64,000 bases of DNA from an uncultured euryarchaeote (lineage in GTDB: Archaea > Thermoplasmatota > Poseidoniia > Poseidoniales > Poseidoniaceae). The notes under the pieces are model-generated. The model had not been told where the DNA came from and made no database searches. It saw only the letters and a program-made list of their open reading frames with translations. Where the stretch lies: the NCBI GenBank assembly GCA_937894115.1, contig CALBFP010000296.1, forward strand, positions 5,275 through 69,274. Reading direction: 5' to 3'. Positions 1 to 64,000 of this stretch are shown here, one piece after another. Position numbers and translations under genes: made by a program. Positions within the stretch are counted from its first letter, which is position 1, and each line of letters begins with the position of its first letter.

Positions 1-57
1 GTAGCGCCAGAGGTGTTCGGATCGACTTGGAACAGTGGCATCGAGGTACGATGTCAT
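1..57 (-). CDS. sufD: SufD-like Fe-S cluster assembly protein, first 19 codons only (gene runs off the left edge)
   Basis: A minus-strand ATG at 55-57 overlaps the sufB stop (ATGA). It reads [19 protein letters not shown] with no stop before the window edge. sufC-sufB-sufD is the usual SUF order, and the E-x-x-W-R-Y stretch resembles SufD N-terminal regions. The fragment is too short to be certain. Confidence 0.4.
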
Positions 58-1463
58 CCAATCGAGCCCTCCATCTCCAGTTCGAGCAGTCGGTTGAGTT
101 CAACAGCGTATTCCATCGGTAGTTCGCGAGTGAACGGTTCGAAGAAACCGTTGACAATCATTCCCATGGCTTCTTCTTCTGTGTGGCCTCGACTCATCAA
201 GTAGAAGAGTTGGTCGCCAGAGACTTTGGAAACACTTGCTTCGTGCTCAAGGTCTGCAGATGCGTTTCCAATTTCCATGGTAGGATAGGTGTCGCTTTGA
301 CTGTCCTCGTCCAACATGAGCGCATCGCATATGACCTTGGACCTGCAACCCGATGCGCGAGGCGTGACCTGCAGCATACCGCGATATGATGAGCGTCCTC
401 CGTTTTTTGAAATCGATTTAGAAAGGATGCTTGATGTGGTGTTTGGTGCCAGATGGTGCACTTTTGCACCCGCATCTTGGTGCTGACCTGCACCCGCATA
501 GGCAACCGAGATAACTTCTGCATGGGCGCCTTCTCCTTTGAGCAAAACGGCAGGATACTTCATGGTCAATTTCGACCCGATGTTTCCATCAACCCATTCA
601 ATTGTTGCGTTTTTGTGGGCAATACCTCGCTTTGTGACGAGGTTAAAGACGTTCGCAGACCAATTTTGAACGGTTGAGTATCGAATTTTTGCCCCTTCCA
701 TAGCGATCAGTTCAACCACTGCGGAGTGAAGGGAGTCGGTTGAATAGGTCGGTGCTGTGCAACCTTCAACGTAATGCAAGGTCGATCCTTCGTCAGCAAT
801 AATGAGGGTACGCTCAAATTGTCCCATGTTTTTGGCATTGATTCTGAAATAAGCCTGTACAGGCATTTCAACATGAACGCCTTTTGGTACGTAAATGAAC
901 GAGCCTCCTGACCAAACCGCTGTATTCAGCGCAGAGAATTTGTTGTCAGCGTACGGTATAACGGTCCCGAAAAACTTCTTCACAAGTTCTGGGTATTCTT
1001 TGAGGCCCGAATCCATGTCCAAAAAGAGGACACCTTGTTCTTCGAGGTCTTCGCGCACAGAGTGGTAGACAGCTTCGCTTTCGTATTGTGCTGTTACACC
1101 GCCAAGCCATTTTTGTTCTGCTTCAGGAATTCCAAGACGATCAAAGGTTCTTTTGATGTCGTCAGGAACATCTTCCCAGTCGTTTTCTGTTTTGTCTGAT
1201 GAACGAAGGAAATAGGTTACGTTGTCAAAGTCAATCTGTTCCAATGAGTTGCAGTTGCCCCAAGACGGCATTTCCCTCTCGACAAAATGGTGGTAGGCTT
1301 TGACGCGCATTTCTGTCATCCATTCTGGCTCATCTTTGAGTTTGGAAATATCTCGAACGACTTGCTCGCTCAATCCTTTGTCGAATCGAATGGTAGCTGA
1401 TTCAGGATCGTGAAATCCATACCTGTAGTCACCAACCGCATCTTGTGCTTCTTTTGTCATCAA
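54..1463 (-). CDS. sufB: Fe-S cluster assembly protein SufB
   Basis: 469-aa ORF. It shows SufB-typical sequence throughout, including the C-terminus [25 protein letters not shown]...LEMEGSIG. It lies 6 nt downstream of sufC. Confidence 0.95.
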
Positions 1464-1469
1464 ATCACC

Positions 1470-2228
1470 TCAAGCTAGGGCATCCACCCAATCGTACCCT
1501 TCTCTTTCAAGTTTCATGGCAAGCTCGGGTCCACCGCTGTGGACAATCTTTCCGTCGATGAGTACGTGAACAATATCGGGTTTTATCAAATCCAGTAGTC
1601 GCTGATAGTGGGTGATAATGAGACATCCCGTTTCTTCCGCAACGGCATTAATCCCCTCCGCAACGATGCGTAGTGCATCGATATCAAGTCCAGAATCCGT
1701 CTCGTCGAGGAGCGCCATGTCAGGCTTGAGGAGCAGCATCTGAAGGATTTCAAGGCGTTTCTTTTCGCCACCGCTGAAACCGTCATTCACGTATCGCGAG
1801 AGGAACGATTTGTCCATGTCAAGTTGGTTCATGGCTTCGTTGAGACTCTTGCGAAACGCACGGGGAGACGGGGCCTCTCCCTGAACGGAAGCAACCGACT
1901 TACGCAGAAAGTTCCCAACCTGAACACCAGGAATTGCTGCGGGGTATTGGAACGACAGGAACATGCCTGCACGAGCACGCTCGAACACTTCCATCTCGTT
2001 GATGTTCTCTCCTTTGTAGAAGACTGATCCGCTGGTGATTTCATAGGCTGGATGGCCCATGATGACGTTAGCGAGAGTCGATTTACCTGAACCGTTTCGT
2101 CCCATGATGGCGTGAATTTCTCCGCGCTTTATGTCGAGATTTATCCCATGAATAATTGGAGTATCCCCCACGGAAACGTGAAGATTTTCCACCCTCAACA
2201 AGACGTCAGTCATGTTCTCACTTAGCAT
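1470..2228 (-). CDS. sufC: Fe-S cluster assembly ATPase SufC
   Basis: Walker A is GRNGSGKST, the signature is FSGGEKKR and Walker B is [12 protein letters not shown]. The ORF track extends to 2279. ATG at 2228 (MLSENMTD...) or 2213 fits SufC N-termini better. Confidence 0.92.
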
Positions 2229-2301
2229 GTGGTACCGTCTCCCCCTTATCAATGGATGCAATCCTTCGTAACTCATCATCTTTGCAACATTTCAAACACC
2301 A

Positions 2302-2775
2302 TTGCGGTTTGGATGGCGTATGGACGACGACTTGGTTCAGGCATATGCGCTAGAGGCGCAAAAAGCAATGGAACAGGAAGCCAAGCGTCGAATCGAAGAG
2401 TCCACTGACGCCGAGGAAGAGGCCATGCTGTTGGAGACTTCCATCAACGACGTTGTCGATACGGAACGATTGGTTCCAGCTCTTCTTTCTCGATTGGGTG
2501 CGGTTCGAGCTGCATTGGACGGTCACGGTGGAGGCATATCCGTTTCACAATGGTCCCGTATTGAAGATGCGTTTGAGTTTGTTCTGGACCTCACGGGGGC
2601 CTGTCTTTCCTGCGGCGCAGCACCAGGAACATTAGAAGGCGTTCGCGACGATCTCGAGAACGATGATGAGATTGCCAAAATTCGCTTCTCATCCGCACTT
2701 CTAGATACGTTTGATGAACTTGGACGAGAATTCATTCTTGCACACGGAAGCGTCGAATTCGTCGATGTCCCGTAG
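2302..2775 (+). CDS. NifU/Nfu C-terminal-domain-like Fe-S scaffold protein
   Basis: The C-terminal half, GGGISVSQW...LDLTGACLSCGAAPGTLEGV, matches the Nfu/NifU CxxC domain pattern. The gene is divergent from sufCB. The true start may be the internal MDDDLV (2320). Confidence 0.6.
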   Translation: MRFGWRMDDDLVQAYALEAQKAMEQEAKRRIEESTDAEEEAMLLETSINDVVDTERLVPALLSRLGAVRAALDGHGGGISVSQWSRIEDAFEFVLDLTGACLSCGAAPGTLEGVRDDLENDDEIAKIRFSSALLDTFDELGREFILAHGSVEFVDVP

Positions 2776-2808
2776 CGCCATTGAAAAAACTGAATGTGAG
2801 ATGATATT

Positions 2809-5052
2809 ATGCCTGCCTGGAGCGATGACAAAAGGGACGACCCGCAACCTTGTAGAGATGCTGATCAAGGCAAATTCGAGACGATTGTCCGAGACGGTAG
2901 GGCTCGAATTGGTCGAATTCACACCCAACACGGCGTCCTTGAAACTCCCGCATTACTGCCTGTAATCAACCCAAACATCCGAACCATCGAACCAAGAGAA
3001 ATGTGGGACCGTTACGGCATCCAAGGCCTCATTACAAATTCCTACATCATTTGGAAACACGACGATTTGAAACAACATGCTGTGACAAAAGGCGTTCATG
3101 ACCTTCTCAACTTTCCTGGTGTGGTCATGACCGATTCTGGAACCTTTCAATCCTACATGTACGGTGATGTTGAAGTCGGTGTTGAAGAAATCGTTGAATT
3201 TCAACGATTAATCGGTGTTGATATTGCGACCATGCTCGATGTTTTCAGTCGGCCTGATATGACTGAAGAAGAAGCAAAAAAAGCCGTTCAGGCGACCATT
3301 GATCGCAGTCAAGCATCACTGGATTCGGCTCAAGGTGTCATGCTAAACGGCCCCATTCAAGGTGGAATCTATCGGCAGTTGAGGAAGACCTCGGCCGAAG
3401 GCATGGGCTGCTTCGACTTCAGCATCCATCCGATTGGAGGTATCGTCCCAATCATGGAGCAACATCGTTACAAAGATCTCGTTAAAATCATGCTCGCAAC
3501 GATCGGTGAACTACCTCCAGAACGGCCTCGACACATGTTTGGTTGCGGGCACCCCATGTTGTTCGCAATGCTAATCGCCCTTGGAGCAGACCTGTTTGAT
3601 TCGGCTGCTTACGCTCTGTTTGCTCGTGACGATCGACTGCTTTCTCCGCAGGGGACGTATCGTATTCGTGATCTCAAGGAATGGCCGGAGTTGGTACCCT
3701 GTGTGGTCAATTACACGCCTGAAACCGTTCGTGAATTGGGCAAAGAAGAGCGAACAAAACTGCTTTCTCGGTACAACCTTGAGGTTACATTAGCGGAACT
3801 TTCTCGATGCAAACAGGCAGTTCATGAAGGTACAATTTGGCAACTGGCAGAGCAACGCAGTCACCAACATCCCGCATTACGGGAGGCCTTTTTGTGGTTG
3901 ACGACGCGTCCGTTCCCAACGGGTCTTTCATCCGACGTTCTTGACGACCTCATCCTCGACGATCGTTCAGCAGCTCGCGAACTTCATCCAAGCGGTGGTA
4001 TTTGGGAAGACGATTGGTCGAAAATTGTGGCAATGCAAACACCTCGTCGGAAAAAAGGCGAGCGTTGGGGCGGTGAGGACACGCGTTCGAGGCCGCACAT
4101 ACTCGCCGCAAGAAAACAACTCCAGAAACGGTGGAGGCCCCGTTCGAGTGAGCCGACGGATGTGTTGATACTGAACGGCAAACCGGGACCATGGCGGCAA
4201 CGCTGCGACTTGTTGGTGTTGCGCCTTGCACATGCGGCTCCTGATCTTGAAGTTCTGGTTCAGACACCGCTCGGACTGATACCGTATTCATTGGAAGACC
4301 TCAATCCATTTGCTCAAGTCGACGGTCCGACATGGTTGTGGAAGCGACGTTTGAACACACTGCTCCTGAGAGAAGAACTGCACAGAATGAATCTTGAAGC
4401 CGACCGAATTTTAATCCTTGATATCGGACAAGAATCACTGCTTCAAGCAGCCAGCAATCTCCTTGTGAAACACGGGCTCTTAGAAGAACCAATCCACGTC
4501 GACGACACACAACTGCCGCAACTACGCGATGCATTACGGCGGCGACAAATCCTTGACAAGTTGGTTGTTCTCTCCAACCTCACCTACGAAAATGCTGCGC
4601 TTCTCGTCCATTCCTGCAGCTTTGTCATCGGTGGAACCGGTCGGGTCAAAAACGTGATTGACAAGGACGGAAAACACATACTCAGCCCTCGTTTGACCGA
4701 TGGCGGGTTGTCCATAACGGACTTGGGTGCAAAAGCCATGCATCAACAACGTTCAACGGTGGCTTCCGGCACTGATGAAAAGGATGCATCATCGTGGACA
4801 GGCAAAGGGCTTCCACAACTGGTTGTCGAAGAGGATGCTGTGGAATTTATCCTACGTGGTAGAAACGTGTTTCACGGATTTATCTCGTCTTGCGATCCAT
4901 GGCTCAAAGCAGGACAAACCTGCCTTATTTTGAGCAAGAAGGGCAAGTTGATCGGTCACGGTATTTCACGGTGCGACGCAAATGAAGCCACACGATTCAA
5001 AAAAGGAATCGCTGTTCGTACACGAAGTGATTTTTCAAAGTCGTTTGAGTAA
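2809..5052 (+). CDS. tgtA: archaeosine tRNA-guanine transglycosylase (ArcTGT), expanded 747-aa form with C-terminal PUA domain
   Basis: N-terminal ArcTGT signatures are DGRARIGRIHTQHGVLETPALLPVINPN, ITNSYIIW, VVMTDSGTFQ, IHPIGGIVP and MFGCGHPMLFA...DLFDSAAY. The C-terminus is PUA-like (LVVEEDAVEFILRGRNVFHGFI...GKLIGHGIS). It is about 165 aa longer than the roughly 580-aa canonical enzymes. Confidence 0.85.
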   Translation: MPAWSDDKRDDPQPCRDADQGKFETIVRDGRARIGRIHTQHGVLETPALLPVINPNIRTIEPREMWDRYGIQGLITNSYIIWKHDDLKQHAVTKGVHDLLNFPGVVMTDSGTFQSYMYGDVEVGVEEIVEFQRLIGVDIATMLDVFSRPDMTEEEAKKAVQATIDRSQASLDSAQGVMLNGPIQGGIYRQLRKTSAEGMGCFDFSIHPIGGIVPIMEQHRYKDLVKIMLATIGELPPERPRHMFGCGHPMLFAMLIALGADLFDSAAYALFARDDRLLSPQGTYRIRDLKEWPELVPCVVNYTPETVRELGKEERTKLLSRYNLEVTLAELSRCKQAVHEGTIWQLAEQRSHQHPALREAFLWLTTRPFPTGLSSDVLDDLILDDRSAARELHPSGGIWEDDWSKIVAMQTPRRKKGERWGGEDTRSRPHILAARKQLQKRWRPRSSEPTDVLILNGKPGPWRQRCDLLVLRLAHAAPDLEVLVQTPLGLIPYSLEDLNPFAQVDGPTWLWKRRLNTLLLREELHRMNLEADRILILDIGQESLLQAASNLLVKHGLLEEPIHVDDTQLPQLRDALRRRQILDKLVVLSNLTYENAALLVHSCSFVIGGTGRVKNVIDKDGKHILSPRLTDGGLSITDLGAKAMHQQRSTVASGTDEKDASSWTGKGLPQLVVEEDAVEFILRGRNVFHGFISSCDPWLKAGQTCLILSKKGKLIGHGISRCDANEATRFKKGIAVRTRSDFSKSFE

Positions 5053-5091
5053 ACCGAAGTGAAAGGATTCAAAGACTTCCTTTTGCTGTGA

Positions 5092-6114
5092 TTGGTGAAG
5101 ACAATGTCGAACGACCTGATTATCAAGACCGACGGGTTGACCAAATCCTACGGTCCTCACGTTGCTCTCGACAACCTCAGCATTGGTGTTCAGCATGGTG
5201 CAACAGGACTTCTCGGTCCCAATGGTGCTGGAAAATCGACGTTTTTCAAAACCATACTCGGTCTCATACAAGCCACGTCTGGCGAGGGAACAGTACTTGG
5301 TCACGACATCCGTACTGAGGGTTTGGCCATACGCTCAAAGATTGGATACATGCCCGAATACGATGCGCTGGATGACAATATGGATGCCATCCACCAAGTA
5401 AGATACAGCGGTGAATTGCTTGGTATGAATCCTGTTGTTGCAATGTCAAGAGCACATACTGCTATGGAATACGTCGGTCTTGGTGAATTACGATATCGTC
5501 CAATATCTTCGTTTTCGACGGGGATGAAACAAGCGACAAAATTGGCTTGCTCAATCATACACGACCCACAACTAATCATCGCCGATGAACCCTCGAATGG
5601 GCTTGATGCCGAATCGCGTCAAGCGATGTTGACAACACTGTCAAACATGGTCCATGCTGGTAATCGTTCTGTGCTGATGGCAAGCCATTTGATGGACGAT
5701 GTCGAACAGGTTTGCAAGAATATCGTGTTGTTGCACAAGGGTAAACTCGCTGCTCAAGGCCGGATTGAAGATTTGAAAGCAATCGATCGAGAGATTGAAA
5801 TTCATGTCTGGGGAATGGCGAGTGAACTCGAGGCTGCATTGGGCAAAGATGGTCTTGAGGTACGCCGAGAGGGGAGGATGATGCGCATTCGTCACGAAGG
5901 CGAAAGAACGACACATCGGATTCTCAAATGTGCTGCTGAAACGGGTGCACAGATTCGACGCATGCACGAATACGAGGCTTCGCTTGAGGATCTTTTTATC
6001 GTCATCATGGAGCGTTTTGGATACGGCGTTAAATCCAGTGAAGATTTGCTGGCGTCCCCTGCTGAAGCACGTAAAGTGGATGCACCGGAATCGATGGGAG
6101 GGTCTGGAGCATGA
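5092..6114 (+). CDS. ABC transporter ATP-binding protein (ABC-2 type), pair 1
   Basis: Walker A is GPNGAGKST, the degenerate signature is FSTGMKQ and Walker B is LIIADEPSNGLD. The gene overlaps the next gene by 4 nt. Confidence 0.88.
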   Translation: MVKTMSNDLIIKTDGLTKSYGPHVALDNLSIGVQHGATGLLGPNGAGKSTFFKTILGLIQATSGEGTVLGHDIRTEGLAIRSKIGYMPEYDALDDNMDAIHQVRYSGELLGMNPVVAMSRAHTAMEYVGLGELRYRPISSFSTGMKQATKLACSIIHDPQLIIADEPSNGLDAESRQAMLTTLSNMVHAGNRSVLMASHLMDDVEQVCKNIVLLHKGKLAAQGRIEDLKAIDREIEIHVWGMASELEAALGKDGLEVRREGRMMRIRHEGERTTHRILKCAAETGAQIRRMHEYEASLEDLFIVIMERFGYGVKSSEDLLASPAEARKVDAPESMGGSGA

Positions 6115-7115
6115 CGGAGGAATCACCCATCGATGTTTCCACACCTGTCACAGGCCAGGGTCGAATGGACGCCGCCTGGGGTTCAGAAACAGGCGATCAT
6201 GCTGCAGTGGCCCAATCCGTCCCCCAGACGGGCCAAGTGTTCGAACAAGTCTACGTTCCGTGGGAAGGTGCATTGAATCCACGTTGGATGAGAAATTGGG
6301 CCATCTTTCGACATCACGTCCTCGGTATCGTTCGAAAAGGACACCGTCCGTGGGGTGTTCCAACCAAACTTGTCCTGATTTTCGTGCTCATCGCCTCGAT
6401 GACCGATGTGGCATTGACGCTCTTGTTTGCTGTGATTGGGGAACCGAGTTTGTACGAACTGTGGGGTGTTGGACGGAACAATCTCTACGCCCACATACTG
6501 GGTTTCTTTCCTCGCAACATGCTGTTCTATCCACTTGTGGCTGCGTTGTTGGTTGGTGGTGTCATTTCAGAAGATCGGTCGAACGGTACAAGCGCTCTTT
6601 ATTTCTCAAGACCGATCAATCGGTTCGACTATGTTGGGATGAAGTATCTCGCAGTAGCAACGATTCAAAGCTTCATCATTATCGGTACGCTGTTCCTTTA
6701 CTATTTCGTTGATATATTGGCAATGGGGCGCGGTTGGGCTTGGATTCTCGACACGTTCCCAATGTTTCTAACAACGGTATTTTGTGCAGCTCTTCTCATC
6801 ATAACATACACCAGTATCGGCCTAGCATTGTCTTCGGTTTCTCGAGGTAAATTTTTCCCCGGTATTGCTCTTCTTGCCGTTTTGCTGGGGACCAAAACCC
6901 TCGCAGCCATCGTTGAAGGTCTGTTTGAACGTTCGATTCTGTATTTGATTTCGCCGTACGATTCGGTGGCGCATGTCGGTCAATCGTTGATTGGAACCAA
7001 CGTAATTTACGAACATCCGTGGATTTGGTCGTTGGCTTCAGTCATCACCATCAACGCCATTTCTCTTTACGTTCTGAGCGTACGTGTGTCTTCCATGGAG
7101 GTGACGCGTGAGTGA
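6111..7115 (+). CDS. ABC-2 family permease, pair 1
   Basis: Multi-pass hydrophobic protein. It has the ABC-2 hallmark ISEDRSNGTSALYFSRPI after TM1-2. It is translationally coupled on both sides. Confidence 0.72.
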   Translation: MTEESPIDVSTPVTGQGRMDAAWGSETGDHAAVAQSVPQTGQVFEQVYVPWEGALNPRWMRNWAIFRHHVLGIVRKGHRPWGVPTKLVLIFVLIASMTDVALTLLFAVIGEPSLYELWGVGRNNLYAHILGFFPRNMLFYPLVAALLVGGVISEDRSNGTSALYFSRPINRFDYVGMKYLAVATIQSFIIIGTLFLYYFVDILAMGRGWAWILDTFPMFLTTVFCAALLIITYTSIGLALSSVSRGKFFPGIALLAVLLGTKTLAAIVEGLFERSILYLISPYDSVAHVGQSLIGTNVIYEHPWIWSLASVITINAISLYVLSVRVSSMEVTRE

Positions 7116-8101
7116 TTCCTGACCTCGCACAAGAAGGAAAAGCACAACAACAGGCTTGGGTCCCCGAGGCTCAAGCACCCGTTGTCATGCTCAACAACGT
7201 GGGCAAAACCTACGGGCGTTATCAAGCTCTAGGGGGTATATCTCTCGCTTTGAGCGGTGGAGTCACTGGAATCCTTGGACTTAATGGAGCAGGCAAATCA
7301 ACGCTGTTTAAACTCCTGATGGGCAAACTTCAACCCACCCAAGGTGAGGTTCGATTGTTTGGGACCAATCCTTGGAAAAATCCTGCCCCGTATGCTCGTG
7401 TCGGCTACGTACCTGAAAACGAAAATATGCACGATTGGATGACTGCGCATGAATTCGTATCGACCTTTGCGCGTCTCCACGGTTTAACCCGTGATGAGGC
7501 AAAGAAAGAAGCCAATCGTGTGCTTGAATTTGTTGGCTTGAGTGATGTGATGCACAAGAAGATTGGACGCTATTCCAAAGGGATGCGTCAGCGGGCCAAA
7601 ATTGCCCATGCGCTGGTCAACGATCCCGACCTCATCATCCTCGATGAACCGTTGCAGGGCTGCGATCCTCTCGCCCGAACCACGATCATGAACGTTATAC
7701 GGGAACTTGGGCGAATGGGACGAACGGTTTTGTTAAGCAGTCACATTCTCTCCGAAATTGAACGCATCACAGAACAGATCGTCATTCTGCATCAAGGTCG
7801 TTTGTTGGCCATTGGAAATTTGCACGCCATACGAGAACAACTCGACAACATTCCACACACCATTGAAATCGAGTGCAAAGATGCAAAGGCGTTGGCCAAA
7901 GACGTGCTTAGCCTTGATATGGTTCACGGCCTTCAATTTCCAAGTTCTTCAAAACTTAAGGTATTCACACATCATCTCGGAGAGTTCCACAAACGACTCC
8001 CAAAAATTATTGTTGATAACGAACATGACGTGATGGTCATCAACAACCCAGACGATGATCTCCAGTCGATCTTGGGCTATCTTACAGGAGGGTTCCGATA
8101 A
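7112..8101 (+). CDS. ABC transporter ATP-binding protein (ABC-2 type), pair 2
   Basis: Walker A is GLNGAGKST, the signature is YSKGMRQR and Walker B is LIILDEPLQGCD. A C-terminal accessory domain is present. Confidence 0.88.
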   Translation: MIPDLAQEGKAQQQAWVPEAQAPVVMLNNVGKTYGRYQALGGISLALSGGVTGILGLNGAGKSTLFKLLMGKLQPTQGEVRLFGTNPWKNPAPYARVGYVPENENMHDWMTAHEFVSTFARLHGLTRDEAKKEANRVLEFVGLSDVMHKKIGRYSKGMRQRAKIAHALVNDPDLIILDEPLQGCDPLARTTIMNVIRELGRMGRTVLLSSHILSEIERITEQIVILHQGRLLAIGNLHAIREQLDNIPHTIEIECKDAKALAKDVLSLDMVHGLQFPSSSKLKVFTHHLGEFHKRLPKIIVDNEHDVMVINNPDDDLQSILGYLTGGFR

Positions 8102-9432
8102 TGGATAAAAAGCGTGGAGAAACCATTTGGACGTCTCTCGATCGGAAGGCCACTGCGATAGCAGAATTCACAATGCGTCAATATCGAACGAGGTTGTCAA
8201 CGTGGGTGGTTCTCGGTGTGGGTTTTCTCGCAATCTCCGTCGTTCTTCTGTTCTACATCGATGCGATGAACACCGAAATTGAAGCGATTGATAACGACGG
8301 AGATTCGTTGGATTGGGATGGTGACGGGTACGTAAACGGGCAGGAATACAAGTACGGAACCGACCTTAACGACCCGGCTTCACATCCTGGTTTGTTCGAT
8401 CCTCCCATAGACCCTGAACCGGCATCGATGTACATCAACGAAGACGACTACGATTGGGACTATTCGGATGGGTCAAGGCTCGAGGTTGGCATCGATGATG
8501 ACGGCGATTGCAACAATTCCTCTCTCCCCGAGAGCCTGAAAGACGACAACAACGATGGAACACCTTGCAACATTGTCTTGGAGTACGATTCCTTGAGCGG
8601 CTCGTATTTCGTGTACGCTGACCCGTACGTTGATGAAGACCCTGATGAAGACCGGTACGGAAAAGAGGCTCAACATCGAGCGTTTATTTTGGGTGTGGGG
8701 AAACTCGGATTTGTGTTCCTGTTGAGTATTTTTGTGCCCCTGTTTCTTGCTACCGGATTGATCCGTGATGAAATGACATCAGGAACGATGCAATACATGA
8801 CAGCAAAACCCATAGCGCGCGGTGAAATTTTCTTGTACCGTATGCTGGGTTATTTGGCCATCGTCTGGCCATACCTGTTGGTGGTTTGTTCGTTGCTTGC
8901 CATCGTCTCTGGATTTATGGGTCCCGGTGATCAGATTTTCCGTTTCAAGGACCTCGGTGTGTGGTTTTCGATTCTCATCGCTGCGTTGCTTGCAACGCTG
9001 GTCTATGGGATGCTCTTTGCATTTTTGGGTGTGTTGTGGAAGTATGGAATTATCCTCGCGCTTCCAATCGCTGCATGGGAATTGGGGATGGCTCTCTTGT
9101 CGATGACAGTACCCGAATCGACGTTCTTACGTATGTCGATTGTAGGCTGGTCGATGAGCATCATCGATTCCGGTGCCTATCTCGTTTGGCCCGACATGGC
9201 TCTGTTCACACAAAAGGGTGCTTGGGCGGGAGGCACAGGCGATGCCTCGTTCTTCTTTGGTGGGGGCAACGAACTTCCAGGGTATCGCGCTCTTGAATGG
9301 GCTCAAAGCGATCTTGGCTTGGGTCTCGGACCGTATGCGACCACCGTCCTTTCTGTGGTCGTTCTTTTCTGTCAAGCTGTGTTCTTTTGGTTCATTGGGC
9401 AACTGATCTTCAAATCAAAGGAAATCGTGTGA
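8101..9432 (+). CDS. ABC-2 family permease, pair 2, with an acidic DxDxDG-repeat ectodomain of about 135 aa
   Basis: TM1 is followed by DNDGDSLDWDGDGYVNGQEYKYGTDLNDP and further D-rich repeats. Then come the ABC-2 motif IRDEMTSGTMQYMTAKPI and six hydrophobic helices. Confidence 0.72.
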   Translation: MDKKRGETIWTSLDRKATAIAEFTMRQYRTRLSTWVVLGVGFLAISVVLLFYIDAMNTEIEAIDNDGDSLDWDGDGYVNGQEYKYGTDLNDPASHPGLFDPPIDPEPASMYINEDDYDWDYSDGSRLEVGIDDDGDCNNSSLPESLKDDNNDGTPCNIVLEYDSLSGSYFVYADPYVDEDPDEDRYGKEAQHRAFILGVGKLGFVFLLSIFVPLFLATGLIRDEMTSGTMQYMTAKPIARGEIFLYRMLGYLAIVWPYLLVVCSLLAIVSGFMGPGDQIFRFKDLGVWFSILIAALLATLVYGMLFAFLGVLWKYGIILALPIAAWELGMALLSMTVPESTFLRMSIVGWSMSIIDSGAYLVWPDMALFTQKGAWAGGTGDASFFFGGGNELPGYRALEWAQSDLGLGLGPYATTVLSVVVLFCQAVFFWFIGQLIFKSKEIV

Positions 9433-9441
9433 GGGACGCTG

Positions 9442-10578
9442 ATGGAGTCCTTTGCAGGTGATTTTTCGACGCTGTGGTCGCTTCATCAGCGTCCACCGAT
9501 TGAACACTTGACATGGGATTGGTGGTGGTGGCTTGTCATGATCGATGACGATGAACACCACTTGTCGGGCAAGCAACTGATGGTTCTTTGGTCAACCAAA
9601 GAGAACGATGTCGTACACATCAACGATGTTGAGTGGAAACCCAAAGGAACACCAGGGTTTGATGAGGAGGGTGCGATTCAAATCGATGGGATGGTTTGTG
9701 CGTGGTGGTTCGACGGTTCGGTTATGCACGATGAAATTATTGCGAGGGTCTGCGACATGGTTGTTCTCCCGTCCACACACTCCTCGTGGCCAGGTTCTGC
9801 TGGAGAAGGTGGAGGAGCGGTCGTTCCAATGCTTGATGGCGATTGTTCGATGGGGATGCATGCCGACCGTACCTCCTTCTGGTTGAATCTTGACATTGAG
9901 CACAAAGCAGTGCAATCCATTCGGCTGAACATGACACCATGGAATCCAGTGGTTTCGACAGCACGAGAAGCAACGGCAACGTATCTGGGCTCTTTAGGAT
10001 ACGACATTTTGCGACTGCACGGTACACAAGTCAACGGAACCGTGGACGGCGAAGAGGTCCATGGTACAGCGTATTTCCAAAAGGTCTGCGTCCAAGCACC
10101 GAGCGTTCCATGGTACTGGGGCGTGCTTCACTTCTCCGATGGTTCGTACCTTGACTGGTTCCTACCGCACCTATCAACAACGATTCTTAGTCGAGATTCA
10201 AAGGAATGGAAACGTCGGGATGTGACGCACATTGCCGTGAGTCAAGGCGGCTTGTTTCATGACGCAAAAAAAGGACGCAGTGAACGGTTTCATCGGGTAA
10301 CGGTCGAGAAACAGCGACAGGATAACGATCTTCCGCGATTTGTTGTTCAACTCGAAAACGACAGGACGACGATTCGTGCGACTGTATGCGCCGTAGCGCG
10401 TGCTTTTTGGGATTTCCACCAACCTACTCGGGGCGGGATTTGGTCGCATCTGACGTACAATGAATACCCTTTGATTGTCGAATCCCTTACGATTCAGGAT
10501 GAAGACGGAGTACGAGACGAATCGATGTTTGATTGGATAAGAGGGAATGCGGAGCACAGTTGGGGTTTGTTGCATTGA
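9442..10578 (+). CDS. hypothetical protein; possible AttH/CrtC/tocopherol-cyclase-like beta-barrel
   Basis: 378-aa ORF starting 9 nt after the ABC-2 operon. W-rich stretches (WDWWWWLVMIDD and AYFQKVCVQAPSVPWYWGVLHFSDGSYLDWF) loosely resemble the G-x-aromatic...W-x-W...F-x-DG pattern of that superfamily. The assignment is weak and made by eye only. Confidence 0.4.
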   Translation: MESFAGDFSTLWSLHQRPPIEHLTWDWWWWLVMIDDDEHHLSGKQLMVLWSTKENDVVHINDVEWKPKGTPGFDEEGAIQIDGMVCAWWFDGSVMHDEIIARVCDMVVLPSTHSSWPGSAGEGGGAVVPMLDGDCSMGMHADRTSFWLNLDIEHKAVQSIRLNMTPWNPVVSTAREATATYLGSLGYDILRLHGTQVNGTVDGEEVHGTAYFQKVCVQAPSVPWYWGVLHFSDGSYLDWFLPHLSTTILSRDSKEWKRRDVTHIAVSQGGLFHDAKKGRSERFHRVTVEKQRQDNDLPRFVVQLENDRTTIRATVCAVARAFWDFHQPTRGGIWSHLTYNEYPLIVESLTIQDEDGVRDESMFDWIRGNAEHSWGLLH

Positions 10579-10656
10579 GTAAATGCGAACGCTTCGTATC
10601 CCGTCACAGCAAAGGACTTATGTGCTTGTGCGAAGAGAACCTATTGGTGCAAGAGC

Positions 10657-11697
10657 ATGAGTGGCGACGAAGTTGAGGCCCAAGAAACAGAAACAACCGA
10701 AGTCGAGGGTCCCAAAACCGCGGACGATTCGTCCGGTCAAGAAGCCATGAAAAATCGGTTCAAACTCATCGAAGGTGAAGAGGTTCTCCTTACAAAATCA
10801 CCGAGTCCACTTGGATTCATGGGAATGTACATGCTAGGCTTGATCGTCTTTGTCGTGCACATGATTTTTTGGAAACCCGATTCTTTGCTCAACGAAGACT
10901 CGGGAGGCTTTGCAAAATTTGTCGTATGGGTTATGGAACTCGGGGGCTCAAAGTTTCCGTTCGGTTTTGTAGTGGTCATGGCAACAGTAACTTGGTTTAA
11001 TCGGATGATGAACACTTCGACATCAGGACGTTGGGTGACTATGTGGTTGCTTCTTGCAACACTTGCTCCAGTGTTGATTCAAATTGATGGATTGATCGCT
11101 TTGGTGCGGGATGTGTTTTCTGACGCTGATGTTGAACCGTTCCTTGGCTTTGAATACAATTTCCTGATTTCAGGAGTTGCTCTGACCTTAACCTACTGGG
11201 CTTTGGTGTTCTATTACCAGCGGAGTTTCGATTATGCCATTACAAGCAATGCGGTCATTTTCAAGCATTCTTTCTTGCTCAGCAGGGCCCATCGCCGCAT
11301 TCTCTTCGATCGAATATCAGAAGTGCAAGTCGAGCGCACTCCATTCGGAACAATGACAGGATTTGCGACGCTCACCATTCTCACAGACTCTGGTGTCGGT
11401 ATTGTCGAAGAGTCGGTTGGCGGAAGTGTAGGCGTTTCTCCAAACCTTCCGGAAAAGCAAGACGACACATCCGTTGAAAAAGCCGGAAAAAGCCTCCTCA
11501 AATCGTTTTTCGCTTTGATGTTCTATCAACGAACCATTCGAACCGTACGACCTGACCCGAAGCATTGTTTCTACAAGATACGCGGTTGGGAAGACACCAA
11601 GACGTTGCTCAATGAAATGCACAAGAAGCACAGTCAATCAACAAAATTAGATAATCTTGCTGACATTTTGACACAGCAAAGTGAAGGACAAGAATGA
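10657..11697 (+). CDS. membrane protein with bacterial PH (bPH_2, YdbS/YdbT-like) domain
   Basis: An acidic N-terminus and hydrophobic helices are followed by YAITSNAVIFKHSFLLSRAHRRILFDRISEVQVERTPFGTMTGFATLTILTDSG. That stretch is typical of the bPH_2 family. Confidence 0.55.
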   Translation: MSGDEVEAQETETTEVEGPKTADDSSGQEAMKNRFKLIEGEEVLLTKSPSPLGFMGMYMLGLIVFVVHMIFWKPDSLLNEDSGGFAKFVVWVMELGGSKFPFGFVVVMATVTWFNRMMNTSTSGRWVTMWLLLATLAPVLIQIDGLIALVRDVFSDADVEPFLGFEYNFLISGVALTLTYWALVFYYQRSFDYAITSNAVIFKHSFLLSRAHRRILFDRISEVQVERTPFGTMTGFATLTILTDSGVGIVEESVGGSVGVSPNLPEKQDDTSVEKAGKSLLKSFFALMFYQRTIRTVRPDPKHCFYKIRGWEDTKTLLNEMHKKHSQSTKLDNLADILTQQSEGQE

Positions 11698-12266
11698 ACC
11701 GTTGTGTTCAAGAACCCCTGAATTTTCCCACGGACGAGGAGAGAAAAATGAGCGACGATATAATGGCAGATGCAATGGAATTGTTTCGTGGAGGCGACCT
11801 CAAGGGAGCTGTGGAAAATCTCGATGGTAAACTTCGTTCCAATCGCGACAATGCAATCCTACAACACACCTATGCAGAGTTTGCAAACATGCTGAACATG
11901 GAAGAGCAGGACGATGTCGTTCCAGGAACCAAGATCATGATGTCGTACAAAAAAGCCATGGAACTTGATGAAGAGAACGATGAATACATTGCAGACTTTG
12001 CTTCATTTGCTTTGGAATGCCGTCGAGTTCCGCAAGCAGTTAAGGAATTCCAACGGTACAGTCGCCGACTTGAGATGGCGGACATTCCAACCGATGATGT
12101 GCTTTACATGGCTGCACGAAACATTGTCGATACCATCGAAGTCATCGATCCAGAAAAGTCCAATCCCATGGTTAAGCCGTGGGTCAAACAAGCCCTCATC
12201 TGGGCTGTAGGTGGCTTGGGCTACACGCCTGAAGAGGCAGCTGCAATACTCACTTCGGAAGATTGA
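11694..12266 (+). CDS. hypothetical acidic cytoplasmic protein
   Basis: 190-aa ORF overlapping the upstream stop. I recognised no motif. The start may be the internal MSDDIM (11748). Confidence 0.45.
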   Translation: MNRCVQEPLNFPTDEERKMSDDIMADAMELFRGGDLKGAVENLDGKLRSNRDNAILQHTYAEFANMLNMEEQDDVVPGTKIMMSYKKAMELDEENDEYIADFASFALECRRVPQAVKEFQRYSRRLEMADIPTDDVLYMAARNIVDTIEVIDPEKSNPMVKPWVKQALIWAVGGLGYTPEEAAAILTSED

Positions 12267-12275
12267 GGCTCACGC

Positions 12276-13193
12276 ATGTCTGATGCAGAAACGCGTCTGC
12301 ATTTTCGCATCGGTTACCTCGGCGACGCCTTCCATGGAAGCCAAGTGCAACCGGACGTTCGAACCGTTCAAGGTGAATTGATCCGCGTTTTCGAGAAACT
12401 TGGATGGATTTCAAAGGACGATGAGAGTCACAATCTCGTTCTGTCAAGTCGTACCGATGCAGGCGTCCACGTCCGCTTGAATGGAGGTTCGGTCCGAGTT
12501 GCTTCCTCCCTGTGGGACAGCATAACGCCTCGAAAATTCGTCCGTGCTGTAGACGATTTACTCCCCGATGAAATCGCTTTTCTGGATGTGCGAGCCGTTG
12601 ATATGGATTGGAATCCACGCCTCGCAGTACATCGCGTGTACCGTTACAGAATGGAATGTATGGACTTCTGGAGAGATCCCGGCGAAGAATTCGTCCAATG
12701 GTTGCAGTTGTTCGTAGGAACCTACGATGCACGAAACTTTGCACGTTTGGAACCCGATAAAAACCCGATTCGAACCATCGAGTCGTGCAGGCCGTGGATC
12801 GTCGATGGCCGTACGGTTGGGTTCGAAATCGTTGGGAAAGCGTTTCTTTGGAATCAAGTGCGCCGTATTGCAATGGCACTTCAACTCTTAACTCTGGGAG
12901 AAATTATTCCCGCAGATGTACGCAATGCAATTCAAAACCCTGATGTGGAGGTTGATTTTGGTGTCGCTCCTCCAGATTGGCTGATTCTTTGGGGGGTTGA
13001 GTGGGAAGATGCACACATTCCTGAAACAGACGAATCAAATTGTCGATTTTCACCACCTCCTGTCCCAAGTCGAGAAGCAGAGCGGACCATGCGCAAACGC
13101 TGGAGGCAGAGTGCGCGGATGGAACTGAAAACCCTACTGTACACGGAATGGATGCAACTTGGCCAGTTGCCGGTCGCATACCACCACAAATGA
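12276..13193 (+). CDS. truA: tRNA pseudouridine synthase A (TruA/Pus1 family)
   Basis: The N-terminus is FRIGYLGDAFHGSQVQP. The catalytic-Asp motif is SSRTDAGVHV. FLWNQVRRI is near the C-terminal half. Confidence 0.88.
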   Translation: MSDAETRLHFRIGYLGDAFHGSQVQPDVRTVQGELIRVFEKLGWISKDDESHNLVLSSRTDAGVHVRLNGGSVRVASSLWDSITPRKFVRAVDDLLPDEIAFLDVRAVDMDWNPRLAVHRVYRYRMECMDFWRDPGEEFVQWLQLFVGTYDARNFARLEPDKNPIRTIESCRPWIVDGRTVGFEIVGKAFLWNQVRRIAMALQLLTLGEIIPADVRNAIQNPDVEVDFGVAPPDWLILWGVEWEDAHIPETDESNCRFSPPPVPSREAERTMRKRWRQSARMELKTLLYTEWMQLGQLPVAYHHK

Positions 13194-13246
13194 GGCGTTG
13201 TGGAGCGTTCCGAGGTGTTTAAGTTCGTACAACAGAAGGCCGCTGC

Positions 13247-15868
13247 ATGCTCGGGATTGCGAATGTGCCTTCCTTACGGAAGCGGGCCCTCGCAATTGCT
13301 ATTTTTTCACTACTTTTCTTATCAGGGTGTCTTGGTAATGGTCAACAAACCACCAAACAGGACTCTGAAGATGCAGCGATTACCCTTGATGTCTGGTACA
13401 CGTTTGCTCCAGAAAGTAAGGAAGAAGTTGTGTTCATGAATTCAGTACGATCCTTTGAAGCAGCACATCCAAATGTGATTGTGGACGCTACGATGAAACC
13501 CTACACTGAGGCAAATCAGGTGTTTATGACAGCAGCACAAGGAGGACAAGCACCCGATTTAATGCGGTTTTCGAACGATCAACTTGGTGCAATTGGTGAG
13601 GTTCGTGTTAACGGCTATCCTCTCTTGGAGGATTTGCGACCGCACCTTACACCGCAGGATCGGTCCTCGTTTGAAGAACGTGCGTTGCAAGCCATGCGAT
13701 ATGGAGATGCTTTGTACGGACTCCCGGCAAGCCAGGATTGCTTGACGTTGATTTACAACAAAGCCTTGTTCGATTCAAGCGGTGTTTCCTATCCGGATGA
13801 AACGTGGACTGAAGATGATCTTCTTGAAGCGGCAAAAGCATTGACCAATCAAGGTGTCCAAGGTCTCGCAATCCCCATCAAAACCGAATACTGGTGGTAC
13901 CCCATTCAGGGAGGGTTTGGCGGTTCGCTGTTCGATGAAAACGGAACTCCATCACTCGATTCCAACGGATCAAGTGAGGCAATGCGCTGGATGCTGGACC
14001 TTGAATTGGAACACGGAGTTGTTGCAACAGGGACGCAGGCAGAAAACATGAAAAATCAATTCGTATCATCCGAAGCGGCAATGATCTTTGATGGGCCATG
14101 GAATTGGGCCACCTATGAAGCGAGCCGATTGAACCTTGGTCAAACACTCTTGCCGTTGGTTGAAAGTACCGGAGAGCGGATGTCACCGCTTGTCACCTAC
14201 AAAGGATGGTCGGTCAGCAAACAGAGCGCCAACAAAATCGCAGCAGCCGAACTTGCGTTGTGGCTCTCTTCTCAGGAAGTTCAGAAAGAATTCGCACTTG
14301 AAACCTACACAATGCCTACGCATGTAGCACTGGAATCGGATCCTGACATAACAGGAGACGATGTGCTTTCTGGCTTCCTCAATCAAACGAAGGTTGGGAT
14401 ACCAGCACCAACAACCCAAGCGATGTCTTTGATTTACGGTCCTCTTGGCACGGCTTTTGATCAAGCCTACCTTGGAATTGCGACCACCAGTGAAGCTCTT
14501 ACTGGAGCAAATCAACAACTGCAAGAACAAATCGAAGCAATATCGAGAGCAGAGCCGTTCCCACTCGCTGAAGGATACCGTACCATTCGCATTGAATTTG
14601 CACCATTGAATCTCACAGAACACGAGATCTTTGTCGATGGTGATTTGCACACAAAATTCGAGGTTGGTACGGATGATATGGGCGCTGTTTTGGGTTACGA
14701 TTCCTGTACAATCAACGGGACAGAGCTCCGGCAAAATGGTCAGGTTCGTATTCTTTCAACAGCATCGCAAATGATTCAATGCAATCTTACAGGCATGATT
14801 CCTGATCAAGATCACTTGATTGAGGTCTTTGGTGGTGAAACACTTCTCTATTCCAGTACCCAAAACACCAGCATTGGAGATGTGCGTCCTGAAGTAGGTG
14901 ACACATCCCCGATTCTCTTTGCACTCGGTGCAATCGTATTTTCATTGGTCGCTCTACTCAGTTTTGCAAGATGGAACGATGCTAAACTCGGACGAACCAA
15001 ATCGAAACTCGCGCATTTTTATGTTGCTCCCGCATTACTAGCGTTAGCCGTATTAACATTCTATCCGGTCTTGTATGGCTTTTGGCTTGCGTTTACAGAC
15101 GCCAATCAGACACAATTGGGCGACCAATCCTTCATCGGTTTGGACAACTTCTGGGATGTCTTTTCTTCGGATGGATTCCTTCGTGTTACGTTGTTCACCC
15201 TCATATGGACGTTTGCGAACGTTTCTGCACACATTGCAATTGGTTTGTTCCTTGCAGTTCTCCTGTATCGAAGTAAGATTCGGGGAAAGGTAGCGTATCG
15301 AACCGCACTGTTGTTGCCTTGGGCAGTACCGTCGTACATCTCGGTCCTTGTTTGGCGAGGAATGTTCCAGCCGGATGGTTTCATCAACGATCTTCTCGGT
15401 ACAAACATTGATTTTCTCTCGGACCCGACCGGGGCACAAATTATCGTTATTCTTGTCAACATTTGGCTCGGCGTTCCCTTCATGATGATGTCCATAAGTG
15501 GAGCCCTGCAGTCGTTGCCCCATGACATGTACGAGGCTGCTGAAGTCGATGGCGTCTCGGGGTGGAATGCGTTCCGTTATTTGACTCTACCAAATCTGCG
15601 TAGCGCTCTAGTACCCCTTTCTCTTCTTGGCTTTATTTGGACGTTCAACATGTTCAACGTCATTTATTTGATGACCGATGGAGGTCCAAATCTGTACTTT
15701 GGCGAACCTGGGCAAACGGACATTCTGATCACCTTCGTGTATGATGTTGCCTTCCGAGATGGTGCTTACGGTGTTGCAGCGGCTTGGTCGGTTATCATCT
15801 TCATGATGCTGTTCGCCTTCTCTTGGTATTACATGAAACAAACCAACGCAACGGAGGCGGTCTCGTGA
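13247..15868 (+). CDS. fusion protein: sugar (CUT1, MalE-like) substrate-binding lipoprotein + middle domain + MalF-like ABC permease
   Basis: The lipobox is LFLSGC. A CUT1 binding-protein-like region spans aa 30-433 (DVWYTF..., LIYNKALFD, FDGPWNW). An unassigned domain of about 115 aa follows, then a TM helix. The MalF/UgpA-type permease has the EAA loop EAAEVDGVSGWNAFRYLTLPNL. Confidence 0.82.
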   Translation: MLGIANVPSLRKRALAIAIFSLLFLSGCLGNGQQTTKQDSEDAAITLDVWYTFAPESKEEVVFMNSVRSFEAAHPNVIVDATMKPYTEANQVFMTAAQGGQAPDLMRFSNDQLGAIGEVRVNGYPLLEDLRPHLTPQDRSSFEERALQAMRYGDALYGLPASQDCLTLIYNKALFDSSGVSYPDETWTEDDLLEAAKALTNQGVQGLAIPIKTEYWWYPIQGGFGGSLFDENGTPSLDSNGSSEAMRWMLDLELEHGVVATGTQAENMKNQFVSSEAAMIFDGPWNWATYEASRLNLGQTLLPLVESTGERMSPLVTYKGWSVSKQSANKIAAAELALWLSSQEVQKEFALETYTMPTHVALESDPDITGDDVLSGFLNQTKVGIPAPTTQAMSLIYGPLGTAFDQAYLGIATTSEALTGANQQLQEQIEAISRAEPFPLAEGYRTIRIEFAPLNLTEHEIFVDGDLHTKFEVGTDDMGAVLGYDSCTINGTELRQNGQVRILSTASQMIQCNLTGMIPDQDHLIEVFGGETLLYSSTQNTSIGDVRPEVGDTSPILFALGAIVFSLVALLSFARWNDAKLGRTKSKLAHFYVAPALLALAVLTFYPVLYGFWLAFTDANQTQLGDQSFIGLDNFWDVFSSDGFLRVTLFTLIWTFANVSAHIAIGLFLAVLLYRSKIRGKVAYRTALLLPWAVPSYISVLVWRGMFQPDGFINDLLGTNIDFLSDPTGAQIIVILVNIWLGVPFMMMSISGALQSLPHDMYEAAEVDGVSGWNAFRYLTLPNLRSALVPLSLLGFIWTFNMFNVIYLMTDGGPNLYFGEPGQTDILITFVYDVAFRDGAYGVAAAWSVIIFMMLFAFSWYYMKQTNATEAVS

Positions 15869-17112
15869 CAAATGCTGTTGATGTGCGGTTGTGGTATGTG
15901 CCTGTCGAAATCATCACGCTTCGACGTTGGCTTGTCGCAGCATTTGTTGTGAACATTATGCTGCTTACCGTTGATGTTCTTCGAGCCGATTCTAAGCTGC
16001 TGATTCTGGGTGTGTTGAGTTGTCTTCTTTTTGCTGCACTTCGAGCATCGTTGCCGGAAATCAACGATACGTTTCGTCGTAACGTATGCCTGGTGTTAAG
16101 CTCGTCATTGCTCGGCCTCTCTGCATACCGTCTTCTTCTTGCAGAACCAACCGTGTTCAACTTCTGGATTCACTGCTGGTCGTTGGTGCCATCGGTTTTG
16201 GCTCTCTATTGGTTGTCTGGACGTCCTGTTACCGTTTGGACGGCGCGTAAACTCTCGGACTCCGCTTTTGAGTACGGTCTTCTTAGAAATGCCAAATTGG
16301 GCGGGCGACTCGAAGCAATAGGTGCGCACATCACCCTCGTCCACTTTGTCGCAATTTCGGTCATTCCATTGATTTGGGTTATTGATATTGCTTTTTCAGA
16401 GGGCAACAGCTTAGGCGGTCAGATCGGAGATTCGTTCACCACCGAGCACTTCGAAAAGATACTGAACGGTGAATCGTTTGGATTGTGGTTCAGAAATTCG
16501 TTAATCGTCAGTATCGGCACGGCTCTGGTTGCTCTTTTCATCGCTATACCCGCTGGTTATGCTTTCAGTCGTTACAAATTTACGGGCCGAGATGCGTCCA
16601 TGTTTTCCTTCCTTTTGGTGCAAATGTTTCCAGGAATCATCATCCTTGTTCCTTACTTTTTGGTGATGAAAACCCTTGGTCTGTTGAATTCTCATCTTGG
16701 TCTCATCCTCGCATACTGTGTGACAGCGCTACCCCTTTGTGTCTGGATGTTGAAAGGATTCTTTGACACCATTCCACGTGAACTTGAAGAGGCAGCAGTG
16801 TTGGATGGATGCAATCAAGTTCAAGTGTTTACAAAAGTTGTTTTGCCGTTGTCGACGCCCGCAATTGCAGTGACTGCCTTATTTAGTTTCCTTGCTGCAT
16901 GGAATGAATTTCTTCTTGCGTTAACGTTCAACACTTCAAACGACATGTACACGCTCCCAGTAGGGTTGGCTTCTTTGATTTCCTCGACCAGTCAGTCCTG
17001 GGGCGATTTTGCTGCTGCAAGTCTTTTGGTAAGCCTTCCAGTTGCCTTGCTGTTCTTATTCTTCCAGAAATTTTTGATTGATGGATTGTCTGCTGGTGGA
17101 GTGAAAGGGTGA
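15865..17112 (+). CDS. MalG-like sugar ABC permease with an extra N-terminal membrane region of about 130-160 aa
   Basis: The EAA loop is ELEEAAVLDGCNQVQVFTKVVLPL. GTG at 15865 overlaps the upstream TGA (GTGA). The ORF-track ATG at 15784 would overlap 85 nt of the upstream gene. Confidence 0.8.
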   Translation: MTNAVDVRLWYVPVEIITLRRWLVAAFVVNIMLLTVDVLRADSKLLILGVLSCLLFAALRASLPEINDTFRRNVCLVLSSSLLGLSAYRLLLAEPTVFNFWIHCWSLVPSVLALYWLSGRPVTVWTARKLSDSAFEYGLLRNAKLGGRLEAIGAHITLVHFVAISVIPLIWVIDIAFSEGNSLGGQIGDSFTTEHFEKILNGESFGLWFRNSLIVSIGTALVALFIAIPAGYAFSRYKFTGRDASMFSFLLVQMFPGIIILVPYFLVMKTLGLLNSHLGLILAYCVTALPLCVWMLKGFFDTIPRELEEAAVLDGCNQVQVFTKVVLPLSTPAIAVTALFSFLAAWNEFLLALTFNTSNDMYTLPVGLASLISSTSQSWGDFAAASLLVSLPVALLFLFFQKFLIDGLSAGGVKG

Positions 17113-17116
17113 GCAT

Positions 17117-17914
17117 ATGGTACGCGTAGAATTTGAAGGGGTATACAAGCAATTTGATGACGGATTTACTGCTGTTGAGAATCTTTCGTTGGAAATCGAA
17201 GATAAGGAATTTCTCGTTTTGTTGGGGCCCTCAGGTTGCGGTAAGTCAACAACGCTTCGAATGCTCGCAGGATTGGAGGATGCAACGGATGGTAAGATCA
17301 CAATTGATGGGATGACCGTAAACCATCTTCCTGCAGGTGCACGTGGACTTGGAATGGTCTTCCAATCCTATGCTTTGTATCCTCACATGTCGATTCGTGA
17401 CAATCTTTCGTTTGGACTTCGGATGATGAAAGGTCCAGAAAAGTTGTCCAACGATGAGATCCAATCCAGAGTGAACGAGATTGCAGAACTTCTGGAATTG
17501 AGCGAGCATCTCTCCAAAAAACCGAAGGAACTCAGCGGTGGGCAACGGCAGCGTGTCGCACTAGGGCGAGCTCTTGTTCGTCGACCAAAAGTACTCTTGA
17601 TGGACGAACCGTTATCAAATTTGGATGCGGAACTTCGTCACCAGATGCGCCATGAAATTCGACGCTTGCACGACGAACTTGGAACCACGACGATCTATGT
17701 TACGCACGATCAAATTGAAGCGATGACCCTTGCAGACCGAATTGCGATTCTTGACAACGGCACCTTGCAACAGCATTGTGCTCCACTGGAAGCGTATCAG
17801 AATCCAGCCAATGATTTTGTTCGCTCCTTTCTTTGCAAACACATCGACGATTTGGTTGACACTGCGAACTCGTTGTTCAAGAAACCCTTGGAATCCTCGG
17901 AGGTTGAAGAATGA
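17117..17914 (+). CDS. sugar ABC transporter ATPase (MalK/MsiK-like) lacking the C-terminal regulatory domain
   Basis: Walker A is GPSGCGKST and the signature is LSGGQRQRVALGRAL. Walker B is VLLMDEPLSNLD and the H-loop is YVTHDQ. The protein is only 265 aa, and its stop overlaps the next start (ATGA). Confidence 0.85.
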   Translation: MVRVEFEGVYKQFDDGFTAVENLSLEIEDKEFLVLLGPSGCGKSTTLRMLAGLEDATDGKITIDGMTVNHLPAGARGLGMVFQSYALYPHMSIRDNLSFGLRMMKGPEKLSNDEIQSRVNEIAELLELSEHLSKKPKELSGGQRQRVALGRALVRRPKVLLMDEPLSNLDAELRHQMRHEIRRLHDELGTTTIYVTHDQIEAMTLADRIAILDNGTLQQHCAPLEAYQNPANDFVRSFLCKHIDDLVDTANSLFKKPLESSEVEE

Positions 17915-20649
17915 AATCCGTGGCACACATTCTCATTGCAATGATGCTTCTTGTGGTCCTTTCACCGCTGGGTTCAAACGATGTTCGAGCGGATGAAACA
18001 CCACCACAACCACTTACAGTCTTCTCCTACAAAGGATTCGCAACAGAAGTCTCAGTGGTGGGTGAATGGGATTGGGACAATCCCGTCCCAATGATGGAAC
18101 AGAACGGAATTTGGATTGCAGAGGTTGATTTGCAGGAAGGCCTGTATTGCTACAAATTCATCGTTGATCAACAATGGATTTTTGACCCTATGAACCCTGA
18201 ACGGTCTTATTGTGACGATATCGAGAACTCGCTGGTTCGAGTACTTGACCATGAGCGACCTCAATTCAGTGCTGAATTGATCGATCAGTCGATTGTGGTC
18301 ACCTATCATCCAGGTTCGTCTGGTGCAGCTTTCGATGGCACACCAACCGATATTGATGGTGCAGCGTGGGATGTTTTGAACCAATCATGGACGTACAACA
18401 TCAGCGGTTTAGAGGATGGCAAACATACGTTCACGATTGACGGTTTTGATGTAAACGGAAATCCTGCTTACGATTTGCTGGTCCCATTTTGGACTGGGCC
18501 AAATGCGGATTTTGAGTGGCAAGATGCACTCATCTACATGGTCATGACCGACCGATTTGTCAACGGCAACACATCAAACGACGGATCCCTAACCGGTGCT
18601 GCTCAAGGTGCGGATTGGCAAGGTGGAGATCTTTCTGGGGTAACTCAAATGATCGAGTCGGGTTATTTTGACGATTTGGGTGTCGGTGCTTTGTGGCTTT
18701 CACCCTTTAATACAGCAGCAGAAGGGACAGGTAAAGCAAGCGATGGCGAGCACGATGTCTCCTCGTTTCATGGGTATTGGCCGGTTGAAGCTCGAACAGT
18801 TGAACCAAGACTTGGAACTGCAGACGAACTTCATGCTCTGGTTGACGCAGCCCACGATCGTGGCATTCGTATTATGATGGACTTCGTCATCAACCATGTG
18901 CATGAACAACACACGTACTACGAGGAACATCCGGAATGGTTCAACGCAGGATGCATCTGTGGGACCGCAAACTGCGATTGGAGTGAACATCGCCTTGATT
19001 GTCAATTCACTCCGTACATGCCGGACGTGAACTGGAAAATCCGTGATGCATCCGAACAGATTATCGATGATGCATTGTGGTGGCTGGAAACCTATGATCT
19101 CGATGGACTTCGTATTGATGCGGTGAAACACGTCGAGGATTCGGCTACCAGAAACCTGGTCGCTCAAGTGAATCAGCGATTTGAGACGGTCGGAACCGAT
19201 TATTATCTCAAAGGTGAAACGGCCATGGGATGGGTAGGTCATTCACTGGTTGACAATACGGAACAATACGGGACCATCAATGCCTACATGGGCCCGGATG
19301 GATTGGACGGTCAGGCCGACTTTGTCTTGTATCACGCAGTTGTGGACAACGTCTTTGTTTCAGGTAATGAGAACTACATGCATCTTGATTACTGGACCAA
19401 TCGAAGTCAGGATCAATACCTTGAGGGATCCATTATGGTTCCTTATGTTGGTAGTCACGATGTTCCTCGACTGACCAGTCGAGCAGATACTGGAACCAGT
19501 GATGCCTTCAATCAGTGGGCAGAGGACGGGCTTCCTGGACAACCAGGAGATGCATCTGCCTACAATGCAGCCATGCAAGCCTATGGATGGTTGCTCACTA
19601 CACCCGGCGCACCGTTGCTGTATTATGGAGATGAATACGGCGAATACGGTGGTGCAGACCCCGATAATCGTCACATGTACCGGAATGAAAGTTCATGGAG
19701 TTCAATGGAAACTCAATTGTTTGAAAACATCTCTGAACTCGGTAAACTGCGATCTGAATCGATGGCGTTGCAACGCGGAGCGTACACCACGAGAATGGCC
19801 ATGGCAAATCTTCTGGTCTACAACATGACCTTTGAAGATGAAGCGATGACTGTCGTGCTCAACAGAGGTGCTCCAACCACAGTGAACGGATTTGAGGCGA
19901 ACGATGTGGTCCGGTTTGGTTCTGCAACCTTAGAAGACGGGATCCTTTCTGTTGCAGCGCACTCTGTGACCGTCCTTGAGTTGGATGCTGACCCCATTGC
20001 TCTTCCAGTCCATGGGTGCACAGATTCATCTGCGACCAACTTTGACTCAGAAGCAACGCATGATGACGGTTCCTGCGAATACACTGTTGAACCAATTCCA
20101 GGTTGCATGGATGAACTGGCGTTGAACTACGATTCTGAGGCGACAGAAGATGATGGTAGCTGCACGTATCCTGTTGAGGATGTGATGGGTTGTATGGACT
20201 CCGAAGCGCTCAACTATGATGCTGAGGCAACCACCGATGAAGGCTGCGTTTATCCAACCAACAATGGGACTCATGATGATTCCAATTCCTCTCAAGATGT
20301 GGAAAACAACACCAATACCGATTCCAATCAGACAAACGAAACATTGGAGCCAACACCCAACAATTTGACGGCGTCAAATCAGTCAAATCTGGAAGAAAAC
20401 AAAACATGTGAGGGTTGTTGCGGAGACACGTTTGAGGTGGCTGCGGGTGAGGAATGCCCAATGTTTTCTTGTGATCCATGTGCGCAAACAGAAACGTCGG
20501 ATTCAAAATCCTCCGTTGTAACGCTGGCTCGATCTCTGTTGTTTGCAGCAATCGGGGTTGCTGCACTCGTTCTGATTTTCACTGGCAGAAGAGGCGGTGA
20601 AGGTGACAACGATGGCGATGAAGTCCGCTGGGATGATCACGAAAATTGA
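17911..20649 (+). CDS. membrane-anchored GH13 alpha-amylase-family enzyme with N-terminal CBM48/E-set-like module
   Basis: It has a signal peptide. A glycogen-binding-like module reads FSYKGFATEVSVVGEWDWDNPVPM...YCYKFIVDQQWIFDP. GH13 regions are DFVINH, GLRIDAVKH, KGETAMGW and VGSHDVPR. A C-terminal repeat, stalk and TM helix follow. Confidence 0.88.
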   Translation: MKSVAHILIAMMLLVVLSPLGSNDVRADETPPQPLTVFSYKGFATEVSVVGEWDWDNPVPMMEQNGIWIAEVDLQEGLYCYKFIVDQQWIFDPMNPERSYCDDIENSLVRVLDHERPQFSAELIDQSIVVTYHPGSSGAAFDGTPTDIDGAAWDVLNQSWTYNISGLEDGKHTFTIDGFDVNGNPAYDLLVPFWTGPNADFEWQDALIYMVMTDRFVNGNTSNDGSLTGAAQGADWQGGDLSGVTQMIESGYFDDLGVGALWLSPFNTAAEGTGKASDGEHDVSSFHGYWPVEARTVEPRLGTADELHALVDAAHDRGIRIMMDFVINHVHEQHTYYEEHPEWFNAGCICGTANCDWSEHRLDCQFTPYMPDVNWKIRDASEQIIDDALWWLETYDLDGLRIDAVKHVEDSATRNLVAQVNQRFETVGTDYYLKGETAMGWVGHSLVDNTEQYGTINAYMGPDGLDGQADFVLYHAVVDNVFVSGNENYMHLDYWTNRSQDQYLEGSIMVPYVGSHDVPRLTSRADTGTSDAFNQWAEDGLPGQPGDASAYNAAMQAYGWLLTTPGAPLLYYGDEYGEYGGADPDNRHMYRNESSWSSMETQLFENISELGKLRSESMALQRGAYTTRMAMANLLVYNMTFEDEAMTVVLNRGAPTTVNGFEANDVVRFGSATLEDGILSVAAHSVTVLELDADPIALPVHGCTDSSATNFDSEATHDDGSCEYTVEPIPGCMDELALNYDSEATEDDGSCTYPVEDVMGCMDSEALNYDAEATTDEGCVYPTNNGTHDDSNSSQDVENNTNTDSNQTNETLEPTPNNLTASNQSNLEENKTCEGCCGDTFEVAAGEECPMFSCDPCAQTETSDSKSSVVTLARSLLFAAIGVAALVLIFTGRRGGEGDNDGDEVRWDDHEN

Positions 20650-22286
20650 TTGTAAAATTCAAGATAATCTTGAATCATCCGTTGACCTGTAAAACCTGCT
20701 GATGCTGCGATGCTTGCTTTCATGACGTTCGACCAGCCATCTCCTTCCTGCTCCCAAAGCGGAATGACCTCATTTTCGAGCACGTTGTAAATGTTCTCCG
20801 CATCTCTGTCATCGTCTCGATTTTCTTCTGCATTGCCAATAGCCCACCCATTCACACCGTGAATGCAGGCTTCTGGCCACCAGCCATCAAGAATCGAACA
20901 GTTGGGAACTCCATTCATTGCAGCTTTCATCCCAGATGTGCCCGATGCTTCCATTGGACGTATGGGATTGTTCAGCCAAATGTCAACGCCACTGGTCATC
21001 ATCAATCCTGTATGCATGTCGTAATTCTCAATGAAGGCAACAGGGATCGTATCGGCGATTTGGTTTGCAGATTCAAAGATGTCACGGATTAGTTGTTTGC
21101 CGCCCTGATCTCTTGGATGGGCCTTGCCAGAAAAGACGAATTGAATTTTTCCGGCACCGATTGCCTGTAACCGTTCCAGATTTTTGAACACGAGATTTGC
21201 TCGCTTGTATGTTGCAAATCGGCGCGCAAACCCAATTGTCAATCGATCCGCAGCCAATTCGACGCCTGTTGTTGATCGAACGTAATCTCGAAGTTGTTTT
21301 CGTGATATTGAACGCGCTTCGAGAAGTTCCTCAGTTGGTAACTGGTAGGCGTTTCCTATGGATTGTGGTTGGAATCTCCATCCTTTCAGGTGTTTGTCAA
21401 AGAAAGATGCCATGACAGGCGACGTCCAAGTAATGTGGTGAACACCGTTGGTAATAGGCTGTATAACTTGTTCATCAAACATCGTCATTGCCACATCCGC
21501 ATTGAGTTTTGAGACCGCATTAACCGATGTTGAGAGAGCAACTGCAAGGTGAGACATCGAACATCGCGCACCCTTTTCGGAATCGCCTGCATTACAAACT
21601 AACGATTTCGCATCATCCGGAAGCAAATCACCAATCACCGATTTCACCAAAGACCAATCGAATCGATCGTGTCCGGCGGGTACAGGCGTATGCGTTGTGA
21701 AAAGACTTCGCTGTGCCAACTCTTCACGACTCCATCCACGATGCAGCAGTTCAAGCATAGCAAACGTGCAATGACCTTCGTTCAAGTGGAGTCCACTGAG
21801 TTCCACATCCAGATATTCAAACAATTGTACTCCCCCTACCCCGAGAACATACTCTTGGCGTATACGAACAGCATCATCACCTCCGTACAATCGGGAGGAC
21901 AACGCTTGATGTTCGGGCGAGTTCTTCGGATGACGCGTATCGAGAAAGTAAACGGGTACGGAGTTTCCATGCACTCCCTGAATTTCTGCCTTCCATACAT
22001 ACGCAAACAACGTGCGTTCGTCCAAGTTTAAACGAAGAACAATCTCTGTTTTGGAGAGATGCTTGTTGGGTTCATGTTCAGGAAATGTTTCTGTTTGGAT
22101 GCCCATCTCATCGATGTGCTGGTGTGCATATCCCTGATGGTAAAGAAGAGTAACACCAACGAGTGGAATCTTTGCATCTGCTGCGGATTTAACGTGGTCA
22201 CCTGCAAGAACGCCCAAGCCGCCAGAGTAGGTGCGCAATTCGGACCAAAGTCCAATCTCTGCAGTAAAATATCCCACCACAGGCAT
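20637..22286 (-). CDS. glgP: alpha-glucan phosphorylase (GT35, short archaeal/bacterial GlgP family)
   Basis: The N-terminus is EIGLWSELRTYSGGLGVLAGDHVKSAAD. The PLP-lysine region is EASGTSGMKAAMNG. Confidence 0.88.
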   Translation of the reverse strand: MPVVGYFTAEIGLWSELRTYSGGLGVLAGDHVKSAADAKIPLVGVTLLYHQGYAHQHIDEMGIQTETFPEHEPNKHLSKTEIVLRLNLDERTLFAYVWKAEIQGVHGNSVPVYFLDTRHPKNSPEHQALSSRLYGGDDAVRIRQEYVLGVGGVQLFEYLDVELSGLHLNEGHCTFAMLELLHRGWSREELAQRSLFTTHTPVPAGHDRFDWSLVKSVIGDLLPDDAKSLVCNAGDSEKGARCSMSHLAVALSTSVNAVSKLNADVAMTMFDEQVIQPITNGVHHITWTSPVMASFFDKHLKGWRFQPQSIGNAYQLPTEELLEARSISRKQLRDYVRSTTGVELAADRLTIGFARRFATYKRANLVFKNLERLQAIGAGKIQFVFSGKAHPRDQGGKQLIRDIFESANQIADTIPVAFIENYDMHTGLMMTSGVDIWLNNPIRPMEASGTSGMKAAMNGVPNCSILDGWWPEACIHGVNGWAIGNAEENRDDDRDAENIYNVLENEVIPLWEQEGDGWSNVMKASIAASAGFTGQRMIQDYLEFYNQFS

Positions 22287-22331
22287 ACGTTGTGCTCTTC
22301 AAGTTAGGTTATGATTTCTTTGTTAACGAAA

Positions 22332-23588
22332 TCACGTTTCAATATCCCGCCAGGCAAATGTCCATCCCCAATTTTGACCTTTTTGACCGGGTGTGTTCAT
22401 CCTTGCTTCAGATCCGAGTCCAAGATAATCTTGCAATGGGATAATTGCGATGGGAGCCTTTGACTGTTGGGCAAGTCGAATCATTGTCTCATGAACGTTT
22501 TCTTCTTCAACCGATAACGATTTCAAACGAGATTGCTCTGTAGCAGTTGCGGATTGAAACCATCCAATAGCAGTGTCGTTGTCGTGTGTTCCCGTGTAGG
22601 CGACTTGGTCTTCGAGAATGTTCGCAGGATGGTGAGGATTGGTGCCTGAATCGCCTGTGAATCCGAATTGAAGAACCGCCATGCCCTTGAGTTGTTGACG
22701 CTGTCTGAATGCAACAACCTCTTTTGGGATTATGCCCAAATCCTCTGCTATAATTTGGTCCGGTGATTCGACGAGTTTCATAATCTGTTCAAACAGTTCG
22801 TCTTTGGGCCCATCTTGCCAGTGGCCCGTTCTGGCATCGATACCAGGATAGGGGATGGCCCAGTTTGAGTGAAATCCCCTGAAGTGGTCAATTCGAACGA
22901 CATCGTACAATCGGAACATCCGTTTCATGCGTTCTTTCCACCATGTCCATTGTTCCTTGCGATGCGCATCCCAATTGTAAAGCACCGTTTCCCATACTTG
23001 TCCGGTTTCGCTAAAGTAATCTGGAGGCACACCCGCAACGAACGTAGGATAACCGTCATCGTCGAGTTGAAACAGCTCTCGATGCGCCCAAACGTCAGCG
23101 GAATCATGAGCGATGAAAATAGGAACGTCACCGATCACACGCACTCCATTGGCATTGGCATACAGACGTAAGTCTTGCCACTCTGTATTGAAGGAGCGCT
23201 GTGTTTGAAGGTACGGTTCAAGTTTTTCCTGATAGGGTGCAAGAGCTTCTTCGTTGCGGTTTTTCAATAAATCGGGCCATTCATACCATGGTTTTCCGTT
23301 TTGATCATCCTTAATTGCGCAATACAATGCCCAGTCCTCAAGCCAATACGCTTCATCGTCCATAGCATGAGATTGGGTGGACTTCGTCAAATCGTCCCAA
23401 CCTGCGAATGCAGAAGGCGATGCATACGGTGATCGGTATTCGTCAGGAGGTGTCAGAGGTAACAATTGCCAGTACGAGAATCCCTTTTCCTTGAGCCAGT
23501 CGACGAAACGGTAGCCTTGAGACAATTTTTGCTCCGGCAGAGAAGTGATATGACAGAGAACACCGGTTTCTTGTTTTGACTCCATCAT
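22332..23588 (-). CDS. malQ: 4-alpha-glucanotransferase (GH77, amylomaltase)
   Basis: Diagnostic motifs are GVLCHITSLP, VRIDHFRGF, IAEDLGIIP and YTGTHDNDT. Confidence 0.9.
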   Translation of the reverse strand: MMESKQETGVLCHITSLPEQKLSQGYRFVDWLKEKGFSYWQLLPLTPPDEYRSPYASPSAFAGWDDLTKSTQSHAMDDEAYWLEDWALYCAIKDDQNGKPWYEWPDLLKNRNEEALAPYQEKLEPYLQTQRSFNTEWQDLRLYANANGVRVIGDVPIFIAHDSADVWAHRELFQLDDDGYPTFVAGVPPDYFSETGQVWETVLYNWDAHRKEQWTWWKERMKRMFRLYDVVRIDHFRGFHSNWAIPYPGIDARTGHWQDGPKDELFEQIMKLVESPDQIIAEDLGIIPKEVVAFRQRQQLKGMAVLQFGFTGDSGTNPHHPANILEDQVAYTGTHDNDTAIGWFQSATATEQSRLKSLSVEEENVHETMIRLAQQSKAPIAIIPLQDYLGLGSEARMNTPGQKGQNWGWTFAWRDIET

Positions 23589-23631
23589 CTTACTGCAAAG
23601 CCTTTCAAATTATCATTTCTACGGTTAAGCC
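23589..23631. promoter_or_regulatory. 43-bp divergent promoter region between malQ and the GH57 gene
   Basis: The only A/T-rich element, ctttcaaattatcattt, lies about 20-24 nt from both start codons. This implies a shared or bidirectional TATA-like box and near-leaderless transcripts. Confidence 0.3.
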
Positions 23632-26600
23632 ATGCGCAGAAGTGCCGTGGTTTTGGCCATGCTTTTCGTAACCTCAACGCTTGGTGTGTTTTCTGTCGGC
23701 CTTACTCCGTCTACCATAACTGTGGATGGGGATTTAAGTGACTGGGATTCCGACAGTCAAATGTCGAGCAGCAACATTGATTTGCATCTGACTTGGGATG
23801 CGACGAATTTGTACATTGGTTGGGATGGTACGGATTGGAAAGCAACATCTGAAGGAGCAGATTTGTTCGTGTACTTCAACACAACAAACGCCGGATCTGT
23901 GTTGAGTAAGGATTGGGGTTTCTCGCACACGCTTCCATTTGCTGCTGATTATGGATTTGTCCTTGAAGATGATTCCTATTTTCGATTGATTGCTTACGAT
24001 GGAACTTCCTGGGTCGAGAGTTCAGCAGTTGTTGATTTGTATGCTGGATGGAGCGGAAACAAAGTGACTGAATTCTCCATACCATGGTCGGAACTTGGTT
24101 CACCCACGTCACTCGATGTTGTGATGTACGCACAATGGCAAAACGAAGGAAACGTTTGGGTTTCGTTTCCTGAGCAAAACCCAGCAAGCAACAACGGTGC
24201 TGAAACATTCACGCATGCATGGCACATCGATAATGTTGACAACGTCACAAACCCGAGTCAACTCCCTGTTGTACAACCAGCAGCGGCTGGAAAAGTCGAT
24301 GATGCACTCAACTTAGCCATTGTTTTTCATCAGCATCAACCGTATTACAAAAACAAACTTACCGGCATGTACGAGATGCCTTGGGTTCGCGTTCACGCAA
24401 TGACAGAGTACGTTGACTCCCCTGGTATTCTTGCAGATACAAACACGAAAGTGACGTACAATCTCGTACCTTCATTCATCGAGCAACTGGTGGATTACCA
24501 TGAGCAAGAAACACTCGATGTTCACACGGACATTGCCAAACGCTCATGGGCAACGGGCGGCTATCCAAACGCCACGGATCTTGAACTGCATACCATGCAA
24601 TTCCAATCTTTTTGGAACAGCGGTTGGATTTACAACGTGTCTGCAGAGGATTCCAAACTAGGATGGTTGTATCCTTCGAGCGACCGATACAAAGAACTCT
24701 ACGATGCAACACTCCACAACCTCAAACCAGCCACCATCATGAATGACGACCTCCTTCCTCCACAAGATTTCCTTGACCTCCAAGTCTTGTGGTATCTGTA
24801 TCAATTTTCACCCGATTATGTCCTTGGAACCTACAATTCCAGTCATCGAGATCAGGGTCTCATCGACTTGTTCATGCAAAATGGGAATTACGATTTGGCC
24901 GACTTGAATTATGTTCTCGATGCCCAACATGCGCACATGGGCAACGTATTGCCAATGTACAGCGAGCTTGCTGCTCAAGGACAGGTTGAACTGACAACAA
25001 CTCCATACTATCACCCAATCATGCCCCTGCTGATGATGGACGGTTGGACGATGGAGGACGGAATCCGTGTCAACAAAGAGGCTTGGCCCGAAGACGTGCA
25101 AAACCATCTCATTACAGGAATGGACCTGTTTGAACAGGAACTCGGATTCCGACCAACGGGGATGTGGCCAAGTGAAGAAGCGGTTTCTCCTGCGATGGTA
25201 CAACCTGTAACAGACGTTGGGATTGAATGGATGGTGACGGACGAAGAAATTCTCAAACAATCCACGGATCAAAACGGCGCTTCCATCGATGTTGAGGACG
25301 CCACCAACCTCGCAACACCATGGAAAGTAACCGGAGTCGACGGCGGAGAAGTAGCCGTAATTTTCCGCGACCGCGTCATCTCGGACCGCATAGCGTTCCA
25401 ATACGGGACGATGACTCCAGAAGCAGCAGTATCGGACTTTATTGCGTACTTGGACAACATCCGCCAACAACTTCTCGATGCTGGTGAGGACCCTTCAGAA
25501 CATCTCTTGACCGTGGCACTGGATGGTGAAAACTGGATGTTTATGTCGGAATTTCAGCATCAAGACAATGCTCGGCCGTTCATGGCCGAGTGGTACGGGC
25601 GTCTTGCCACACACCCTACGATTGTGACAACAACGCCGAGTGAATTCCTTGAAACCGAACCGACATTGCCTGAGATTCAGACCATCGGTACTGGGTCATG
25701 GATTGATGGTACACTACGGACTTGGGCAGGTGAGGAAGAAGAATCCCTTGCATGGCAACGTTTGGTAGAGGCCCGTCAAAAACTCGTTAAGTTCGAAGAG
25801 GATTATCCAAATGACCCCGGTCTTGAAGCAGCATGGGAATCGTTGTACATCGCTGAAGGAAGCGATTGGTTTTGGTGGTATGGTCTCGATCAGGACAGCG
25901 GTTATGATGAAAATTGGGATGTGTTGTTTAAAGTCCACTTGTCAAACATCTATCGTGCTGTAAATCTTGATCTACCTCCGTATCTCCAAGATCTGTGGAC
26001 CAACCCAGCTGTTCCCTTACCAGCCGCATCAGCGATTATCGAACCAATGATTGACGGCGTAGCCCTTCCAGGAGAATGGGATGGGGCGGCACGGTATGAA
26101 GCACCAGTGGAAGGGGATCCATTTGACATTGAGGAATTTTACATTGGTTATGACGCATCCAACGTCTTTGTCCGTGTCGATGCGACAACAGTTGACCAAC
26201 TTGCAAACATGTCTCTTGACGGGGCTTCCCCTGATTTGGCTCTGTACTTCATGCAACCAAACGCAGTCAACTTCAACGAGGCGGAGACCAATTTCCGAAC
26301 GTATTACGGTAATCAGATTCTTGGTTTCCCTTCAAAATACATGGTTGCCTTTGATTTTGATACGTTACGAGACGACGGTCGTGCCAAGTGGAGTCTCTTT
26401 TCGGCGAAAGGAAAGAACGGTGATCAGGAGCAATGGGTCCGTACGGGAAGTTCATCGCTCGGAGGCTGTGCCGCACAAGATGTCTACGAATTTATCATAC
26501 CGTGGTCTGAAATTGGCCTCGCTCCGCGCTATTCAACCCGAATCAAGGTTGTCGCCTCCTTGGCAAACTCGCTCGCCTACGGTGATGGGGTCGACAAAGA

Positions 26601-28101
26601 AATGGCCCCACCGGCCCCAGCTGAAGTTGTCCTTCCGGACCTTGAACAGTGGGTGACATTGCTGGAACTTGATGATGCAATTGGTGATGAAACAGGAGAT
26701 GGGGATTACATCTATCCGCTTTCAAGCGACTTTGCAACTCCGAACAACGGTGGTTTATGGGACGCCAAGAAACTGACGATTCGTCAAAGTGCTTGGAATG
26801 CGCAGTTTATTCTCGAGATGGATGAGATGACCGACATATGGGGCCTTAGCAACGGTTTCAGTCATCAAATCGTTCAAATTTATGTGGATCAAGGGGAGAC
26901 ATCTTACGGTTCAACTGAAATGCTCAGTGGAGCCAACGCTCTCATTGATGACGCTTGGGCTTGGGAAGTTGCCATCAGTGGTACAGGTGAACCCGGAGCG
27001 GTACTTGCTGTCCAATCTCAGACCGGGAGTACATCCTCTCGCGGTGTCGATGTTTCTGGTGATGTCGATGCAAAGACGATTACCTTCACCGTTAGCAAGG
27101 ACGTTATCGGAGACGACATACCGAATTACCGATACATTGTCGTCATCGGAAGTCAAGACGGTTTCGGTACAGGTAAATGGCGAGATGTTGACGCATCACC
27201 TTCAACGTGGACGCTGGGTGGAGGTTCCGATCCTGCGTCGGATGATGGAATCGACTATGACCCCAACGTTATCGACATGATTCTCAACGGTTCAGGTCAA
27301 GAGGCGATGCTTTCTTCCTACGATGTTGAAGGACACGTTTATGCGAAACTCACCGGTTTTGAAATGCCGGAAATACCGCAACAAATCTTTGGCGCGTCGA
27401 TTGAAACAGTGACCTCGTCTAGTGCTGTAATCACATGGTCGACGACGGTTTCGGATTCCACTTCGATTCAATATGCTCCAGCAGACGTGGAACCTGAGGA
27501 TTCAACAACAAATCGATTTGAGACTCCTACAGGAACCGATCATGCCATCACATTAACAGGTCTGGATGTCGGTACTTCGTATTGGGTTTTTATCCGAGCA
27601 AACAACTCAGAGGATGTTCTCTTGTACTTCAATACCAGCATTGTTGTAGACGAAACCCCGCCAGAACTTCTGAATTTGGATGCAGAGGTGCTTGAAGATG
27701 GACGTATCAAAGTTGAATGGTACACTTCAGAAAGCGCTACAGAAGAAGTTCTAGTAGGAGGAACTGTCATCCATACCGATGAATTTGCAACCAACAAGAA
27801 CCATCAATATGTTACAGAAACCTACGCAAATGGAGACTACACAATTGTAGTCCGAAGTGCCGATGCATCAGGGAACATGAACGAGAGCAGCATCTCCATC
27901 ACCGTCGACATCGAAGGTTCAAATGTCGAATCAAATCCGTCGATGTCGAACGATACAAACAACACGATTGAAGGTGATGAGAACGCATCAATGCTCTCAA
28001 ACGGAATTCTTCAGATTGGTATCCTCCTCACGGTCTTGGTTCTCCTTGTTGCCTTCGTTCGTGTTCGAAACGGACACGATGGTGATGACAAATGGAACTA
28101 A
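23632..28101 (+). CDS. membrane-anchored GH57 alpha-glucan hydrolase (amylopullulanase/alpha-amylase-like) with carbohydrate-binding-like, glucodextranase-C-like and FN3-like modules
   Basis: It has a signal peptide. The five GH57 regions are VFHQHQPYY, GQVELTTTPYYHPIMPLL, WPSEEAVS, ALDGENW and AEGSDWFWWYG. A GDGDYIYP...WDAKKLTI block resembles the glucodextranase C domain. The C-terminus is a TM helix. Confidence 0.85.
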   Translation: MRRSAVVLAMLFVTSTLGVFSVGLTPSTITVDGDLSDWDSDSQMSSSNIDLHLTWDATNLYIGWDGTDWKATSEGADLFVYFNTTNAGSVLSKDWGFSHTLPFAADYGFVLEDDSYFRLIAYDGTSWVESSAVVDLYAGWSGNKVTEFSIPWSELGSPTSLDVVMYAQWQNEGNVWVSFPEQNPASNNGAETFTHAWHIDNVDNVTNPSQLPVVQPAAAGKVDDALNLAIVFHQHQPYYKNKLTGMYEMPWVRVHAMTEYVDSPGILADTNTKVTYNLVPSFIEQLVDYHEQETLDVHTDIAKRSWATGGYPNATDLELHTMQFQSFWNSGWIYNVSAEDSKLGWLYPSSDRYKELYDATLHNLKPATIMNDDLLPPQDFLDLQVLWYLYQFSPDYVLGTYNSSHRDQGLIDLFMQNGNYDLADLNYVLDAQHAHMGNVLPMYSELAAQGQVELTTTPYYHPIMPLLMMDGWTMEDGIRVNKEAWPEDVQNHLITGMDLFEQELGFRPTGMWPSEEAVSPAMVQPVTDVGIEWMVTDEEILKQSTDQNGASIDVEDATNLATPWKVTGVDGGEVAVIFRDRVISDRIAFQYGTMTPEAAVSDFIAYLDNIRQQLLDAGEDPSEHLLTVALDGENWMFMSEFQHQDNARPFMAEWYGRLATHPTIVTTTPSEFLETEPTLPEIQTIGTGSWIDGTLRTWAGEEEESLAWQRLVEARQKLVKFEEDYPNDPGLEAAWESLYIAEGSDWFWWYGLDQDSGYDENWDVLFKVHLSNIYRAVNLDLPPYLQDLWTNPAVPLPAASAIIEPMIDGVALPGEWDGAARYEAPVEGDPFDIEEFYIGYDASNVFVRVDATTVDQLANMSLDGASPDLALYFMQPNAVNFNEAETNFRTYYGNQILGFPSKYMVAFDFDTLRDDGRAKWSLFSAKGKNGDQEQWVRTGSSSLGGCAAQDVYEFIIPWSEIGLAPRYSTRIKVVASLANSLAYGDGVDKEMAPPAPAEVVLPDLEQWVTLLELDDAIGDETGDGDYIYPLSSDFATPNNGGLWDAKKLTIRQSAWNAQFILEMDEMTDIWGLSNGFSHQIVQIYVDQGETSYGSTEMLSGANALIDDAWAWEVAISGTGEPGAVLAVQSQTGSTSSRGVDVSGDVDAKTITFTVSKDVIGDDIPNYRYIVVIGSQDGFGTGKWRDVDASPSTWTLGGGSDPASDDGIDYDPNVIDMILNGSGQEAMLSSYDVEGHVYAKLTGFEMPEIPQQIFGASIETVTSSSAVITWSTTVSDSTSIQYAPADVEPEDSTTNRFETPTGTDHAITLTGLDVGTSYWVFIRANNSEDVLLYFNTSIVVDETPPELLNLDAEVLEDGRIKVEWYTSESATEEVLVGGTVIHTDEFATNKNHQYVTETYANGDYTIVVRSADASGNMNESSISITVDIEGSNVESNPSMSNDTNNTIEGDENASMLSNGILQIGILLTVLVLLVAFVRVRNGHDGDDKWN

Positions 28102-28511
28102 TCTTTTGATGAACGAATTTCAGGAATCCACTCGCCCAAATAAGCTGCGATACCGATCATGGCCAATTGTGCAAGACCACGCAACACGTGCGCCCATTGC
28201 GTAAACGTGTTTCCATCCAAGGGAATGTCGTTAATCCACATGTTGAGATTTCCCCAATACAAGACAATGAGAAGCAAAACAGTCGCTTTACCCGCAACTT
28301 TACGAGTGCGCGGAACGATCAATCCTATTCCACACAAAACCTCAGGAATACCGCTCACGATGACCCAAAATTCCGCACCGAAGGGAAGAATTTCCGGGAC
28401 AATAGGGGTGAACCACTCAACATTGGTGAAATGCATTATTCCAACATTGAGGAAAAACAGACCCAAACCGATTCCAAGGGCATCTTTGTGATACCGCCAA
28501 ACGTGTTTCAT
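28098..28511 (-). CDS. DoxX-family small membrane protein
   Basis: 137 aa with four hydrophobic helices and DoxX-like spacing. It is coupled to the upstream DRG gene by a 4-nt overlap. Confidence 0.55.
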   Translation of the reverse strand: MKHVWRYHKDALGIGLGLFFLNVGIMHFTNVEWFTPIVPEILPFGAEFWVIVSGIPEVLCGIGLIVPRTRKVAGKATVLLLIVLYWGNLNMWINDIPLDGNTFTQWAHVLRGLAQLAMIGIAAYLGEWIPEIRSSKD

Positions 28512-29623
28512 CGTTTCACCACGATGGTTAACAGATCACCATCTTTGAGTTGGTGATCGAGCCCAACTCGCTGCCAGTCAAATTTTGCAGATGGCCCTTT
28601 AATGCGACCAAATCGAAACTTCCGCACGAAGTCGCGATGCAATTTGTTGCAAATGGTTTCTACAGTCGAGTCGTCTTTAACGATCAATGGTTCTTCCAAA
28701 TCGGCTTCTTGACCTTGAGGCTTGAGAAAGACACGCATGAAGCCAAGATTGTCGTAAATGAAATCCTTCAATTCGGTCAGACCAATGTCTTTGAAAGCTG
28801 AAATTTCCATAATGGGCCAATCTTCTGGTAAGCCTGATCTTGCTCGTTGAATGTCTTCAGGAGTTGCAATATCGATTTTGTTGATGGCAATCACGGCTTT
28901 TTCATAGACGATGTTCCCTGCAAGACAATCGACGATCTGCTCAGCAGTTGTGTTCTGTCGAAGGGTTACGATGGCAGAAGTATAACCAAACGATCGAATG
29001 ATTTCTCCCATTTCTTCAGGTGTTAGATGGGTTTGTTCCACGGTCGTTCGTACATCGATACCTCCCTTGTCGACACGTTTGATGAAAACAGGTGGTTTTT
29101 GCTGATTCAACCGCAGTCCAGAGTTGTGCAATTCACGGTGAAGGACACTAAAATGCCCGTCTTGGAACGGATCGACAATGTAGAGAACCATGTCCGATGA
29201 ACGAATGACGTTGAGGATTTCTTTTCCTCGCCCCTTTCCTTCTGCAGCCCCTTTGATAAGACCTGGAAGATCGAGAATCTGAATCTTTGCACCACGGTGC
29301 TCCATTACACCAGGAATGCATGTCAACGTTGTGAAGGCATAGCCACCTGTCTCCGATTGAGCATCAGTGACTTTGGAAATGAGCGTGGATTTCCCAACGG
29401 AGGGGAAACCAACCAATGAAACGGTAGCATCTCCAGATTTTTTGACTTCAAATCCCTTGCCACCACCGCTGGCTTTCGAGTGTGCTGCTGCTTTTTCTTC
29501 TTTGATTTTCAATTGGGCAATTTTCGCTTTCAATTTTCCAATGTGGGCGTTCGTAGCTTTGTTTTTCTGCGTCTTGTCAATCTCGGCGCGAATCATTTCG
29601 ATTTGCTCCTTAATCGTCGCCAC
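28508..29623 (-). CDS. developmentally regulated GTP-binding protein (DRG/Rbg family) with TGS domain
   Basis: G1 is GFPSVGKST, G3 is DLPGLI and G4 is NKID. The C-terminal TGS-like end reads DHQLKDGDLLTIV. Confidence 0.9.
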   Translation of the reverse strand: MATIKEQIEMIRAEIDKTQKNKATNAHIGKLKAKIAQLKIKEEKAAAHSKASGGGKGFEVKKSGDATVSLVGFPSVGKSTLISKVTDAQSETGGYAFTTLTCIPGVMEHRGAKIQILDLPGLIKGAAEGKGRGKEILNVIRSSDMVLYIVDPFQDGHFSVLHRELHNSGLRLNQQKPPVFIKRVDKGGIDVRTTVEQTHLTPEEMGEIIRSFGYTSAIVTLRQNTTAEQIVDCLAGNIVYEKAVIAINKIDIATPEDIQRARSGLPEDWPIMEISAFKDIGLTELKDFIYDNLGFMRVFLKPQGQEADLEEPLIVKDDSTVETICNKLHRDFVRKFRFGRIKGPSAKFDWQRVGLDHQLKDGDLLTIVVKR

Positions 29624-29754
29624 AAGAACCCCCCTGCTTTCTTGGAACAGCCCTTGTTCTTCAAGGCTGTTGCCTTTTCTTTCTGATTTTTTCCAAACCC
29701 TTGTATTCCTGAGCAGCCGAATGCCTCAAAGAAGGGCTGTCCTTGGATTAACTC

Positions 29755-30471
29755 ATGGGCATTGAAACCATCGTTCTCCTCGTCGATGTCCCGAGCCTTA
29801 GGGAACTGGTTTCTTCCTCTTGGAGCGATGTCTACACTGGTTTGGACAAACGCATGCTGAGATCGATTCGCCCTTCTCAAGATTCGCGTTTGAAAGTCAA
29901 TTTTGATATTGATGCTGAAGCGGAGTTGTTGGATTGGATGGATACACAAAACCGAGAATTGAATGATTCCGCCTCATTTTGGTCATGCCTGCAAAGTTCG
30001 GGTGATGGCGAGAAAGGCTTGCTGTTGGCTATGCAATGGGCCAGTCCAGGTGCTTGGGAAGCATGGGAAGGGCGCGCCTACATGTACCTCGACGTTGCAT
30101 TAGCCAAGACGATTGAAGGGGAAGCAGAATTGTATGCAGGAGAGACATGGGACCGGGTTTGTCAAGCACTTGGAAACCTCCCTGAACAAGAATATGCGGA
30201 GCGTGTTTGTCTTGATTGGATGGAGCGCCGAAAAGAACTAGGGGAAACGATGGATGAAAAGGAAGACCCAAGAATCGTGCCGACATTTGAAGCCCATGAT
30301 CGGGCTGCAAAGGCACTTGTGCACACGATGACTCGTTGGAGTAATGAGGCCAATCTTGTTGCTATTATTGGTCGGGATCACCTTGAAGCCCGCAAGTGGG
30401 GGACGTTTTCATGGAATCTCTCTACTGTAATTGCCAATGAACTCCCTGAAGACACAACAGCGTCGGGTTGA
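29755..30471 (+). CDS. hypothetical protein
   Basis: 238-aa ORF, with the first ATG after an in-frame TAA. I found no confident motif. AIIGRDHLEARKWG is only vaguely TraB/ChaN-like. Confidence 0.45.
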   Translation: MGIETIVLLVDVPSLRELVSSSWSDVYTGLDKRMLRSIRPSQDSRLKVNFDIDAEAELLDWMDTQNRELNDSASFWSCLQSSGDGEKGLLLAMQWASPGAWEAWEGRAYMYLDVALAKTIEGEAELYAGETWDRVCQALGNLPEQEYAERVCLDWMERRKELGETMDEKEDPRIVPTFEAHDRAAKALVHTMTRWSNEANLVAIIGRDHLEARKWGTFSWNLSTVIANELPEDTTASG

Positions 30472-30497
30472 AAGACCACATCAGTATCGGTGGAATC

Positions 30498-31067
30498 ATG
30501 GCAGAGGAAAACGAAGACCTTCCTTCAGATGAAACACCTGATGCCTACGATGACGAAAACCCCTCGTTTGACGAGGTCGGTGAACAGATGGATTTGTCGG
30601 ATCATGTAGAACCGGTCGACCCCCTTGAAGAGGCACTTCAGAGAGCAGAAACCGCTGAAAAGGAAATCGCTTACAAGGATGCTGAAATACAAAACGTTCG
30701 CAAGCGTTTGATGGCTGAAAAGTCCTCCCTCATTCAATACGGTGGAATGGGACTTGCACGTCGTATGATACCGATTCTCAACGATGTTGACCGAGCGCTT
30801 GGTCAAGTCGATGAAGACGATGAATCTCCCATAGCACAAGGACTTCGTTTGCTGCGAAACAAGCTTTGGAGAGAACTTGAGGCTGATGGAATCAAAGCCA
30901 TAGAAGCGAAAGGACAACAATTTGATCCCTCCAACATGGAAGCCATTACGACACTTCCAGCCTCGGAGCAATACCCTGCAGGAATCGTCATCGATGTACT
31001 TGAACCCGGTTACATGTACAAAGAGCGCGTGTTGCGCGCTGCCCGAGTTGTTGTGGCGACCGAATAA
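30498..31067 (+). CDS. grpE: nucleotide exchange factor GrpE
   Basis: An acidic N-terminus is followed by the coiled region EKEIAYKDAEIQNVRKRLMAEK. A C-terminal beta domain reads GQQFDPSNMEAI...GYMYKERVLRAARVVV. The start is taken at ATG 30498; the track TTG is at 30468. Confidence 0.88.
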   Translation: MAEENEDLPSDETPDAYDDENPSFDEVGEQMDLSDHVEPVDPLEEALQRAETAEKEIAYKDAEIQNVRKRLMAEKSSLIQYGGMGLARRMIPILNDVDRALGQVDEDDESPIAQGLRLLRNKLWRELEADGIKAIEAKGQQFDPSNMEAITTLPASEQYPAGIVIDVLEPGYMYKERVLRAARVVVATE

Positions 31068-31616
31068 TCAACCAGCATGTGGGCTGGAGTTGATTTGTGA
31101 AAACCGATACAAGCCATCGGCTTCAACGAGCCACTCGATGATGGCTTGCGGTAGGGTTGGAGCAAGAACCATCCGTGTTGCGTCATCATCGTAAACGGTT
31201 GAGAGCATCATACAAGTTTGACGAACACGCCAGCCTTCGAATTGCTCACGCTCGTGTAAATCCACCCAGGTGACTGGGAAGTTCTTTGCCTCATAGAGTT
31301 GTTTTGTTTCCAAGTCGGATGTGACGAGTGTTCCTTCCCCATGGAGATCAGTAGCGTATTCAACCCAGTTCGGAGGGTCGTTGAGATCGTCAATTCCGAC
31401 GATTTTAATACGCTCTTGATGCCCGTTCGATGTGCACCAAGAGTTGATCATATCGGTCCTTTCTTGAACCGAGAACGGGTTGTCAACAGTCCATTCATCC
31501 TGGGCCGAACCAATCGCAATGGTAACGTTATCGAACAAATCCAGTGCAGTTTCAACCAAATAGGCATGACCGTTATGAAACGGTTGAAAACGCCCGAGTA
31601 CGATTCCTTTGCCCAT
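31068..31616 (-). CDS. nicotinamide-nucleotide adenylyltransferase (archaeal type)
   Basis: The N-terminal nucleotidyltransferase motif is GIVLGRFQPFHNGHAYLV. Its size of 182 aa is typical. Confidence 0.85.
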   Translation of the reverse strand: MGKGIVLGRFQPFHNGHAYLVETALDLFDNVTIAIGSAQDEWTVDNPFSVQERTDMINSWCTSNGHQERIKIVGIDDLNDPPNWVEYATDLHGEGTLVTSDLETKQLYEAKNFPVTWVDLHEREQFEGWRVRQTCMMLSTVYDDDATRMVLAPTLPQAIIEWLVEADGLYRFSQINSSPHAG

Positions 31617-31619
31617 GAT

Positions 31620-32804
31620 TCACGCAAAGTAGGAAGCAACATCAACGTTTGGAAGTTCATGCCCCATTTCTCTGAAGCATTCGATCATTCGTTTGCACCC
31701 TTCAATCATTTCCTCAACGCTGGTGGTACCCATGCTTCCAATTCGGAACATTTTGCCCTTCAGGTGGTCTTGTGCACCGATTACTTGAGTTTGATACTCT
31801 CGTTTGAGTTTGTTTCGCCAAGAATCGTCGATACCTTCAGGATACATGATGGCGGTAACGGTATCGCTTTGTTGACCTCCATCAGCTAAGAGCATAAAGC
31901 CGAGGTCGGAAAACAATGCCCGAACACCACTCGCAAGATGTGCGCAACGATTCCATCGGTTCTCAAGTCCTTCATCCTCGAGTTCTCGAAGTGATGCCGC
32001 CCAACCCATTGCAAGGTTGATTGCAGGCGTCCATGGCGTCTGGTCATCGTTGCCTTTTTTGATTGCAGATACCAAATCAAGGTAGTAAACAGGATTTGAA
32101 TCACCCTGCTGGCGTATTGTATGCACGCGTTCAACGAAATGTTCGTTGATGGCAATTGCGGCGATTCCGCTCGGACCTGCTGTGCATTTTTGAGCACCCA
32201 TGACCACGGCTTCTGCGTTCCACAATGCTGGATGCACTGGAAGTCCACCGACAGAGGTTATCCCGTCAAGGATGAATGCGACGTTGTACTCTTGACACAT
32301 TTGTGCCAGTGCTGCAGCGTCTTGAGTTATTCCTGAACTTGTTTCATTATGACAGATAAGGAGCGCTTCAAAGGTCCCGCGTCCGAGTTGTTCCTCCAAT
32401 TCCATCAAATCGAAACTGCGCCCCCATTCGTATGCGATGTGTTTGATTTGACAGTATTGTTTGCAGATGTCTGCGACACGCTCACCGAACTTTCCGTTGG
32501 TTGGTACAAGCACTCGATCGTTTGGGCGAAAACGATTGGCAATGACCATCTCCATTGCAGCTGTCCCGCTACCAGAGACTGCGATTACTTTGTAGCCATC
32601 TTCACCAGACCATGATTCAGTACCACGCTCACGAGAGGACGGCGTGAGATTGAATGCTGTTCGCAACCCTGAATTAAGGTCGGCCATTACGTCACGGAAT
32701 TCGGTTCCTCGCGCAGTAATGGCTGGTGTAGCCATAGCTTGGAGACAGGCCTCACTCATTCGAACCGGACCTGGGACGAGGAAGCAGTCACCCTGATGTC
32801 CCAT
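31620..32804 (-). CDS. class V aminotransferase (serine-glyoxylate / alanine-glyoxylate / phosphoserine aminotransferase-like)
   Basis: It shows the PLP fold-type I class V pattern: VSGSGTAAME, ILDGITSVGG and the lysine region GAQKCTAGPSG. Confidence 0.8.
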   Translation of the reverse strand: MGHQGDCFLVPGPVRMSEACLQAMATPAITARGTEFRDVMADLNSGLRTAFNLTPSSRERGTESWSGEDGYKVIAVSGSGTAAMEMVIANRFRPNDRVLVPTNGKFGERVADICKQYCQIKHIAYEWGRSFDLMELEEQLGRGTFEALLICHNETSSGITQDAAALAQMCQEYNVAFILDGITSVGGLPVHPALWNAEAVVMGAQKCTAGPSGIAAIAINEHFVERVHTIRQQGDSNPVYYLDLVSAIKKGNDDQTPWTPAINLAMGWAASLRELEDEGLENRWNRCAHLASGVRALFSDLGFMLLADGGQQSDTVTAIMYPEGIDDSWRNKLKREYQTQVIGAQDHLKGKMFRIGSMGTTSVEEMIEGCKRMIECFREMGHELPNVDVASYFA

Positions 32805-32912
32805 GTGTCGGGGCTATCGCTTCAGGTTTTTGAATCAAAGCACGAATGCCCTAGACAAATCCCCGTTTGCATCAATGCTAGGTGCTAAAGACGGGTATCA
32901 CCAGCCAGAGGT

Positions 32913-33605
32913 ATGATGCGGGTTGGGCTTGCGATGTTGCAAGGCGCTCGTCATGAGCACGAGGAGGCCGTACTTTCAACCGCTATGAGTTTGAATCTCG
33001 ATGTGGAAGTGATTCCGTTGCGCAAAGCCGAAGATCTCGATTCGAGCATTCAAGGTCTGATTTTACCCGGTGGTGAGTCCACAACAATGCGCATTGCATC
33101 GCGTTACGAAGGGCTGTTGGATTCAATTTACGAATGGATGGAAACGCATCCAGACCGACCAGTTTTGGGCACGTGCGCCGGAGCAATCCTGCTCGCAGTT
33201 CCAAGCAAAGGCCGCTCCCCGTTCATACAAGCAAAGATTTCGCGCAATGCTTGGGGACGCCAACGTCAATCCTTTGAAGCCCAAATCGACGTTTCGCTGC
33301 AGCAAGTCGGTGTGACGTCCACAGCAGTTCCTCGAAAACCAGACGCATACGGCCATACGCCGTTGGCCGTGGGTGGAATAAATTCTCCATCTGGTGATGG
33401 TTTTTTTCCCGGCGTGTTCATTCGAGCACCACGGTTTGATGCTGAAGGCATAAAATGTGAGATTATCGCTCGATTCGGAGATGAAATCGTTGGGGTTCGC
33501 GACGGCTCAAAGTGTGCTGTGACCTTTCATCCTGAACTGACTACAGATCGTCGATTTCACGCCTGGTTGTTGGAAGAGATCTCGAGTCTTTCGACAAGCG
33601 ACTGA
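32913..33605 (+). CDS. pdxT: pyridoxal 5'-phosphate synthase glutaminase subunit PdxT
   Basis: Motifs are LQGARHEH, LILPGGESTTM, the nucleophile GTCAGAILL and FHPELT. It carries an insertion of about 30 aa relative to typical PdxT. Confidence 0.85.
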   Translation: MMRVGLAMLQGARHEHEEAVLSTAMSLNLDVEVIPLRKAEDLDSSIQGLILPGGESTTMRIASRYEGLLDSIYEWMETHPDRPVLGTCAGAILLAVPSKGRSPFIQAKISRNAWGRQRQSFEAQIDVSLQQVGVTSTAVPRKPDAYGHTPLAVGGINSPSGDGFFPGVFIRAPRFDAEGIKCEIIARFGDEIVGVRDGSKCAVTFHPELTTDRRFHAWLLEEISSLSTSD

Positions 33606-33726
33606 AGGCAGAGAACTCTTGTCGAGATGTCGATTGTTTCGCACCTTTCTGCTTCCGTTCAGGTATCGAATTCGATGTCGTTGTTTTATCGAAACAATTT
33701 ATACATGTCTGTCATGTTTGAGAAAT

Positions 33727-34986
33727 ATGAGAAAGATAGCGATAATACTTGTTCTTATGATGATGCTCGCAGGATGTACTGAACTCACGGGAGACTCCAC
33801 GGAGTCCACTGAATACACAAATCAAGATTTAGAAGGCTTGTACGTCAGTGCGGGCTTCGGTTTGCAGGTCGACATGAATCCTGACGATACGTATGTTGTA
33901 TACATGTTGCAATTAGAAGATTGCTACGATACAGAAGAAGAAGCAAACTCCGCAATGGAGGAATTGACAACAGACGGAGACTTGGTAGACATGTATGGCC
34001 CCGATGCAACACTTCTGATGTCGGACAACTGTATCTTCGTTCAGGAACCTTTAGAGGAGTCAGGAATAACAATTACAGATTCCTTGAATACGATTTCTGG
34101 TACGCCATACATTGAAATGATCATATCAGAGGAAACCTATGGAAATTTCGTATGCGACAATGGAGAAGCAATTCCTGGTGATTGGGTCAATGACGGCGAG
34201 GCAGATTGCCCAGATGGAGAAGACGAAGCTGAGGGTGCAGAAGATTCACTTGAGACGGTAACCACAGAAGTTACAACCTATCTTGCAGCAGATGGCTATG
34301 GGACAATTGTCTATCCAGAGGGAATGTTGGGTGAAGATTCCCCCGCGTTCTGTATGCACATGGCGCCTCCAGCTGCCATGCAGGCATTTTATCAAACGGT
34401 CGAAGGACTTGACAACCTTACCGATGAAGAACTCGAGGACATTGATCCCGAAGTTCTCTCGACATACCCGAGCATAATCGTTGAATCCTTTGCGGTTTTT
34501 GACCAAAACTTTGCAGACAGTTCGATACCGAGCCTATATGGTACAGCATGTGAGAGTTCGAGCTCAATTCTCGTATCATGGTTCGGTGTTTGGGCAACCT
34601 CGTTGGCAGAAGGCACGACTGATGACAATTTCATGATGTACGATTTCTCAGTTGCAGATGCTGCAGGGACTCCCACTTCAGATAGTGGAGAAGCGCTTGT
34701 TTACGTTTCAATGGATGCTGGAGACGATTTGAATTGGGCCGATATACGTATTCAGATGTCGGTTGATGGAAGTGCTTTCCAGCAATGTACACAACCAGGA
34801 ATGGACGCTGATACTGGCTGCCATGTTACTGACGATGGAGATAACAAGTGGGCATTCGCTGAGGAAGTCACAATAAGTGAAGGTTCGGATGATCTATGCA
34901 GTGGGCCTTGTAATGTTGAACTCCGAATCTTGAATGTTCTTGAGAACACAATTATCTACGATTCAAATGTCAATTATGTTGAATAA
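33727..34986 (+). CDS. secreted acidic lipoprotein, function unknown
   Basis: ATG at 33727 gives MRKIAIILVLMMMLAGC (lipobox). The protein is very D/E/T-rich. It contains CDNGEAIPGDWVNDGEADCPDGEDE. The ORF-track start at 33619 adds an implausible Cys/Arg-rich leader. Confidence 0.65.
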   Translation: MRKIAIILVLMMMLAGCTELTGDSTESTEYTNQDLEGLYVSAGFGLQVDMNPDDTYVVYMLQLEDCYDTEEEANSAMEELTTDGDLVDMYGPDATLLMSDNCIFVQEPLEESGITITDSLNTISGTPYIEMIISEETYGNFVCDNGEAIPGDWVNDGEADCPDGEDEAEGAEDSLETVTTEVTTYLAADGYGTIVYPEGMLGEDSPAFCMHMAPPAAMQAFYQTVEGLDNLTDEELEDIDPEVLSTYPSIIVESFAVFDQNFADSSIPSLYGTACESSSSILVSWFGVWATSLAEGTTDDNFMMYDFSVADAAGTPTSDSGEALVYVSMDAGDDLNWADIRIQMSVDGSAFQQCTQPGMDADTGCHVTDDGDNKWAFAEEVTISEGSDDLCSGPCNVELRILNVLENTIIYDSNVNYVE

Positions 34987-35029
34987 TCCCCAACACTAGA
35001 TTCATTTGAGACCTAAGAGTGGCTCTACT

Positions 35030-36523
35030 ATGGGGATGCTTGAACAAGCCGATTGGAGTGTGTTCAAGCGCTCTGAAACGTGGAAAGCGTTTGGTGTCGC
35101 TGTCGTTCTCTTCGGTGTTATTGCATTCGCAGGATTGTCTTTGTTCGATAGCATGGATGAAATTTTCGAGTCGGATGCAGAACCTGCTCCAATTCCGGAT
35201 ATCGTTATCGACAGTTTAAATCGAGAAGGAATTGAAGAGAATATTACGAATTCAGAAGGCCAAATCCAACTGTCTGAACTTCGGGGGGATGTCATTATCC
35301 TCGATCTTATGGCACGCGATTGTGGTAGTTGTCATTACGTCCAAGAGCATCTTGAGAGCGAAATGTCCGGTTGGCAAGAAACGGCTGAAGAAAACGGCGT
35401 TGGCTTTCACATCATTGCCTATGGTGCGTGGTACGATGAGGCGCTGAGTTATCTAGGCACATCGTTCGGTGAATACACTGTACCACTTTACCCAACCGGT
35501 TTGGGTTCAACTGAAGCAGCAATACTCGAGGACGGTTCCACATCCGATCCCAAGCAGTTGTTCACCACTGCAGGAACTGGTCAAATCCCAGTTGTGATGG
35601 TCATCGATGTTGAGGGTTACATCGTTGAACGACAAGCTACCGGTACGCCCATAGGAGGGTGGGGGGAATTCAACGATGCAGTTGACCTAGCGCTCACAGG
35701 AAATGTGAGTTTAACCATGGATGACCGAATTGCATGGGAAGAACCTTCTACATCGTTCGTTGCAGTCTTTGTTCTGGGCATGATTCTCTCAATTTTGGTA
35801 TATTTCTCACCGTGCGCATTCCCTGTTTTGCCTGGTTTCATTTCCTACTATCTCAATCTCGGTGCGAGAGAAGACGAACTCATCAAAGAAGGTAAACTGA
35901 AGAATGGAATGCCTTCCTCTTGGGTTATTGGTATCCTTGCAGGATTGGGGATGTGGACCTTCTTTATCATCATAGGAATTGTTGCATTCGCAATGGGAGA
36001 GGCATTTGCACAATCAGGAATGGTGCATTACATCGCCATTGCAATTGCTCTGTTGCTTATTGTTCTAGGTTCAATCATGTTGCTCGGTATCACTTCGCAT
36101 GTTCTTGGTTTTGTTCAGAAACTTGTCGATCGCTGGTCCACAACCGAAATGGACGAAACCTTCACTCCACGTCGAAACATGTACCTGTACGGAATTGGCT
36201 ATGCCGCCGCCTCCATTGACTGTACAGCTGCGGCAGTTCTACCATTCGTGATTTTCCTTGGTACGCTTGGAACAACTGCAACCGTCTCTGGATTGTCTGG
36301 ATTAATGCTCGGTTTGCTAATCTTGATGATTCTCGTTACCGTTTTGGTTGGACTTGGTCGACAAGTAATGATCAATTTCCTTCGCCGAATGACAGGCATG
36401 ATCAAGATGGTCGGTTCATGGATGATGATTATGGCAGGTATTGGTTTAACCCTATATCTGACTCAACCTGAGGCGGTATCCGCATTTTTCGCTTATTTGA
36501 CCTCAGGCAACGGCTCGACATGA
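35030..36523 (+). CDS. fusion: TlpA/ResA-like thioredoxin domain + CcdA/DsbD-type transmembrane thiol-disulfide transporter
   Basis: An N-terminal TM helix is followed by LSELRGDVIILDLMARDCGSCHYV (CxxC). The CcdA core has the two conserved membrane cysteines (YFSPCAFPVLPGF and ASIDCTAAAVLPF). Confidence 0.8.
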   Translation: MGMLEQADWSVFKRSETWKAFGVAVVLFGVIAFAGLSLFDSMDEIFESDAEPAPIPDIVIDSLNREGIEENITNSEGQIQLSELRGDVIILDLMARDCGSCHYVQEHLESEMSGWQETAEENGVGFHIIAYGAWYDEALSYLGTSFGEYTVPLYPTGLGSTEAAILEDGSTSDPKQLFTTAGTGQIPVVMVIDVEGYIVERQATGTPIGGWGEFNDAVDLALTGNVSLTMDDRIAWEEPSTSFVAVFVLGMILSILVYFSPCAFPVLPGFISYYLNLGAREDELIKEGKLKNGMPSSWVIGILAGLGMWTFFIIIGIVAFAMGEAFAQSGMVHYIAIAIALLLIVLGSIMLLGITSHVLGFVQKLVDRWSTTEMDETFTPRRNMYLYGIGYAAASIDCTAAAVLPFVIFLGTLGTTATVSGLSGLMLGLLILMILVTVLVGLGRQVMINFLRRMTGMIKMVGSWMMIMAGIGLTLYLTQPEAVSAFFAYLTSGNGST

Positions 36524-37251
36524 AACCCTTCAAACGTCTGATCGAATTCGTTCCTTAGACACTTTGTGATTGCTGGTCGAATCAAACGACTGTGGACAAA
36601 AAGTCCGTACACAATACCGGTGATGACATCGAAGAGGTAGTGTTGTTGAGTTGTCATCGCAGACACGGTGAGCAGAATCCATCCGAACCAAAGTAGTGCA
36701 AGATACAACCGATTTGTCTTGATTATAATCGGTACGCTAAGGACAACGCATAGGCTGTGTGCTACATGCAAACTGGGCCATGCGTTGTAGGCTTGATCGA
36801 CGTTGTGAATGAGCGTGAGGAGATATGTAAGAACATCATCTCCGACTACATCAGTTCTCAAATCGACTTCTACCGGAAAGAGCAGGAAGATGAAAAACGC
36901 GGGAATCGTTGCAACGAACAATTGTTGAGAAAAAACGATAGCACATTTTTGTTGCATTTCATTGTTGGCAAAAAATGGAATGAGGACATAATAGGAGTAG
37001 AATGAAAAATATGCTATATTGAGTATTGCAATGTAAGGAATCGCATCATCTAAAGATAATTTTGGATCAAAAGCGGTCCGTCCTACTTCACTGGAAAACT
37101 TGTTGATGAGTCCGTATGAGATTCCCATGAACAGTAGGAAAAAAACGCCAACATAGGATGTAAAGAGTAGATTTCTGTTGCGTATGTTCCAAGCTGGTTT
37201 CCAAAGCCTCCAAGGTTGGCTGTTGAACAATTTACTCTTCATTGTCACCAC
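36493..37251 (-). CDS. PAP2-superfamily membrane protein (PAP2_C / sphingomyelin-synthase-like subgroup)
   Basis: It is a multi-pass membrane protein with WPSLHVAHS and QQHYLFDVITG (HxxxD) motifs. It overlaps the upstream ATPase gene by 20 nt. Confidence 0.6.
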   Translation of the reverse strand: MVTMKSKLFNSQPWRLWKPAWNIRNRNLLFTSYVGVFFLLFMGISYGLINKFSSEVGRTAFDPKLSLDDAIPYIAILNIAYFSFYSYYVLIPFFANNEMQQKCAIVFSQQLFVATIPAFFIFLLFPVEVDLRTDVVGDDVLTYLLTLIHNVDQAYNAWPSLHVAHSLCVVLSVPIIIKTNRLYLALLWFGWILLTVSAMTTQQHYLFDVITGIVYGLFVHSRLIRPAITKCLRNEFDQTFEGFHVEPLPEVK

Positions 37252-37876
37252 CAGGTTGTAAATCGGTCCAGTGGATGACGCGATCGCCGATTATTTCTGC
37301 CTCAATGGGGTCGTGCGTGACGTGAATCGCTGGAATACCTCTTGTTTTTAACGTCAAACGCATTTCTTTGGCGATCTTGCGTCGAAGGTCGACATCAAGT
37401 GCAGACAGTGGTTCATCGAGAAGAAGTAATTTTGGTTTTGTTAGGAGTGCTCGGGCGAGAACAACACGTTGTGCTTCACCTCCTGAAAGAGTCTCAATGG
37501 CTTGATGTTCCTTTCCTTCTAATCCCATTTCCTGTATCACTGAACGAACTTCATTCATATCTCTTTGATTCTTTTTTTGATAGGCAAAGAGGATGTTGCC
37601 CAGTAGGTCCTTGAACGGAAATAACACAGGTCGCTGAAACAACATTCCAATTCCTCGACTTTCACAAGGTACGCCATCAATGCGTTCTCCATTCAGAGTA
37701 ATTTGCCCAGAACTTTGGTTCTGTAGGCCTGCAATGGTGCGCAACAGTGTGGTTTTTCCACAACCACTGGGGCCGAGAATCGCTACAATCTCACTCGAAT
37801 CAAGTTCAAGATTGAGGTTGGAAACGACATATTTGTAACCGAAGGAAACATTGAGATCTTGAATCGTTAAACCCAT
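37232..37876 (-). CDS. thiQ: thiamine ABC transporter ATP-binding protein
   Basis: Walker A is GPSGCGKTT, the signature is LSGGEAQRVVLARAL and Walker B is LLLLDEPLSALD. It is a short form (214 aa) like ThiQ. It is the last transporter gene of the thiB-thiP operon. Confidence 0.78.
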   Translation of the reverse strand: MGLTIQDLNVSFGYKYVVSNLNLELDSSEIVAILGPSGCGKTTLLRTIAGLQNQSSGQITLNGERIDGVPCESRGIGMLFQRPVLFPFKDLLGNILFAYQKKNQRDMNEVRSVIQEMGLEGKEHQAIETLSGGEAQRVVLARALLTKPKLLLLDEPLSALDVDLRRKIAKEMRLTLKTRGIPAIHVTHDPIEAEIIGDRVIHWTDLQPGGDNEE

Positions 37877-39603
37877 CAGAAACCCCCTCCTTTGTGCGTG
37901 CGAAACCGTTCAGCGATAACAAACAATAGGAAGGTTGTGCACATGAGGACAGTGGCGCTTGCCATTGCTATAGGTGTCACCAATTCGAAGTATTTTGGTC
38001 GAGACATAAGTTGGTCGACCAAGACGGGTAATGTGTCCCATGCTCCGCTGCGCAAAAGGACCCATGAGGCGCCGAATTCACCAAGAGAGAAGGCCATAGA
38101 AAGTGCTGAGGCAACAACGATTTGTGGTTTTAATAAGGGGATTTTAATCTTGAGAAATCGTTGAATTGCATTGAATCCAAGAACCATTCCCATCGCTTCG
38201 TAATCGGGATCGATTTCTCGCATTGCAGGAAGTAAAATTCGGATGACAAAGGGTGTCGTCAGCATTGCATGGGGCAGTATGGGTAAACCATAGAAGTTGA
38301 AGAGTTCTGGCCAAATCTTGAGCGTGCCGAGAAGGACTCCGAGGCCCACCATCACTCCAGACAGAGCCAGTGGAAGCATGGAAAGTACATCGATGGTTTG
38401 AGCAAGCTTTTTTCGATTTTGTTTCTCTAAAGAATGGATGCTGTGTGCGACGAAGAAACCGAGTGTGCATGACAGGAGCAGGCATCCCGTCGCGTAAACA
38501 AGCGAGTTGGTAAGTGCCTCTGGAACCGAAACATACGACAAGTCTCCTTGGAAGGCATATTCCCATGCTTCGAGGCTCCAGCGATAGGAATCCGTTGTAC
38601 GATTTCGTATTCGGACCGAAGAGAGCGCCATGAATACCAGTGGAGCGAGTGCAAAGATTGTGGCCATAAAGACGCCAATTTTTGGCAAAATGCCTGGATG
38701 ACCGTTCATGGTACGAGAGTACCCTTCCGATACAAGTTCGGTCTCTTGGAAATTCCGTTGTTGCATACGGCTTGTAAGACCAAGCGCTGCAATGAGAACA
38801 ATTGCTTGCAAGGTGGCTGCGCCCAGTATGAAGCGACTGACTTCAACGCGGTATCCTGGGATTCCGGCTGACCCACCTACGGTTGCCATAAGGGCTTCGA
38901 GCGTCCACATATTAGGAGCAAGCCACCTGACGAGAGCAAAGGAAGTGAACGAGAAAAGAAACGTGAAGGTGAAAGCAGAAAGTATCGGTATTTTCAACAT
39001 AGGCCACCAAAACTTTGCGAGTCGGTCGAAGGGTGTTTTTCCAACAGGAAGCATACGAAAAGCATCCTCATATCGAGGTGGGAGTGTTGCAATTCTGGGT
39101 TCAACAAATCGGATAACGAGTGCAAGATTAAACCAAGCATGTGCAACAAGTAGGGCAATGATGTGGCCTGAGTTCTCAACGCCGATGGTTGATGATAAGG
39201 AACCTATAATGCCCGTCTCGGTTCGCAAATCGATTCCAATTGAGTGGAGGAGGCCCCCGTTTTTGATCAAAGCAAGGAAACCCATAGCCGCAACAATCGA
39301 CGGAGTAACAAACGGTAAGGTCAATGCTGCACGTACAATACCGATGTGCTTCCATTGGTAACGTCCAAGCCACCAAGCGATTGGAAGACCAATGAGTAAG
39401 GTGAGAATCGCGGATAAAAATGCTTGAACAAATGTAAACTTGACAGCATCAGAGCCGAAAGGGTGTTCATCGATTTGGAATACCGATTCAACAGGGTTTG
39501 AGCCTGTAACGAGCATTAAACGATCGACAGCAAACAGAAGCGGCAACAAAATCATCGAGAGATAGAGAACGACGGGAACCGTTCGAACAACGGTTGATCT
39601 CAT
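37876..39603 (-). CDS. thiP: thiamine ABC transporter permease (duplicated 2x6 TM)
   Basis: 575 aa with two permease halves, each with an EAA-like loop (YEDAFRMLPVGKTPFDRL and YEAMGMVLGFNAIQRF). This is the ThiP/FbpB architecture. Confidence 0.78.
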   Translation of the reverse strand: MRSTVVRTVPVVLYLSMILLPLLFAVDRLMLVTGSNPVESVFQIDEHPFGSDAVKFTFVQAFLSAILTLLIGLPIAWWLGRYQWKHIGIVRAALTLPFVTPSIVAAMGFLALIKNGGLLHSIGIDLRTETGIIGSLSSTIGVENSGHIIALLVAHAWFNLALVIRFVEPRIATLPPRYEDAFRMLPVGKTPFDRLAKFWWPMLKIPILSAFTFTFLFSFTSFALVRWLAPNMWTLEALMATVGGSAGIPGYRVEVSRFILGAATLQAIVLIAALGLTSRMQQRNFQETELVSEGYSRTMNGHPGILPKIGVFMATIFALAPLVFMALSSVRIRNRTTDSYRWSLEAWEYAFQGDLSYVSVPEALTNSLVYATGCLLLSCTLGFFVAHSIHSLEKQNRKKLAQTIDVLSMLPLALSGVMVGLGVLLGTLKIWPELFNFYGLPILPHAMLTTPFVIRILLPAMREIDPDYEAMGMVLGFNAIQRFLKIKIPLLKPQIVVASALSMAFSLGEFGASWVLLRSGAWDTLPVLVDQLMSRPKYFELVTPIAMASATVLMCTTFLLFVIAERFRTHKGGGF

Positions 39604-39612
39604 GTCGTCAAC

Positions 39613-40740
39613 TCAAATGTAATCGGTTGCCTTTCTCCATGCTGCTAACCAGTCTTCCATCTCTTCAGCGATTCGTTCGTTTGAGACTTCTGCTGGAGTG
39701 GACGGTATTGGGCTGTGGTATCGGTATCCATCGGTTTCAGGCAAATCTTGCCCCTCGAGGACTGGATACATGTAGTTGTAAAACGGCATCTCGACGTTGA
39801 CTTCTTCACTTAGCAAGAACTCAATGAATTCATCAACTGCAGCTGCATCGCCTCCACCGTTGATTTTTGCTGCGTATTCTACTTGGTGGAAGGCTGCATA
39901 ATCGATTATGACAGATTTGGAGATGGTCGAGTTTCCTCCGAAGTAGGCCTCAACTCCAGGAGAGTGGCAATACGAGACCGTCAACCACGCATCGCCGATG
40001 TGGCCTTCCTCCCATACACCGTAGCCTCCGCTGTAATGGATTTCATACGCTTCGGACCAACCTGTCGTAAAGATTGCATCGTTGTCTGCCATGTCTTCCC
40101 ACCATCGCATTGCATCGATCGAATCCATTTGTTCAAAATAATCGATGGTGGCAGTCATGAAGGCTCGTCCAGGTGAAGATGTTGTTGGGCTTGGAAACGC
40201 CGTACGACCACGCCATGCTTCATCGGTCAACTCCTCAAGACTCGTTGGAATCGAAAGGTTGTTTTCTTCCAACGCACTTGTATCAACGTTTAGGCAGATG
40301 TAACCGTGGTCAAACGGAACTGCTCTATCCCCTGCATATGGGACCAGAGCAAGCGGGTTCAAATCAGGAACCGTTGCATTGTGTGGTGCAATCAAGCAGT
40401 TGTTAAGAGCGGTTTGCAAGTAGGTGTTGTCAAGACCTATGGCGAGGTCAGCTTGTGGTGCATCCTTTGCCAGCAACATTTTCTCAAGCACACTACCAGC
40501 ATCGTCACCACGGATCAACTCTACTTGGTAGCCACTTTGGTTGGTAAACTCATCGAGTACTTCGTCGCTGATGGCGAGCGAGTCGTACGTGAGAATTTTC
40601 AGTATGTTGTCGTCATCTCCTGTGTACACGACACAGTCATCTGGAGATTCAACGCTTTCCAAAGCGGATTGGCTGCTGTCCAAACAACCTGACAACGGTG
40701 CTAGCAGAAGTACGGAAAGGATAAGACTGACGCGAATCAT
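39613..40740 (-). CDS. thiB: thiamine-binding periplasmic-type lipoprotein (TbpA/ThiB family)
   Basis: The lipobox is LAPLSGC. Blocks matching my recollection of E. coli TbpA: LTYDSLA, ADLAIGLDNTYL, VPFDHGYICLNVD, PTTSSPG, TGWSEAYE, VSYCHSP and NYMYPV. Confidence 0.82.
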   Translation of the reverse strand: MIRVSLILSVLLLAPLSGCLDSSQSALESVESPDDCVVYTGDDDNILKILTYDSLAISDEVLDEFTNQSGYQVELIRGDDAGSVLEKMLLAKDAPQADLAIGLDNTYLQTALNNCLIAPHNATVPDLNPLALVPYAGDRAVPFDHGYICLNVDTSALEENNLSIPTSLEELTDEAWRGRTAFPSPTTSSPGRAFMTATIDYFEQMDSIDAMRWWEDMADNDAIFTTGWSEAYEIHYSGGYGVWEEGHIGDAWLTVSYCHSPGVEAYFGGNSTISKSVIIDYAAFHQVEYAAKINGGGDAAAVDEFIEFLLSEEVNVEMPFYNYMYPVLEGQDLPETDGYRYHSPIPSTPAEVSNERIAEEMEDWLAAWRKATDYI

Positions 40741-41600
40741 TCAATCCCCCCGAGTGTGGTGATAAGGGCATGGCAACGGTCAACCGCTTCGAGAGGACTG
40801 CCTGCGAGAACGTAGAGCGAAGGTTCCCATCCAAAATCACCGATATCCAGGATGACGTCGATTTGTGAACCAGAATCTTCGATTCCTCCACGTACGGCAT
40901 CCGCTAATTCCCAGTTCAATTGGTTGCAAGCTTCCTGAACGGCATCAATGTCCGTTCCTTCATGGTCACCAGGAGGGCGAATGTTGATTATTGCAGATTT
41001 GGACGAATCGTTCTTTTTTGCATCGAGCAGCAATTTAGCGAGGTGGTTTGAGGATCCGAATTGCGGTTTGCTGTGTGTTCGTAATTCACCTTCGACGGAC
41101 GTTATTTTTCCCGGAACAGCTGCAACTTCCGATGGGGAGGTGGCTGAGTTCAAGCAGGCAGCGATGTTGAGGCCAACCTTCGGAAGAACGGGTAAGAGCG
41201 ACTTGGAGTCAAGACGACCTATGGCCCATTCCAATCGGCGAATCAATGCGTGCTCGTTTTGGTCGACTTCCAAATCCAAACCGGTGAGTGTTTTGTCGAA
41301 CCGTAGGACTTGATTGCCTGTAAACTGGAACTCGACAATAAAACGTTGCCGAAGCAGTTCTTCAGACTGTCCTACAGAGAGCAGTCCTCCTGCGAGTTCC
41401 TTAGCCCATCCATCAACGGTGAGTTCATCTGCCGAACCAGGCAAAGCAAGCATTGATTTTTGATATTGTCTCGAAATCGTGCTTTGTGTTGATCCAAGCA
41501 TGGATGCGATGTTCATTTGCGACCAGCCTTGGCCTCGAAGTTCTCTTGCAAGTTGCATGTGCAGGCGATCGAGCCATGCACCACCAGTTTCTCCCAGCAT
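40737..41600 (-). CDS. thiR: ThiR-type regulator: N-terminal HTH + C-terminal ThiN (thiamine-phosphate-synthase-like) domain
   Basis: The HTH is WSQMNIASMLGSTQSTISRQY. The ThiN pattern is LPKVGLNIAACL...VAAVPGKIT...PQFGSSNHLAKLLL...AIINIR. It overlaps the thiB start by 4 nt. Confidence 0.75.
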   Translation of the reverse strand: MLGETGGAWLDRLHMQLARELRGQGWSQMNIASMLGSTQSTISRQYQKSMLALPGSADELTVDGWAKELAGGLLSVGQSEELLRQRFIVEFQFTGNQVLRFDKTLTGLDLEVDQNEHALIRRLEWAIGRLDSKSLLPVLPKVGLNIAACLNSATSPSEVAAVPGKITSVEGELRTHSKPQFGSSNHLAKLLLDAKKNDSSKSAIINIRPPGDHEGTDIDAVQEACNQLNWELADAVRGGIEDSGSQIDVILDIGDFGWEPSLYVLAGSPLEAVDRCHALITTLGGIE

Positions 41601-41717
41601 GAATCGACCAGTGCCGGATGGTTATTCAATGTATGTAATAAAAAATGCATAACGCATAGTGTTTTACTGAGTGAAGTAAGGACCATCTTCAAAGACCGCT
41701 TTGGTTAGACCTGCAAC
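41601..41717. promoter_or_regulatory. divergent intergenic region upstream of thiR operon and decarboxylase gene; probable promoters/operator
   Basis: An A/T-rich stretch, gtatgtaataaaaaatgcataacgcat, lies about 30-55 nt from the thiR ATG. It contains small inverted repeats (ATGC..GCAT and TATT..AATA). No transcript data are available. Confidence 0.25.
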
Positions 41718-43133
41718 ATGGAAGCGGAGGCGTTCTTGGATGAGGTCCTTTCTCGCGTCAAGACCTTCCTTTCAGAGAGTCAAAACGATTCCATGATCCG
41801 GCCGAACATCTCACACGATTCATTAAGTCGCACGGTCGATCTAAAACTGCCGATCGAAGGTCGAGGAATAGATGCAGCTCTCGATGACATCGAATTGTTC
41901 CTAAGGAATTCGGTTCGAACAACGGCACCAGGTTTCATGAATCCACTTTGGGGTGGGTTGTCGGTCGCAGCCATTGCAGGAGAGTTGGTTACAGCGGCAA
42001 CGAATACGGCGATGTACACCTATGAAATCGCACCAATTGCAACCTTGGTTGAATCCTCAATTCTCAAACGCATGGCGGAATTGGCCGATTTCGGCACGGC
42101 TCAAGGAACCCTTACTACGGGTGGATCGAACGGGAATCTGCTCGGTCTTCTTTGTGCTCGCCAAGCCAAGTTCCCTTTATCCAATCGCACGGGGTTTAAC
42201 GGCGAGAACATGGTGGCATTTGTTTCAGAAGAATGTCATTATTCGTTTGGCATAGCGTCTAATGTAATCGGAATAGGGTCTTCAAACCTCATCAAAGTTC
42301 GCTGTAATGAAGAAGGACAAATGCGCCCAGACTCTCTTGAGGAAGAGATTGAGCGTGCGATCCGTAACGGCCAAACCCCGTTCGCAGTGTTGGCAACAAG
42401 TGGAACAACAGTGCGAGGAAGTTTTGATCCTCTGCGCGAATTGGCCACCGTTGCTCACAAACATCATCTTTGGATGCACGTTGACGCAGCATGGGGCGGT
42501 TCAGCCCTTTTTTCACCCACCTATCGGTCGTTGATGGACGGTATTGAACTCGCAGATAGTTTCTGTTGGGATGCGCATAAAATGATGGGCATTCCTTTGA
42601 TTTGCTCCGCTTTTATCGTGAAAGAAGCGGAGATACTTCGTTCTGTATGCTCGAACAGTGATGAAGCTCATTACCTCTATCATGAAACATCGGAAAATGT
42701 AGATTTGGGAAGATATTCGCTCCAGTGTGGTCGGCGAAACGATGCACTCAAGCTCTGGCTCGCATGGAGAGAAATCGGTGATGCAGGTTGGGCATCGATG
42801 TTGGATACGTTCATGGGCCTTGCTGATTATTTACAGCATCAAATCGAAGCGAACGAGTATCTGGAAATGGTTAGTGGACGGATGTGGACCAACGTATGTT
42901 TTCGATATGTTGGTACAGATCAAGCACAAGACCTCAATCAAATCAACGCCGAGTTGCGCGAACGCATCATTCGAGACGGGAGATTTATGGTAAGCAGAAG
43001 TACGGTTGGAGGACAAATCATCCTCCGTTCGGTTATTGCTAACCGCAGCATTACTGAACAATCGTTGGATGCGTTCCTTGATTGCGTGGTCTCCATAGGA
43101 AAGGATATTGAACGAGGTTTGCCTCAAGAGTAA
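41718..43133 (+). CDS. PLP-dependent group II amino-acid decarboxylase (GAD/CSAD/DABA-decarboxylase-like)
   Basis: 471 aa. Motifs are TTGGSNGNL, WMHVDAAWGG and the PLP-lysine motif FCWDAHKMMG. Confidence 0.8.
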   Translation: MEAEAFLDEVLSRVKTFLSESQNDSMIRPNISHDSLSRTVDLKLPIEGRGIDAALDDIELFLRNSVRTTAPGFMNPLWGGLSVAAIAGELVTAATNTAMYTYEIAPIATLVESSILKRMAELADFGTAQGTLTTGGSNGNLLGLLCARQAKFPLSNRTGFNGENMVAFVSEECHYSFGIASNVIGIGSSNLIKVRCNEEGQMRPDSLEEEIERAIRNGQTPFAVLATSGTTVRGSFDPLRELATVAHKHHLWMHVDAAWGGSALFSPTYRSLMDGIELADSFCWDAHKMMGIPLICSAFIVKEAEILRSVCSNSDEAHYLYHETSENVDLGRYSLQCGRRNDALKLWLAWREIGDAGWASMLDTFMGLADYLQHQIEANEYLEMVSGRMWTNVCFRYVGTDQAQDLNQINAELRERIIRDGRFMVSRSTVGGQIILRSVIANRSITEQSLDAFLDCVVSIGKDIERGLPQE

Positions 43134-43149
43134 TACGGATGTGAAAGCA

Positions 43150-44265
43150 ATGGGCGATGGTGAACCGGTTCGAACAGCACTCTACGATGAACACGTCAGT
43201 CTTGGCGGTAACATCGTTGATTTTCATGGGTTTGAGTTGCCCATTTGGTATTCAAACATTAAAGCAGAACATTTGGCAACGAGAAACGGTTCGGGTTTGT
43301 TTGATGTTTCCCACATGGGAACGTTTCGGTTCACTGGAGAAAACGTGCTTCAGTGGCTGGAAAGTGTTGCAACTCAAAAGGTGACTTCCATACCCGCGGG
43401 ACGTTGCGGTTATACTCACTTTTTGGATCATGATGGTTACATTATCGATGATATGATTTTTGCAGTTGTTTCTGAAACGGAAATACTCGGTGTACCCAAC
43501 GCTTCGATGATCAGCGTGATGTGGGATTGGTTCCACGCCTGCAATCCGGCTTCTGTAGGTGTTCGCATTGAAGATCTCTCAGAGGCTACCTCAATTCTGG
43601 CGCTTCAAGGACCTTCGAGTAAGGAATATCTCGACGCAGCCTTTGGGGAGGGGCAACACGTCGCTCGCTTCAAGTGGTCGGCTTTGACCGAAAACCAACT
43701 CGATGTTACCGGCTGGATTCAGGGAACTGGATACACTGGAGAACCGGGATATGAGATATTTGTTCCGAACGAGCAAGTTGCGACGGTTTGGCGAGCTTTG
43801 ATCGACGCAGGGGCAACTCCAGTTGGATTGGGTGCCCGAGATACACTTCGACTCGAGAAGGGGTATCTGTTGTCCGGTGTTGATTTCCAATGGCCCAAAC
43901 TCGATGGCGAGCATGACCCTTTCCTTGCACGTGATTCGTGGGAAACCAACGTACCGTTTGGACTGGATACAGAGCACGATTTCATCGGACGAGATCGGGT
44001 TGTTTCTCACTCCGATTCCGACGAGCGATGGTGGGGCGTCAAGTATCTGGAACGAGGTCCATTGCCTCGTCCAGGAAAGGACGTTCTTGCTCTCGATGGA
44101 ACCAATATTGGCCGATTAACGTCTGGAGCTCCTTCCCCGTCGCTTGAAAATACAGGTGTAGGGATTGGGTACATATCTGGCGTTCAAGAAGGTGATGAAG
44201 TACTCATTGCTGCGAGTCCACGCTCATCGGTGCGCGCTGTTATAATTCGTCCTCCTTTTGTATAG
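43150..44265 (+). CDS. gcvT: glycine cleavage system aminomethyltransferase (T protein)
   Basis: RTALYDEHVSLGGNIVDFHGFELPIWYSNIKAEHLATRNGSGLFDVSHMG is a classic GcvT N-terminus. The start is taken at ATG 43150. Confidence 0.92.
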   Translation: MGDGEPVRTALYDEHVSLGGNIVDFHGFELPIWYSNIKAEHLATRNGSGLFDVSHMGTFRFTGENVLQWLESVATQKVTSIPAGRCGYTHFLDHDGYIIDDMIFAVVSETEILGVPNASMISVMWDWFHACNPASVGVRIEDLSEATSILALQGPSSKEYLDAAFGEGQHVARFKWSALTENQLDVTGWIQGTGYTGEPGYEIFVPNEQVATVWRALIDAGATPVGLGARDTLRLEKGYLLSGVDFQWPKLDGEHDPFLARDSWETNVPFGLDTEHDFIGRDRVVSHSDSDERWWGVKYLERGPLPRPGKDVLALDGTNIGRLTSGAPSPSLENTGVGIGYISGVQEGDEVLIAASPRSSVRAVIIRPPFV

Positions 44266-44327
44266 ACGGCCCTCGTTTCTTGATGGTTCAATGACGAACA
44301 TTATGAGCGCTACGCGACTGGTCGGGA

Positions 44328-45719
44328 TTGTCCAAGGAGACGAGCCCCATGGTTGACCAATTGCCAAACCTCGGAAGAGAAGAAGAAATGCTGAAAGAAA
44401 TGGGTATTGAATCCATGGATTCCTTGTTCGCAGATGTTCCTGAACCCGTTCGAATGGTTGGAGATTTACCTTTGCCTGATGCTCAAAGCGAAGAAGAACT
44501 CCTTGCTGATGCACGGCGTCTCCTCGGAGCGAATCTCGCCTTGGGCGATCAGCCCTCGTTCCTTGGAGCGGGACTGTATCGCAATTTCATTCCATCCAGT
44601 GTTTTTCAACTCGTTACGCGCGGCGAATTTCTGACCTCGTACACACCCTATCAACCGGAGGTTTCCCAAGGTATGCTGCAAGCGATGTGGGAGTTTCAAT
44701 CCCTTGTCTCTGAACTCATTGGCATGCCCATTACCAACCTCTCCTTGTACGATGGCTCCACTGCTGCTGCGGAGGCAATCACGTGCGCAGTACGTGTTCA
44801 CAACCGAAAAGCAGAACAGAAAGACACCGTATACATCTCTGAACTGACACCACCCGACAGAGTATCCGTCATTCACAATTATTGTCAAGGCGCTGGTATC
44901 GAAATTAAAAAACTAAAACACGACAACAACGGCTGTATCAATCTTGAAAGCGTTCACGAAGCCCGGGGATCATGTGCTGTTTATGTGGAGCAACCAAACC
45001 CGTTGGGTATCATAGACGAGGGGTACCCCTCAATCAAAGAAATCATTGGCGAACACACTGCGTTGATCGTCGGAGTCCAACCGGTTTCGCTCGGGCTGCT
45101 CGAAGCCCCGGGTCATTACGGAGCCGACATTGTGATTGGGGAAGGTCAACCCTTGGGAAGCCCAATCACGGGAGGAGGTCCACTTTACGGAATCTTTGGC
45201 TGCACCAAACCCTACCTTCGTTTGATGCCCGGCCGAATTGTCGGACGCAGCATCGATGTTGATGGGAAAGAAGCGTATTGCCTCACGCTATCAACCCGTG
45301 AACAGCACATACGCCGTCATCGAGCAACATCGAACATCTGCACCAATGAAACGTTGATTGCGCTCATGGGTGCGATGCACATGTCCCTCTTAGGCCCTGA
45401 AGGTTTGAAGCATCTTGCGATTCGAAACATGGCAGCATGCACCCACCTAAAGCGTGAGCTTTCCTCGATTGAATCCATACATCAACCTCACCACCAGCAA
45501 TCGCATTTCAACGAGTTCGTGGTTGAACTTCCTGAGCAAACCTCATCTTGTCTTGCTTTCCTTGAGCAGGACGGCATCGTCGGTGGATTCAACGTCTCCG
45601 ATTGGTATCCCGAGAAAAGCAATCAAATGCTCCTCACCGTTACCGATCAAACGAGTAAAGACGACATTGACCGACTTGTACAATCGCTTACAACGTGGAC
45701 CATGGAGGTGACAGCATGA
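44328..45719 (+). CDS. gcvPA: glycine dehydrogenase (decarboxylating) subunit 1
   Basis: Size and sequence are typical of split P-protein subunit 1 (FLGAGLYRNFIPS and YTPYQPEVSQGMLQAMWEFQ). Confidence 0.92.
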   Translation: MSKETSPMVDQLPNLGREEEMLKEMGIESMDSLFADVPEPVRMVGDLPLPDAQSEEELLADARRLLGANLALGDQPSFLGAGLYRNFIPSSVFQLVTRGEFLTSYTPYQPEVSQGMLQAMWEFQSLVSELIGMPITNLSLYDGSTAAAEAITCAVRVHNRKAEQKDTVYISELTPPDRVSVIHNYCQGAGIEIKKLKHDNNGCINLESVHEARGSCAVYVEQPNPLGIIDEGYPSIKEIIGEHTALIVGVQPVSLGLLEAPGHYGADIVIGEGQPLGSPITGGGPLYGIFGCTKPYLRLMPGRIVGRSIDVDGKEAYCLTLSTREQHIRRHRATSNICTNETLIALMGAMHMSLLGPEGLKHLAIRNMAACTHLKRELSSIESIHQPHHQQSHFNEFVVELPEQTSSCLAFLEQDGIVGGFNVSDWYPEKSNQMLLTVTDQTSKDDIDRLVQSLTTWTMEVTA

Positions 45720-47215
45720 GCCGTTTGTTCGATCATTATGGCGCTGAGGGCAAAGGATATGCTCAACCGTCACCAATCCTACCAGCATCTGAGTTGAATC
45801 TACCAGCAAACATGGTTCGGAATCAATTACCTCGGTGGCCTCGTTTATCAGAGCCCGAAATGGTTCGGCACTACACCTGGCTCTCAAAGCGAAACTTTGG
45901 CATCGATACAGGGTTCTATCCACTCGGTTCATGCACAATGAAACACAATCCTCGTGTCAACGAAGTCGTTGCTCAGTTGCCTGGAATCGCAGACATCCAT
46001 CCGCATCAGTCTGAACATCAACTGCAAGGGTTGCTCTCAATTTACTATGAAATGCAAGAAATGCTTGCAATTTGCGCTGGAATGGACGCCGTGACGCTTC
46101 AACCTGTTGCTGGTGCTCAAGGAGAGTTTACTGCAGTGCGCTGTTTTCAAGAATATTTCCGCCACCGTGGCGAGAGCAACAGAACAAAGGTCATCGTTCC
46201 AGATTCTGCACACGGGACCAATCCTGCCAGCGCCGCTATGTCGGGATTTGAAATCATTGAAATCCCAAGCCAAGAAGACGGCAGAATCGATTTGTCCGCT
46301 TTGCGTGCTGTTGTTGGCGACGACACAGCAGCAATGATGATCACCAATCCAAACACACTTGGACTGTTCGAACAAGACATCGCAGCAGCCTCGAAAATCG
46401 TTCATGAAGTTGGAGGCCTCATGTACTATGATGGAGCAAATTTCAATGCAATCCTCGGCAGGACCAGTCCTGGATTGATGGGATTCGATGCAGTTCATTA
46501 CAACCTCCACAAAACCTTCAGTCAACCGCATGGCGGAGGGGGTCCTGGTTCAGGACCAATCGGCGTGAAGGAGCATCTTGCTTCCTTCCTACCTTCGCCG
46601 ATTGTTGCGCGCCGTGAGCCGAATGTAGCAGAAAAAGAACAAGCTGTTGATGCGTTTTGGTACCACTGGCACGTGCCTGAAAACAGCATAGGTAAGGTCC
46701 AGCAGTGGCATGGAAACGCAGGTGCAGTTCTGCGATGTTGGGCATATTATCGACGCTATGGAAAAGAACTCCGAACCATGTCGGAACACGCTGTACTCAA
46801 TGCCAACTACCTACGGCATGCGATCCATCGAGAGGCCAAAGCAGCGGGCGTCGATCATCTCTTTGTTGACGGTGCTGATACGGTTGTGGCCAAGCATGAA
46901 TTCACACTTTCGCTTGGACCTGCAAAAGAAACGCTTGGTATTTCAGCCATGGACGTCGCTAAAGGACTTCTTGACATGGGTTACATGGCTCCAACAGTGT
47001 ACTTTCCGCTCGTCGTCCCTGAATGCATGATGATAGAGCCAACGGAGACAGAATCCAAAGAAACGCTTGATACGTTCGCCAAGGATTTCTGCAAAGTGCT
47101 TCAACTCGATGCAGAAACACTGCACAATGCACCCACAACAACGCCTGTTCGTCGAGTTGACGAGGTCTACGCCGCACGCAACCTCTGTCTGCGTCATCCG
47201 TTCGATAACGACTGA
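45716..47215 (+). CDS. gcvPB: glycine dehydrogenase (decarboxylating) subunit 2
   Basis: The PLP-lysine motif is HYNLHKTFSQPHGGGGPG. ATG at 45716 overlaps the gcvPA stop (ATGA). Confidence 0.92.
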   Translation: MSRLFDHYGAEGKGYAQPSPILPASELNLPANMVRNQLPRWPRLSEPEMVRHYTWLSKRNFGIDTGFYPLGSCTMKHNPRVNEVVAQLPGIADIHPHQSEHQLQGLLSIYYEMQEMLAICAGMDAVTLQPVAGAQGEFTAVRCFQEYFRHRGESNRTKVIVPDSAHGTNPASAAMSGFEIIEIPSQEDGRIDLSALRAVVGDDTAAMMITNPNTLGLFEQDIAAASKIVHEVGGLMYYDGANFNAILGRTSPGLMGFDAVHYNLHKTFSQPHGGGGPGSGPIGVKEHLASFLPSPIVARREPNVAEKEQAVDAFWYHWHVPENSIGKVQQWHGNAGAVLRCWAYYRRYGKELRTMSEHAVLNANYLRHAIHREAKAAGVDHLFVDGADTVVAKHEFTLSLGPAKETLGISAMDVAKGLLDMGYMAPTVYFPLVVPECMMIEPTETESKETLDTFAKDFCKVLQLDAETLHNAPTTTPVRRVDEVYAARNLCLRHPFDND

Positions 47216-47625
47216 GTGCGAAGCGTGATGGATTCTTGTGTAAATTGCAGCAACTCCCAAGTGAGTTGTGACGAATAAACAACAAATGCCAAACTGATCA
47301 GCAACAGTTCAACAATTAACATCCACCATGAGACATAAAAAGCACCTGCAACAAGCATCGATGATAGGACAAACAAACCAAACATGGTTATGCTTGGGCG
47401 AAATCGAACGAGCAATTCATCGCCAACCTCGCTGTAACTCAAAATTACAAACTGAAAAAGTCCGCGATATACTTGGACCTCTTGCCCTCGATGAATGAGT
47501 TGCAATCCTCTGTGCTCGTCCAAACGAGCCAAGAAAGACTCTGAATCGCACTTGTAGACTTGTTCCACTTTTGGAGGAAAAAACCTTCTTGATATAATTT
47601 CATCGCCGATATCCAACAAAAACAA
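47194..47625 (-). CDS. hypothetical membrane protein
   Basis: 143-aa ORF. A soluble N-terminal half is followed by two hydrophobic helices. Its 3' end overlaps gcvPB convergently by 22 nt. Confidence 0.4.
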   Translation of the reverse strand: MFLLDIGDEIISRRFFPPKVEQVYKCDSESFLARLDEHRGLQLIHRGQEVQVYRGLFQFVILSYSEVGDELLVRFRPSITMFGLFVLSSMLVAGAFYVSWWMLIVELLLISLAFVVYSSQLTWELLQFTQESITLRTQSLSNG

Positions 47626-47649
47626 AAACTCGGAACCACTCGTAGGTTC

Positions 47650-48264
47650 ATGGTAGGGTTGCTCATAGAAGGATGGTACCCCTCCGAGGAAAAAGCGGTG
47701 ATGAACACCCCGCTCTTTACGCTCGCTGGTTCCTTGTTAACCATGGCCTTTCCTGTCTTGATGTTGCTTTCAGGAAAACACACAAAATTTGTGCCATGGC
47801 TTCTTCTGATAACAGCACTTCTGATTGGTATGGCGCTACTTTCAACCTTCTTCCAACGTCGAGTCTTGATTCTTCATCGAAGCGTCCATTTTGGTGTTGT
47901 CTTGTTCTTCCTCGTTCCAATGACTGCCTTTATTGAATCGATTTCTTCTTGGATTGGGATCTTCCTTTGTGTGTGTTTCTTTTTCTCCACATTTCATCTT
48001 GCCAACAAAACGTCAGCAGGTTATGGAGTGCAATTCCGTCGCCATTGGAATCCTTCTGAATATCTAAAATTGAGTCCGAGTCGATACACTCATTGGAAGA
48101 TAGTGAATGCAAAACCCAACAATGGAATCATGGCAGTTTCCAGGACAAAACAACAGCTCGCGGTCATGTACTGCGAATACGATGAGGATGGATGTTGGCT
48201 GCATCTCGACGTTTTTTCTGGTACTCTTTTCAATCTTGCTGGATTTTTGTTTGAAGAAGAGTGA
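47650..48264 (+). CDS. hypothetical membrane protein
   Basis: 204-aa ORF. About four hydrophobic helices are followed by a soluble tail of about 80 aa. The start may be the internal MNTPLF (47701). Confidence 0.45.
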   Translation: MVGLLIEGWYPSEEKAVMNTPLFTLAGSLLTMAFPVLMLLSGKHTKFVPWLLLITALLIGMALLSTFFQRRVLILHRSVHFGVVLFFLVPMTAFIESISSWIGIFLCVCFFFSTFHLANKTSAGYGVQFRRHWNPSEYLKLSPSRYTHWKIVNAKPNNGIMAVSRTKQQLAVMYCEYDEDGCWLHLDVFSGTLFNLAGFLFEEE

Positions 48265-48303
48265 GGGGTCATCTAAAAGAACTACCCGCGTTGCGTGTAA
48301 GTC

Positions 48304-48783
48304 ATGGATGTATCTATCTTACTCGGATCGAAGTCGGACATGCCAGTTGCAGAAAAATGCACGAAGGTGCTTGACAAATTTGGCGTAAATTATCAATTGC
48401 GTGTTGCTTCAGCGCATCGCTCTCCGAAATATGTTGAAGACATTATTCACAAAGCTGAAGAAGACGGATGCAAAGTTTTCATTGCAATGGCTGGCCTTGC
48501 TGCAGCACTACCCGGTGCTGTTGCAGCACTTACCACGAAGCCAGTGATTGGTGTTCCATGCGGCGGTAAAGTACCCTATGACTCACTTCTCTCAATCGTT
48601 CAATTACCACCCGGGGTTCCTGCTGCTACCGTAGGCGTTGACCGTGGCGATAACGCTGGCCATCTTGCAGTGCAAATGCTTGCCCTTGTCAACGAAGATA
48701 TGGCTCAACGTCTCGTTCAAGACAAACTCGACCAAGTGGAGCGCGTACTCCAAATGGATCGAGAAGTCAATGGCAGGGCTTGA
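48304..48783 (+). CDS. purE: phosphoribosylaminoimidazole carboxylase catalytic subunit / N5-CAIR mutase PurE
   Basis: Motifs are ILLGSKSDMPV, RVASAHRSP and AGLAAALPGAVAALT. Confidence 0.9.
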   Translation: MDVSILLGSKSDMPVAEKCTKVLDKFGVNYQLRVASAHRSPKYVEDIIHKAEEDGCKVFIAMAGLAAALPGAVAALTTKPVIGVPCGGKVPYDSLLSIVQLPPGVPAATVGVDRGDNAGHLAVQMLALVNEDMAQRLVQDKLDQVERVLQMDREVNGRA

Positions 48784-49732
48784 GATGTTTGATGCGCCTG
48801 AATTCATCGAAGAATCGATTCAGCAAATGAAAGCGACCATTGACGACGTCGCTATCATTGCATGTTCAGGTGGTGTTGATTCAACCGTTGCTGCTGTTAT
48901 CGCCAACAAGGCTGTTGGTAATCTCTTGCATTGTGTTTACGTTGATACAGGTTTCATGAGAAAGAATGAGACTGAGGAAATTGAGGCGATGCTCGCTGAG
49001 CAAGGCATCAATTTGATCACTGTCAAAGCCGCCGATCGATACTTTGAGGCATTGAAAGGTGTGACAGAACCTGAACACAAGCGCAAGGTAATCGGCGAAT
49101 TGTTCATCCGAATTTTTGAAGATGAGCAAAAGAAGTGCGGCGCGAAATACCTTGTTCAAGGGACCATTGCCCCAGATTGGATTGAATCGGGCGGTGGTGT
49201 TCGCGACACCATCAAATCGCATCACAACGTTGGCGGATTGCCAGAGGACATGACGCTCGAAGTTGTTGAACCCCTCCGTGAATTGTACAAAGATGAGGTT
49301 CGAGAAATCGCTCGCGAACTCAATATCGTCGTGGCCGAGCGGCAACCGTTCCCCGGTCCAGGTTTAGCGGTTCGAACGCTCGGAGAATTGACTCCCGAAC
49401 GTGTGGAGGTCGTACGCGAGGCTTGTGCCATTGTCGAGGAGGAATTTGAAGCAGGAGCAGCTGCCGGTGAAATGGAATTGCCTTGGCAGTACTTCGCCGC
49501 ATTGCTCCCAGTCCGCTCTGTTGGAGTGCACGGTGATGTGCGAGCATACGGCGAGACCGTTGTTGTCAGAGCAGTACGAAGTATGGATGGTATGTCGGCT
49601 CGATATTCGGAAATTCCGCACAGCATACTACAAAAGATCAGTACGCGAATAACCAACACGGTCAAGGGTGCAGTGAATCGGGTCGTCTACGACATTACCC
49701 ACAAACCACCAGGCACAATTGAGTGGGAGTAA
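48770..49732 (+). CDS. guaA: GMP synthase subunit B (ATP pyrophosphatase domain, split archaeal form)
   Basis: The PP-loop is ACSGGVDSTV. The C-terminal dimerisation region reads GLPE...EPL..LYKDEVR and ends PPGTIEWE. The start is taken at ATG 48770; the track start at 48638 overlaps purE heavily. Confidence 0.9.
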   Translation: MAGLEMFDAPEFIEESIQQMKATIDDVAIIACSGGVDSTVAAVIANKAVGNLLHCVYVDTGFMRKNETEEIEAMLAEQGINLITVKAADRYFEALKGVTEPEHKRKVIGELFIRIFEDEQKKCGAKYLVQGTIAPDWIESGGGVRDTIKSHHNVGGLPEDMTLEVVEPLRELYKDEVREIARELNIVVAERQPFPGPGLAVRTLGELTPERVEVVREACAIVEEEFEAGAAAGEMELPWQYFAALLPVRSVGVHGDVRAYGETVVVRAVRSMDGMSARYSEIPHSILQKISTRITNTVKGAVNRVVYDITHKPPGTIEWE

Positions 49733-49799
49733 CCAACAGTCAACCAATGCAGAATGCAATTATGAGTTGATGTGCTGCCGTGGATGGATTGAAAATTTA

Positions 49800-49872
49800 C
49801 GCCGATTGTGGGGCTCGAACCCACGACCTTGGGATTAACAGTCCCACGCTCCACCAGCTAAGCTAAATCGGC
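49800..49872 (-). tRNA. tRNA-Asn (anticodon GTT)
   Basis: The reverse complement is GCCGATT TA GCTT AGCTGGTG GAGC G TGGGA CTGTTAA TCCCA AGGTC GTGGG TTCGAGC CCCAC AATCGGC plus discriminator G. It folds as a full cloverleaf with a 7-bp acceptor stem. No CCA is encoded. Confidence 0.93.
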
Positions 49873-49915
49873 GAGTTTGGCCAGTAACATCTCCTTTATG
49901 ACGGCTTCCATGAAT

Positions 49916-51187
49916 TCAAGTCATCGAACAATCTGAAATTGTTACCCTTTCAAGAATCCTTGAACCTACATTGACTTGATAGTCTGAAATTGTAATCGAA
50001 TTCATCAAACGTTTCAACGAAGCATCATTGAGGCCACGAGGTGCGTCCAAGGTGAAAATGGGGTCACCTTCTTCGACTTTCATGCCAATGTGGTTGTGTA
50101 TTTCAATTCCAATTCCATGGTCGATATCTTCACTCTGGGTCGAGCGACCGGCTCCTATCTCACACAAAACTTGACCAAACACAAAAGCATCCAAGTCAGC
50201 GATATAGCCCGCTTTTCCTGCTTTTATTGTGTAGGCTTCAGGCGCTCGTTGCAACACGCTCCAAGGATTGTCGATCAGCTGTTGCACAACCTCCACATCA
50301 ACGCCTTGACGCACAAGCATCGAGTTGAACTCTTGCAGAGCAGAACCGTCGTTGATGACTTCAGAGATGTCGTACCCTAATGATTCGGCCTGTGCAAAGA
50401 CCAACTCCATCGTGTCGTTTGGACCCATACCCTTGAGACATGCAATGGTTTCAACAATTTCATGACTGTTTCCAATCATGTTCCCAATCGGGTGGTCCAT
50501 CTGCGTAAGCAATGCCTCAACTTTCATTCCAAGGGCAGTACCAACACGGACCATAGAGTGCGCAAGATTTCGAGCGTCCTCTGAGTGTTGCATGAAAGCC
50601 GCTCGACCGTACTTGACATCGAGGACCAGTGCTTGGATTCCTTCAGCCGCTTTTTTGGAGAGAATTGATGCTGTAATCAATCCTATGCATGGCACGGTTG
50701 CAGTCACGTCACGTATTGCATAGAGTATGGAATCTGTCGGTGCAATTTCATCGGTTTGTCGAGAAATGAAACATGGATTGTGTTCCATTTCTTGGATGCT
50801 TAATCCTGTGTTGAAACCAGGGATTGCCTCAAGTTTATCGATGGTTCCTCCCGTATGCGCCAGTCCTCTTCCCGCAAGCATAGGAACCACAGCACCACAC
50901 GCTCTTAGTGCTGGTGCAAGAACAAGGCTCATTTTGTCACCAACACCACCAGTTGAATGCTTGTCGACAGCGCCGGTCTGAGCAGGGAGTCGGTCTCCTT
51001 GTTCCAGCATTGCCTTGGTGAGGTGTATGGTTTCATCAGCATCCAATCCGTTGATCTGACATGCCATCAAAAACGCACCAATCTGCTCGTTTGGTATGAC
51101 ATGAAGATGTTTGATGAACCATTCAATTTCGGACGGTTCGAGTGCCTTACCATCCCTTTTTTTTGCCAATATCTTGGGGATGTGCAT
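49916..51187 (-). CDS. deoA: thymidine / pyrimidine-nucleoside phosphorylase
   Basis: The N-terminus is ILAKKRDGKALEPSEIEWFI and the phosphate-binding motif is DKHSTGGVGDK. At 423 aa it lacks the N-terminal extension of archaeal AMP phosphorylases. Confidence 0.85.
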   Translation of the reverse strand: MHIPKILAKKRDGKALEPSEIEWFIKHLHVIPNEQIGAFLMACQINGLDADETIHLTKAMLEQGDRLPAQTGAVDKHSTGGVGDKMSLVLAPALRACGAVVPMLAGRGLAHTGGTIDKLEAIPGFNTGLSIQEMEHNPCFISRQTDEIAPTDSILYAIRDVTATVPCIGLITASILSKKAAEGIQALVLDVKYGRAAFMQHSEDARNLAHSMVRVGTALGMKVEALLTQMDHPIGNMIGNSHEIVETIACLKGMGPNDTMELVFAQAESLGYDISEVINDGSALQEFNSMLVRQGVDVEVVQQLIDNPWSVLQRAPEAYTIKAGKAGYIADLDAFVFGQVLCEIGAGRSTQSEDIDHGIGIEIHNHIGMKVEEGDPIFTLDAPRGLNDASLKRLMNSITISDYQVNVGSRILERVTISDCSMT

Positions 51188-51192
51188 TCAAA

Positions 51193-52182
51193 TCAACTCT
51201 CATCGGATGAAGCCAATCCGATTTCAACGAGACGTTGGTGCAGGAATTCCCCTGCGGTGATGGAAGGGTAATCAGCAACGCCACTTGTACGTGCTACGTA
51301 TTCAGGACGTGGTGTCAAATCGATTTCGTTGCGAGGATGCACGAACATTGGCATCGAAAATCTTCGCTGTGTTGGATCACCTGGATTGACCACGCGATGT
51401 TTTGTTGAACGGAACAATCCATTTGTTAGATTTTGAATCATGTCACCAGAATCGACAATGATTTGTTCGTGGTTCCCCTCAACATCAATCCATGTTCCAT
51501 CGTTGTCCATGACCTGCAGTCCAGCAGCGGTGGCTGTCATGAGGAGCGTGATGAAATTGATGTCCTCATGTGCCGCTGAACGGACCGCACCTTCAGGTGT
51601 TGAAGCATCAAGAGGAGGATAGTGAATGATGCGCATAATCGTGTTGCCTTTGTCGGCCATTGATGGCAACCAATTCGCATCTTTTCCAAGGTACGTACTG
51701 CAAGCAGCGAGCAATTGGTTGGAAATGATTTCCATTTGATTGTACAACGAATCTACGTTCTCTTCAAACTTCGGAATGTGTTCGTTTGGCCATATGTTCA
51801 TCGGGTATTTGTTGTCCGTTTCGCTTCCTTGTTGTCCCCGTCCAGTTTGCCAAAATTCCTTGAGATCGGGTGCAGGGTTGTCTTTTGCATGCTCCACTCC
51901 GAACGACGTGTAACCTCGCTGATGTGAAATCTCTGGCTTTGAATACAAATTTTTCACGGAATCTTCAAGCATAAAGAAGGACTCAGCTTCATGATATGTG
52001 CCCTCAATCAAGGACAAGTCAATGCCGTGATTTGTGAGCGCAAAAAATCCAATGTCTGCAAGTGAATCTCCAACGGTTTTGATGAACTTCTGTACCCGTT
52101 GTTCATCCTCGGACAGATAGTCATCAAGGTCGGCTATTGGTAACGGCCGTGTCAACGAATCACCTGTCGCGAAGCTTTGCAA
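51193..52182 (-). CDS. 2-oxoglutarate/Fe(II)-dependent oxygenase (isopenicillin-N-synthase family)
   Basis: The facial triad and 2OG-binding residues are visible: IHYPP...AAHEDINFITLL (HxD), STKHRV (distal His) and RRFSMPMF (RxS). Confidence 0.8.
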   Translation of the reverse strand: MQSFATGDSLTRPLPIADLDDYLSEDEQRVQKFIKTVGDSLADIGFFALTNHGIDLSLIEGTYHEAESFFMLEDSVKNLYSKPEISHQRGYTSFGVEHAKDNPAPDLKEFWQTGRGQQGSETDNKYPMNIWPNEHIPKFEENVDSLYNQMEIISNQLLAACSTYLGKDANWLPSMADKGNTIMRIIHYPPLDASTPEGAVRSAAHEDINFITLLMTATAAGLQVMDNDGTWIDVEGNHEQIIVDSGDMIQNLTNGLFRSTKHRVVNPGDPTQRRFSMPMFVHPRNEIDLTPRPEYVARTSGVADYPSITAGEFLHQRLVEIGLASSDES

Positions 52183-52897
52183 TTAAACGAAGCATTTCGA
52201 AATACAGCCAAATAACGGTGACCATAACTCCGAAGGCGCCCCACCATTCCTGCTGCTTTGGAGCTCCCATTCGGACACCTGCGTCAATCATACCAAAATT
52301 CGAGATAAGCATCATCGCTGCAATGGTGATGATGAACAGACTTATTCCAATTCCAATCGGTCCAGAGGAGTGAAGGAACGGTACGGACCACGGTGTGAGG
52401 AACACCAAAAAGAGGTTGATGATGTAGACAAGGAAGATGGATCCTGCAAGTGTGAAAACAATCTTGTTGAAGGTCGGCGTTGGTCGAAGGATTCCAACCG
52501 AGTAAATGGTGAGCATCGTTGCAACGACAGCAAAAGTTGCGAGTCCAGCTTGTATGGCAATACCGGGATACATCAGCTCAAAAACAAGCGTTAAGGGTCC
52601 TATGAACAGCCCTTCCAGCGTTGCATAGACCATCACAAAACCGGCTGGTTCGACTGGACGAGAAAACCATAGGTAGACACCCATTCCCATGGTACCAAAC
52701 ATCCCAAGCAGCATCATTGGAAACAACAGACCGGGCATGATGAATCCAAGAGCTACGGAGCCAACTGCACTGACGGTTGCAAGTCCGAAAAGGATGCCTA
52801 TTTTTTGCAAGGTTCCTTCAAAGCTCATTCGGTCGTATCCTTGGATTGTATTCCAAAACTTCGGTTGAAAAACCGGGTTCGTTGAACTGTATGCCAT
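52160..52897 (-). CDS. Bax-inhibitor-1-like (BaxI_1/YccA-related) membrane protein
   Basis: ATG at 52897 gives MAYSSTNPVF..., followed by seven hydrophobic helices. The longer track ORF (to 53239) would overlap the upstream gene by about 300 nt. Confidence 0.7.
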   Translation of the reverse strand: MAYSSTNPVFQPKFWNTIQGYDRMSFEGTLQKIGILFGLATVSAVGSVALGFIMPGLLFPMMLLGMFGTMGMGVYLWFSRPVEPAGFVMVYATLEGLFIGPLTLVFELMYPGIAIQAGLATFAVVATMLTIYSVGILRPTPTFNKIVFTLAGSIFLVYIINLFLVFLTPWSVPFLHSSGPIGIGISLFIITIAAMMLISNFGMIDAGVRMGAPKQQEWWGAFGVMVTVIWLYFEMLRLIAKLRDR

Positions 52898-52937
52898 GAG
52901 TGAACCTAAACGCCGTCCTTTGTGAAGGTTGCGCGTC

Positions 52938-55900
52938 TCAGCCTTGCTCAGCGACCTGTTGTTGATAGTATTCTTCCAACTGGTCAAGCGTCCATCCGAG
53001 GTCAAGGTACTGTTGCACCATTTGCTCATCCCAGCCGGGGAACCTGTCAAGTTCTGAAGCGATTGATGTTGATTCGTCCGTTTCGTTTCGTCCATCCAAA
53101 ACAGGCTGCTCCCACTGCTCGTCAACATGAACAACATCATCGATGTGTTGATCTGTGACCCAATCCTTGGCCGCCTCGCTCTCTTTACGTGATTGAACAA
53201 TTCCGTAAACGGCACCAACCAATAGAAGCAAGCCACCAATCATCAGCAAAAGCATGAACGTTTCGCCAAATCCTTCTTCGGCTTCTCCACTTGCTTTTCC
53301 TGCTTTTTCGTTTCGTTGCTCTGAGGAACATCCCGAAACGTCGGTTGGGGTGTTTGGCGCAGTGTCAGGACAATCATCGTCGGAGTTGAGAACGCCGTCT
53401 TCATCGCTATCGATGCTCGAGTTTTCGGATTGGTTGTCGGATGGGTCAATTGGTTCAATTCCCCCGAGGTCGCATCCGAGTGCGGTCGCCTCATCAATAC
53501 CGTCACCATCAGCATCCGCAAGGTTGATCGCATCTGAGGGCGAAACGTCTTCAATTGCAGAATCGAGGGCGGTCGATTGTGCCCATGTTACCTCAACCGC
53601 ATCGAGGATGCAGTCACCGTCGGTGTCCGAATTCAGAGGATTACCACCGAGCATGTATTCGTCCATGTTCGATAAACCATCGTTATCGTTGTCTACATCA
53701 CTTTCCAAAACGCCATTGCGCATTGATACGGTTCGGTTAAGGCCAAAATTGACTTCGAATATATCGGGCATACCGTCGTTGTCCGTATCCGTCACGTTGT
53801 CCAAGCGATTCCAGTCGGCATACCACGATTCAATAAAGGGTGCTGCCACCTCAGAAGATGTGATGATAAGGCCCATCTCACGATTGCGGACCATCGCAGA
53901 ATCGCCCCAATTGATGCTTGATATGAGAACGGATTCACCATCAACAATTGCACCTTTGTTGTGCAGTTTCATAACGTCATCATCCTCGCTCATGATGATC
54001 GCAGATACGTCCCATCCGTTGCTGATGTTCCAGTCGTTGTTGATTCGATCGACAACATCTTGAATGTCTTCATCAAGGTAGGCTCCGTTGATTATCAGAC
54101 GGATTGAAACCCCATCAGAAGCTGCTTGTTGCAGTGCAGAGATCAAAGGATTCTCGCCCCATCCCCATTTCCAATCAAGATCCAAGTATTGCAAGGACAG
54201 TAAAATCTCATCATCCGCTGATTGAATCATTTCTGTAAGGCCTTCGACACAATCATCAGGACAGGTCAACAAACGTCCGCTAAACGATCCACTCAGCGCC
54301 TCTGCAGTGTTTTGATCAATTTCCGTAGCTTCTGGAATGACATAGGAATTTGTTGGAGGTGTTGAAGACACGGGTTGGACGAACATCGAACTTTCATCAA
54401 ACGCCATGTTTGCTCGAACGTTGGCCGCAAGTTGGACGCTGTTGACGATGATTCCCCAATCTCGGTTGCCACGATCACCATCGTATGGCAGAGAGGAAGG
54501 CTTCCAATTTCCTGAACCAATCCATACTGAGGAAGCGTCACGGACTGCGACCTTTGAGTGAAGATAGAGGTACGGATCGTCAGCTGTGCCACCGAACCAG
54601 TGGACACCAATACCTGCCTGGTTGAGTGAATGTGCGTAAGCCTGTTGTGCTTGCCTATCGTTTTGGTTCCACCAATCTTCGGGTTCGTTGAGAACAACCG
54701 ATACGTCAACACCTCTGTTTTGAGCATCGATGAGTGCTTGTGAAAGTTCGCTCGATTGCAGGATGTAGATGTGTACGTGAAGTGAATTTTGGGCATCATC
54801 AATCCAATTGATGAGATCCATCAATCCATGTTCTGGAGCGATGAGCGGTGTGACCGCTGTCGCATCGTTGAATGTAGAATCGGCACAGAAATCACTGGCA
54901 CCCAAGCGGCCCCATCGTTGGTGCCAGTCTGTAGATTGGTTGGTGTCCGTCATCAGACCACAACCATCCCCACGGTACAGAATGAGGTTGTCGATACCAC
55001 TCACTGGCTCTGAAAGCGAAACACCCTCCCATCCTTCGCTGGCAACCGGCCCATTCTTGTAGACAATCGTGTCAGCAACTCCACCGGTTGGATGGATTAA
55101 TTGCAATGCCATACCGCTGTCAAGAAGGTAAATCGGGCTCTCCATGGCCGCATTCATGTCAAGCAGGATGCCGTCTTCGAACAATTCCAATGCATCAACA
55201 TCGTTCGATAATTTAACCGATGAGGAGGCATTGATTTGAAGATTGGTTATTTCGGATTCAAACGAAGATCCGTCTGAGGCAATCCGTCGAACCGACCATC
55301 CGTTTAGAAGAGCAGATTCCGTTCCAATGTTGGTCAATTCAAAGAACTCCATTTCTGTTGAAATGGAAGAGACTCCATCCCACATTATTGAACTGAATTT
55401 GATGTCGTCAATCGAGGCCATCATGGCGGCGTCGGGTTCAGGCAAACCAGGGGTAGGCCACATGAACTCAACCCATCCGTCATCGCTCGCATTGTAGCCG
55501 TACGTAGCGCAATTCGTACTCAAGAATCCTGTTGGAGGAGCGATGGTAGCGACGACTTCTCCATCTGGATTGAGAAGGTCCATACTGCTTACTTCATCCA
55601 AACCAACACCAAAGATGTCGTGTTGCAATTCGACCACAACACGGTCTTGTGGAGCGAGCGTGGCATCAACAATCGAAGATGGCCACAACACGCTGACGTC
55701 GATAAACTGTCGGCCCATGAGTGGATTTGAATTGTAATCTGCACGAAGCATCCACCGACTCAAATTGACGTTTGTCTCCCCATTGTTGTACAGTTCAATC
55801 CAATCGGCAGCAGGCTGGAATGCAGGGTCGTTGCAAGATGTGGCCATTTCCGTGACGAGGATGGTCTCGCTTCCCGAATATGCCGGCCAAACCGGGTTTT

Positions 55901-57833
55901 CTTGACCTGGTGTTGCCCATGCACTGTTGAGCCAGTCGCTCATGCCCCATGTCGTGCTTGAGGAGGGGGCGTTCGTACCCGAGGGGCCAGCACCTGCGTG
56001 CGTTTCCGTGTTGTTGATCAGAGAAACACCTTCGAGCGTGTGCGTCCATTGAGCCGAATGAACTGCAACTCCATTTCCGTCATAGAGGAATATTTGGTCC
56101 GGCGTTGTGTGTTTGAGGTAGAATTGTGAGGTCCCATTGAGCGCAACAAGGACGGTTTCACCTGCTTGCAAAACCGTGTCGGATTTGGCAGGCATGTTGT
56201 ATTGATGAAGAATCAGGGTACGCCCCGCAGCAGAGAAGCGCCATCCAGCAACATCGACCTCCTCAGTACCCATGTTTTGAATTTCAATCCATTCGCCGTT
56301 TGGGTACGGCAACGAATCGGTGCCGATTGCGTCGGCCAAGACCTCGGTTATTTTGACGTCACCAGTGGTTGGCGTTGGGGTTGGGTTTGGTTGGCCCGGC
56401 GATGGTGCAATCGAAGGAGTCCATGGATCGTGGTAATTTTGAGCCTGAATTAATGAAACGTTTGTTCCGTAATTGGTGGTGTAATGCGCCATATCCACGA
56501 TGGATTCTGCAGCATTGCGAAGAATCAGGTGGTTGTAATTGTCCATGAGGCGCGTGTCTCCAGTAAACTCGACAAGTCTCCGTTCTCCAGCATCGATGGT
56601 TGTGCTGCCTTGTGAACTGTTGAACACAATTGATCCAGGGTCCAGATAAGTGACATTACCCATGCCGTTAACGATCGACCAACCGTTAAGGTCGATTGCC
56701 ACGGCTCCAGAATTGTAAAGTTCAATCCATTCACCCTCCGGTGCTGAGCTTCCATCGGAGGCGCTCACAGGAAAAATTTCACCGAATTGAACATCCGAAC
56801 CTGCAGTAATATCGTTCAATTTTGGAGCGTTTGTTGCGTTTCGGGTTGGGTATGTAGAATACTGCCAAAGACCTTCACCGCTTGGGGCCTCAAGTGAAAA
56901 ACCGGGTTGATTTCGGGTCCACGCCACTTCATCTCCAATGCTTCCGTTGGACAGATACAGATGCAGCGTTTCCTGACCGTTGTTCAGGATACTGCTGCTG
57001 GTTGTTGAGTTCACAGAGACGACTCTCGTTTCTTGAGGATAGATCAACAGCGTTGAAGCATCGGTTGTTGCACCGATGAGATGATTTTCATCCATCGCAA
57101 TTGTGTTGCCTGCAACGTCCTGCAACCAATATCCGCTGAGGTCAATCGTTGACGTACCGTTGTTGTACAGTTCCACCCATTCCCCACCCGGCCAGGACTC
57201 GTTATCGTAACTTGGCCATGGGTCTGCCATCACCTCATTGATGATGACATCGCTTTCGGTGTACGATGGTCCCGTCGTGCCCCCTCCACCTCCACCGCTG
57301 TTCAACGAACCGGGAGTAGGGCTCGAGGTGGGAATCCAATCGTTGTACGCACTCGCTGGATCTTCTTCCAAACTCACACCGCTGGAACTTGAATTCCATG
57401 TGGCCTCATCAACCCAGCTGTTGGATGCGTCGTAGAGTGTCATGAAATCGTTGGCATTGGCAACGTAGAAGTTGGTGGTCCCGTTTCTCGCAACGATCAT
57501 GTAATCGCCGGGAGCCAGCGTGTAAGTCGATGCATCGCTGGCATTGTAGCCGACGATTGAAGATGCATCAAGATAAAGCGTCTTGGAGGCTTTGTTTGAG
57601 AAGTACCAGTTGCGAACATCCACGGATGATGTTCCCGTATTGTACAATTCCAACCATTCTCCGTTTGGCCAAGTAGCGTTGTCGTAACCGTTTGGATTTG
57701 GCATTACTTCATTGATGCAAACCGAACCACTGCAAGGCTGACTTCGAGCCCCTGCTGCCTCTGTCGGACCCACAAGGTGCGTCACAGGAACCAAAAGCAT
57801 GAGCGTGAGGAGGAATATTGATTCAATTCGCAT
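52938..57833 (-). CDS. 1631-aa surface protein: signal peptide, six lamin-tail domains (LTD), double-HKD phospholipase-D-superfamily domain, TSP3-like repeats, TM anchor, acidic cytoplasmic tail
   Basis: There are six repeats of the INEV....P....GEW[IV]ELYN.G pattern (aa 39, 196, 349, 493, 658, 811). HKD motifs are HSKVAVRDASSVWIGSGN (aa 1092) and HNKGAIVDGESVLISSIN (aa 1291). DxDxDG repeats span aa 1346-1490. The TM helix is at aa 1525-1546. Confidence 0.8.
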   Translation of the reverse strand: MRIESIFLLTLMLLVPVTHLVGPTEAAGARSQPCSGSVCINEVMPNPNGYDNATWPNGEWLELYNTGTSSVDVRNWYFSNKASKTLYLDASSIVGYNASDASTYTLAPGDYMIVARNGTTNFYVANANDFMTLYDASNSWVDEATWNSSSSGVSLEEDPASAYNDWIPTSSPTPGSLNSGGGGGGTTGPSYTESDVIINEVMADPWPSYDNESWPGGEWVELYNNGTSTIDLSGYWLQDVAGNTIAMDENHLIGATTDASTLLIYPQETRVVSVNSTTSSSILNNGQETLHLYLSNGSIGDEVAWTRNQPGFSLEAPSGEGLWQYSTYPTRNATNAPKLNDITAGSDVQFGEIFPVSASDGSSAPEGEWIELYNSGAVAIDLNGWSIVNGMGNVTYLDPGSIVFNSSQGSTTIDAGERRLVEFTGDTRLMDNYNHLILRNAAESIVDMAHYTTNYGTNVSLIQAQNYHDPWTPSIAPSPGQPNPTPTPTTGDVKITEVLADAIGTDSLPYPNGEWIEIQNMGTEEVDVAGWRFSAAGRTLILHQYNMPAKSDTVLQAGETVLVALNGTSQFYLKHTTPDQIFLYDGNGVAVHSAQWTHTLEGVSLINNTETHAGAGPSGTNAPSSSTTWGMSDWLNSAWATPGQENPVWPAYSGSETILVTEMATSCNDPAFQPAADWIELYNNGETNVNLSRWMLRADYNSNPLMGRQFIDVSVLWPSSIVDATLAPQDRVVVELQHDIFGVGLDEVSSMDLLNPDGEVVATIAPPTGFLSTNCATYGYNASDDGWVEFMWPTPGLPEPDAAMMASIDDIKFSSIMWDGVSSISTEMEFFELTNIGTESALLNGWSVRRIASDGSSFESEITNLQINASSSVKLSNDVDALELFEDGILLDMNAAMESPIYLLDSGMALQLIHPTGGVADTIVYKNGPVASEGWEGVSLSEPVSGIDNLILYRGDGCGLMTDTNQSTDWHQRWGRLGASDFCADSTFNDATAVTPLIAPEHGLMDLINWIDDAQNSLHVHIYILQSSELSQALIDAQNRGVDVSVVLNEPEDWWNQNDRQAQQAYAHSLNQAGIGVHWFGGTADDPYLYLHSKVAVRDASSVWIGSGNWKPSSLPYDGDRGNRDWGIIVNSVQLAANVRANMAFDESSMFVQPVSSTPPTNSYVIPEATEIDQNTAEALSGSFSGRLLTCPDDCVEGLTEMIQSADDEILLSLQYLDLDWKWGWGENPLISALQQAASDGVSIRLIINGAYLDEDIQDVVDRINNDWNISNGWDVSAIIMSEDDDVMKLHNKGAIVDGESVLISSINWGDSAMVRNREMGLIITSSEVAAPFIESWYADWNRLDNVTDTDNDGMPDIFEVNFGLNRTVSMRNGVLESDVDNDNDGLSNMDEYMLGGNPLNSDTDGDCILDAVEVTWAQSTALDSAIEDVSPSDAINLADADGDGIDEATALGCDLGGIEPIDPSDNQSENSSIDSDEDGVLNSDDDCPDTAPNTPTDVSGCSSEQRNEKAGKASGEAEEGFGETFMLLLMIGGLLLLVGAVYGIVQSRKESEAAKDWVTDQHIDDVVHVDEQWEQPVLDGRNETDESTSIASELDRFPGWDEQMVQQYLDLGWTLDQLEEYYQQQVAEQG

Positions 57834-57899
57834 AAAGCATCGTCGCTCTAAGCCAACCCCTTCCCCCTCATATCTTTTGGTGCGAAGTATCCTCTTGCT

Positions 57900-59402
57900 T
57901 CAGATGAATCCAAAACTATCCGCCATCTGAGCAAAGGTGTAAATCATAATCGGAACGAGGATAATGCCCATTCCATGGCTGCGTCGTATGCCGATTCGAG
58001 GCGGCATCAATCCAAGAATGGTGCCGACGATCAGAACTCCGATTCCAACGAATCCAGTAGAGAGCCAAACCAACCCGGTGACGAATATGATGACGCCCAT
58101 AACCATTGATTGCAGTGGAATTGCAGCATGAAGTCGCAACATACCTTTGCCGACGATTTTCATAATTGGCATCGCCATTATGCCAGCAGCGAGGGTGACT
58201 GCAAGCAAACGGACAAAGTCGGCAGTGGGTTGACTTGAATTCCATGTTTCAATGGGATACATCATTTTCAACGCAAGCGTCGCACCCGAACGTGACCTTC
58301 CGATGATGTAAAGGAATCCAAGGACCATAACCGTAACAGCGGTGTTGACCGCTGAGAGGATAGCAATGACCTCCAAATCTTGTTTTGTCTGAGGTCCTTC
58401 GTATCCATCTTCTGCTTCTGCAACGGCAATCTCAAGAAGTTCTTCGTCGCTTAGTTCCGTTAATCGGCGCGTTTCCCAATCCATTCCGTAGCCTTCTTTG
58501 CCTTGCACTTTTGCCGCAACGTTTCGACCACCCATGACCAAAACCGTGGCCTGTGATGCGGTCATTCCGGGCAGGACACCCATGCTTGCACCAGCTACAG
58601 CCGACCAAAAACACGGGGCAATCAAGGGTTTAACTGGAGGCAGATCCCAGTTCTCTTTCTGTGGAGGCAGATGGCTGGTTGTAGCATATATGTCCAACAG
58701 GTTTGCAATCCCAAACAACCCTGCCAGACTCGGTAGCAAGAGGGATGGTGAAGGCATTCCAACAGGGCTGTCAACTGGCAACTCAAACACAGCCCAACCG
58801 TACAAGCCTGCCAGCAGGAAAAACACGGTCGCAGCAACGAATCCCGCAAAACGACTGTCGTTGCCAAGTCGCTTACCCGTTAGCTTTTGCACCCATTTGG
58901 GCCAATCAAGACGGGTTGTTTCAGTCGCCAACAACAACAAGGATATGACCAATAAAATCACAGGAAGCCAATCGCGCAAGCCGTTGTACCAATCCAACTC
59001 AGGGCCAAAGGCGATTCGAGCTACAACGATAAGCGGTAGCGATAAAAACAGACCCAATTGTGAACCTCGGGCAGACCAAGCAACGCCTCGGGCAGCGTTC
59101 CCTGCCAACAGCATACGATGCCCGGGCAACAAGGACAGGGCAGTATCACCGTCAGGAGCGCCGATTAACGCAGAGGGAATGTAATTGAGAAATGTGTGGA
59201 CCGTCCCGGTTGAAACGATAATTGCTGCAACTGCGGAGAGCGGGATTCCCAATTCAAGTAGTCCTGGTGAGAGTGCGAGCAAAATAAGTGCGACATTGTT
59301 GACGTGGAATCCTGGAATCAGGCCCGTTAGAGAACCCAGCATTACTCCAAAGAACAAGGCGCCGAGGAGCCACCAAAGCTCGTGGAAGTACGCTTCGATC
59401 AT
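57900..59402 (-). CDS. TctA-family (DUF112) large membrane permease
   Basis: 500 aa and multi-pass. TctA-like N-terminal blocks are GSLTGLIPGFHVNNVAL and ALIGAPDGDTALSLLPGHRML. No tctB or tctC is adjacent. Confidence 0.65.
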   Translation of the reverse strand: MIEAYFHELWWLLGALFFGVMLGSLTGLIPGFHVNNVALILLALSPGLLELGIPLSAVAAIIVSTGTVHTFLNYIPSALIGAPDGDTALSLLPGHRMLLAGNAARGVAWSARGSQLGLFLSLPLIVVARIAFGPELDWYNGLRDWLPVILLVISLLLLATETTRLDWPKWVQKLTGKRLGNDSRFAGFVAATVFFLLAGLYGWAVFELPVDSPVGMPSPSLLLPSLAGLFGIANLLDIYATTSHLPPQKENWDLPPVKPLIAPCFWSAVAGASMGVLPGMTASQATVLVMGGRNVAAKVQGKEGYGMDWETRRLTELSDEELLEIAVAEAEDGYEGPQTKQDLEVIAILSAVNTAVTVMVLGFLYIIGRSRSGATLALKMMYPIETWNSSQPTADFVRLLAVTLAAGIMAMPIMKIVGKGMLRLHAAIPLQSMVMGVIIFVTGLVWLSTGFVGIGVLIVGTILGLMPPRIGIRRSHGMGIILVPIMIYTFAQMADSFGFI

Positions 59403-59410
59403 GGTCTCAC

Positions 59411-61153
59411 CTACGATTGTTCGATGTATTCTTGACGATCACTGATGCCATCGCCATCGCTGTCCAGACTGTTGGAACTCGTTCCGAATGCGGATTCGAG
59501 TGCATCACTCAAATCATCATCGTCGTTGTCATCAACATCCGCATTGTTAAGGCTGTAAATCATGCTCAGAGTTTCCGCATCCTCGACTTGGAGAAGCCGC
59601 CCCTCCCAGGTCATAGCGGTTCCTAAATGAAGTTCATCAAGTCCGATGCAGTTATTGACGGCACTTAGGAGAATCTTTCTGTCGCTCCCTGGCTCACTCA
59701 GGAACCACGTTCCATTTTCTTCAACAGCGAGACCATTGATTCGAACAATTTTGTTTTTGTCGTACCCCCAGTCGATTGCTCCATCGCCCCAGAGCAGATT
59801 CATTGGATTCGCTTTCTCACCTTCAGTGAGTTCGTGGACCAACAATTCTGCTCGCATGTTTTCGTCATCCCACGCAACCGTAACATTGGCAACAATCGCT
59901 TGCCCTGCTTCGAGCCATGTTGAGCGTGGTCCAGGAATCGTGACTGCAATGCTTGTCCACCCCGGTGTGTACCCCGACGAATCGACAAGGTAAGCGGATT
60001 CATCCTCGACACTCGGTTCCAAGGCGTATTTCATGTATGCAGATACAATGTAGTGTTGATCGGGAGAATCAAGAACTGCGGTTGGATTTGCGTTGAGCAT
60101 GAGCAACAAATCGTCGATTGAGGAGGTTGCGGTCAAGGAAGGATTGGATTCATCACTCTTGTCCAGACACCAAGAGGAAATCGCAGTATTCCACACCAAC
60201 CGGCCACGCATTTGGATGGATTTTCCGTTGAGTGAGTCGACCGCACTCACGTCGTCATCGCTGGGGAGAACACACAGCGGTGAGCCAGATGAGCCAGAGA
60301 GTTCCCAACTGTCGTTCTCGACGGTTAAAACACCCGCGACATCCACGGTTCTGCCCGATGAGTACATCCACGTCGATTGTGAAGACCAATCGAGAAGCGG
60401 CATTTCAATGGGGTGATTTCGATCGATTTTGATGTCGGGGCCTTGAATACCGAGATTCCATCGAAGTTCGCGTTGTTGGTACGAAAGAACGCCTTGTACA
60501 GTAACCTTTGATCCCGCCTCGATCCATTCACCAGTTGCAGAGTGAATGGTCATACCGATTTGGTGCTCTGAGTTTCCATAGTTCGGATGATCGCCAAGTT
60601 TTGCATTGCCAAAAGCGATATCAGGTGCAATGGACTTGGAGATGAAACCCGTGAGTTCAATGACCTCGCCGTCATAGGATTGTGGATTCAAAGCAACGTC
60701 AGAAATTGACAATTGTGGCGCTTCGGGGACATCGCTGGACTTCCAATTCATCGCTCCAGCACCGAGAGCTTGTATCCACATGCGACCTTCGTAATTTATG
60801 ACATCTCCAATAATCGTAACGTTGGTCCCAATTGGAGGTAAATCGCCGGGTCGATACCAGCGTAGTTCGACAACACCCGTTCCGTCGTCAATAATTGCAT
60901 CGAGGCGATCGTCTCCAGAGTTGTACGGGTCTTCGACCCATGAAATGAGCATGCCTTCGACCTTGACAACCTCATTGATGTATTCTGTAAGGTCGTCGAC
61001 ATCGACTACGGAAGGCTCTCGAACCATTGCGTACCAATTGAGGGTAGCGACAAGAAACAGAGAAATGGCGAACATAACCCACAAGCGTGGTCCGTTCGTT
61101 TCTGGATCATCGGTTGATAAACGCGCAAGGAAGCCCTTCAAGCCATCCGCCAT
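59411..61153 (-). CDS. type-II membrane-anchored surface protein with about five OB-fold-like modules and a C-terminal TSP3-like acidic repeat
   Basis: ATG at 61153 (MADGLKGF...) is followed by one TM helix. A pattern recurs: V.V.G.l...(variable)...D..G...v......G..V.v.G.v. One example is VVKVEGMLISW...IIDDGTGVVELRW...IGTNVTIIGDVINYEGRMWIQA. The end reads DSDGDGISDRQEY. The OB assignment is by eye only. Confidence 0.5.
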   Translation of the reverse strand: MADGLKGFLARLSTDDPETNGPRLWVMFAISLFLVATLNWYAMVREPSVVDVDDLTEYINEVVKVEGMLISWVEDPYNSGDDRLDAIIDDGTGVVELRWYRPGDLPPIGTNVTIIGDVINYEGRMWIQALGAGAMNWKSSDVPEAPQLSISDVALNPQSYDGEVIELTGFISKSIAPDIAFGNAKLGDHPNYGNSEHQIGMTIHSATGEWIEAGSKVTVQGVLSYQQRELRWNLGIQGPDIKIDRNHPIEMPLLDWSSQSTWMYSSGRTVDVAGVLTVENDSWELSGSSGSPLCVLPSDDDVSAVDSLNGKSIQMRGRLVWNTAISSWCLDKSDESNPSLTATSSIDDLLLMLNANPTAVLDSPDQHYIVSAYMKYALEPSVEDESAYLVDSSGYTPGWTSIAVTIPGPRSTWLEAGQAIVANVTVAWDDENMRAELLVHELTEGEKANPMNLLWGDGAIDWGYDKNKIVRINGLAVEENGTWFLSEPGSDRKILLSAVNNCIGLDELHLGTAMTWEGRLLQVEDAETLSMIYSLNNADVDDNDDDDLSDALESAFGTSSNSLDSDGDGISDRQEYIEQS

Positions 61154-61244
61154 GTTCCTGCTCTTGGCTTGCAATGCATATCTCTTACCATAGGACAGTT
61201 TGGCGAGAGATGCTTTGAAATGGAAGGCAAGGACAGGATTTACC

Positions 61245-62552
61245 ATGCGAGACCGTGTTATTCGTGATGAAATCCATCGCGATGTTTTGGTACCAGCCCA
61301 TCACGCTCGAATCATCGACACCAATGAATTCCAACGACTGAGAAACATTCAGCAACTCTCGACCTGTGAATTTGTTTTCCCATCGGCGACACACACACGT
61401 TTTGCTCATTCTCTAGGAGCATACTATCTTGCAGGGGAACTCACATCCTCCATCCAAGAAGTTCAACCCGGTCTGCTTTCCGATTCCGATGCGGAACTTG
61501 TCCAAATCGGAGCGCTGCTCCATGACATTGGGCACCCACCTTATTCCCATTTGCTGGAAACACCCGAAGTTTTTGCGACCTTCCACTCTCACGAGCATTG
61601 GGGTCGCATTCTTCTTGAAAGCAACGAATCAGAAATTGGGAGAGTGCTTTCGGATGTATTGGGCGACGAAGGAAAGCAACGACTTTTTGCGCTTTTGGAC
61701 GGCCGTAATGAGTGCAATGGAGTTCCGATTCCACCGTTTATGAAAGAGATTATTGGCAGTCAACTCGATGTCGACCGTATGGATTACATGATTCGTGATC
61801 AAGCAAATACGGGCGCTCAAATTGGAGGTTTCGACAGTGCAAGAGTCATTCGTGCGCTTCGAGTGAACGATGAAGGTCGACTCTACGTCAAATCATGGGG
61901 ATTGCCGGCCATCGAAGCGTACCTCGTAACACGTTATCACATGTACAATCAAGTTTACTTTCACAAGGTCAACATGCTTACTCAATCCTATCTTGTGCGC
62001 ATGCTGAGGCGGGCTCGAGAACTTGCGGAGGAAGGAAAGCTCGAATTGGATGGAGAAATCAAGCAGATGCTTCTCAACAAAACACTGACGCCAGAGCAAT
62101 ACGCATCACTACACGATTCCCACATCAAAGTTGCCATGGGCCGTTTTGCACTACAGGACGACGAGATCTTGTCAGGTTACGCATCGCGTCTTCTAGCGCG
62201 TAGAGATTACCACAAGTCGCTGCGCATCCCATCGCTGACGACGGAAATGTTTGCAGCGGTCGAAGAAGATGTTGCATTGTTGTTGAAAGAAGAAGGATTC
62301 GATCCGTTCCACGATCTTATCACAGCAACCATTGGAAAACGCGGGTACATGCCGTACGATCAGGGCATTATTCTTGAAGACGGCAGAGATGCAGCAGAAC
62401 ATTCCCCGCTCATACGCTCGCTCACGCAATCCGAGGAGCATGTGCTTGTTTTTGTTCCAGAGCAAGTAAGGGATGCTTGCGAATCCATGGTGCGTGCAAA
62501 AACAAAACCGACTCAATCCTCATTGGCAATGTTTGATTCGGCAAACTCATGA
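61245..62552 (+). CDS. HD-domain dNTP triphosphohydrolase-like protein (SAMHD1/EF1143 family)
   Basis: Diagnostic motifs are FQRLRNIQQLS, THTRFAHSLGAYYLA, LLHDIGHPPYSH and DVDRMDYMIRD. The start is taken at ATG 61245. Confidence 0.82.
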   Translation: MRDRVIRDEIHRDVLVPAHHARIIDTNEFQRLRNIQQLSTCEFVFPSATHTRFAHSLGAYYLAGELTSSIQEVQPGLLSDSDAELVQIGALLHDIGHPPYSHLLETPEVFATFHSHEHWGRILLESNESEIGRVLSDVLGDEGKQRLFALLDGRNECNGVPIPPFMKEIIGSQLDVDRMDYMIRDQANTGAQIGGFDSARVIRALRVNDEGRLYVKSWGLPAIEAYLVTRYHMYNQVYFHKVNMLTQSYLVRMLRRARELAEEGKLELDGEIKQMLLNKTLTPEQYASLHDSHIKVAMGRFALQDDEILSGYASRLLARRDYHKSLRIPSLTTEMFAAVEEDVALLLKEEGFDPFHDLITATIGKRGYMPYDQGIILEDGRDAAEHSPLIRSLTQSEEHVLVFVPEQVRDACESMVRAKTKPTQSSLAMFDSANS

Positions 62553-62576
62553 AGGTCGTCTTCACAGCAGTACCAT

Positions 62577-62650
62577 GGGCCTGTAGCTTAGTTGGTTAGA
62601 GCACCCGGCTCATAACCGGGCGGTCAAGGGTTCAAATCCCTTCAGGCCCA
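62577..62650 (+). tRNA. tRNA with CAT anticodon (elongator Met or Ile2; not initiator-like)
   Basis: The sequence is GGGCCTG TA GCTT AGTTGGTTA GAGC A CCCGG CTCATAA CCGGG CGGTC AAGGG TTCAAAT CCCTT CAGGCCC A. It has a G1:C72 pair and lacks the GGG/CCC anticodon stem of initiators. No CCA is encoded. Confidence 0.9.
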
Positions 62651-62729
62651 CTATTTTCGGACTCCTTAGGGACACTTTGCGACACAATGGTTATGAGGGT
62701 CGATAGGGTGGGTGAAGTTAGTGAGCACG

Positions 62730-63659
62730 ATGTCAACCCGAAAGAGTACCTTAACCGTTCTTTTGATTTACCTTGCATCTCTGTTGCTTGTAGCAGTACC
62801 AGCTCAAGCCCAGATACCTACTGCAGCGGTCTCGATTACATGTCAACCCGCTGAGATTAAAGTCGATGTCAAACCAGGGTCAACGCTTGTTGGTTTTACC
62901 ACCTGCACAGCATCCAACCCAACAGCATACATTGAGAAGATTGCACTGTCCGTAACATCCGATGGACTCGCAGCCGCAGCACCGGGTGACATCTATGTCG
63001 GGGGCAATTCCGATGAAGACTTCCAGGTTGTTGTCCGCGCCACACCGTTCATGACCATGCAAGCCCGCAGTCTTGTCGTCCAAGGAAGCGTCCAAGAAAT
63101 CAACGGTTTGCCTCCTGCGAACCAAGCAACATCGGGTGCGTCGATGATCGTCTCAATCACCCAGTTCGCACTCCTTCAAGTTGAAGCCGTTGAACCCTTT
63201 GTTCAACTGATGCCAAAGACCGATAAGGACTTCGAATTCAAGGTATACAATCTCGGAAACCAATTCGACTTCATGAACATCGGAATCTCAGAAAGCTCCC
63301 GAGAGTCCCTTGAGGACGCAGGATTCAACATCAACATCCCAATCAGCAAGGTCAATGTAGAGCCGATGGTCGCACCAGCGAAAATCCGAATACAAGTTCG
63401 AACTCCAAAGAACCAAGGATGGACCGATGCATACCACACACTCGATTTCTACGCTGAATCAGACTTCTCCTGCAAGAACGGTGGCTGTGACCGTGAATCG
63501 CAAATGATTACCATCTACGTTCGTGGAATTTACCTGCCCGGCTTCGAAATCATCCCTGCACTGTCAATGGTCGCTCTTGCAGCCGCTGTTGCAGGTCGTC
63601 GTTTCATCAACGCTGACGATGAAGAAGACGAGTGGCGAGAAGCCGCACCAGGTCTGTAA
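62730..63659 (+). CDS. secreted beta-sandwich-like surface protein with C-terminal PGF-type membrane anchor
   Basis: The signal peptide is MSTRKSTLTVLLIYLASLLLVAVPAQA. The body is rich in beta-strand patterns. The C-terminus is LPGFEIIPALSMVALAAAVAGRRF plus an acidic tail. Confidence 0.6.
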   Translation: MSTRKSTLTVLLIYLASLLLVAVPAQAQIPTAAVSITCQPAEIKVDVKPGSTLVGFTTCTASNPTAYIEKIALSVTSDGLAAAAPGDIYVGGNSDEDFQVVVRATPFMTMQARSLVVQGSVQEINGLPPANQATSGASMIVSITQFALLQVEAVEPFVQLMPKTDKDFEFKVYNLGNQFDFMNIGISESSRESLEDAGFNINIPISKVNVEPMVAPAKIRIQVRTPKNQGWTDAYHTLDFYAESDFSCKNGGCDRESQMITIYVRGIYLPGFEIIPALSMVALAAAVAGRRFINADDEEDEWREAAPGL

Positions 63660-63738
63660 TGAAGAAACCAAACAAAACGCCCACTTGTTGGGGTTGGGTT
63701 CTTAACCTATCCATGCGAGGGTTCCATGAGTTGAGATT

Positions 63739-64000
63739 ATGAGTGGACTTTTGAGCAAGGCTAATGCAGCCGAGGAAGCAAACCAATCAGAACCAGTAGA
63801 AGAAGAAAAGAAGTCCGATGGTGGCTTGCTAACGGCAGCCGCTTCCTCCAGCGGTGGAGCCGATACATCAACCATCCTCACATCCGTTGGATGGGCAGTG
63901 ATTGTTGTTGGTGGTCTCCTCTCTCTGCAAGGTGGATCGTGGGGACTTATCGTCGTCATAACCGTACTTATTGTTGGAATCGGTGCACTTTATGCAGGGC
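63739..64000 (+). CDS. hypothetical membrane protein, 5' part only (open to the window end)
   Basis: ATG at 63739 opens a stop-free frame to position 64000: MSGLLSKANAAEEANQSEPVEEEKKSDGG...WAVIVVGGLLSLQGGSWGLIVVITVLIVGIGALYAG. It has two hydrophobic helices. It is absent from the ORF track because it has no stop. The antisense 85-aa ORF looks like a shadow. Confidence 0.5.
   Translation, partial: MSGLLSKANAAEEANQSEPVEEEKKSDGGLLTAAASSSGGADTSTILTSVGWAVIVVGGLLSLQGGSWGLIVVITVLIVGIGALYAG

What the first reader, a model, noticed from the sequence alone, without database searches (positions are those of the whole stretch)
49916..61153. Same-strand six-gene cluster linking surface OB-like and LTD/PLD proteins to thymidine phosphorylase: candidate extracellular DNA/phosphodiester harvesting module
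Seen in sequence: six minus-strand genes run head-to-tail with very short spacers, followed 43 nt later by tRNA-Asn.
- multi-OB-like surface protein to TctA-family permease: 8-nt gap
- TctA-family permease to six-LTD/double-HKD surface protein: 66 nt
- LTD/HKD protein to BI-1-like membrane protein: 40 nt
- BI-1-like protein to 2OG/Fe(II) oxygenase: 23-nt overlap
- 2OG/Fe(II) oxygenase to thymidine phosphorylase: 5 nt

Established knowledge: lamin-tail domains in prokaryotes are typically found on secreted nucleases and phosphoesterases. The HKD/PLD superfamily includes both phospholipases and nucleases (Nuc, BfiI). OB folds bind oligonucleotides or oligosaccharides. Thymidine phosphorylase is the entry step of deoxynucleoside catabolism.

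Inference: the cluster could capture and cleave an extracellular phosphodiester polymer (DNA is the most coherent guess) and feed pyrimidine deoxynucleosides into salvage. I know of no described system with this composition. The transport step and the PLD substrate are both unknown.
Basis: partly seen in the sequence, partly recalled or inferred. Interest (0 to 1): 0.7.

Follow-up and report, generated by a model that had tools for sequence, protein, structure and literature searches.

The report
Marine archaeal candidate DNA-foraging gene cluster
In abundant marine plankton archaea (Poseidoniales), four genes stay together across distant lineages: a membrane-tethered multi-OB surface protein, a TctA-type permease, a giant surface phosphodiesterase of the nuclease-like HKD type, and thymidine phosphorylase. 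This makes a dissolved-DNA harvesting role plausible but unproven.

Summary
Six minus-strand genes and tRNA-Asn lie at the stated coordinates, with the stated spacers and domains. The tight packing means nothing here: the window is 96% coding and its median same-strand gap is 9 nt.

Synteny across 80 Poseidoniaceae genomes is also uninformative, because unrelated flanking housekeeping genes are equally collinear.

The informative evidence comes from deeper lineages, where the OB protein is only 27-33% identical. There the flanks differ and the inserted genes differ, yet the order OB protein, TctA, LTD/HKD, deoA persists. In several lineages deoA directly overlaps the LTD/HKD gene (ATGA). BaxI, the 2OG oxygenase, SMR and a thiolase are lineage-specific inserts. 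BaxI carries its own conserved promoter-like box.

A structure model shows about five OB-like barrels in the first protein. By sequence, the HKD halves are closest to the nucleases Nuc, NucT and Zucchini.

Against the DNA reading:
- No nucleotidase or known nucleoside transporter is present.
- The OB modules are acidic.
- Some inserted genes hint at lipids.
- No biochemistry exists.

This is a new variant of known DNA-foraging loci (Izemoplasmatales loci, Haloferax Hvo_1477).

The parts
59411..61153 (-). P1: a 580-aa membrane-tethered surface protein. It has an N-terminal TM helix (about aa 17-44), about five OB-like beta-barrel modules (aa ~62-129, 164-237, 269-331, 368-444, 469-540) and a C-terminal Asp-rich TSP3-type Ca-binding repeat.
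   Evidence: - AlphaFold model: pLDDT 77.5.
- Foldseek top hits are tandem-OB DNA binders: p204 HIN E 1.5e-11, then RPA70, POT1, Teb1, LEF-3.
- Weak Pfam hits in orthologues: tRNA_anti-codon OB in 7/16, DUF4131 in 3/16, TSP3_bac in 14/16.
- Every module is acidic, pI 4.0-4.7.
- The family has only about 9 full-length 50%-identity clusters, all marine 'Euryarchaeota'/Poseidoniaceae.
57900..59402 (-). TctA-family permease, 500 aa, with no TctB or TctC partner.
   Evidence: - Pfam PF01970: 153 bits.
- Identity across Poseidoniaceae is 84-99%; in deep lineages it is 52-69%.
- It lies 3-12 nt after P1 in 84 loci.
- No TctB or TctC family was found among the scanned window proteins.
52938..57833 (-). 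A 1631-aa type-I surface protein: signal peptide, six lamin-tail domains, a double-HKD PLD-superfamily catalytic domain, Asp-rich TSP3-like repeats, a C-terminal TM anchor and a ~75-aa cytoplasmic tail.
   Evidence: Pfam LTD x6 and PLDc_2 x2. The sequence was read directly. The HKD motifs are given.
53799..54881 (-). Double-HKD catalytic domain (aa 985-1345) of the LTD/HKD protein.
   Evidence: - Model: pLDDT 85.8, pTM 0.89.
- Foldseek: PLD3/PLD4 5' exonucleases first (E 5e-21, TMq 0.67-0.72), then PLD1/2, F13 and Streptomyces PLD.
- Profile against PDB sequences: Nuc 4.7e-13, NucT 2.5e-10, Zucchini 2.9e-10, PLD 7e0m 4e-8.
- NCBIfam best hit: DISARM DrmC, 83 bits, below its cutoff.
52160..52897 (-). 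BaxI_1 (BI-1/YccA-like) membrane protein. It is a lineage-specific insert, not part of the conserved core.
   Evidence: Pfam 195 bits. It is absent from cluster types B-F.
52915..52926 (-). Promoter-like box TTCACAAAGGAC, 18-29 nt upstream of the BaxI start codon.
   Evidence: - TT[CG]AAA boxes lie 26-36 nt upstream of 9 of 48 window genes, against about 0.6 expected.
- An equivalent box lies at -42..-22 of BaxI in 62/62 distinct orthologous spacers, against 1% at random positions and 0-2 hits for the other five genes.
- Positive control: HD has the box at -30 in 29/78 loci.
- The element is predicted, not measured.
51193..52182 (-). 2OG/Fe(II) oxygenase (DIOX_N plus 2OG-FeII_Oxy). It is tightly coupled to deoA and present in cluster types A-C only.
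   Evidence: - Pfam domains.
- PDB sequence hits: 3oox 1.8e-52 and 3on7 3.9e-41, both of unknown function; then thymine dioxygenase T7H at 1.1e-29 as the best characterised hit.
- The 2OG-to-deoA distance is -14 to +10 nt in nearly all lineages.
49916..51187 (-). Bacterial-type thymidine / pyrimidine-nucleoside phosphorylase (deoA), the 3' end of the conserved core.
   Evidence: NF004490 at 413 bits (cutoff 269), with three Pfam domains. In all six cluster types that contain an LTD/HKD gene (about 80 evaluable loci), deoA is the last conserved gene.
49799..49873 (-). tRNA-Asn(GTT), 42 nt downstream of deoA. It is a neighbour only in the window's family.
   Evidence: ARAGORN and Rfam. It is absent after deoA in L089-L092.
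61176..61187 (-). Upstream element TAAGAGATATGC, 23-34 nt before the P1 start. It is a candidate promoter box.
   Evidence: An equivalent element lies at -31..-29 in 50/80 distinct P1 upstream sequences, against 3% at random positions. Pattern search.
57868..57879 (-). Related element CAAAAGATATGA in the 66-nt TctA-to-LTD/HKD spacer.
   Evidence: It is one of only 3 matches to AAARAGATATGM (1 mismatch allowed) in 64 kb; another match is the P1 element. It is conserved in related loci L001, L008, L015 and L031. The Poseidonia clade instead has a 15-18 nt spacer with no room for a promoter.

Best explanation
Anatomy. The locus holds a conserved four-gene core: P1 (a TM-tethered protein with five OB-like modules), a TctA-type permease, a surface-anchored six-LTD double-HKD phosphodiesterase, and thymidine phosphorylase. 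Lineage-specific genes have been inserted into this core. In this window the inserts are BaxI and a 2OG oxygenase.

Most likely working model (inferred, not shown):
1. The LTD/HKD enzyme, anchored outside the membrane, cleaves an extracellular phosphodiester polymer, most probably dissolved DNA.
2. P1 sits beside it and helps to hold the substrate or hand products to the permease.
3. TctA imports a breakdown product.
4. Cytoplasmic thymidine phosphorylase splits pyrimidine deoxynucleosides into base and deoxyribose-1-phosphate.

In this window the cluster is probably read as at least two units, P1-TctA(-LTD/HKD) and BaxI-2OG-deoA.

Shown: gene identities, predicted folds and conserved linkage. 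Inferred: the substrate, the transport step and the flow to deoA.
For: Linkage:
- In about 62 Poseidoniaceae loci long enough to judge, all six genes are in the same order.
- In deep lineages the proteins are much more divergent (P1 27-33%, LTD/HKD 31-37%, deoA 39-45% identical), yet the order P1-TctA-...-LTD/HKD-...-deoA is kept.
- Meanwhile the neighbours change. Upstream neighbours: HD, SSF, a 451/475-aa protein, or the choice-of-anchor-T protein. Downstream neighbours: tRNA-Asn/guaA, GcvP2, Acyl_transf_3, a 237-aa protein, or an 1168-aa protein.
- deoA overlaps the LTD/HKD stop as ATGA in L103, L104, L108, L112 and L150. It overlaps by 14 nt in L092. It follows within 2-10 nt in L090, L095, L097 and L102.
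- P1 to TctA is 3-12 nt in 84 loci. TctA to LTD/HKD is 15-18 nt in the Poseidonia clade.

Function:
- The HKD halves are nearest to the nucleases Nuc, NucT and Zucchini by sequence profile. The top fold hits are the PLD3/4 exonucleases.
- LTDs accompany surface nucleases: ExeM (weak hit), Hvo_1477 (PMC3929857) and the Izemoplasmatales protein (PMC8289736).
- P1 has an OB fold and weak tRNA_anti-codon and DUF4131 hits.
- In the one lineage without LTD/HKD-deoA, another phosphodiesterase (PF01663, 71 bits) occupies the slot after P1-TctA-thiolase.
Against: - The cluster contains no 5'/3'-nucleotidase and no known nucleoside transporter. No TctA-family member is known to carry nucleosides or nucleotides (established knowledge of the family).
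- All P1 modules are strongly acidic, pI 4.0-4.7.
- The fold search does not separate nucleases from lipases.
- Unrelated genes (BaxI, SMR, thiolase, Acyl_transf_3) sit inside or overlap the run in some lineages. Adjacency in these genomes therefore does not guarantee shared function.
- A conserved promoter-like box precedes BaxI, and a conserved element precedes 2OG in type C. In this window deoA need not be co-transcribed with the surface genes.
- Much of the upstream region (STT3-purD-CarS...HD) is also collinear in several deep lineages.
Confidence: 0.5

Rival explanations
1. The surface module harvests a non-nucleic-acid phosphodiester, such as phospholipids of algal or vesicle membranes or glycerophosphodiesters. 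The HKD enzyme then acts as a true phospholipase D. P1 binds glycan or lipid-associated material. TctA imports an anionic product. The presence of deoA is historical.
For: - A thiolase is inserted between TctA and LTD/HKD in types F and G.
- A 917-aa protein with a CD36-family hit (29.5 bits) occupies the same position in type E.
- Acyl_transf_3 overlaps deoA in types D and E.
- Fold scores for PLD1/2 and Streptomyces PLD are close to those for PLD3/4.
- The P1 modules are acidic and rich in conserved Trp, with weak CBM_5_12 hits in 6/16 orthologues.
- Sources annotate the orthologues as cardiolipin synthase-like.
Against: - deoA is the only invariant cytoplasmic partner, and it is translationally coupled to the HKD gene in several lineages.
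- The sequence profile ranks the nucleases Nuc, NucT and Zucchini far above cardiolipin synthase and PLD1/2.
- The LTD is characteristically linked to nucleases (PMC3929857, PMC8289736).
- The lipid-related neighbours are each confined to some lineages.
Confidence: 0.2
2. The six genes share no function. The run is a product of very compact, slowly rearranging Poseidoniales genomes. P1-TctA, LTD/HKD, BaxI, 2OG and deoA each do separate jobs.
For: - The window is 96% coding, with a median same-strand gap of 9 nt everywhere and runs of up to 14 genes.
- Unrelated flanking genes are as syntenic as the cluster in 80 genomes and partly in deep lineages.
- Heterogeneous genes are tolerated inside the run.
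- Promoter-like boxes are predicted inside the run.
Against: - The ends of the conserved block coincide with P1 and deoA, while both flanks change at least 4-5 times.
- ATGA overlaps join LTD/HKD and deoA.
- The combination of OB, LTD and phosphodiesterase recurs as domains of single bacterial nuclease proteins (PMC8289736).
Confidence: 0.2
3. The module is a DNA-uptake (competence-like) device. A membrane OB protein resembling the ComEC N-terminal OB, a polytopic membrane protein and a surface nuclease together would pass DNA or single strands into the cell.
For: - Weak DUF4131 (ComEC OB) hits occur in 3/16 P1 orthologues.
- Foldseek hits are to ssDNA-binding OB arrays.
- A nuclease-like HKD domain sits at the surface.
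Against: - TctA is a secondary-transporter family with no similarity to the ComEC competence channel.
- No pilus or ATPase genes are nearby.
- The link to a catabolic or salvage enzyme (deoA) fits feeding better than transformation.
Confidence: 0.05

Closest known systems
'DNA-degradation loci' of Ca. Izemoplasmatales (Wasmund et al. 2021, PMC8289736)
   Same: [quoted passage not shown]
   Different: - Those loci are bacterial.
- Their nucleases are not HKD-type.
- Their transporters are ABC systems, and they include phosphohydrolases and phosphate uptake.
- Here the OB part is a separate TM-tethered protein, the permease is TctA-type, no nucleotidase is present, and nothing has been shown experimentally.
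Haloferax volcanii Hvo_1477 (Chimileski et al. 2014, PMC3929857)
   Same: It is an archaeal cell-surface-anchored nuclease carrying a lamin-tail domain, and it is needed for growth on extracellular DNA.
   Different: Hvo_1477 is a small lipoprotein with one staphylococcal-nuclease domain and one LTD, with no described partner genes. Here the catalytic domain is double-HKD, there are six LTDs and a C-terminal TM anchor, and there are conserved permease, OB-protein and deoA partners.
HKD (PLD-superfamily) nucleases Nuc, NucT, Zucchini and PLD3/PLD4
   Same: They share the HxK(x)4D(x)6G/SSxN motifs. They give the best sequence-profile hits (Nuc, NucT, Zucchini) and the best fold hits (PLD3/4). 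PLD3/4 are also membrane-anchored with the catalytic domain on the non-cytoplasmic side.
   Different: Nuc, NucT and Zucchini are single-HKD homodimers of about 150-200 aa. Identity is low, and scores are below the NCBIfam cutoffs. Nuclease activity has not been tested here.
Tripartite tricarboxylate transporters (TctABC)
   Same: The large membrane subunit TctA is present and very conserved.
   Different: There is no TctB and no TctC (Bug-type binding protein). A TM-tethered multi-OB protein invariably precedes TctA and might replace the binding protein; this is inference only.
Fungal thymidine salvage pathway (thymine-7-hydroxylase, PMC4787775)
   Same: A DIOX_N/2OG oxygenase whose best characterised structural relative is T7H lies 5 nt upstream of thymidine phosphorylase, the enzyme that makes thymine.
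   Different: The T7H substrate-contact residues Tyr217, Asn87, Glu122 and Asn294 are Ile, Gln, Gln and His here. The closest structures, 3oox and 3on7, have unknown function. Bacterial homologues are not next to deoA. No iso-orotate decarboxylase was seen.

Membership tests
PLD/HKD superfamily | Two HxK(x)4D(x)6G/S-S/G-x-N motifs in one chain and the PLD fold | tested here: met
   The motifs are HSKVAVRD...GSGN at aa 1092 and HNKGAIVD...SSIN at aa 1291. PLDc_2 x2 scores 131 bits. Foldseek gives probability 1.0 to PLD3/4, PLD1/2 and F13.
Nuc/NucT/Zucchini-type HKD nucleases | Closer in sequence to the nuclease clade than to lipid-acting PLDs or cardiolipin synthases | tested here: inconclusive
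   The profile ranks Nuc 4.7e-13, NucT 2.5e-10 and Zucchini 2.9e-10 above PLD1/2/3/4 (E>0.01). All NCBIfam nuclease hits are below their cutoffs, and the fold ranking is nearly flat.
Nuc/NucT/Zucchini-type HKD nucleases | Hydrolysis of DNA or RNA phosphodiester bonds | not testable with these tools
   This needs an enzyme assay.
Lamin-tail-domain surface hydrolases | LTD repeats on a secreted or anchored protein with a phosphoesterase domain | tested here: met
   Six LTD stretches score 245 bits. The signal peptide and C-terminal TM helix were read from the sequence.
OB-fold proteins | Five-stranded beta-barrel modules | tested here: met
   This is met for a predicted structure only. The model has pLDDT 77.5 with five beta modules. 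There are 120 Foldseek hits at E<=0.001, led by tandem-OB proteins. Weak PF01336 hits occur in 7/16 orthologues.
OB-fold proteins | Binding of nucleic acid | not testable with these tools
   Indirect evidence only. The fold neighbours bind DNA, but every module has pI 4.0-4.7.
Tripartite tricarboxylate transporter (TctABC) | TctA large membrane subunit | tested here: met
   PF01970 scores 153 bits.
Tripartite tricarboxylate transporter (TctABC) | TctB small subunit and TctC periplasmic binding protein encoded alongside | tested here: not met
   No such family was found in the cluster or in 45 scanned window proteins, nor among called neighbours in related loci.
Thymidine / pyrimidine-nucleoside phosphorylase | Three-domain architecture and a score above the curated cutoff | tested here: met
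   Glycos_trans_3N, Glycos_transf_3 and PYNP_C are present. NF004490 scores 412.6 against a cutoff of 269. It is not AMP phosphorylase (187 bits against a cutoff of 535).
Thymine-7-hydroxylase (T7H) | Fe and 2OG ligands plus the substrate-contact residues Phe292, Tyr217, Arg190, Asn87 and Glu122 | tested here: inconclusive
   The His-x-Asp...His triad, Arg190, Tyr194, Arg286, Ser288 and Phe292 equivalents are present, but they are family-wide. Tyr217 is Ile, Asn87 is Gln, Glu122 is Gln and Asn294 is His (PMC4787775).
DNA-foraging locus (Izemoplasmatales type) | Extracellular nuclease, plus nucleotidase or phosphohydrolase, plus nucleoside transporter, plus nucleoside phosphorylase | tested here: not met
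   The phosphorylase is present and the nuclease is a candidate only. No nucleotidase and no known nucleoside transporter were found in the cluster.
Single operon of six genes | One promoter, with no internal promoters, and the same gene content in relatives | tested here: not met
   A promoter-like box lies upstream of BaxI in 62/62 spacers. BaxI and 2OG are absent in types D-F. SMR and thiolase inserts occur. The transcripts themselves were not measured.

The most novel reading that the evidence does not exclude
Poseidoniales (Marine Group II archaea) carry a previously undescribed cell-surface DNA-foraging operon. In this reading:
- A TM-tethered five-OB protein captures dissolved DNA.
- A six-LTD double-HKD nuclease digests it.
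- A TctA-type permease working without TctB/TctC, with the OB protein acting as its receptor, imports the products.
- Thymidine phosphorylase processes the pyrimidine deoxynucleosides. In some lineages it is joined by a thymine-dioxygenase-like 2OG enzyme that would convert thymine toward uracil.
Probability: 0.3. Interest if true: 0.8.

Novelty: new variant of a known kind. Interest (0 to 1): 0.62.

Why it matters
Poseidoniales are among the most abundant archaea of the sunlit ocean and have never been cultured. Their diet is inferred from genomes, mostly as proteins, lipids and polysaccharides. Dissolved DNA is a large pool of organic phosphorus, nitrogen and carbon.

If this conserved, order-wide cluster is a surface DNA-harvesting module, it would have four consequences:
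- It would add a major consumer to the marine dissolved-DNA cycle.
- It would give the first HKD-type, LTD-decorated surface nuclease system in archaea.
- It would suggest a new substrate class and a new kind of receptor subunit for the poorly understood archaeal TctA transporters.
- It would provide defined proteins (the HKD domain, the OB ectodomain and TctA) that can be tested in vitro without culturing the organism.

Tried and rejected
- Short spacers as evidence of an operon: rejected, because the whole window has the same spacing.
- Synteny in 80 GTDB Poseidoniaceae genomes as evidence of function: uninformative, because HD, choice-of-anchor-T, guaA, purD, CarS and STT3 are equally collinear.
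- Homologue searches with LTD/HKD and TctA: saturated by close orthologues, with no distant relatives listed.
- Alignment A3 of all distant P1 proteins: too divergent for the metagenome scan. The narrower alignment A4 worked.
- 2OG oxygenase as a thymine dioxygenase: residue mapping was not diagnostic. Its bacterial homologues in Salinivibrio and Tistrella are not near deoA.
- Fold search of the HKD domain to decide nuclease versus lipase: not discriminating. The same holds for annotated plasmid homologues, all named 'PLD-like'.
- Oligo-T terminator runs after the genes: none found.
- Rfam: only the two tRNAs.
- Literature linking MGII/Poseidoniales with lamin-tail domains, PLD or thymidine phosphorylase: nothing relevant; one search's single hit, an archaeal phosphorothioation defence paper, was judged from its title only and not opened.
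- Taxonomy of the deep lineages: could not be resolved beyond 'Euryarchaeota archaeon'.

Full report
**Observation.** The six minus-strand ORFs, their spacers (8, 66 and 40 nt, a 23-nt overlap, 5 nt) and tRNA-Asn(GTT) 42 nt after the last gene are as described. Pfam and NCBIfam confirm the following:
- TctA, 153 bits.
- Six lamin-tail domains and two PLDc_2 halves, with intact HKD motifs at aa 1092 and 1291.
- BaxI_1.
- DIOX_N plus 2OG-FeII_Oxy.
- A bacterial-type thymidine phosphorylase: NF004490, 413 bits against a cutoff of 269.

Names attached to orthologues place the window in Candidatus Poseidoniales (Marine Group II), family Poseidoniaceae.

**The first gene.** P1 (59411-61153) has no family hit above threshold.
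- An AlphaFold model built on 16 orthologues (pLDDT 77.5) shows an N-terminal TM helix followed by about five beta-barrel modules.
- Foldseek returns 120 PDB hits at E<=0.001, led by tandem-OB DNA binders: p204 HIN with dsDNA at 1.5e-11, then RPA70, POT1, Teb1, LEF-3 and CST.
- Several orthologues give weak hits to the nucleic-acid-binding OB family PF01336 and to the ComEC OB domain DUF4131. Most carry a C-terminal TSP3 Ca-binding repeat.
- The 'OB-like' call therefore holds for a predicted structure. Ligand binding is not shown, and every module is acidic, pI 4.0-4.7.

**The HKD domain.** The model of aa 985-1345 is confident (pLDDT 85.8, pTM 0.89).
- By fold, the PLD3/PLD4 5' exonucleases come first (E 5e-21), but PLD1/2, vaccinia F13 and Streptomyces PLD follow closely.
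- By sequence profile the order is clearer: Nuc 4.7e-13, NucT 2.5e-10, Zucchini 2.9e-10, and everything lipid-acting much weaker.
- This leans toward a nuclease-type enzyme without proving it.

**What does not count as evidence.** The window is 96% coding. The median same-strand gap is 9 nt outside the cluster and 8 nt inside it, and same-strand runs of 14, 7 and 5 genes occur elsewhere. In 80 species-level Poseidoniaceae genomes and several metagenome contigs, every locus long enough keeps the six genes in order. So do the unrelated flanks: choice-of-anchor-T, tRNA-Met, HD, guaA and, further out, purD, CarS and STT3. Within this family, synteny cannot separate function from slow rearrangement.

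**What does count.** A profile search of 1.8 billion representatives found only about nine full-length P1 clusters, all from marine 'Euryarchaeota'. I fetched their contexts, plus 61 more loci from a metagenome scan. Identities to the window proteins fall to 27-33% for P1, 52-69% for TctA, 31-37% for LTD/HKD and 39-45% for deoA. Seven arrangements appear:
- **A** (this window): P1-TctA-LTD/HKD-BaxI-(SMR)-2OG-deoA.
- **B and C**: P1-TctA-LTD/HKD-2OG-deoA.
- **D**: P1-TctA-LTD/HKD-deoA-acyltransferase.
- **E**: P1-TctA-917-aa protein-(LTD x2)-HKD-deoA-acyltransferase.
- **F**: P1-TctA-thiolase-LTD/HKD-deoA.
- **G**: P1-TctA-thiolase-264-aa protein-NPP-type phosphodiesterase, with no LTD/HKD or deoA within 7 kb.

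The upstream neighbour changes at least four times and the downstream neighbour at least five times. The order P1, TctA, LTD/HKD, deoA never changes where these genes are present.

Where no 2OG gene intervenes, deoA is joined directly to the HKD gene:
- an ATGA overlap in five loci;
- a 14-nt overlap in one locus;
- gaps of 2-10 nt in four loci.

The conserved block therefore starts at P1 and ends at deoA. BaxI, SMR, 2OG, the thiolase and the 917-aa protein are lineage-specific inserts. In type G, a different phosphodiesterase family (PF01663, 71 bits) sits in the vacated position. This fits a P1-TctA module that works with an extracellular phosphodiesterase.

**Transcription units (predicted).**
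- A TT[CG]AAA box lies 26-36 nt upstream of 9 of 48 window genes, against about 0.6 expected. It falls preferentially at the heads of strand runs.
- As a control, the box sits at -30 of the divergent HD gene in 29/78 loci.
- An equivalent box (TTCACAAAGGAC here, at 52915-52926) precedes BaxI in 62/62 distinct orthologous spacers. The comparison values are 1% at random positions and 0-2 hits for the other five genes.
- P1 has a different conserved element, GATATGC-type, at -30 in 50/80 sequences. A related element lies in the 66-nt TctA-to-LTD/HKD spacer of this window's relatives.
- In the Poseidonia clade that spacer is only 15-18 nt.
- The likely units in this window are therefore P1-TctA(-LTD/HKD) and BaxI-2OG-deoA. 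Types D-F appear to read straight through to deoA. None of this was measured.

**Function.** A surface HKD enzyme decorated with LTDs cleaves extracellular DNA. A tethered OB protein and a TctA permease act next to it. Thymidine phosphorylase deals with the pyrimidine deoxynucleosides.

Gaps in the model:
- There is no nucleotidase and no known nucleoside transporter.
- The OB modules are acidic.
- No TctA-family member is known to carry nucleosides.

A lipid or other phosphodiester substrate remains a serious rival. The thiolase, the CD36-like protein and the acyltransferase neighbours point that way, and both the PLD and NPP families contain lipid-acting as well as nucleotide-acting members.

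**The 2OG oxygenase.** Its nearest structures, 3oox and 3on7, have unknown function. The best characterised relative is Neurospora thymine dioxygenase at 1.1e-29. This is intriguing beside an enzyme that produces thymine. However, the T7H substrate-contact residues are not kept (PMC4787775), and the bacterial homologues examined are not next to deoA. It remains a lead only.

**Comparison with known systems.** The closest described systems are the 'DNA-degradation loci' of Izemoplasmatales and Haloferax Hvo_1477. The Izemoplasmatales loci combine nucleases, a protein with LTD, nucleic-acid-binding and nuclease domains, transporters and phosphorylases (PMC8289736). Hvo_1477 is a surface SNase-LTD lipoprotein needed for growth on DNA (PMC3929857). 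The present cluster shares their logic but not their parts:
- an HKD catalytic domain;
- six LTDs;
- a separate multi-OB protein;
- a TctA permease without TctB or TctC;
- an archaeal planktonic host.

No paper in the library links Poseidoniales with these genes.

**Verdict.** The real unit is a conserved four-gene core with variable inserts, not a six-gene operon. The DNA-harvest mechanism is the best-supported reading at about 0.5 and is fully testable. I class it as a new variant of a known kind, with interest 0.62.

Noticed in passing
window 13247-28101: An alpha-glucan utilisation cluster. It contains a binding-protein/permease fusion, a second permease, an ABC ATPase, an amylase with a glycogen-binding module, a glucan phosphorylase, a 4-alpha-glucanotransferase and a 1489-aa surface GH57 protein with a Glucodextran_C module. 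In the same genome it shows the same pattern of surface hydrolase, transporter and cytoplasmic phosphorylase.
   Followed up: partly
window-wide, e.g. 2291-2296, 23603-23608, 61214-61219: A TT[CG]AAA(GGAC) box lies 26-36 nt upstream of the start codons of 9 of 48 genes, against about 0.6 expected. It is mostly at the heads of strand runs and is a candidate Poseidoniales promoter element.
   Followed up: partly
L142 15959-17203 (also L154): In the one lineage where P1-TctA-thiolase is not followed by LTD/HKD-deoA, the slot holds a 264-aa unknown protein and a 414-aa type I phosphodiesterase / nucleotide pyrophosphatase (PF01663, 71 bits). This may be a non-orthologous replacement.
   Followed up: partly
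L103 13328-16081 (type E loci L097-L112, L150): A 917-aa protein with a CD36-family hit (PF01130, 29.5 bits, just above its cutoff) is inserted between TctA and a shortened (LTD x2)-HKD gene. A CD36-like protein is unusual in an archaeon.
   Followed up: no
L126 10500-10564; likewise L118-L139: The TctA-to-LTD/HKD spacer of type C loci holds a conserved sequence, CACTAAGG...CCTCACGCGTGAGCGCAGGGCtatGCCCTGCGGTG, with a perfect hairpin just before the start codon. It could be a regulatory leader or a terminator.
   Followed up: no
window 61245-62552 (+), with tRNA-Met at 62577-62651: An HD plus HD_assoc_2 protein, weakly dGTP-triphosphohydrolase-like (40 bits, below its cutoff), is transcribed divergently from P1 across a 91-nt spacer. 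It is the upstream neighbour in types A, F and G but not in B-E.
   Followed up: partly
L003 19150-19482; L086 5763-6095: A 110-aa SMR (Multi_Drug_Res) gene sits between BaxI and 2OG in one clade and several genes upstream in another. It is a small gene that has moved around this locus.
   Followed up: no
window 52938-53165 (C-terminal tail of the LTD/HKD protein): The ~75-aa cytoplasmic tail after the TM anchor ends in a conserved ...EEYYQQQV... motif. The motif is retained across clades (visible in the 3' coding ends), which suggests a cytoplasmic interaction partner.
   Followed up: no
window 33727-34986: A 419-aa protein has an LDL-receptor class A domain (31 bits), an uncommon domain in archaea.
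   Followed up: no
window 62730-63659: A choice-of-anchor T family surface protein (NF041740, 296 bits). Its homologue directly abuts P1 in type E loci.
   Followed up: no
window 47216-47649: This is the largest apparent intergenic gap in the window (434 nt). It is filled by an unannotated 143-aa minus-strand ORF (47194-47625) with a hydrophobic C-terminal half. There is no Rfam match.
   Followed up: partly

Follow-up and report, generated by a model that had tools for sequence, protein, structure and literature searches.

What does a giant predicted surface protein, in which six lamin-tail domains (LTDs) precede a PLD-type module with two HKD motifs, do for the archaea that encode it? Its gene lies in the window, i.e., the whole stretch of 64,000 nucleotides that was analysed, and it belongs to Marine Group II (MGII, Poseidoniales), which outnumber all other planktonic archaea in the surface ocean. 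Dissolved DNA is a major pool of both organic phosphorus and organic nitrogen in the sea. To our knowledge, archaea lack ComEC, and the only genetic lead on how DNA passes across their membrane comes from two methanogens, in the form of a TctA-like protein with an OB-fold neighbour. We found no literature linking MGII with LTD, PLD, TctA or DNA uptake. The original prediction made for this gene took it alone, and overlooked that it is the third gene in a tightly packed string of six.

Architecture and conservation of the LTD-PLD protein

More than 300 homologs of the LTD-PLD protein were found, among which the full-length orthologs share 42 to 97% identity, a degree of conservation that chance could not produce, and relatives are encoded in 356 stretches of GTDB genomes and in no fewer than 555 of metagenomes. 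The PLD region is 97% identical to that encoded on an MGII MAG contig, and the best 80 genome loci almost all bear the names of Poseidoniales or related archaea, which supports an archaeal host. The gene encoding the protein with six LTDs is a core gene of MGII.

Translation of the ORF and Pfam searches bore out the domain order that had been proposed: from the N- to the C-terminus, a putative signal peptide, six LTDs, a PLD module with two HKD motifs, Asp-rich repeats of the Ca-binding type, one TM helix and an acidic tail (Table 1). Two of the three families expected to be recovered by Pfam, LTD (PF00932; E=1e-73, 245 bits versus a cut-off of 34.3) and PLDc_2 (PF13091; E=3e-38, 131 bits versus a cut-off of 27), were found in six and two stretches, respectively, the latter placing the protein in the PLD/HKD superfamily. 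The third, TSP_3 (PF02412), was not recovered (E=1.8). A purpose-built HMM resolved the six LTDs with E-values of 1e-42 to 3e-22, and the borders of the array agree with those given before (54999-57728). The GEW[IV]ELYN core that had been ascribed to every LTD is present in LTD2 and LTD3 only, the others having GEWLELYN, GEWIEIQN, ADWIELYN or MEFFELTN in its place.

Table 1. Features of the LTD-PLD gene and of the gene string containing it, listed in the direction of transcription; nucleotide positions are those of the window.
Feature	Position (nt)	Strand	Residues or size	Basis
OB-array protein, TM-anchored, predicted extracellular tandem OB folds	59411..61153	(-)	580 aa from conserved Met32 (ORF extends to 61246)	AF2, Foldseek
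TctA-like polytopic membrane protein	57900..59402	(-)	500 aa	Pfam TctA E=9e-45
LTDx6-PLD predicted surface protein, whole CDS	52938..57833	(-)	1631 aa + stop	ORF list, Pfam, >300 homologs
Signal-peptide-like hydrophobic segment	57753..57833	(-)	aa 1-27	N-terminal hydrophobic stretch only
Array of six LTDs	55002..57728	(-)	aa 36-944	Pfam LTD, purpose-built LTD HMM
LTD1	57318-57728	(-)	aa 36-172	Purpose-built HMM
LTD2	56844-57254	(-)	aa 194-330	Purpose-built HMM
LTD3	56406-56798	(-)	aa 346-476	Purpose-built HMM
LTD4	55899-56363	(-)	HMM aa 491-611	Purpose-built HMM
LTD5	55452-55868	(-)	aa 656-794	Purpose-built HMM
LTD6	55002-55409	(-)	aa 809-944	Purpose-built HMM
Cys-containing linker, RGDGC...DW..RW...C	54849..55001	(-)	aa 945-995	Invariant Cys958, Cys983 and R, G, D, W positions
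PLD N-lobe (HKD motif 1 at 54507-54560)	54384..54848	(-)	aa 996-1150	PLDc_2, motif, conservation, model
PLD C-lobe (HKD motif 2 at 53910-53963)	53799..54272	(-)	aa 1188-1345	PLDc_2 second stretch, conservation, model
Asp-rich stalk, five DxDxD[GC] Ca-binding-type repeats, two conserved Cys pairs	53274..53798	(-)	aa 1346-1520	Regex, charge, conservation
Single C-terminal TM helix, invariant GA, then R/K (positive-inside)	53190..53273	(-)	core aa 1526-1547	Hydropathy, conservation
Acidic, predicted cytoplasmic tail, W..PVL...PGW...Y...GW...QL...Y..Q	52941..53189	(-)	83 aa	Conservation
BaxI_1 (Bax-inhibitor-like) membrane protein	52160..52897	(-)		Pfam E=2e-57; start inferred
2OG-Fe(II) oxygenase (DIOX_N + 2OG-FeII_Oxy)	51193..52182	(-)		Pfam
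Thymidine phosphorylase, last in string	49916..51187	(-)	423 aa	NCBIfam NF004490, 412.6 bits vs cut-off 269

The Kyte-Doolittle profile peaks at aa 3-24, and all 12 Cys residues, i.e., six Cys pairs, are invariant in the 116 orthologs aligned. From the hydrophobic N-terminus, the invariant Cys pairs and the C-terminal TM helix followed by R/K, we infer that the catalytic part is located outside the cell. The TM helix is followed by an acidic tail (22 D/E versus 5 K/R), as had been predicted, although the length of this tail is 83 residues and not 85. Pfam detects no family in the tail. The idea that it is a sorting or anchoring module common to other surface proteins was discarded when an HMM of the tail matched LTD-PLD orthologs only (those of the window and 89 loci), and a sortase or archaeosortase anchor (LPXTG, PGF-CTERM) was rejected too, given that Gram_pos_anchor reaches 13.6 bits versus a cut-off of 20, through the TM helix only, and that the TM helix is followed by the conserved tail.

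The stalk between the PLD module and the membrane (net charge -40) contains the DxDxD[GC] motifs, detected by regex, at aa 1349, 1381, 1403, 1440 and 1475, and its Cys residues 1408, 1454, 1488 and 1502 are invariant. The five motifs agree with the thrombospondin-type-3-like repeats announced earlier, but neither TSP_3 nor TSP3_bac (PF18884; 22.7 bits versus a cut-off of 25, in three stretches) reaches its threshold in the protein of the window; PF18884 is present in some of the orthologs. The repeats are best described as DxDxDG Ca-type repeats.

Every domain of the protein is strongly acidic (pI ~4), the LTDs carrying net charges of -12 to -17 each, which is unfavourable for simple electrostatic binding of DNA. 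The OB-array protein encoded in the same string is equally acidic (net charge -55), and acidity therefore looks like a general trait of these proteins. The PLD lobes are net acidic as well, yet the conserved residues K1094, K1111, K1293, R1316 and R1318 cluster around their motifs.

The two-HKD module probably belongs to a Nuc-like branch

The two motifs, HKD1 (HSKVAVRDASSVWIGSGN, aa 1092) and HKD2 (HNKGAIVDGESVLISSIN, aa 1291), correspond exactly in the translated ORF to the HxK(x)4D(x)6GSxN and HxK(x)4D(x)6SSxN descriptions given previously. Their residues H1092, K1094, D1099, S1107 and N1109, and H1291, K1293, D1298, S1305, S1306 and N1308, respectively, do not vary in any of the 116 orthologs. 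AF2 returned a confident bilobal alpha/beta model of the PLD domain (pLDDT 84.3, pTM 0.86), in which the preceding linker (aa 945-995) has low pLDDT and the two HKD lobes are predicted to form one active site. The invariance and the model together uphold the view that both halves are catalytically competent.

HKD chemistry serves many substrates, which counts against reading the protein as a nuclease. With Foldseek, the model matches two-HKD structures at E-values near 1e-20; among them are PLD3 and PLD4, exonucleases that act on ssDNA, and the top match is 7E0M (SpPLD). The E-values are flat, between 1e-20 and 1e-17, across PLD3/4, F13, PLD1/2, PSS and Streptomyces PLD, so that by fold alone nucleases cannot be told from lipases. 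The only features of this search that discriminate are target coverage and the size of the lobes, and they hint at the compact, nuclease-like type: the target-normalised TM-scores are 0.62-0.71 for the compact PLD3/4, F13 and 7E0M versus 0.44-0.52 for true phospholipases, and each lobe, at ~155 aa, is about as large as one Nuc monomer. When the PDB was searched by sequence and by profile, Nuc (1byr, 2e-13), Zucchini (4ggj, 3.5e-11) and NucT (6ehi, 2e-10) ranked ahead of SpPLD, and classical PLD, PSS, Tdp1 and BfiI were all absent at E<0.01. The closest characterised relatives are, judged from these matches, nucleases and not lipid enzymes, which would assign the protein to the Nuc-like branch.

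These results bear directly on the possibility that the protein is a true phospholipase D, removing head groups from exogenous lipids such as those of algal debris or vesicles. Membership of the PLD superfamily, the lipid- and protein-degrading lifestyle proposed for MGII, the name of the top Foldseek match (phospholipase D) and database names including 'cardiolipin synthase-like enzyme' would all fit it. However, besides the absence of classical PLD and PSS from the sequence and profile matches, PF00614 stays below its cut-off (14.5 bits), the lobes match Nuc in size and cover little of the real phospholipases as targets, and genes of lipid metabolism are absent from the six-gene string. Moreover, the authors of 7E0M described its pocket loops as nuclease-like and found no acyl-chain gate (PMC8004604). 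A phospholipase activity is thus considered improbable.

The best matches in NCBIfam are DrmC and NucT, which brings in the proposition that the protein is a cardiolipin synthase ClsB, the name it carries in one NCBI record, or the DISARM defence nuclease DrmC, its top match in NCBIfam and PADLOC. ClsB was rejected with a score of 31.9 bits versus the NCBIfam cut-off of 281, and DrmC with 82.8 bits versus a cut-off of 133; PADLOC matched the DrmC domain only, and the partners DrmA, DrmB and the methyltransferase are absent nearby. In addition, with a putative signal peptide ahead of it, a C-terminal TM helix behind it and invariant Cys pairs, the domain is predicted to be extracellular and disulfide-bonded, which does not fit a lipid synthase facing the cytoplasm. 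By curated cut-offs and predicted topology, both identities are already refuted, and we attach practically no probability to them. The NucT equivalog also stays below its cut-off (56.3 bits versus 297), so that, by this measure, the protein is related to NucT without being its ortholog.

The likeness to Nuc (pKM101, Salmonella) and NucT (H. pylori) concerns the HxK(x)4D(x)6GSxN chemistry, the rank among sequence and profile matches and, because both enzymes are exported and NucT is membrane-associated, also the predicted surface location. NucT is a cation-independent member of the PLD family that has been linked both to transformation and to the salvage of purines (PMC5714352). Unlike Nuc and NucT, which are homodimers of ~155 aa subunits with one HKD motif each, the LTD-PLD protein has its two lobes fused in a chain of 1631 aa, which also comprises the six LTDs, the Ca-type stalk, the TM anchor and the conserved tail predicted to be cytoplasmic; identity is low, and neither lobe is covered by the alignments in full. 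PLD3 and PLD4, mammalian luminal 5' exonucleases acting on ssDNA, resemble it in being single-chain, two-HKD, membrane-anchored enzymes with a non-cytoplasmic catalytic domain (TM ~0.64), but they have type II topology, lack LTDs, are 15-17% identical and were not retrieved by sequence or profile searches.

The LTD array and its companions

The arrangement that had been called unusual is in fact common among the relatives: one to six LTDs precede a two-HKD module in 115 of the 148 closest representatives of clusters at 50% identity. LTDs typically accompany secreted nucleases and phosphoesterases, including ExeM, Xds, Hvo_1477 and haloarchaeal ComA (PMC6085458, PMC5118699). ExeM of Shewanella and Xds of Vibrio, which degrade extracellular DNA, begin with a signal peptide and an LTD, contain OB-fold modules that bind nucleic acids and are anchored by a TM helix at the C-terminus; deletion of the LTD lowers in-vitro nuclease activity in this system (PMC6085458). 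They differ from the LTD-PLD protein in being metal-dependent EEP enzymes with one LTD and the OB fold in the same chain, whereas the latter has an HKD module and six LTDs, and the OB folds are encoded by a neighbouring gene. Membership of the ExeM/Xds family itself was rejected, since the EEP domain is absent and NCBIfam ExeM scores 24 bits versus a cut-off of 1300, through the LTD alone.

Ig-like LTD modules also occur with carbohydrate-binding domains, as stated by Mans et al. in the part relayed by PMC6085458. This would suit an adhesin or envelope remodeller, whose LTDs bind polysaccharide or particles and whose HKD module cleaves phosphodiester-linked glycopolymers or polyphosphate; the remainder of the window is a glucan-utilisation locus, and weak matches to PP_kinase_C were obtained. 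However, the latter are marginal (E=0.005-0.01), the glucan genes lie more than 25 kb from the LTD-PLD gene, and the conserved string contains no glycan-active genes. We regard such a role as very unlikely, a little more so than that of a phospholipase.

A six-gene string conserved in MGII

The genes for the OB-array, TctA-like, LTD-PLD and BaxI proteins, the 2OG oxygenase and thymidine phosphorylase follow one another on the same strand, the intervals between them being 8, 66, 40, -23 and 5 nt. In the OB-array protein, which has one TM helix, about six OB folds are predicted (AF2, pLDDT 75.9), and its best 50 Foldseek matches in the PDB are OB-fold nucleic-acid binders or close fold relatives (HIN-200, RADX, RPA70, CST, POT1 and LEF-3). 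Neither Pfam nor BLAST against the OB proteins of Asgard-type archaea detected OB folds in the 611-aa ORF, and it was structure prediction alone that brought them to light.

In MGII, the TctA gene is upstream of the PLD gene in 64 of 65 genomes, the OB gene is upstream of the TctA gene in 58 of 64, and the genes for the 2OG oxygenase and thymidine phosphorylase are both downstream of the PLD gene in 58 of 58. A relative with four LTDs (L175) retains the PLD, oxygenase and phosphorylase genes and lacks BaxI_1, which is therefore probably not a core part of the module. Synteny in MGII is conserved over tens of kb and includes GcvP and GuaA, so that the adjacency of the TctA, OB and PLD genes amounts, in this group, to about a single event in evolution.

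The adjacent pair of OB-fold and TctA-family proteins has a precedent in Methanococcus maripaludis, where a single-TM OB-fold protein and a TctA-like protein encoded side by side are both essential for natural transformation, and a TctA homolog is also essential for transformation in a second methanogen (PMC10133366). By the published description, the pair MMJJ_13020 and MMJJ_13030 corresponds to that of the window in being adjacent and co-directional, with a single TM helix in the OB protein. The differences are that the OB protein of the window has about six OB folds, and that the Methanococcus pair was reported without an adjacent PLD/LTD nuclease, a separate thermonuclease having emerged in that screen (PMC10133366). 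The substrate had been judged to be unreadable from sequence; with nucleases as the nearest characterised relatives and a neighbourhood pointing to DNA, it appears to be readable at least in part.

LTD-PLD loci in other lineages

A related arrangement is found outside MGII. In four Asgard-type loci, the order is LTD-PLD, OB, OB, TctA and YdjM. Of their OB proteins, the four from L090 and L091 were tested, and all scored above the Pfam gathering threshold. L091 is embedded in a deo cluster that comprises two PNP_UDP_1 genes, DeoC, a Metalloenzyme of the phosphopentomutase type, cytidine deaminase and nucleoside deoxyribosyltransferase, and in L095 DeoC is the next gene; L096 is the fourth locus. 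In a third lineage (L151, L162), a TctA gene of the window type lies immediately upstream of the LTD-PLD gene. The TctA proteins of the window and of the Asgard type are only 22% identical.

Among 80 metagenome loci with distant LTD-PLD genes, four show adjacency, and in the other 76 the flanking sequence available contains neither TctA nor OB. Universal adjacency across the LTD-PLD relatives was therefore dropped, and the link with TctA is claimed for three lineages. The pooled neighbours of the stand-alone distant genes are enriched in SPP and rhomboid proteases, not in nucleotide metabolism, and thus lend no support to a DNA-related role for the whole LTD-PLD superfamily.

That most distant genes stand alone would be expected if the protein were a nutrient-scavenging surface nuclease or phosphodiesterase, which breaks down extracellular DNA or RNA for phosphorus and nucleosides, works physically and functionally uncoupled from the OB and TctA proteins, and whose products enter via other transporters. 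The nuclease-type HKD evidence fits such a scavenger equally well, thymidine phosphorylase is encoded downstream, and NucT too has a role in purine salvage. Furthermore, insertions between the TctA and PLD genes are tolerated (the pst operon, CutA1 and 1.5 kb in CM001443), and in one MGII ortholog (L001) a complete pstSCAB-phoU operon is inserted directly upstream of the PLD gene, a linkage that would also suit the module proposed below but is anecdotal because it concerns this ortholog only. On the other hand, TctA, with or without OB, adjoins LTD-PLD in three separate lineages with differing gene orders, which is hard to explain by chance for a gene family that occurs about once per genome. 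A scavenger that acts by itself is, in our opinion, rather unlikely, while being the most serious of the alternatives.

A putative module for DNA capture, uptake and salvage

The LTD-PLD protein is most likely a membrane-anchored DNA-cutting enzyme, as far as can be judged from its sequence relatives. The explanation that we favour, with modest confidence, is that it constitutes the surface nuclease arm of an archaeal module for DNA capture, uptake and salvage. The protein would then be a type-I membrane-anchored, disulfide-stabilised phosphodiesterase of the Nuc-like branch of the PLD/HKD superfamily, exposed at the cell surface. Its two-lobe catalytic module would be held near the membrane on the Asp-rich stalk, which probably binds Ca2+, and the six Ig-like LTDs would project outward as an arm for reach and capture. 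Extracellular DNA would most likely be cut in a metal-free reaction via a covalent phospho-histidine intermediate (His1092, His1291). Its partners would most likely be the products of the two genes directly upstream, namely the membrane-anchored array of predicted OB-fold DNA-binding domains and the TctA-like polytopic membrane protein, which would hold and import DNA or oligonucleotides. Salvage or catabolism of the imported deoxynucleosides would then involve the thymidine phosphorylase encoded at the end of the string, among other enzymes. The locus thus suggests that MGII archaea of the ocean capture and import environmental DNA.

A bolder version is that the OB array, the TctA-like protein and the LTDx6-PLD protein form one machine for capturing, processing and importing DNA, a non-homologous counterpart of ComEA, EndA and ComEC that is core in MGII and reordered in Asgard-type archaea. 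We put this forward tentatively, as a possibility that is somewhat less probable than the module in its general form. Bacterial competence systems (ComEA, EndA/NucA, and ComEC with its OB, channel and metallo-beta-lactamase nuclease parts) follow the same logic of a surface binder, an anchored nuclease and a channel, but homology is lacking: in the archaeal set the candidate channel is of the TTT/TctA type, the nuclease is of the HKD type, and the functions reside in separate proteins.

The locus unites the OB/TctA-type pair and a large putative nuclease of the cell surface in one operon-like string, an association found in MGII and, reordered, in Asgard-type archaea beside genes for deoxyribose and nucleoside catabolism. 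This provides independent comparative support for the TctA hypothesis of archaeal DNA transport, together with a candidate nuclease partner that has clear catalytic residues. If true, TctA-like proteins would be backed as the long-sought archaeal DNA transporter, with a dedicated nuclease being named, and the dominant archaea of the surface ocean would be predicted to consume or take up dissolved DNA. The 'cardiolipin synthase' annotations carried by hundreds of MAG proteins are corrected by the same analysis.

Architecture and conservation of the LTD-PLD protein

The LTD-PLD gene encodes a protein in which Pfam recovered both domain types named in the original prediction, the lamin tail domain (LTD) in six stretches (E = 1e-73) and PLDc_2 in two (E = 3e-38). 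A regex and hydropathy pass located the LTD cores, the HKD and DxDxD[GC] motifs and the transmembrane (TM) helix. The six LTDs stand, but the strict GEW[IV]ELYN consensus proposed for them matches just two of the six cores, whereas both HKD motifs, one canonical and one an SSxN variant, were found as described. The proposed thrombospondin-type-3-like repeats are represented by five DxDxD[GC] motifs; HMM searches of the protein did not recover TSP_3 proper, and the bacterial TSP3 repeat scored slightly under threshold (22.7 bits against a cut-off of 25). The TM helix and acidic tail are likewise present, with a tail of 83 rather than 85 residues. The HKD module lies membrane-proximal on an Asp-rich stalk, with the six Ig-like LTDs distal, and the protein is predicted to be exported, disulfide-bonded and anchored at its C-terminus.

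Features of the window and of related loci
Feature	Position	Strand	Details
LTD-PLD protein	52938-57833	-	1631 aa
LTD cores (six)	aa 58, 217, 367, 513, 676, 829		regex; in order GEWLELYN, GEWVELYN, GEWIELYN, GEWIEIQN, ADWIELYN, MEFFELTN
HKD motif 1, canonical, HSKVAVRDASSVWIGSGN	aa 1092		regex
HKD motif 2, SSxN variant, HNKGAIVDGESVLISSIN	aa 1291		regex
DxDxD[GC] motifs (n = 5)	between aa 1349 and 1480		regex
TM helix, single	~aa 1526-1547		hydropathy
C-terminal tail after TM helix	52941-53189	-	83 aa; 22 D/E, 5 K/R
OB array	59411-61153/61246	-	580-611 aa; structure prediction
TctA-family membrane protein	57900-59402	-	Pfam E = 9e-45
DIOX_N/2OG-FeII_Oxy oxygenase	51193-52182	-	
Thymidine phosphorylase	49916-51187	-	NCBIfam equivalog cut-off passed (412.6 vs 269 bits)
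HD-domain protein	61200-62552	+	divergently transcribed
Alpha-glucan utilisation cluster	13247-28101		
LDL-receptor class A module protein	33619-34986	+	455 aa; PF00057, 30.9 bits
pst insertion	L001:3013-9859		ortholog of 43% identity
Oxygenase and thymidine phosphorylase near divergent 4-LTD relative	L175:4613-6914		
YdjM-family membrane hydrolases	L090:14838-15881, L091:15953-17017, L095:15290-16357, L096:8666-9841		Asgard-type module
Protease-flanked locus	L112:11269-13179		
Rhomboid adjoining doubled-PLD relative	L176:3670-4674		

The protein has more than 300 homologs, with full-length orthologs at 42-97% identity; some database entries call them 'lamin tail domain-containing protein [Ca. 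Poseidoniaceae]', and others misname them 'Cardiolipin synthase B'. In the GTDB species genomes scanned, relatives are encoded by 356 stretches. Titles naming Poseidoniales, Poseidoniaceae or related archaea mark nearly all of the best 80, among which is CM001443.1, the first MG-II assembly. In the PLD region the window is 97% identical to the MAG contig PBSP01000097. An alignment of 116 full-length orthologs showed that the H, K, D, S and N residues in each of the two HKD motifs are invariant, bearing out the proposal that both halves keep their catalytic His, Lys and Asp, and that all 12 cysteines are invariant and form six neighbouring pairs, the pattern expected of extracellular disulfides. 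LTD-PLD is a conserved, selected gene of the Marine Group II archaea (MGII). An invariant GA pair lies in its TM helix. Two contigs with the MGII gene (82-84% identity), L016 (CAXQWT010000029.1) and L028 (CALDQY010000105.1), are assigned to MAGs under the names Salipiger bermudensis and uncultured Rhodobiaceae bacterium, which is probably binning contamination.

The cytoplasmic tail matches no Pfam family and carries a conserved motif, W..PVL...PGW...Y...GW...QL...Y..Q, that is absent from every other ORF of the window and of 89 related loci. This conservation suggests that the tail may have an intracellular partner.

Assignment of the enzyme class

The model of the PLD region (aa 940-1350) is confident (pLDDT 84.3, pTM 0.86) and has a bilobal two-HKD fold. 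Its first Foldseek matches in the PDB were SpPLD (7E0M), the ssDNA 5'-exonucleases PLD3 and PLD4, and poxvirus F13, with E-values that stay flat all the way to PLD1/2 and phosphatidylserine synthase (PSS), so that the fold by itself cannot decide the enzyme type. Sequence was more discriminating: among all PDB sequences, phmmer and a family profile retrieved Nuc (2e-13), Zucchini of mouse and fly, NucT and 7E0M, but none of classical PLD, PSS, Tdp1 or BfiI. The view that the substrate cannot be read from sequence is not supported, as it can be inferred at least in part. The pocket loops of 7E0M have been described as like those of nucleases, and its acyl-chain gate as absent (PMC8004604). Each lobe has the size of a Nuc monomer (~155 aa); target-normalised TM scores were 0.62-0.71 for compact proteins versus 0.44-0.52, at low coverage, for larger true phospholipases; and DrmC and NucT led the NCBIfam ranking, with every family under its curated cut-off. 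From the PDB matches, lobe size, TM coverage and NCBIfam ranks, we concluded that the protein is a predicted Nuc-type HKD phosphodiesterase, orthologous to no named enzyme. That it acts as an extracellular HKD phosphodiesterase is very probable, and its predicted substrate is likely to be nucleic acid.

Two other assignments were rejected. Cardiolipin synthase falls far short in NCBIfam (ClsB, 31.9 bits against a cut-off of 281). A role as the DISARM defence protein DrmC, which the NCBIfam ranking might suggest, is not borne out, since that family too is under its cut-off, PADLOC reports per-lobe DrmC-domain similarity only, and the DISARM partner genes are absent.

Gene context in MGII

LTD-PLD is the third gene of a co-directional string (OB array, TctA-family membrane protein, LTD-PLD, BaxI, 2OG-Fe(II) oxygenase, thymidine phosphorylase; gaps of 8, 66, 40, -23 and 5 nt). 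The genes next door thus encode a polytopic TctA-like protein and an OB array anchored in the membrane, and thymidine phosphorylase ends the string. The OB-array protein has one TM helix and no Pfam domain found by sequence, while its AlphaFold model (pLDDT 75.9) shows about six small beta-barrels in a string, and the best 50 Foldseek matches listed consist of nucleic-acid binders with OB folds or with closely related folds, among them the p204 and IFI16 HIN domains on dsDNA, RADX, RPA70, CST, POT1, TEBP-alpha, LEF-3 and SSB. The domains of LTD-PLD are all very acidic (pI ~4.05) and the array is equally so; DNA binding would need local basic patches or divalent-cation bridging.

Among 80 MGII species genomes, counting only loci with sufficient flank, the gene directly upstream of PLD is TctA in 64 of 65, the OB-array gene is upstream of TctA in 58 of 64, and oxygenase plus thymidine phosphorylase are downstream in 58 of 58, although MGII synteny is kept across tens of kb and these counts therefore amount to roughly a single evolutionary event. 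BaxI is missing from the more divergent L175 locus, which retains PLD, oxygenase and thymidine phosphorylase. The interval separating TctA from the PLD gene tolerates insertions, namely a pst operon, CutA1 and, in CM001443, 1.5 kb of DNA. The pst case, in L001, is a complete phosphate-uptake operon (pstS, pstC, pstA, pstB, two PhoU) with pstS 142 nt upstream of LTD-PLD on the same strand, seen in none of the other loci with called genes examined. The HD-domain gene is conserved in position in the MGII loci with called genes examined; its dGTP-triphosphohydrolase similarity is weak (NCBIfam 39.9 bits, PADLOC dGTPase 43 bits, both far under family level).

Fungal thymine 7-hydroxylase belongs to the same class as the oxygenase of the string, and the constant pairing of this oxygenase with thymidine phosphorylase gives the idea that the two might form a thymidine-to-uracil salvage route.

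Spread of the architecture and its distant lineages

The architecture, taken to be unusual in an archaeon, is not: it belongs to a large family, whose named members come from archaeal MAGs. A PLD-region profile found 650 matches below 1e-30 among 1.84 billion cluster representatives; 115 of the 148 best, counted with an LTD HMM built from the family itself, have one to six LTDs N-terminal to the two-HKD module, some with two PLD modules. Searching metagenomes with a profile built on distant members added at least 555 stretches that encode relatives. The observations of the original prediction are confirmed, and its interpretation is partly supported. In nine representatives (P0221, P0224, P0226, P0227, P0229, P0230, P0232-P0234), which reach lengths of up to 2300 aa, LTDs are interleaved with two complete PLD modules and so with four HKD motifs.

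Distant relatives occur at L090 and L091, on contigs with eukaryote-like small GTPases, in the order LTD-PLD, OB, OB, TctA, YdjM. Each of their four OB proteins contains two OB folds that pass the gathering score of PF01336, and all have a common layout in which a Zn-ribbon and a TM helix accompany the OB pair. In L091 (4 LTDs), from a Promethearchaeota genome, the module sits inside a deoxynucleoside-catabolism cluster (two PNP_UDP_1 phosphorylases, an amidohydrolase, DeoC aldolase, a phosphopentomutase-type Metalloenzyme, cytidine deaminase and nucleoside 2-deoxyribosyltransferase). The metagenome loci L095 and L096 have the same module, L095 with a DeoC gene after YdjM. The YdjM-family gene always follows TctA in this module; at a comparable position MGII have BaxI instead. 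In a third type (L151 and L162, 2 LTDs), a window-type TctA (E = 1e-42 and 1e-40) lies immediately upstream of the PLD gene.

TctA and OB genes are absent within the available flanks, many of them short, in 76 of 80 distant loci, and the pooled neighbours of those PLD genes are enriched in SPP/presenilin-type (24) and rhomboid (21) intramembrane proteases, and not in nucleotide metabolism, which makes a link to DNA uptake specific to certain lineages. These neighbours suggest that the anchored enzyme may be shed by an intramembrane protease. In the largest clade of distant stand-alone genes (2 LTDs, ~1260 aa) both peptidase types are immediate neighbours (L112, L125, L130, L136, L150 and ~20 more loci), and in L176 a rhomboid gene adjoins a doubled-PLD relative.

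A possible DNA-uptake module

Natural transformation of Methanococcus maripaludis was lost on clean deletion of either of two adjacent genes, MMJJ_13020, whose product has an OB fold and one TM helix, and MMJJ_13030, whose product is TctA-like; both deletions were complemented in trans. The TctA homolog is essential in Methanoculleus thermophilus too and was proposed as the archaeal DNA transporter in place of ComEC, and a secreted thermonuclease was among the hits of the same Methanococcus screen (PMC10133366). The window's OB and TctA pair likewise consists of adjacent OB-fold and TctA-type genes, a likeness in domain type and gene order. The LTD-PLD protein in turn resembles extracellular nucleases bearing LTDs, namely ExeM and Xds (LTD+OB+EEP), Hvo_1477 (LTD+thermonuclease) and haloarchaeal ComA (LTD+MBL) (PMC6085458, PMC5118699), and Nuc-type HKD nucleases, of which NucT is cation-independent, membrane-associated and implicated in transformation and purine salvage (PMC5714352). 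A literature search found no paper joining MGII, LTD-PLD proteins and TctA or DNA uptake.

What stands out is the apparent recruitment of the LTD-PLD protein into an OB and TctA module. The LTD arm would reach outward and help hold polymeric DNA, the HKD site would cut it without metal via a phospho-histidine intermediate, the OB array would bind the single-stranded or nicked product and the TctA-like protein would import it; products would enter salvage or catabolism, and recombination of an incoming strand could happen now and then. We give this fully coupled scheme of capture, import and salvage a roughly even chance.

Elsewhere in the window, the alpha-glucan cluster encodes a sugar-binding protein-ABC permease fusion, an alpha-amylase carrying a CBM48-type module, a glycogen phosphorylase-like protein and a GH57 enzyme of 1489 aa that ends in an SLH-like glucodextranase C-terminal module. 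A separate gene encodes a protein with an LDL-receptor class A module, which to our knowledge is uncommon in archaea.
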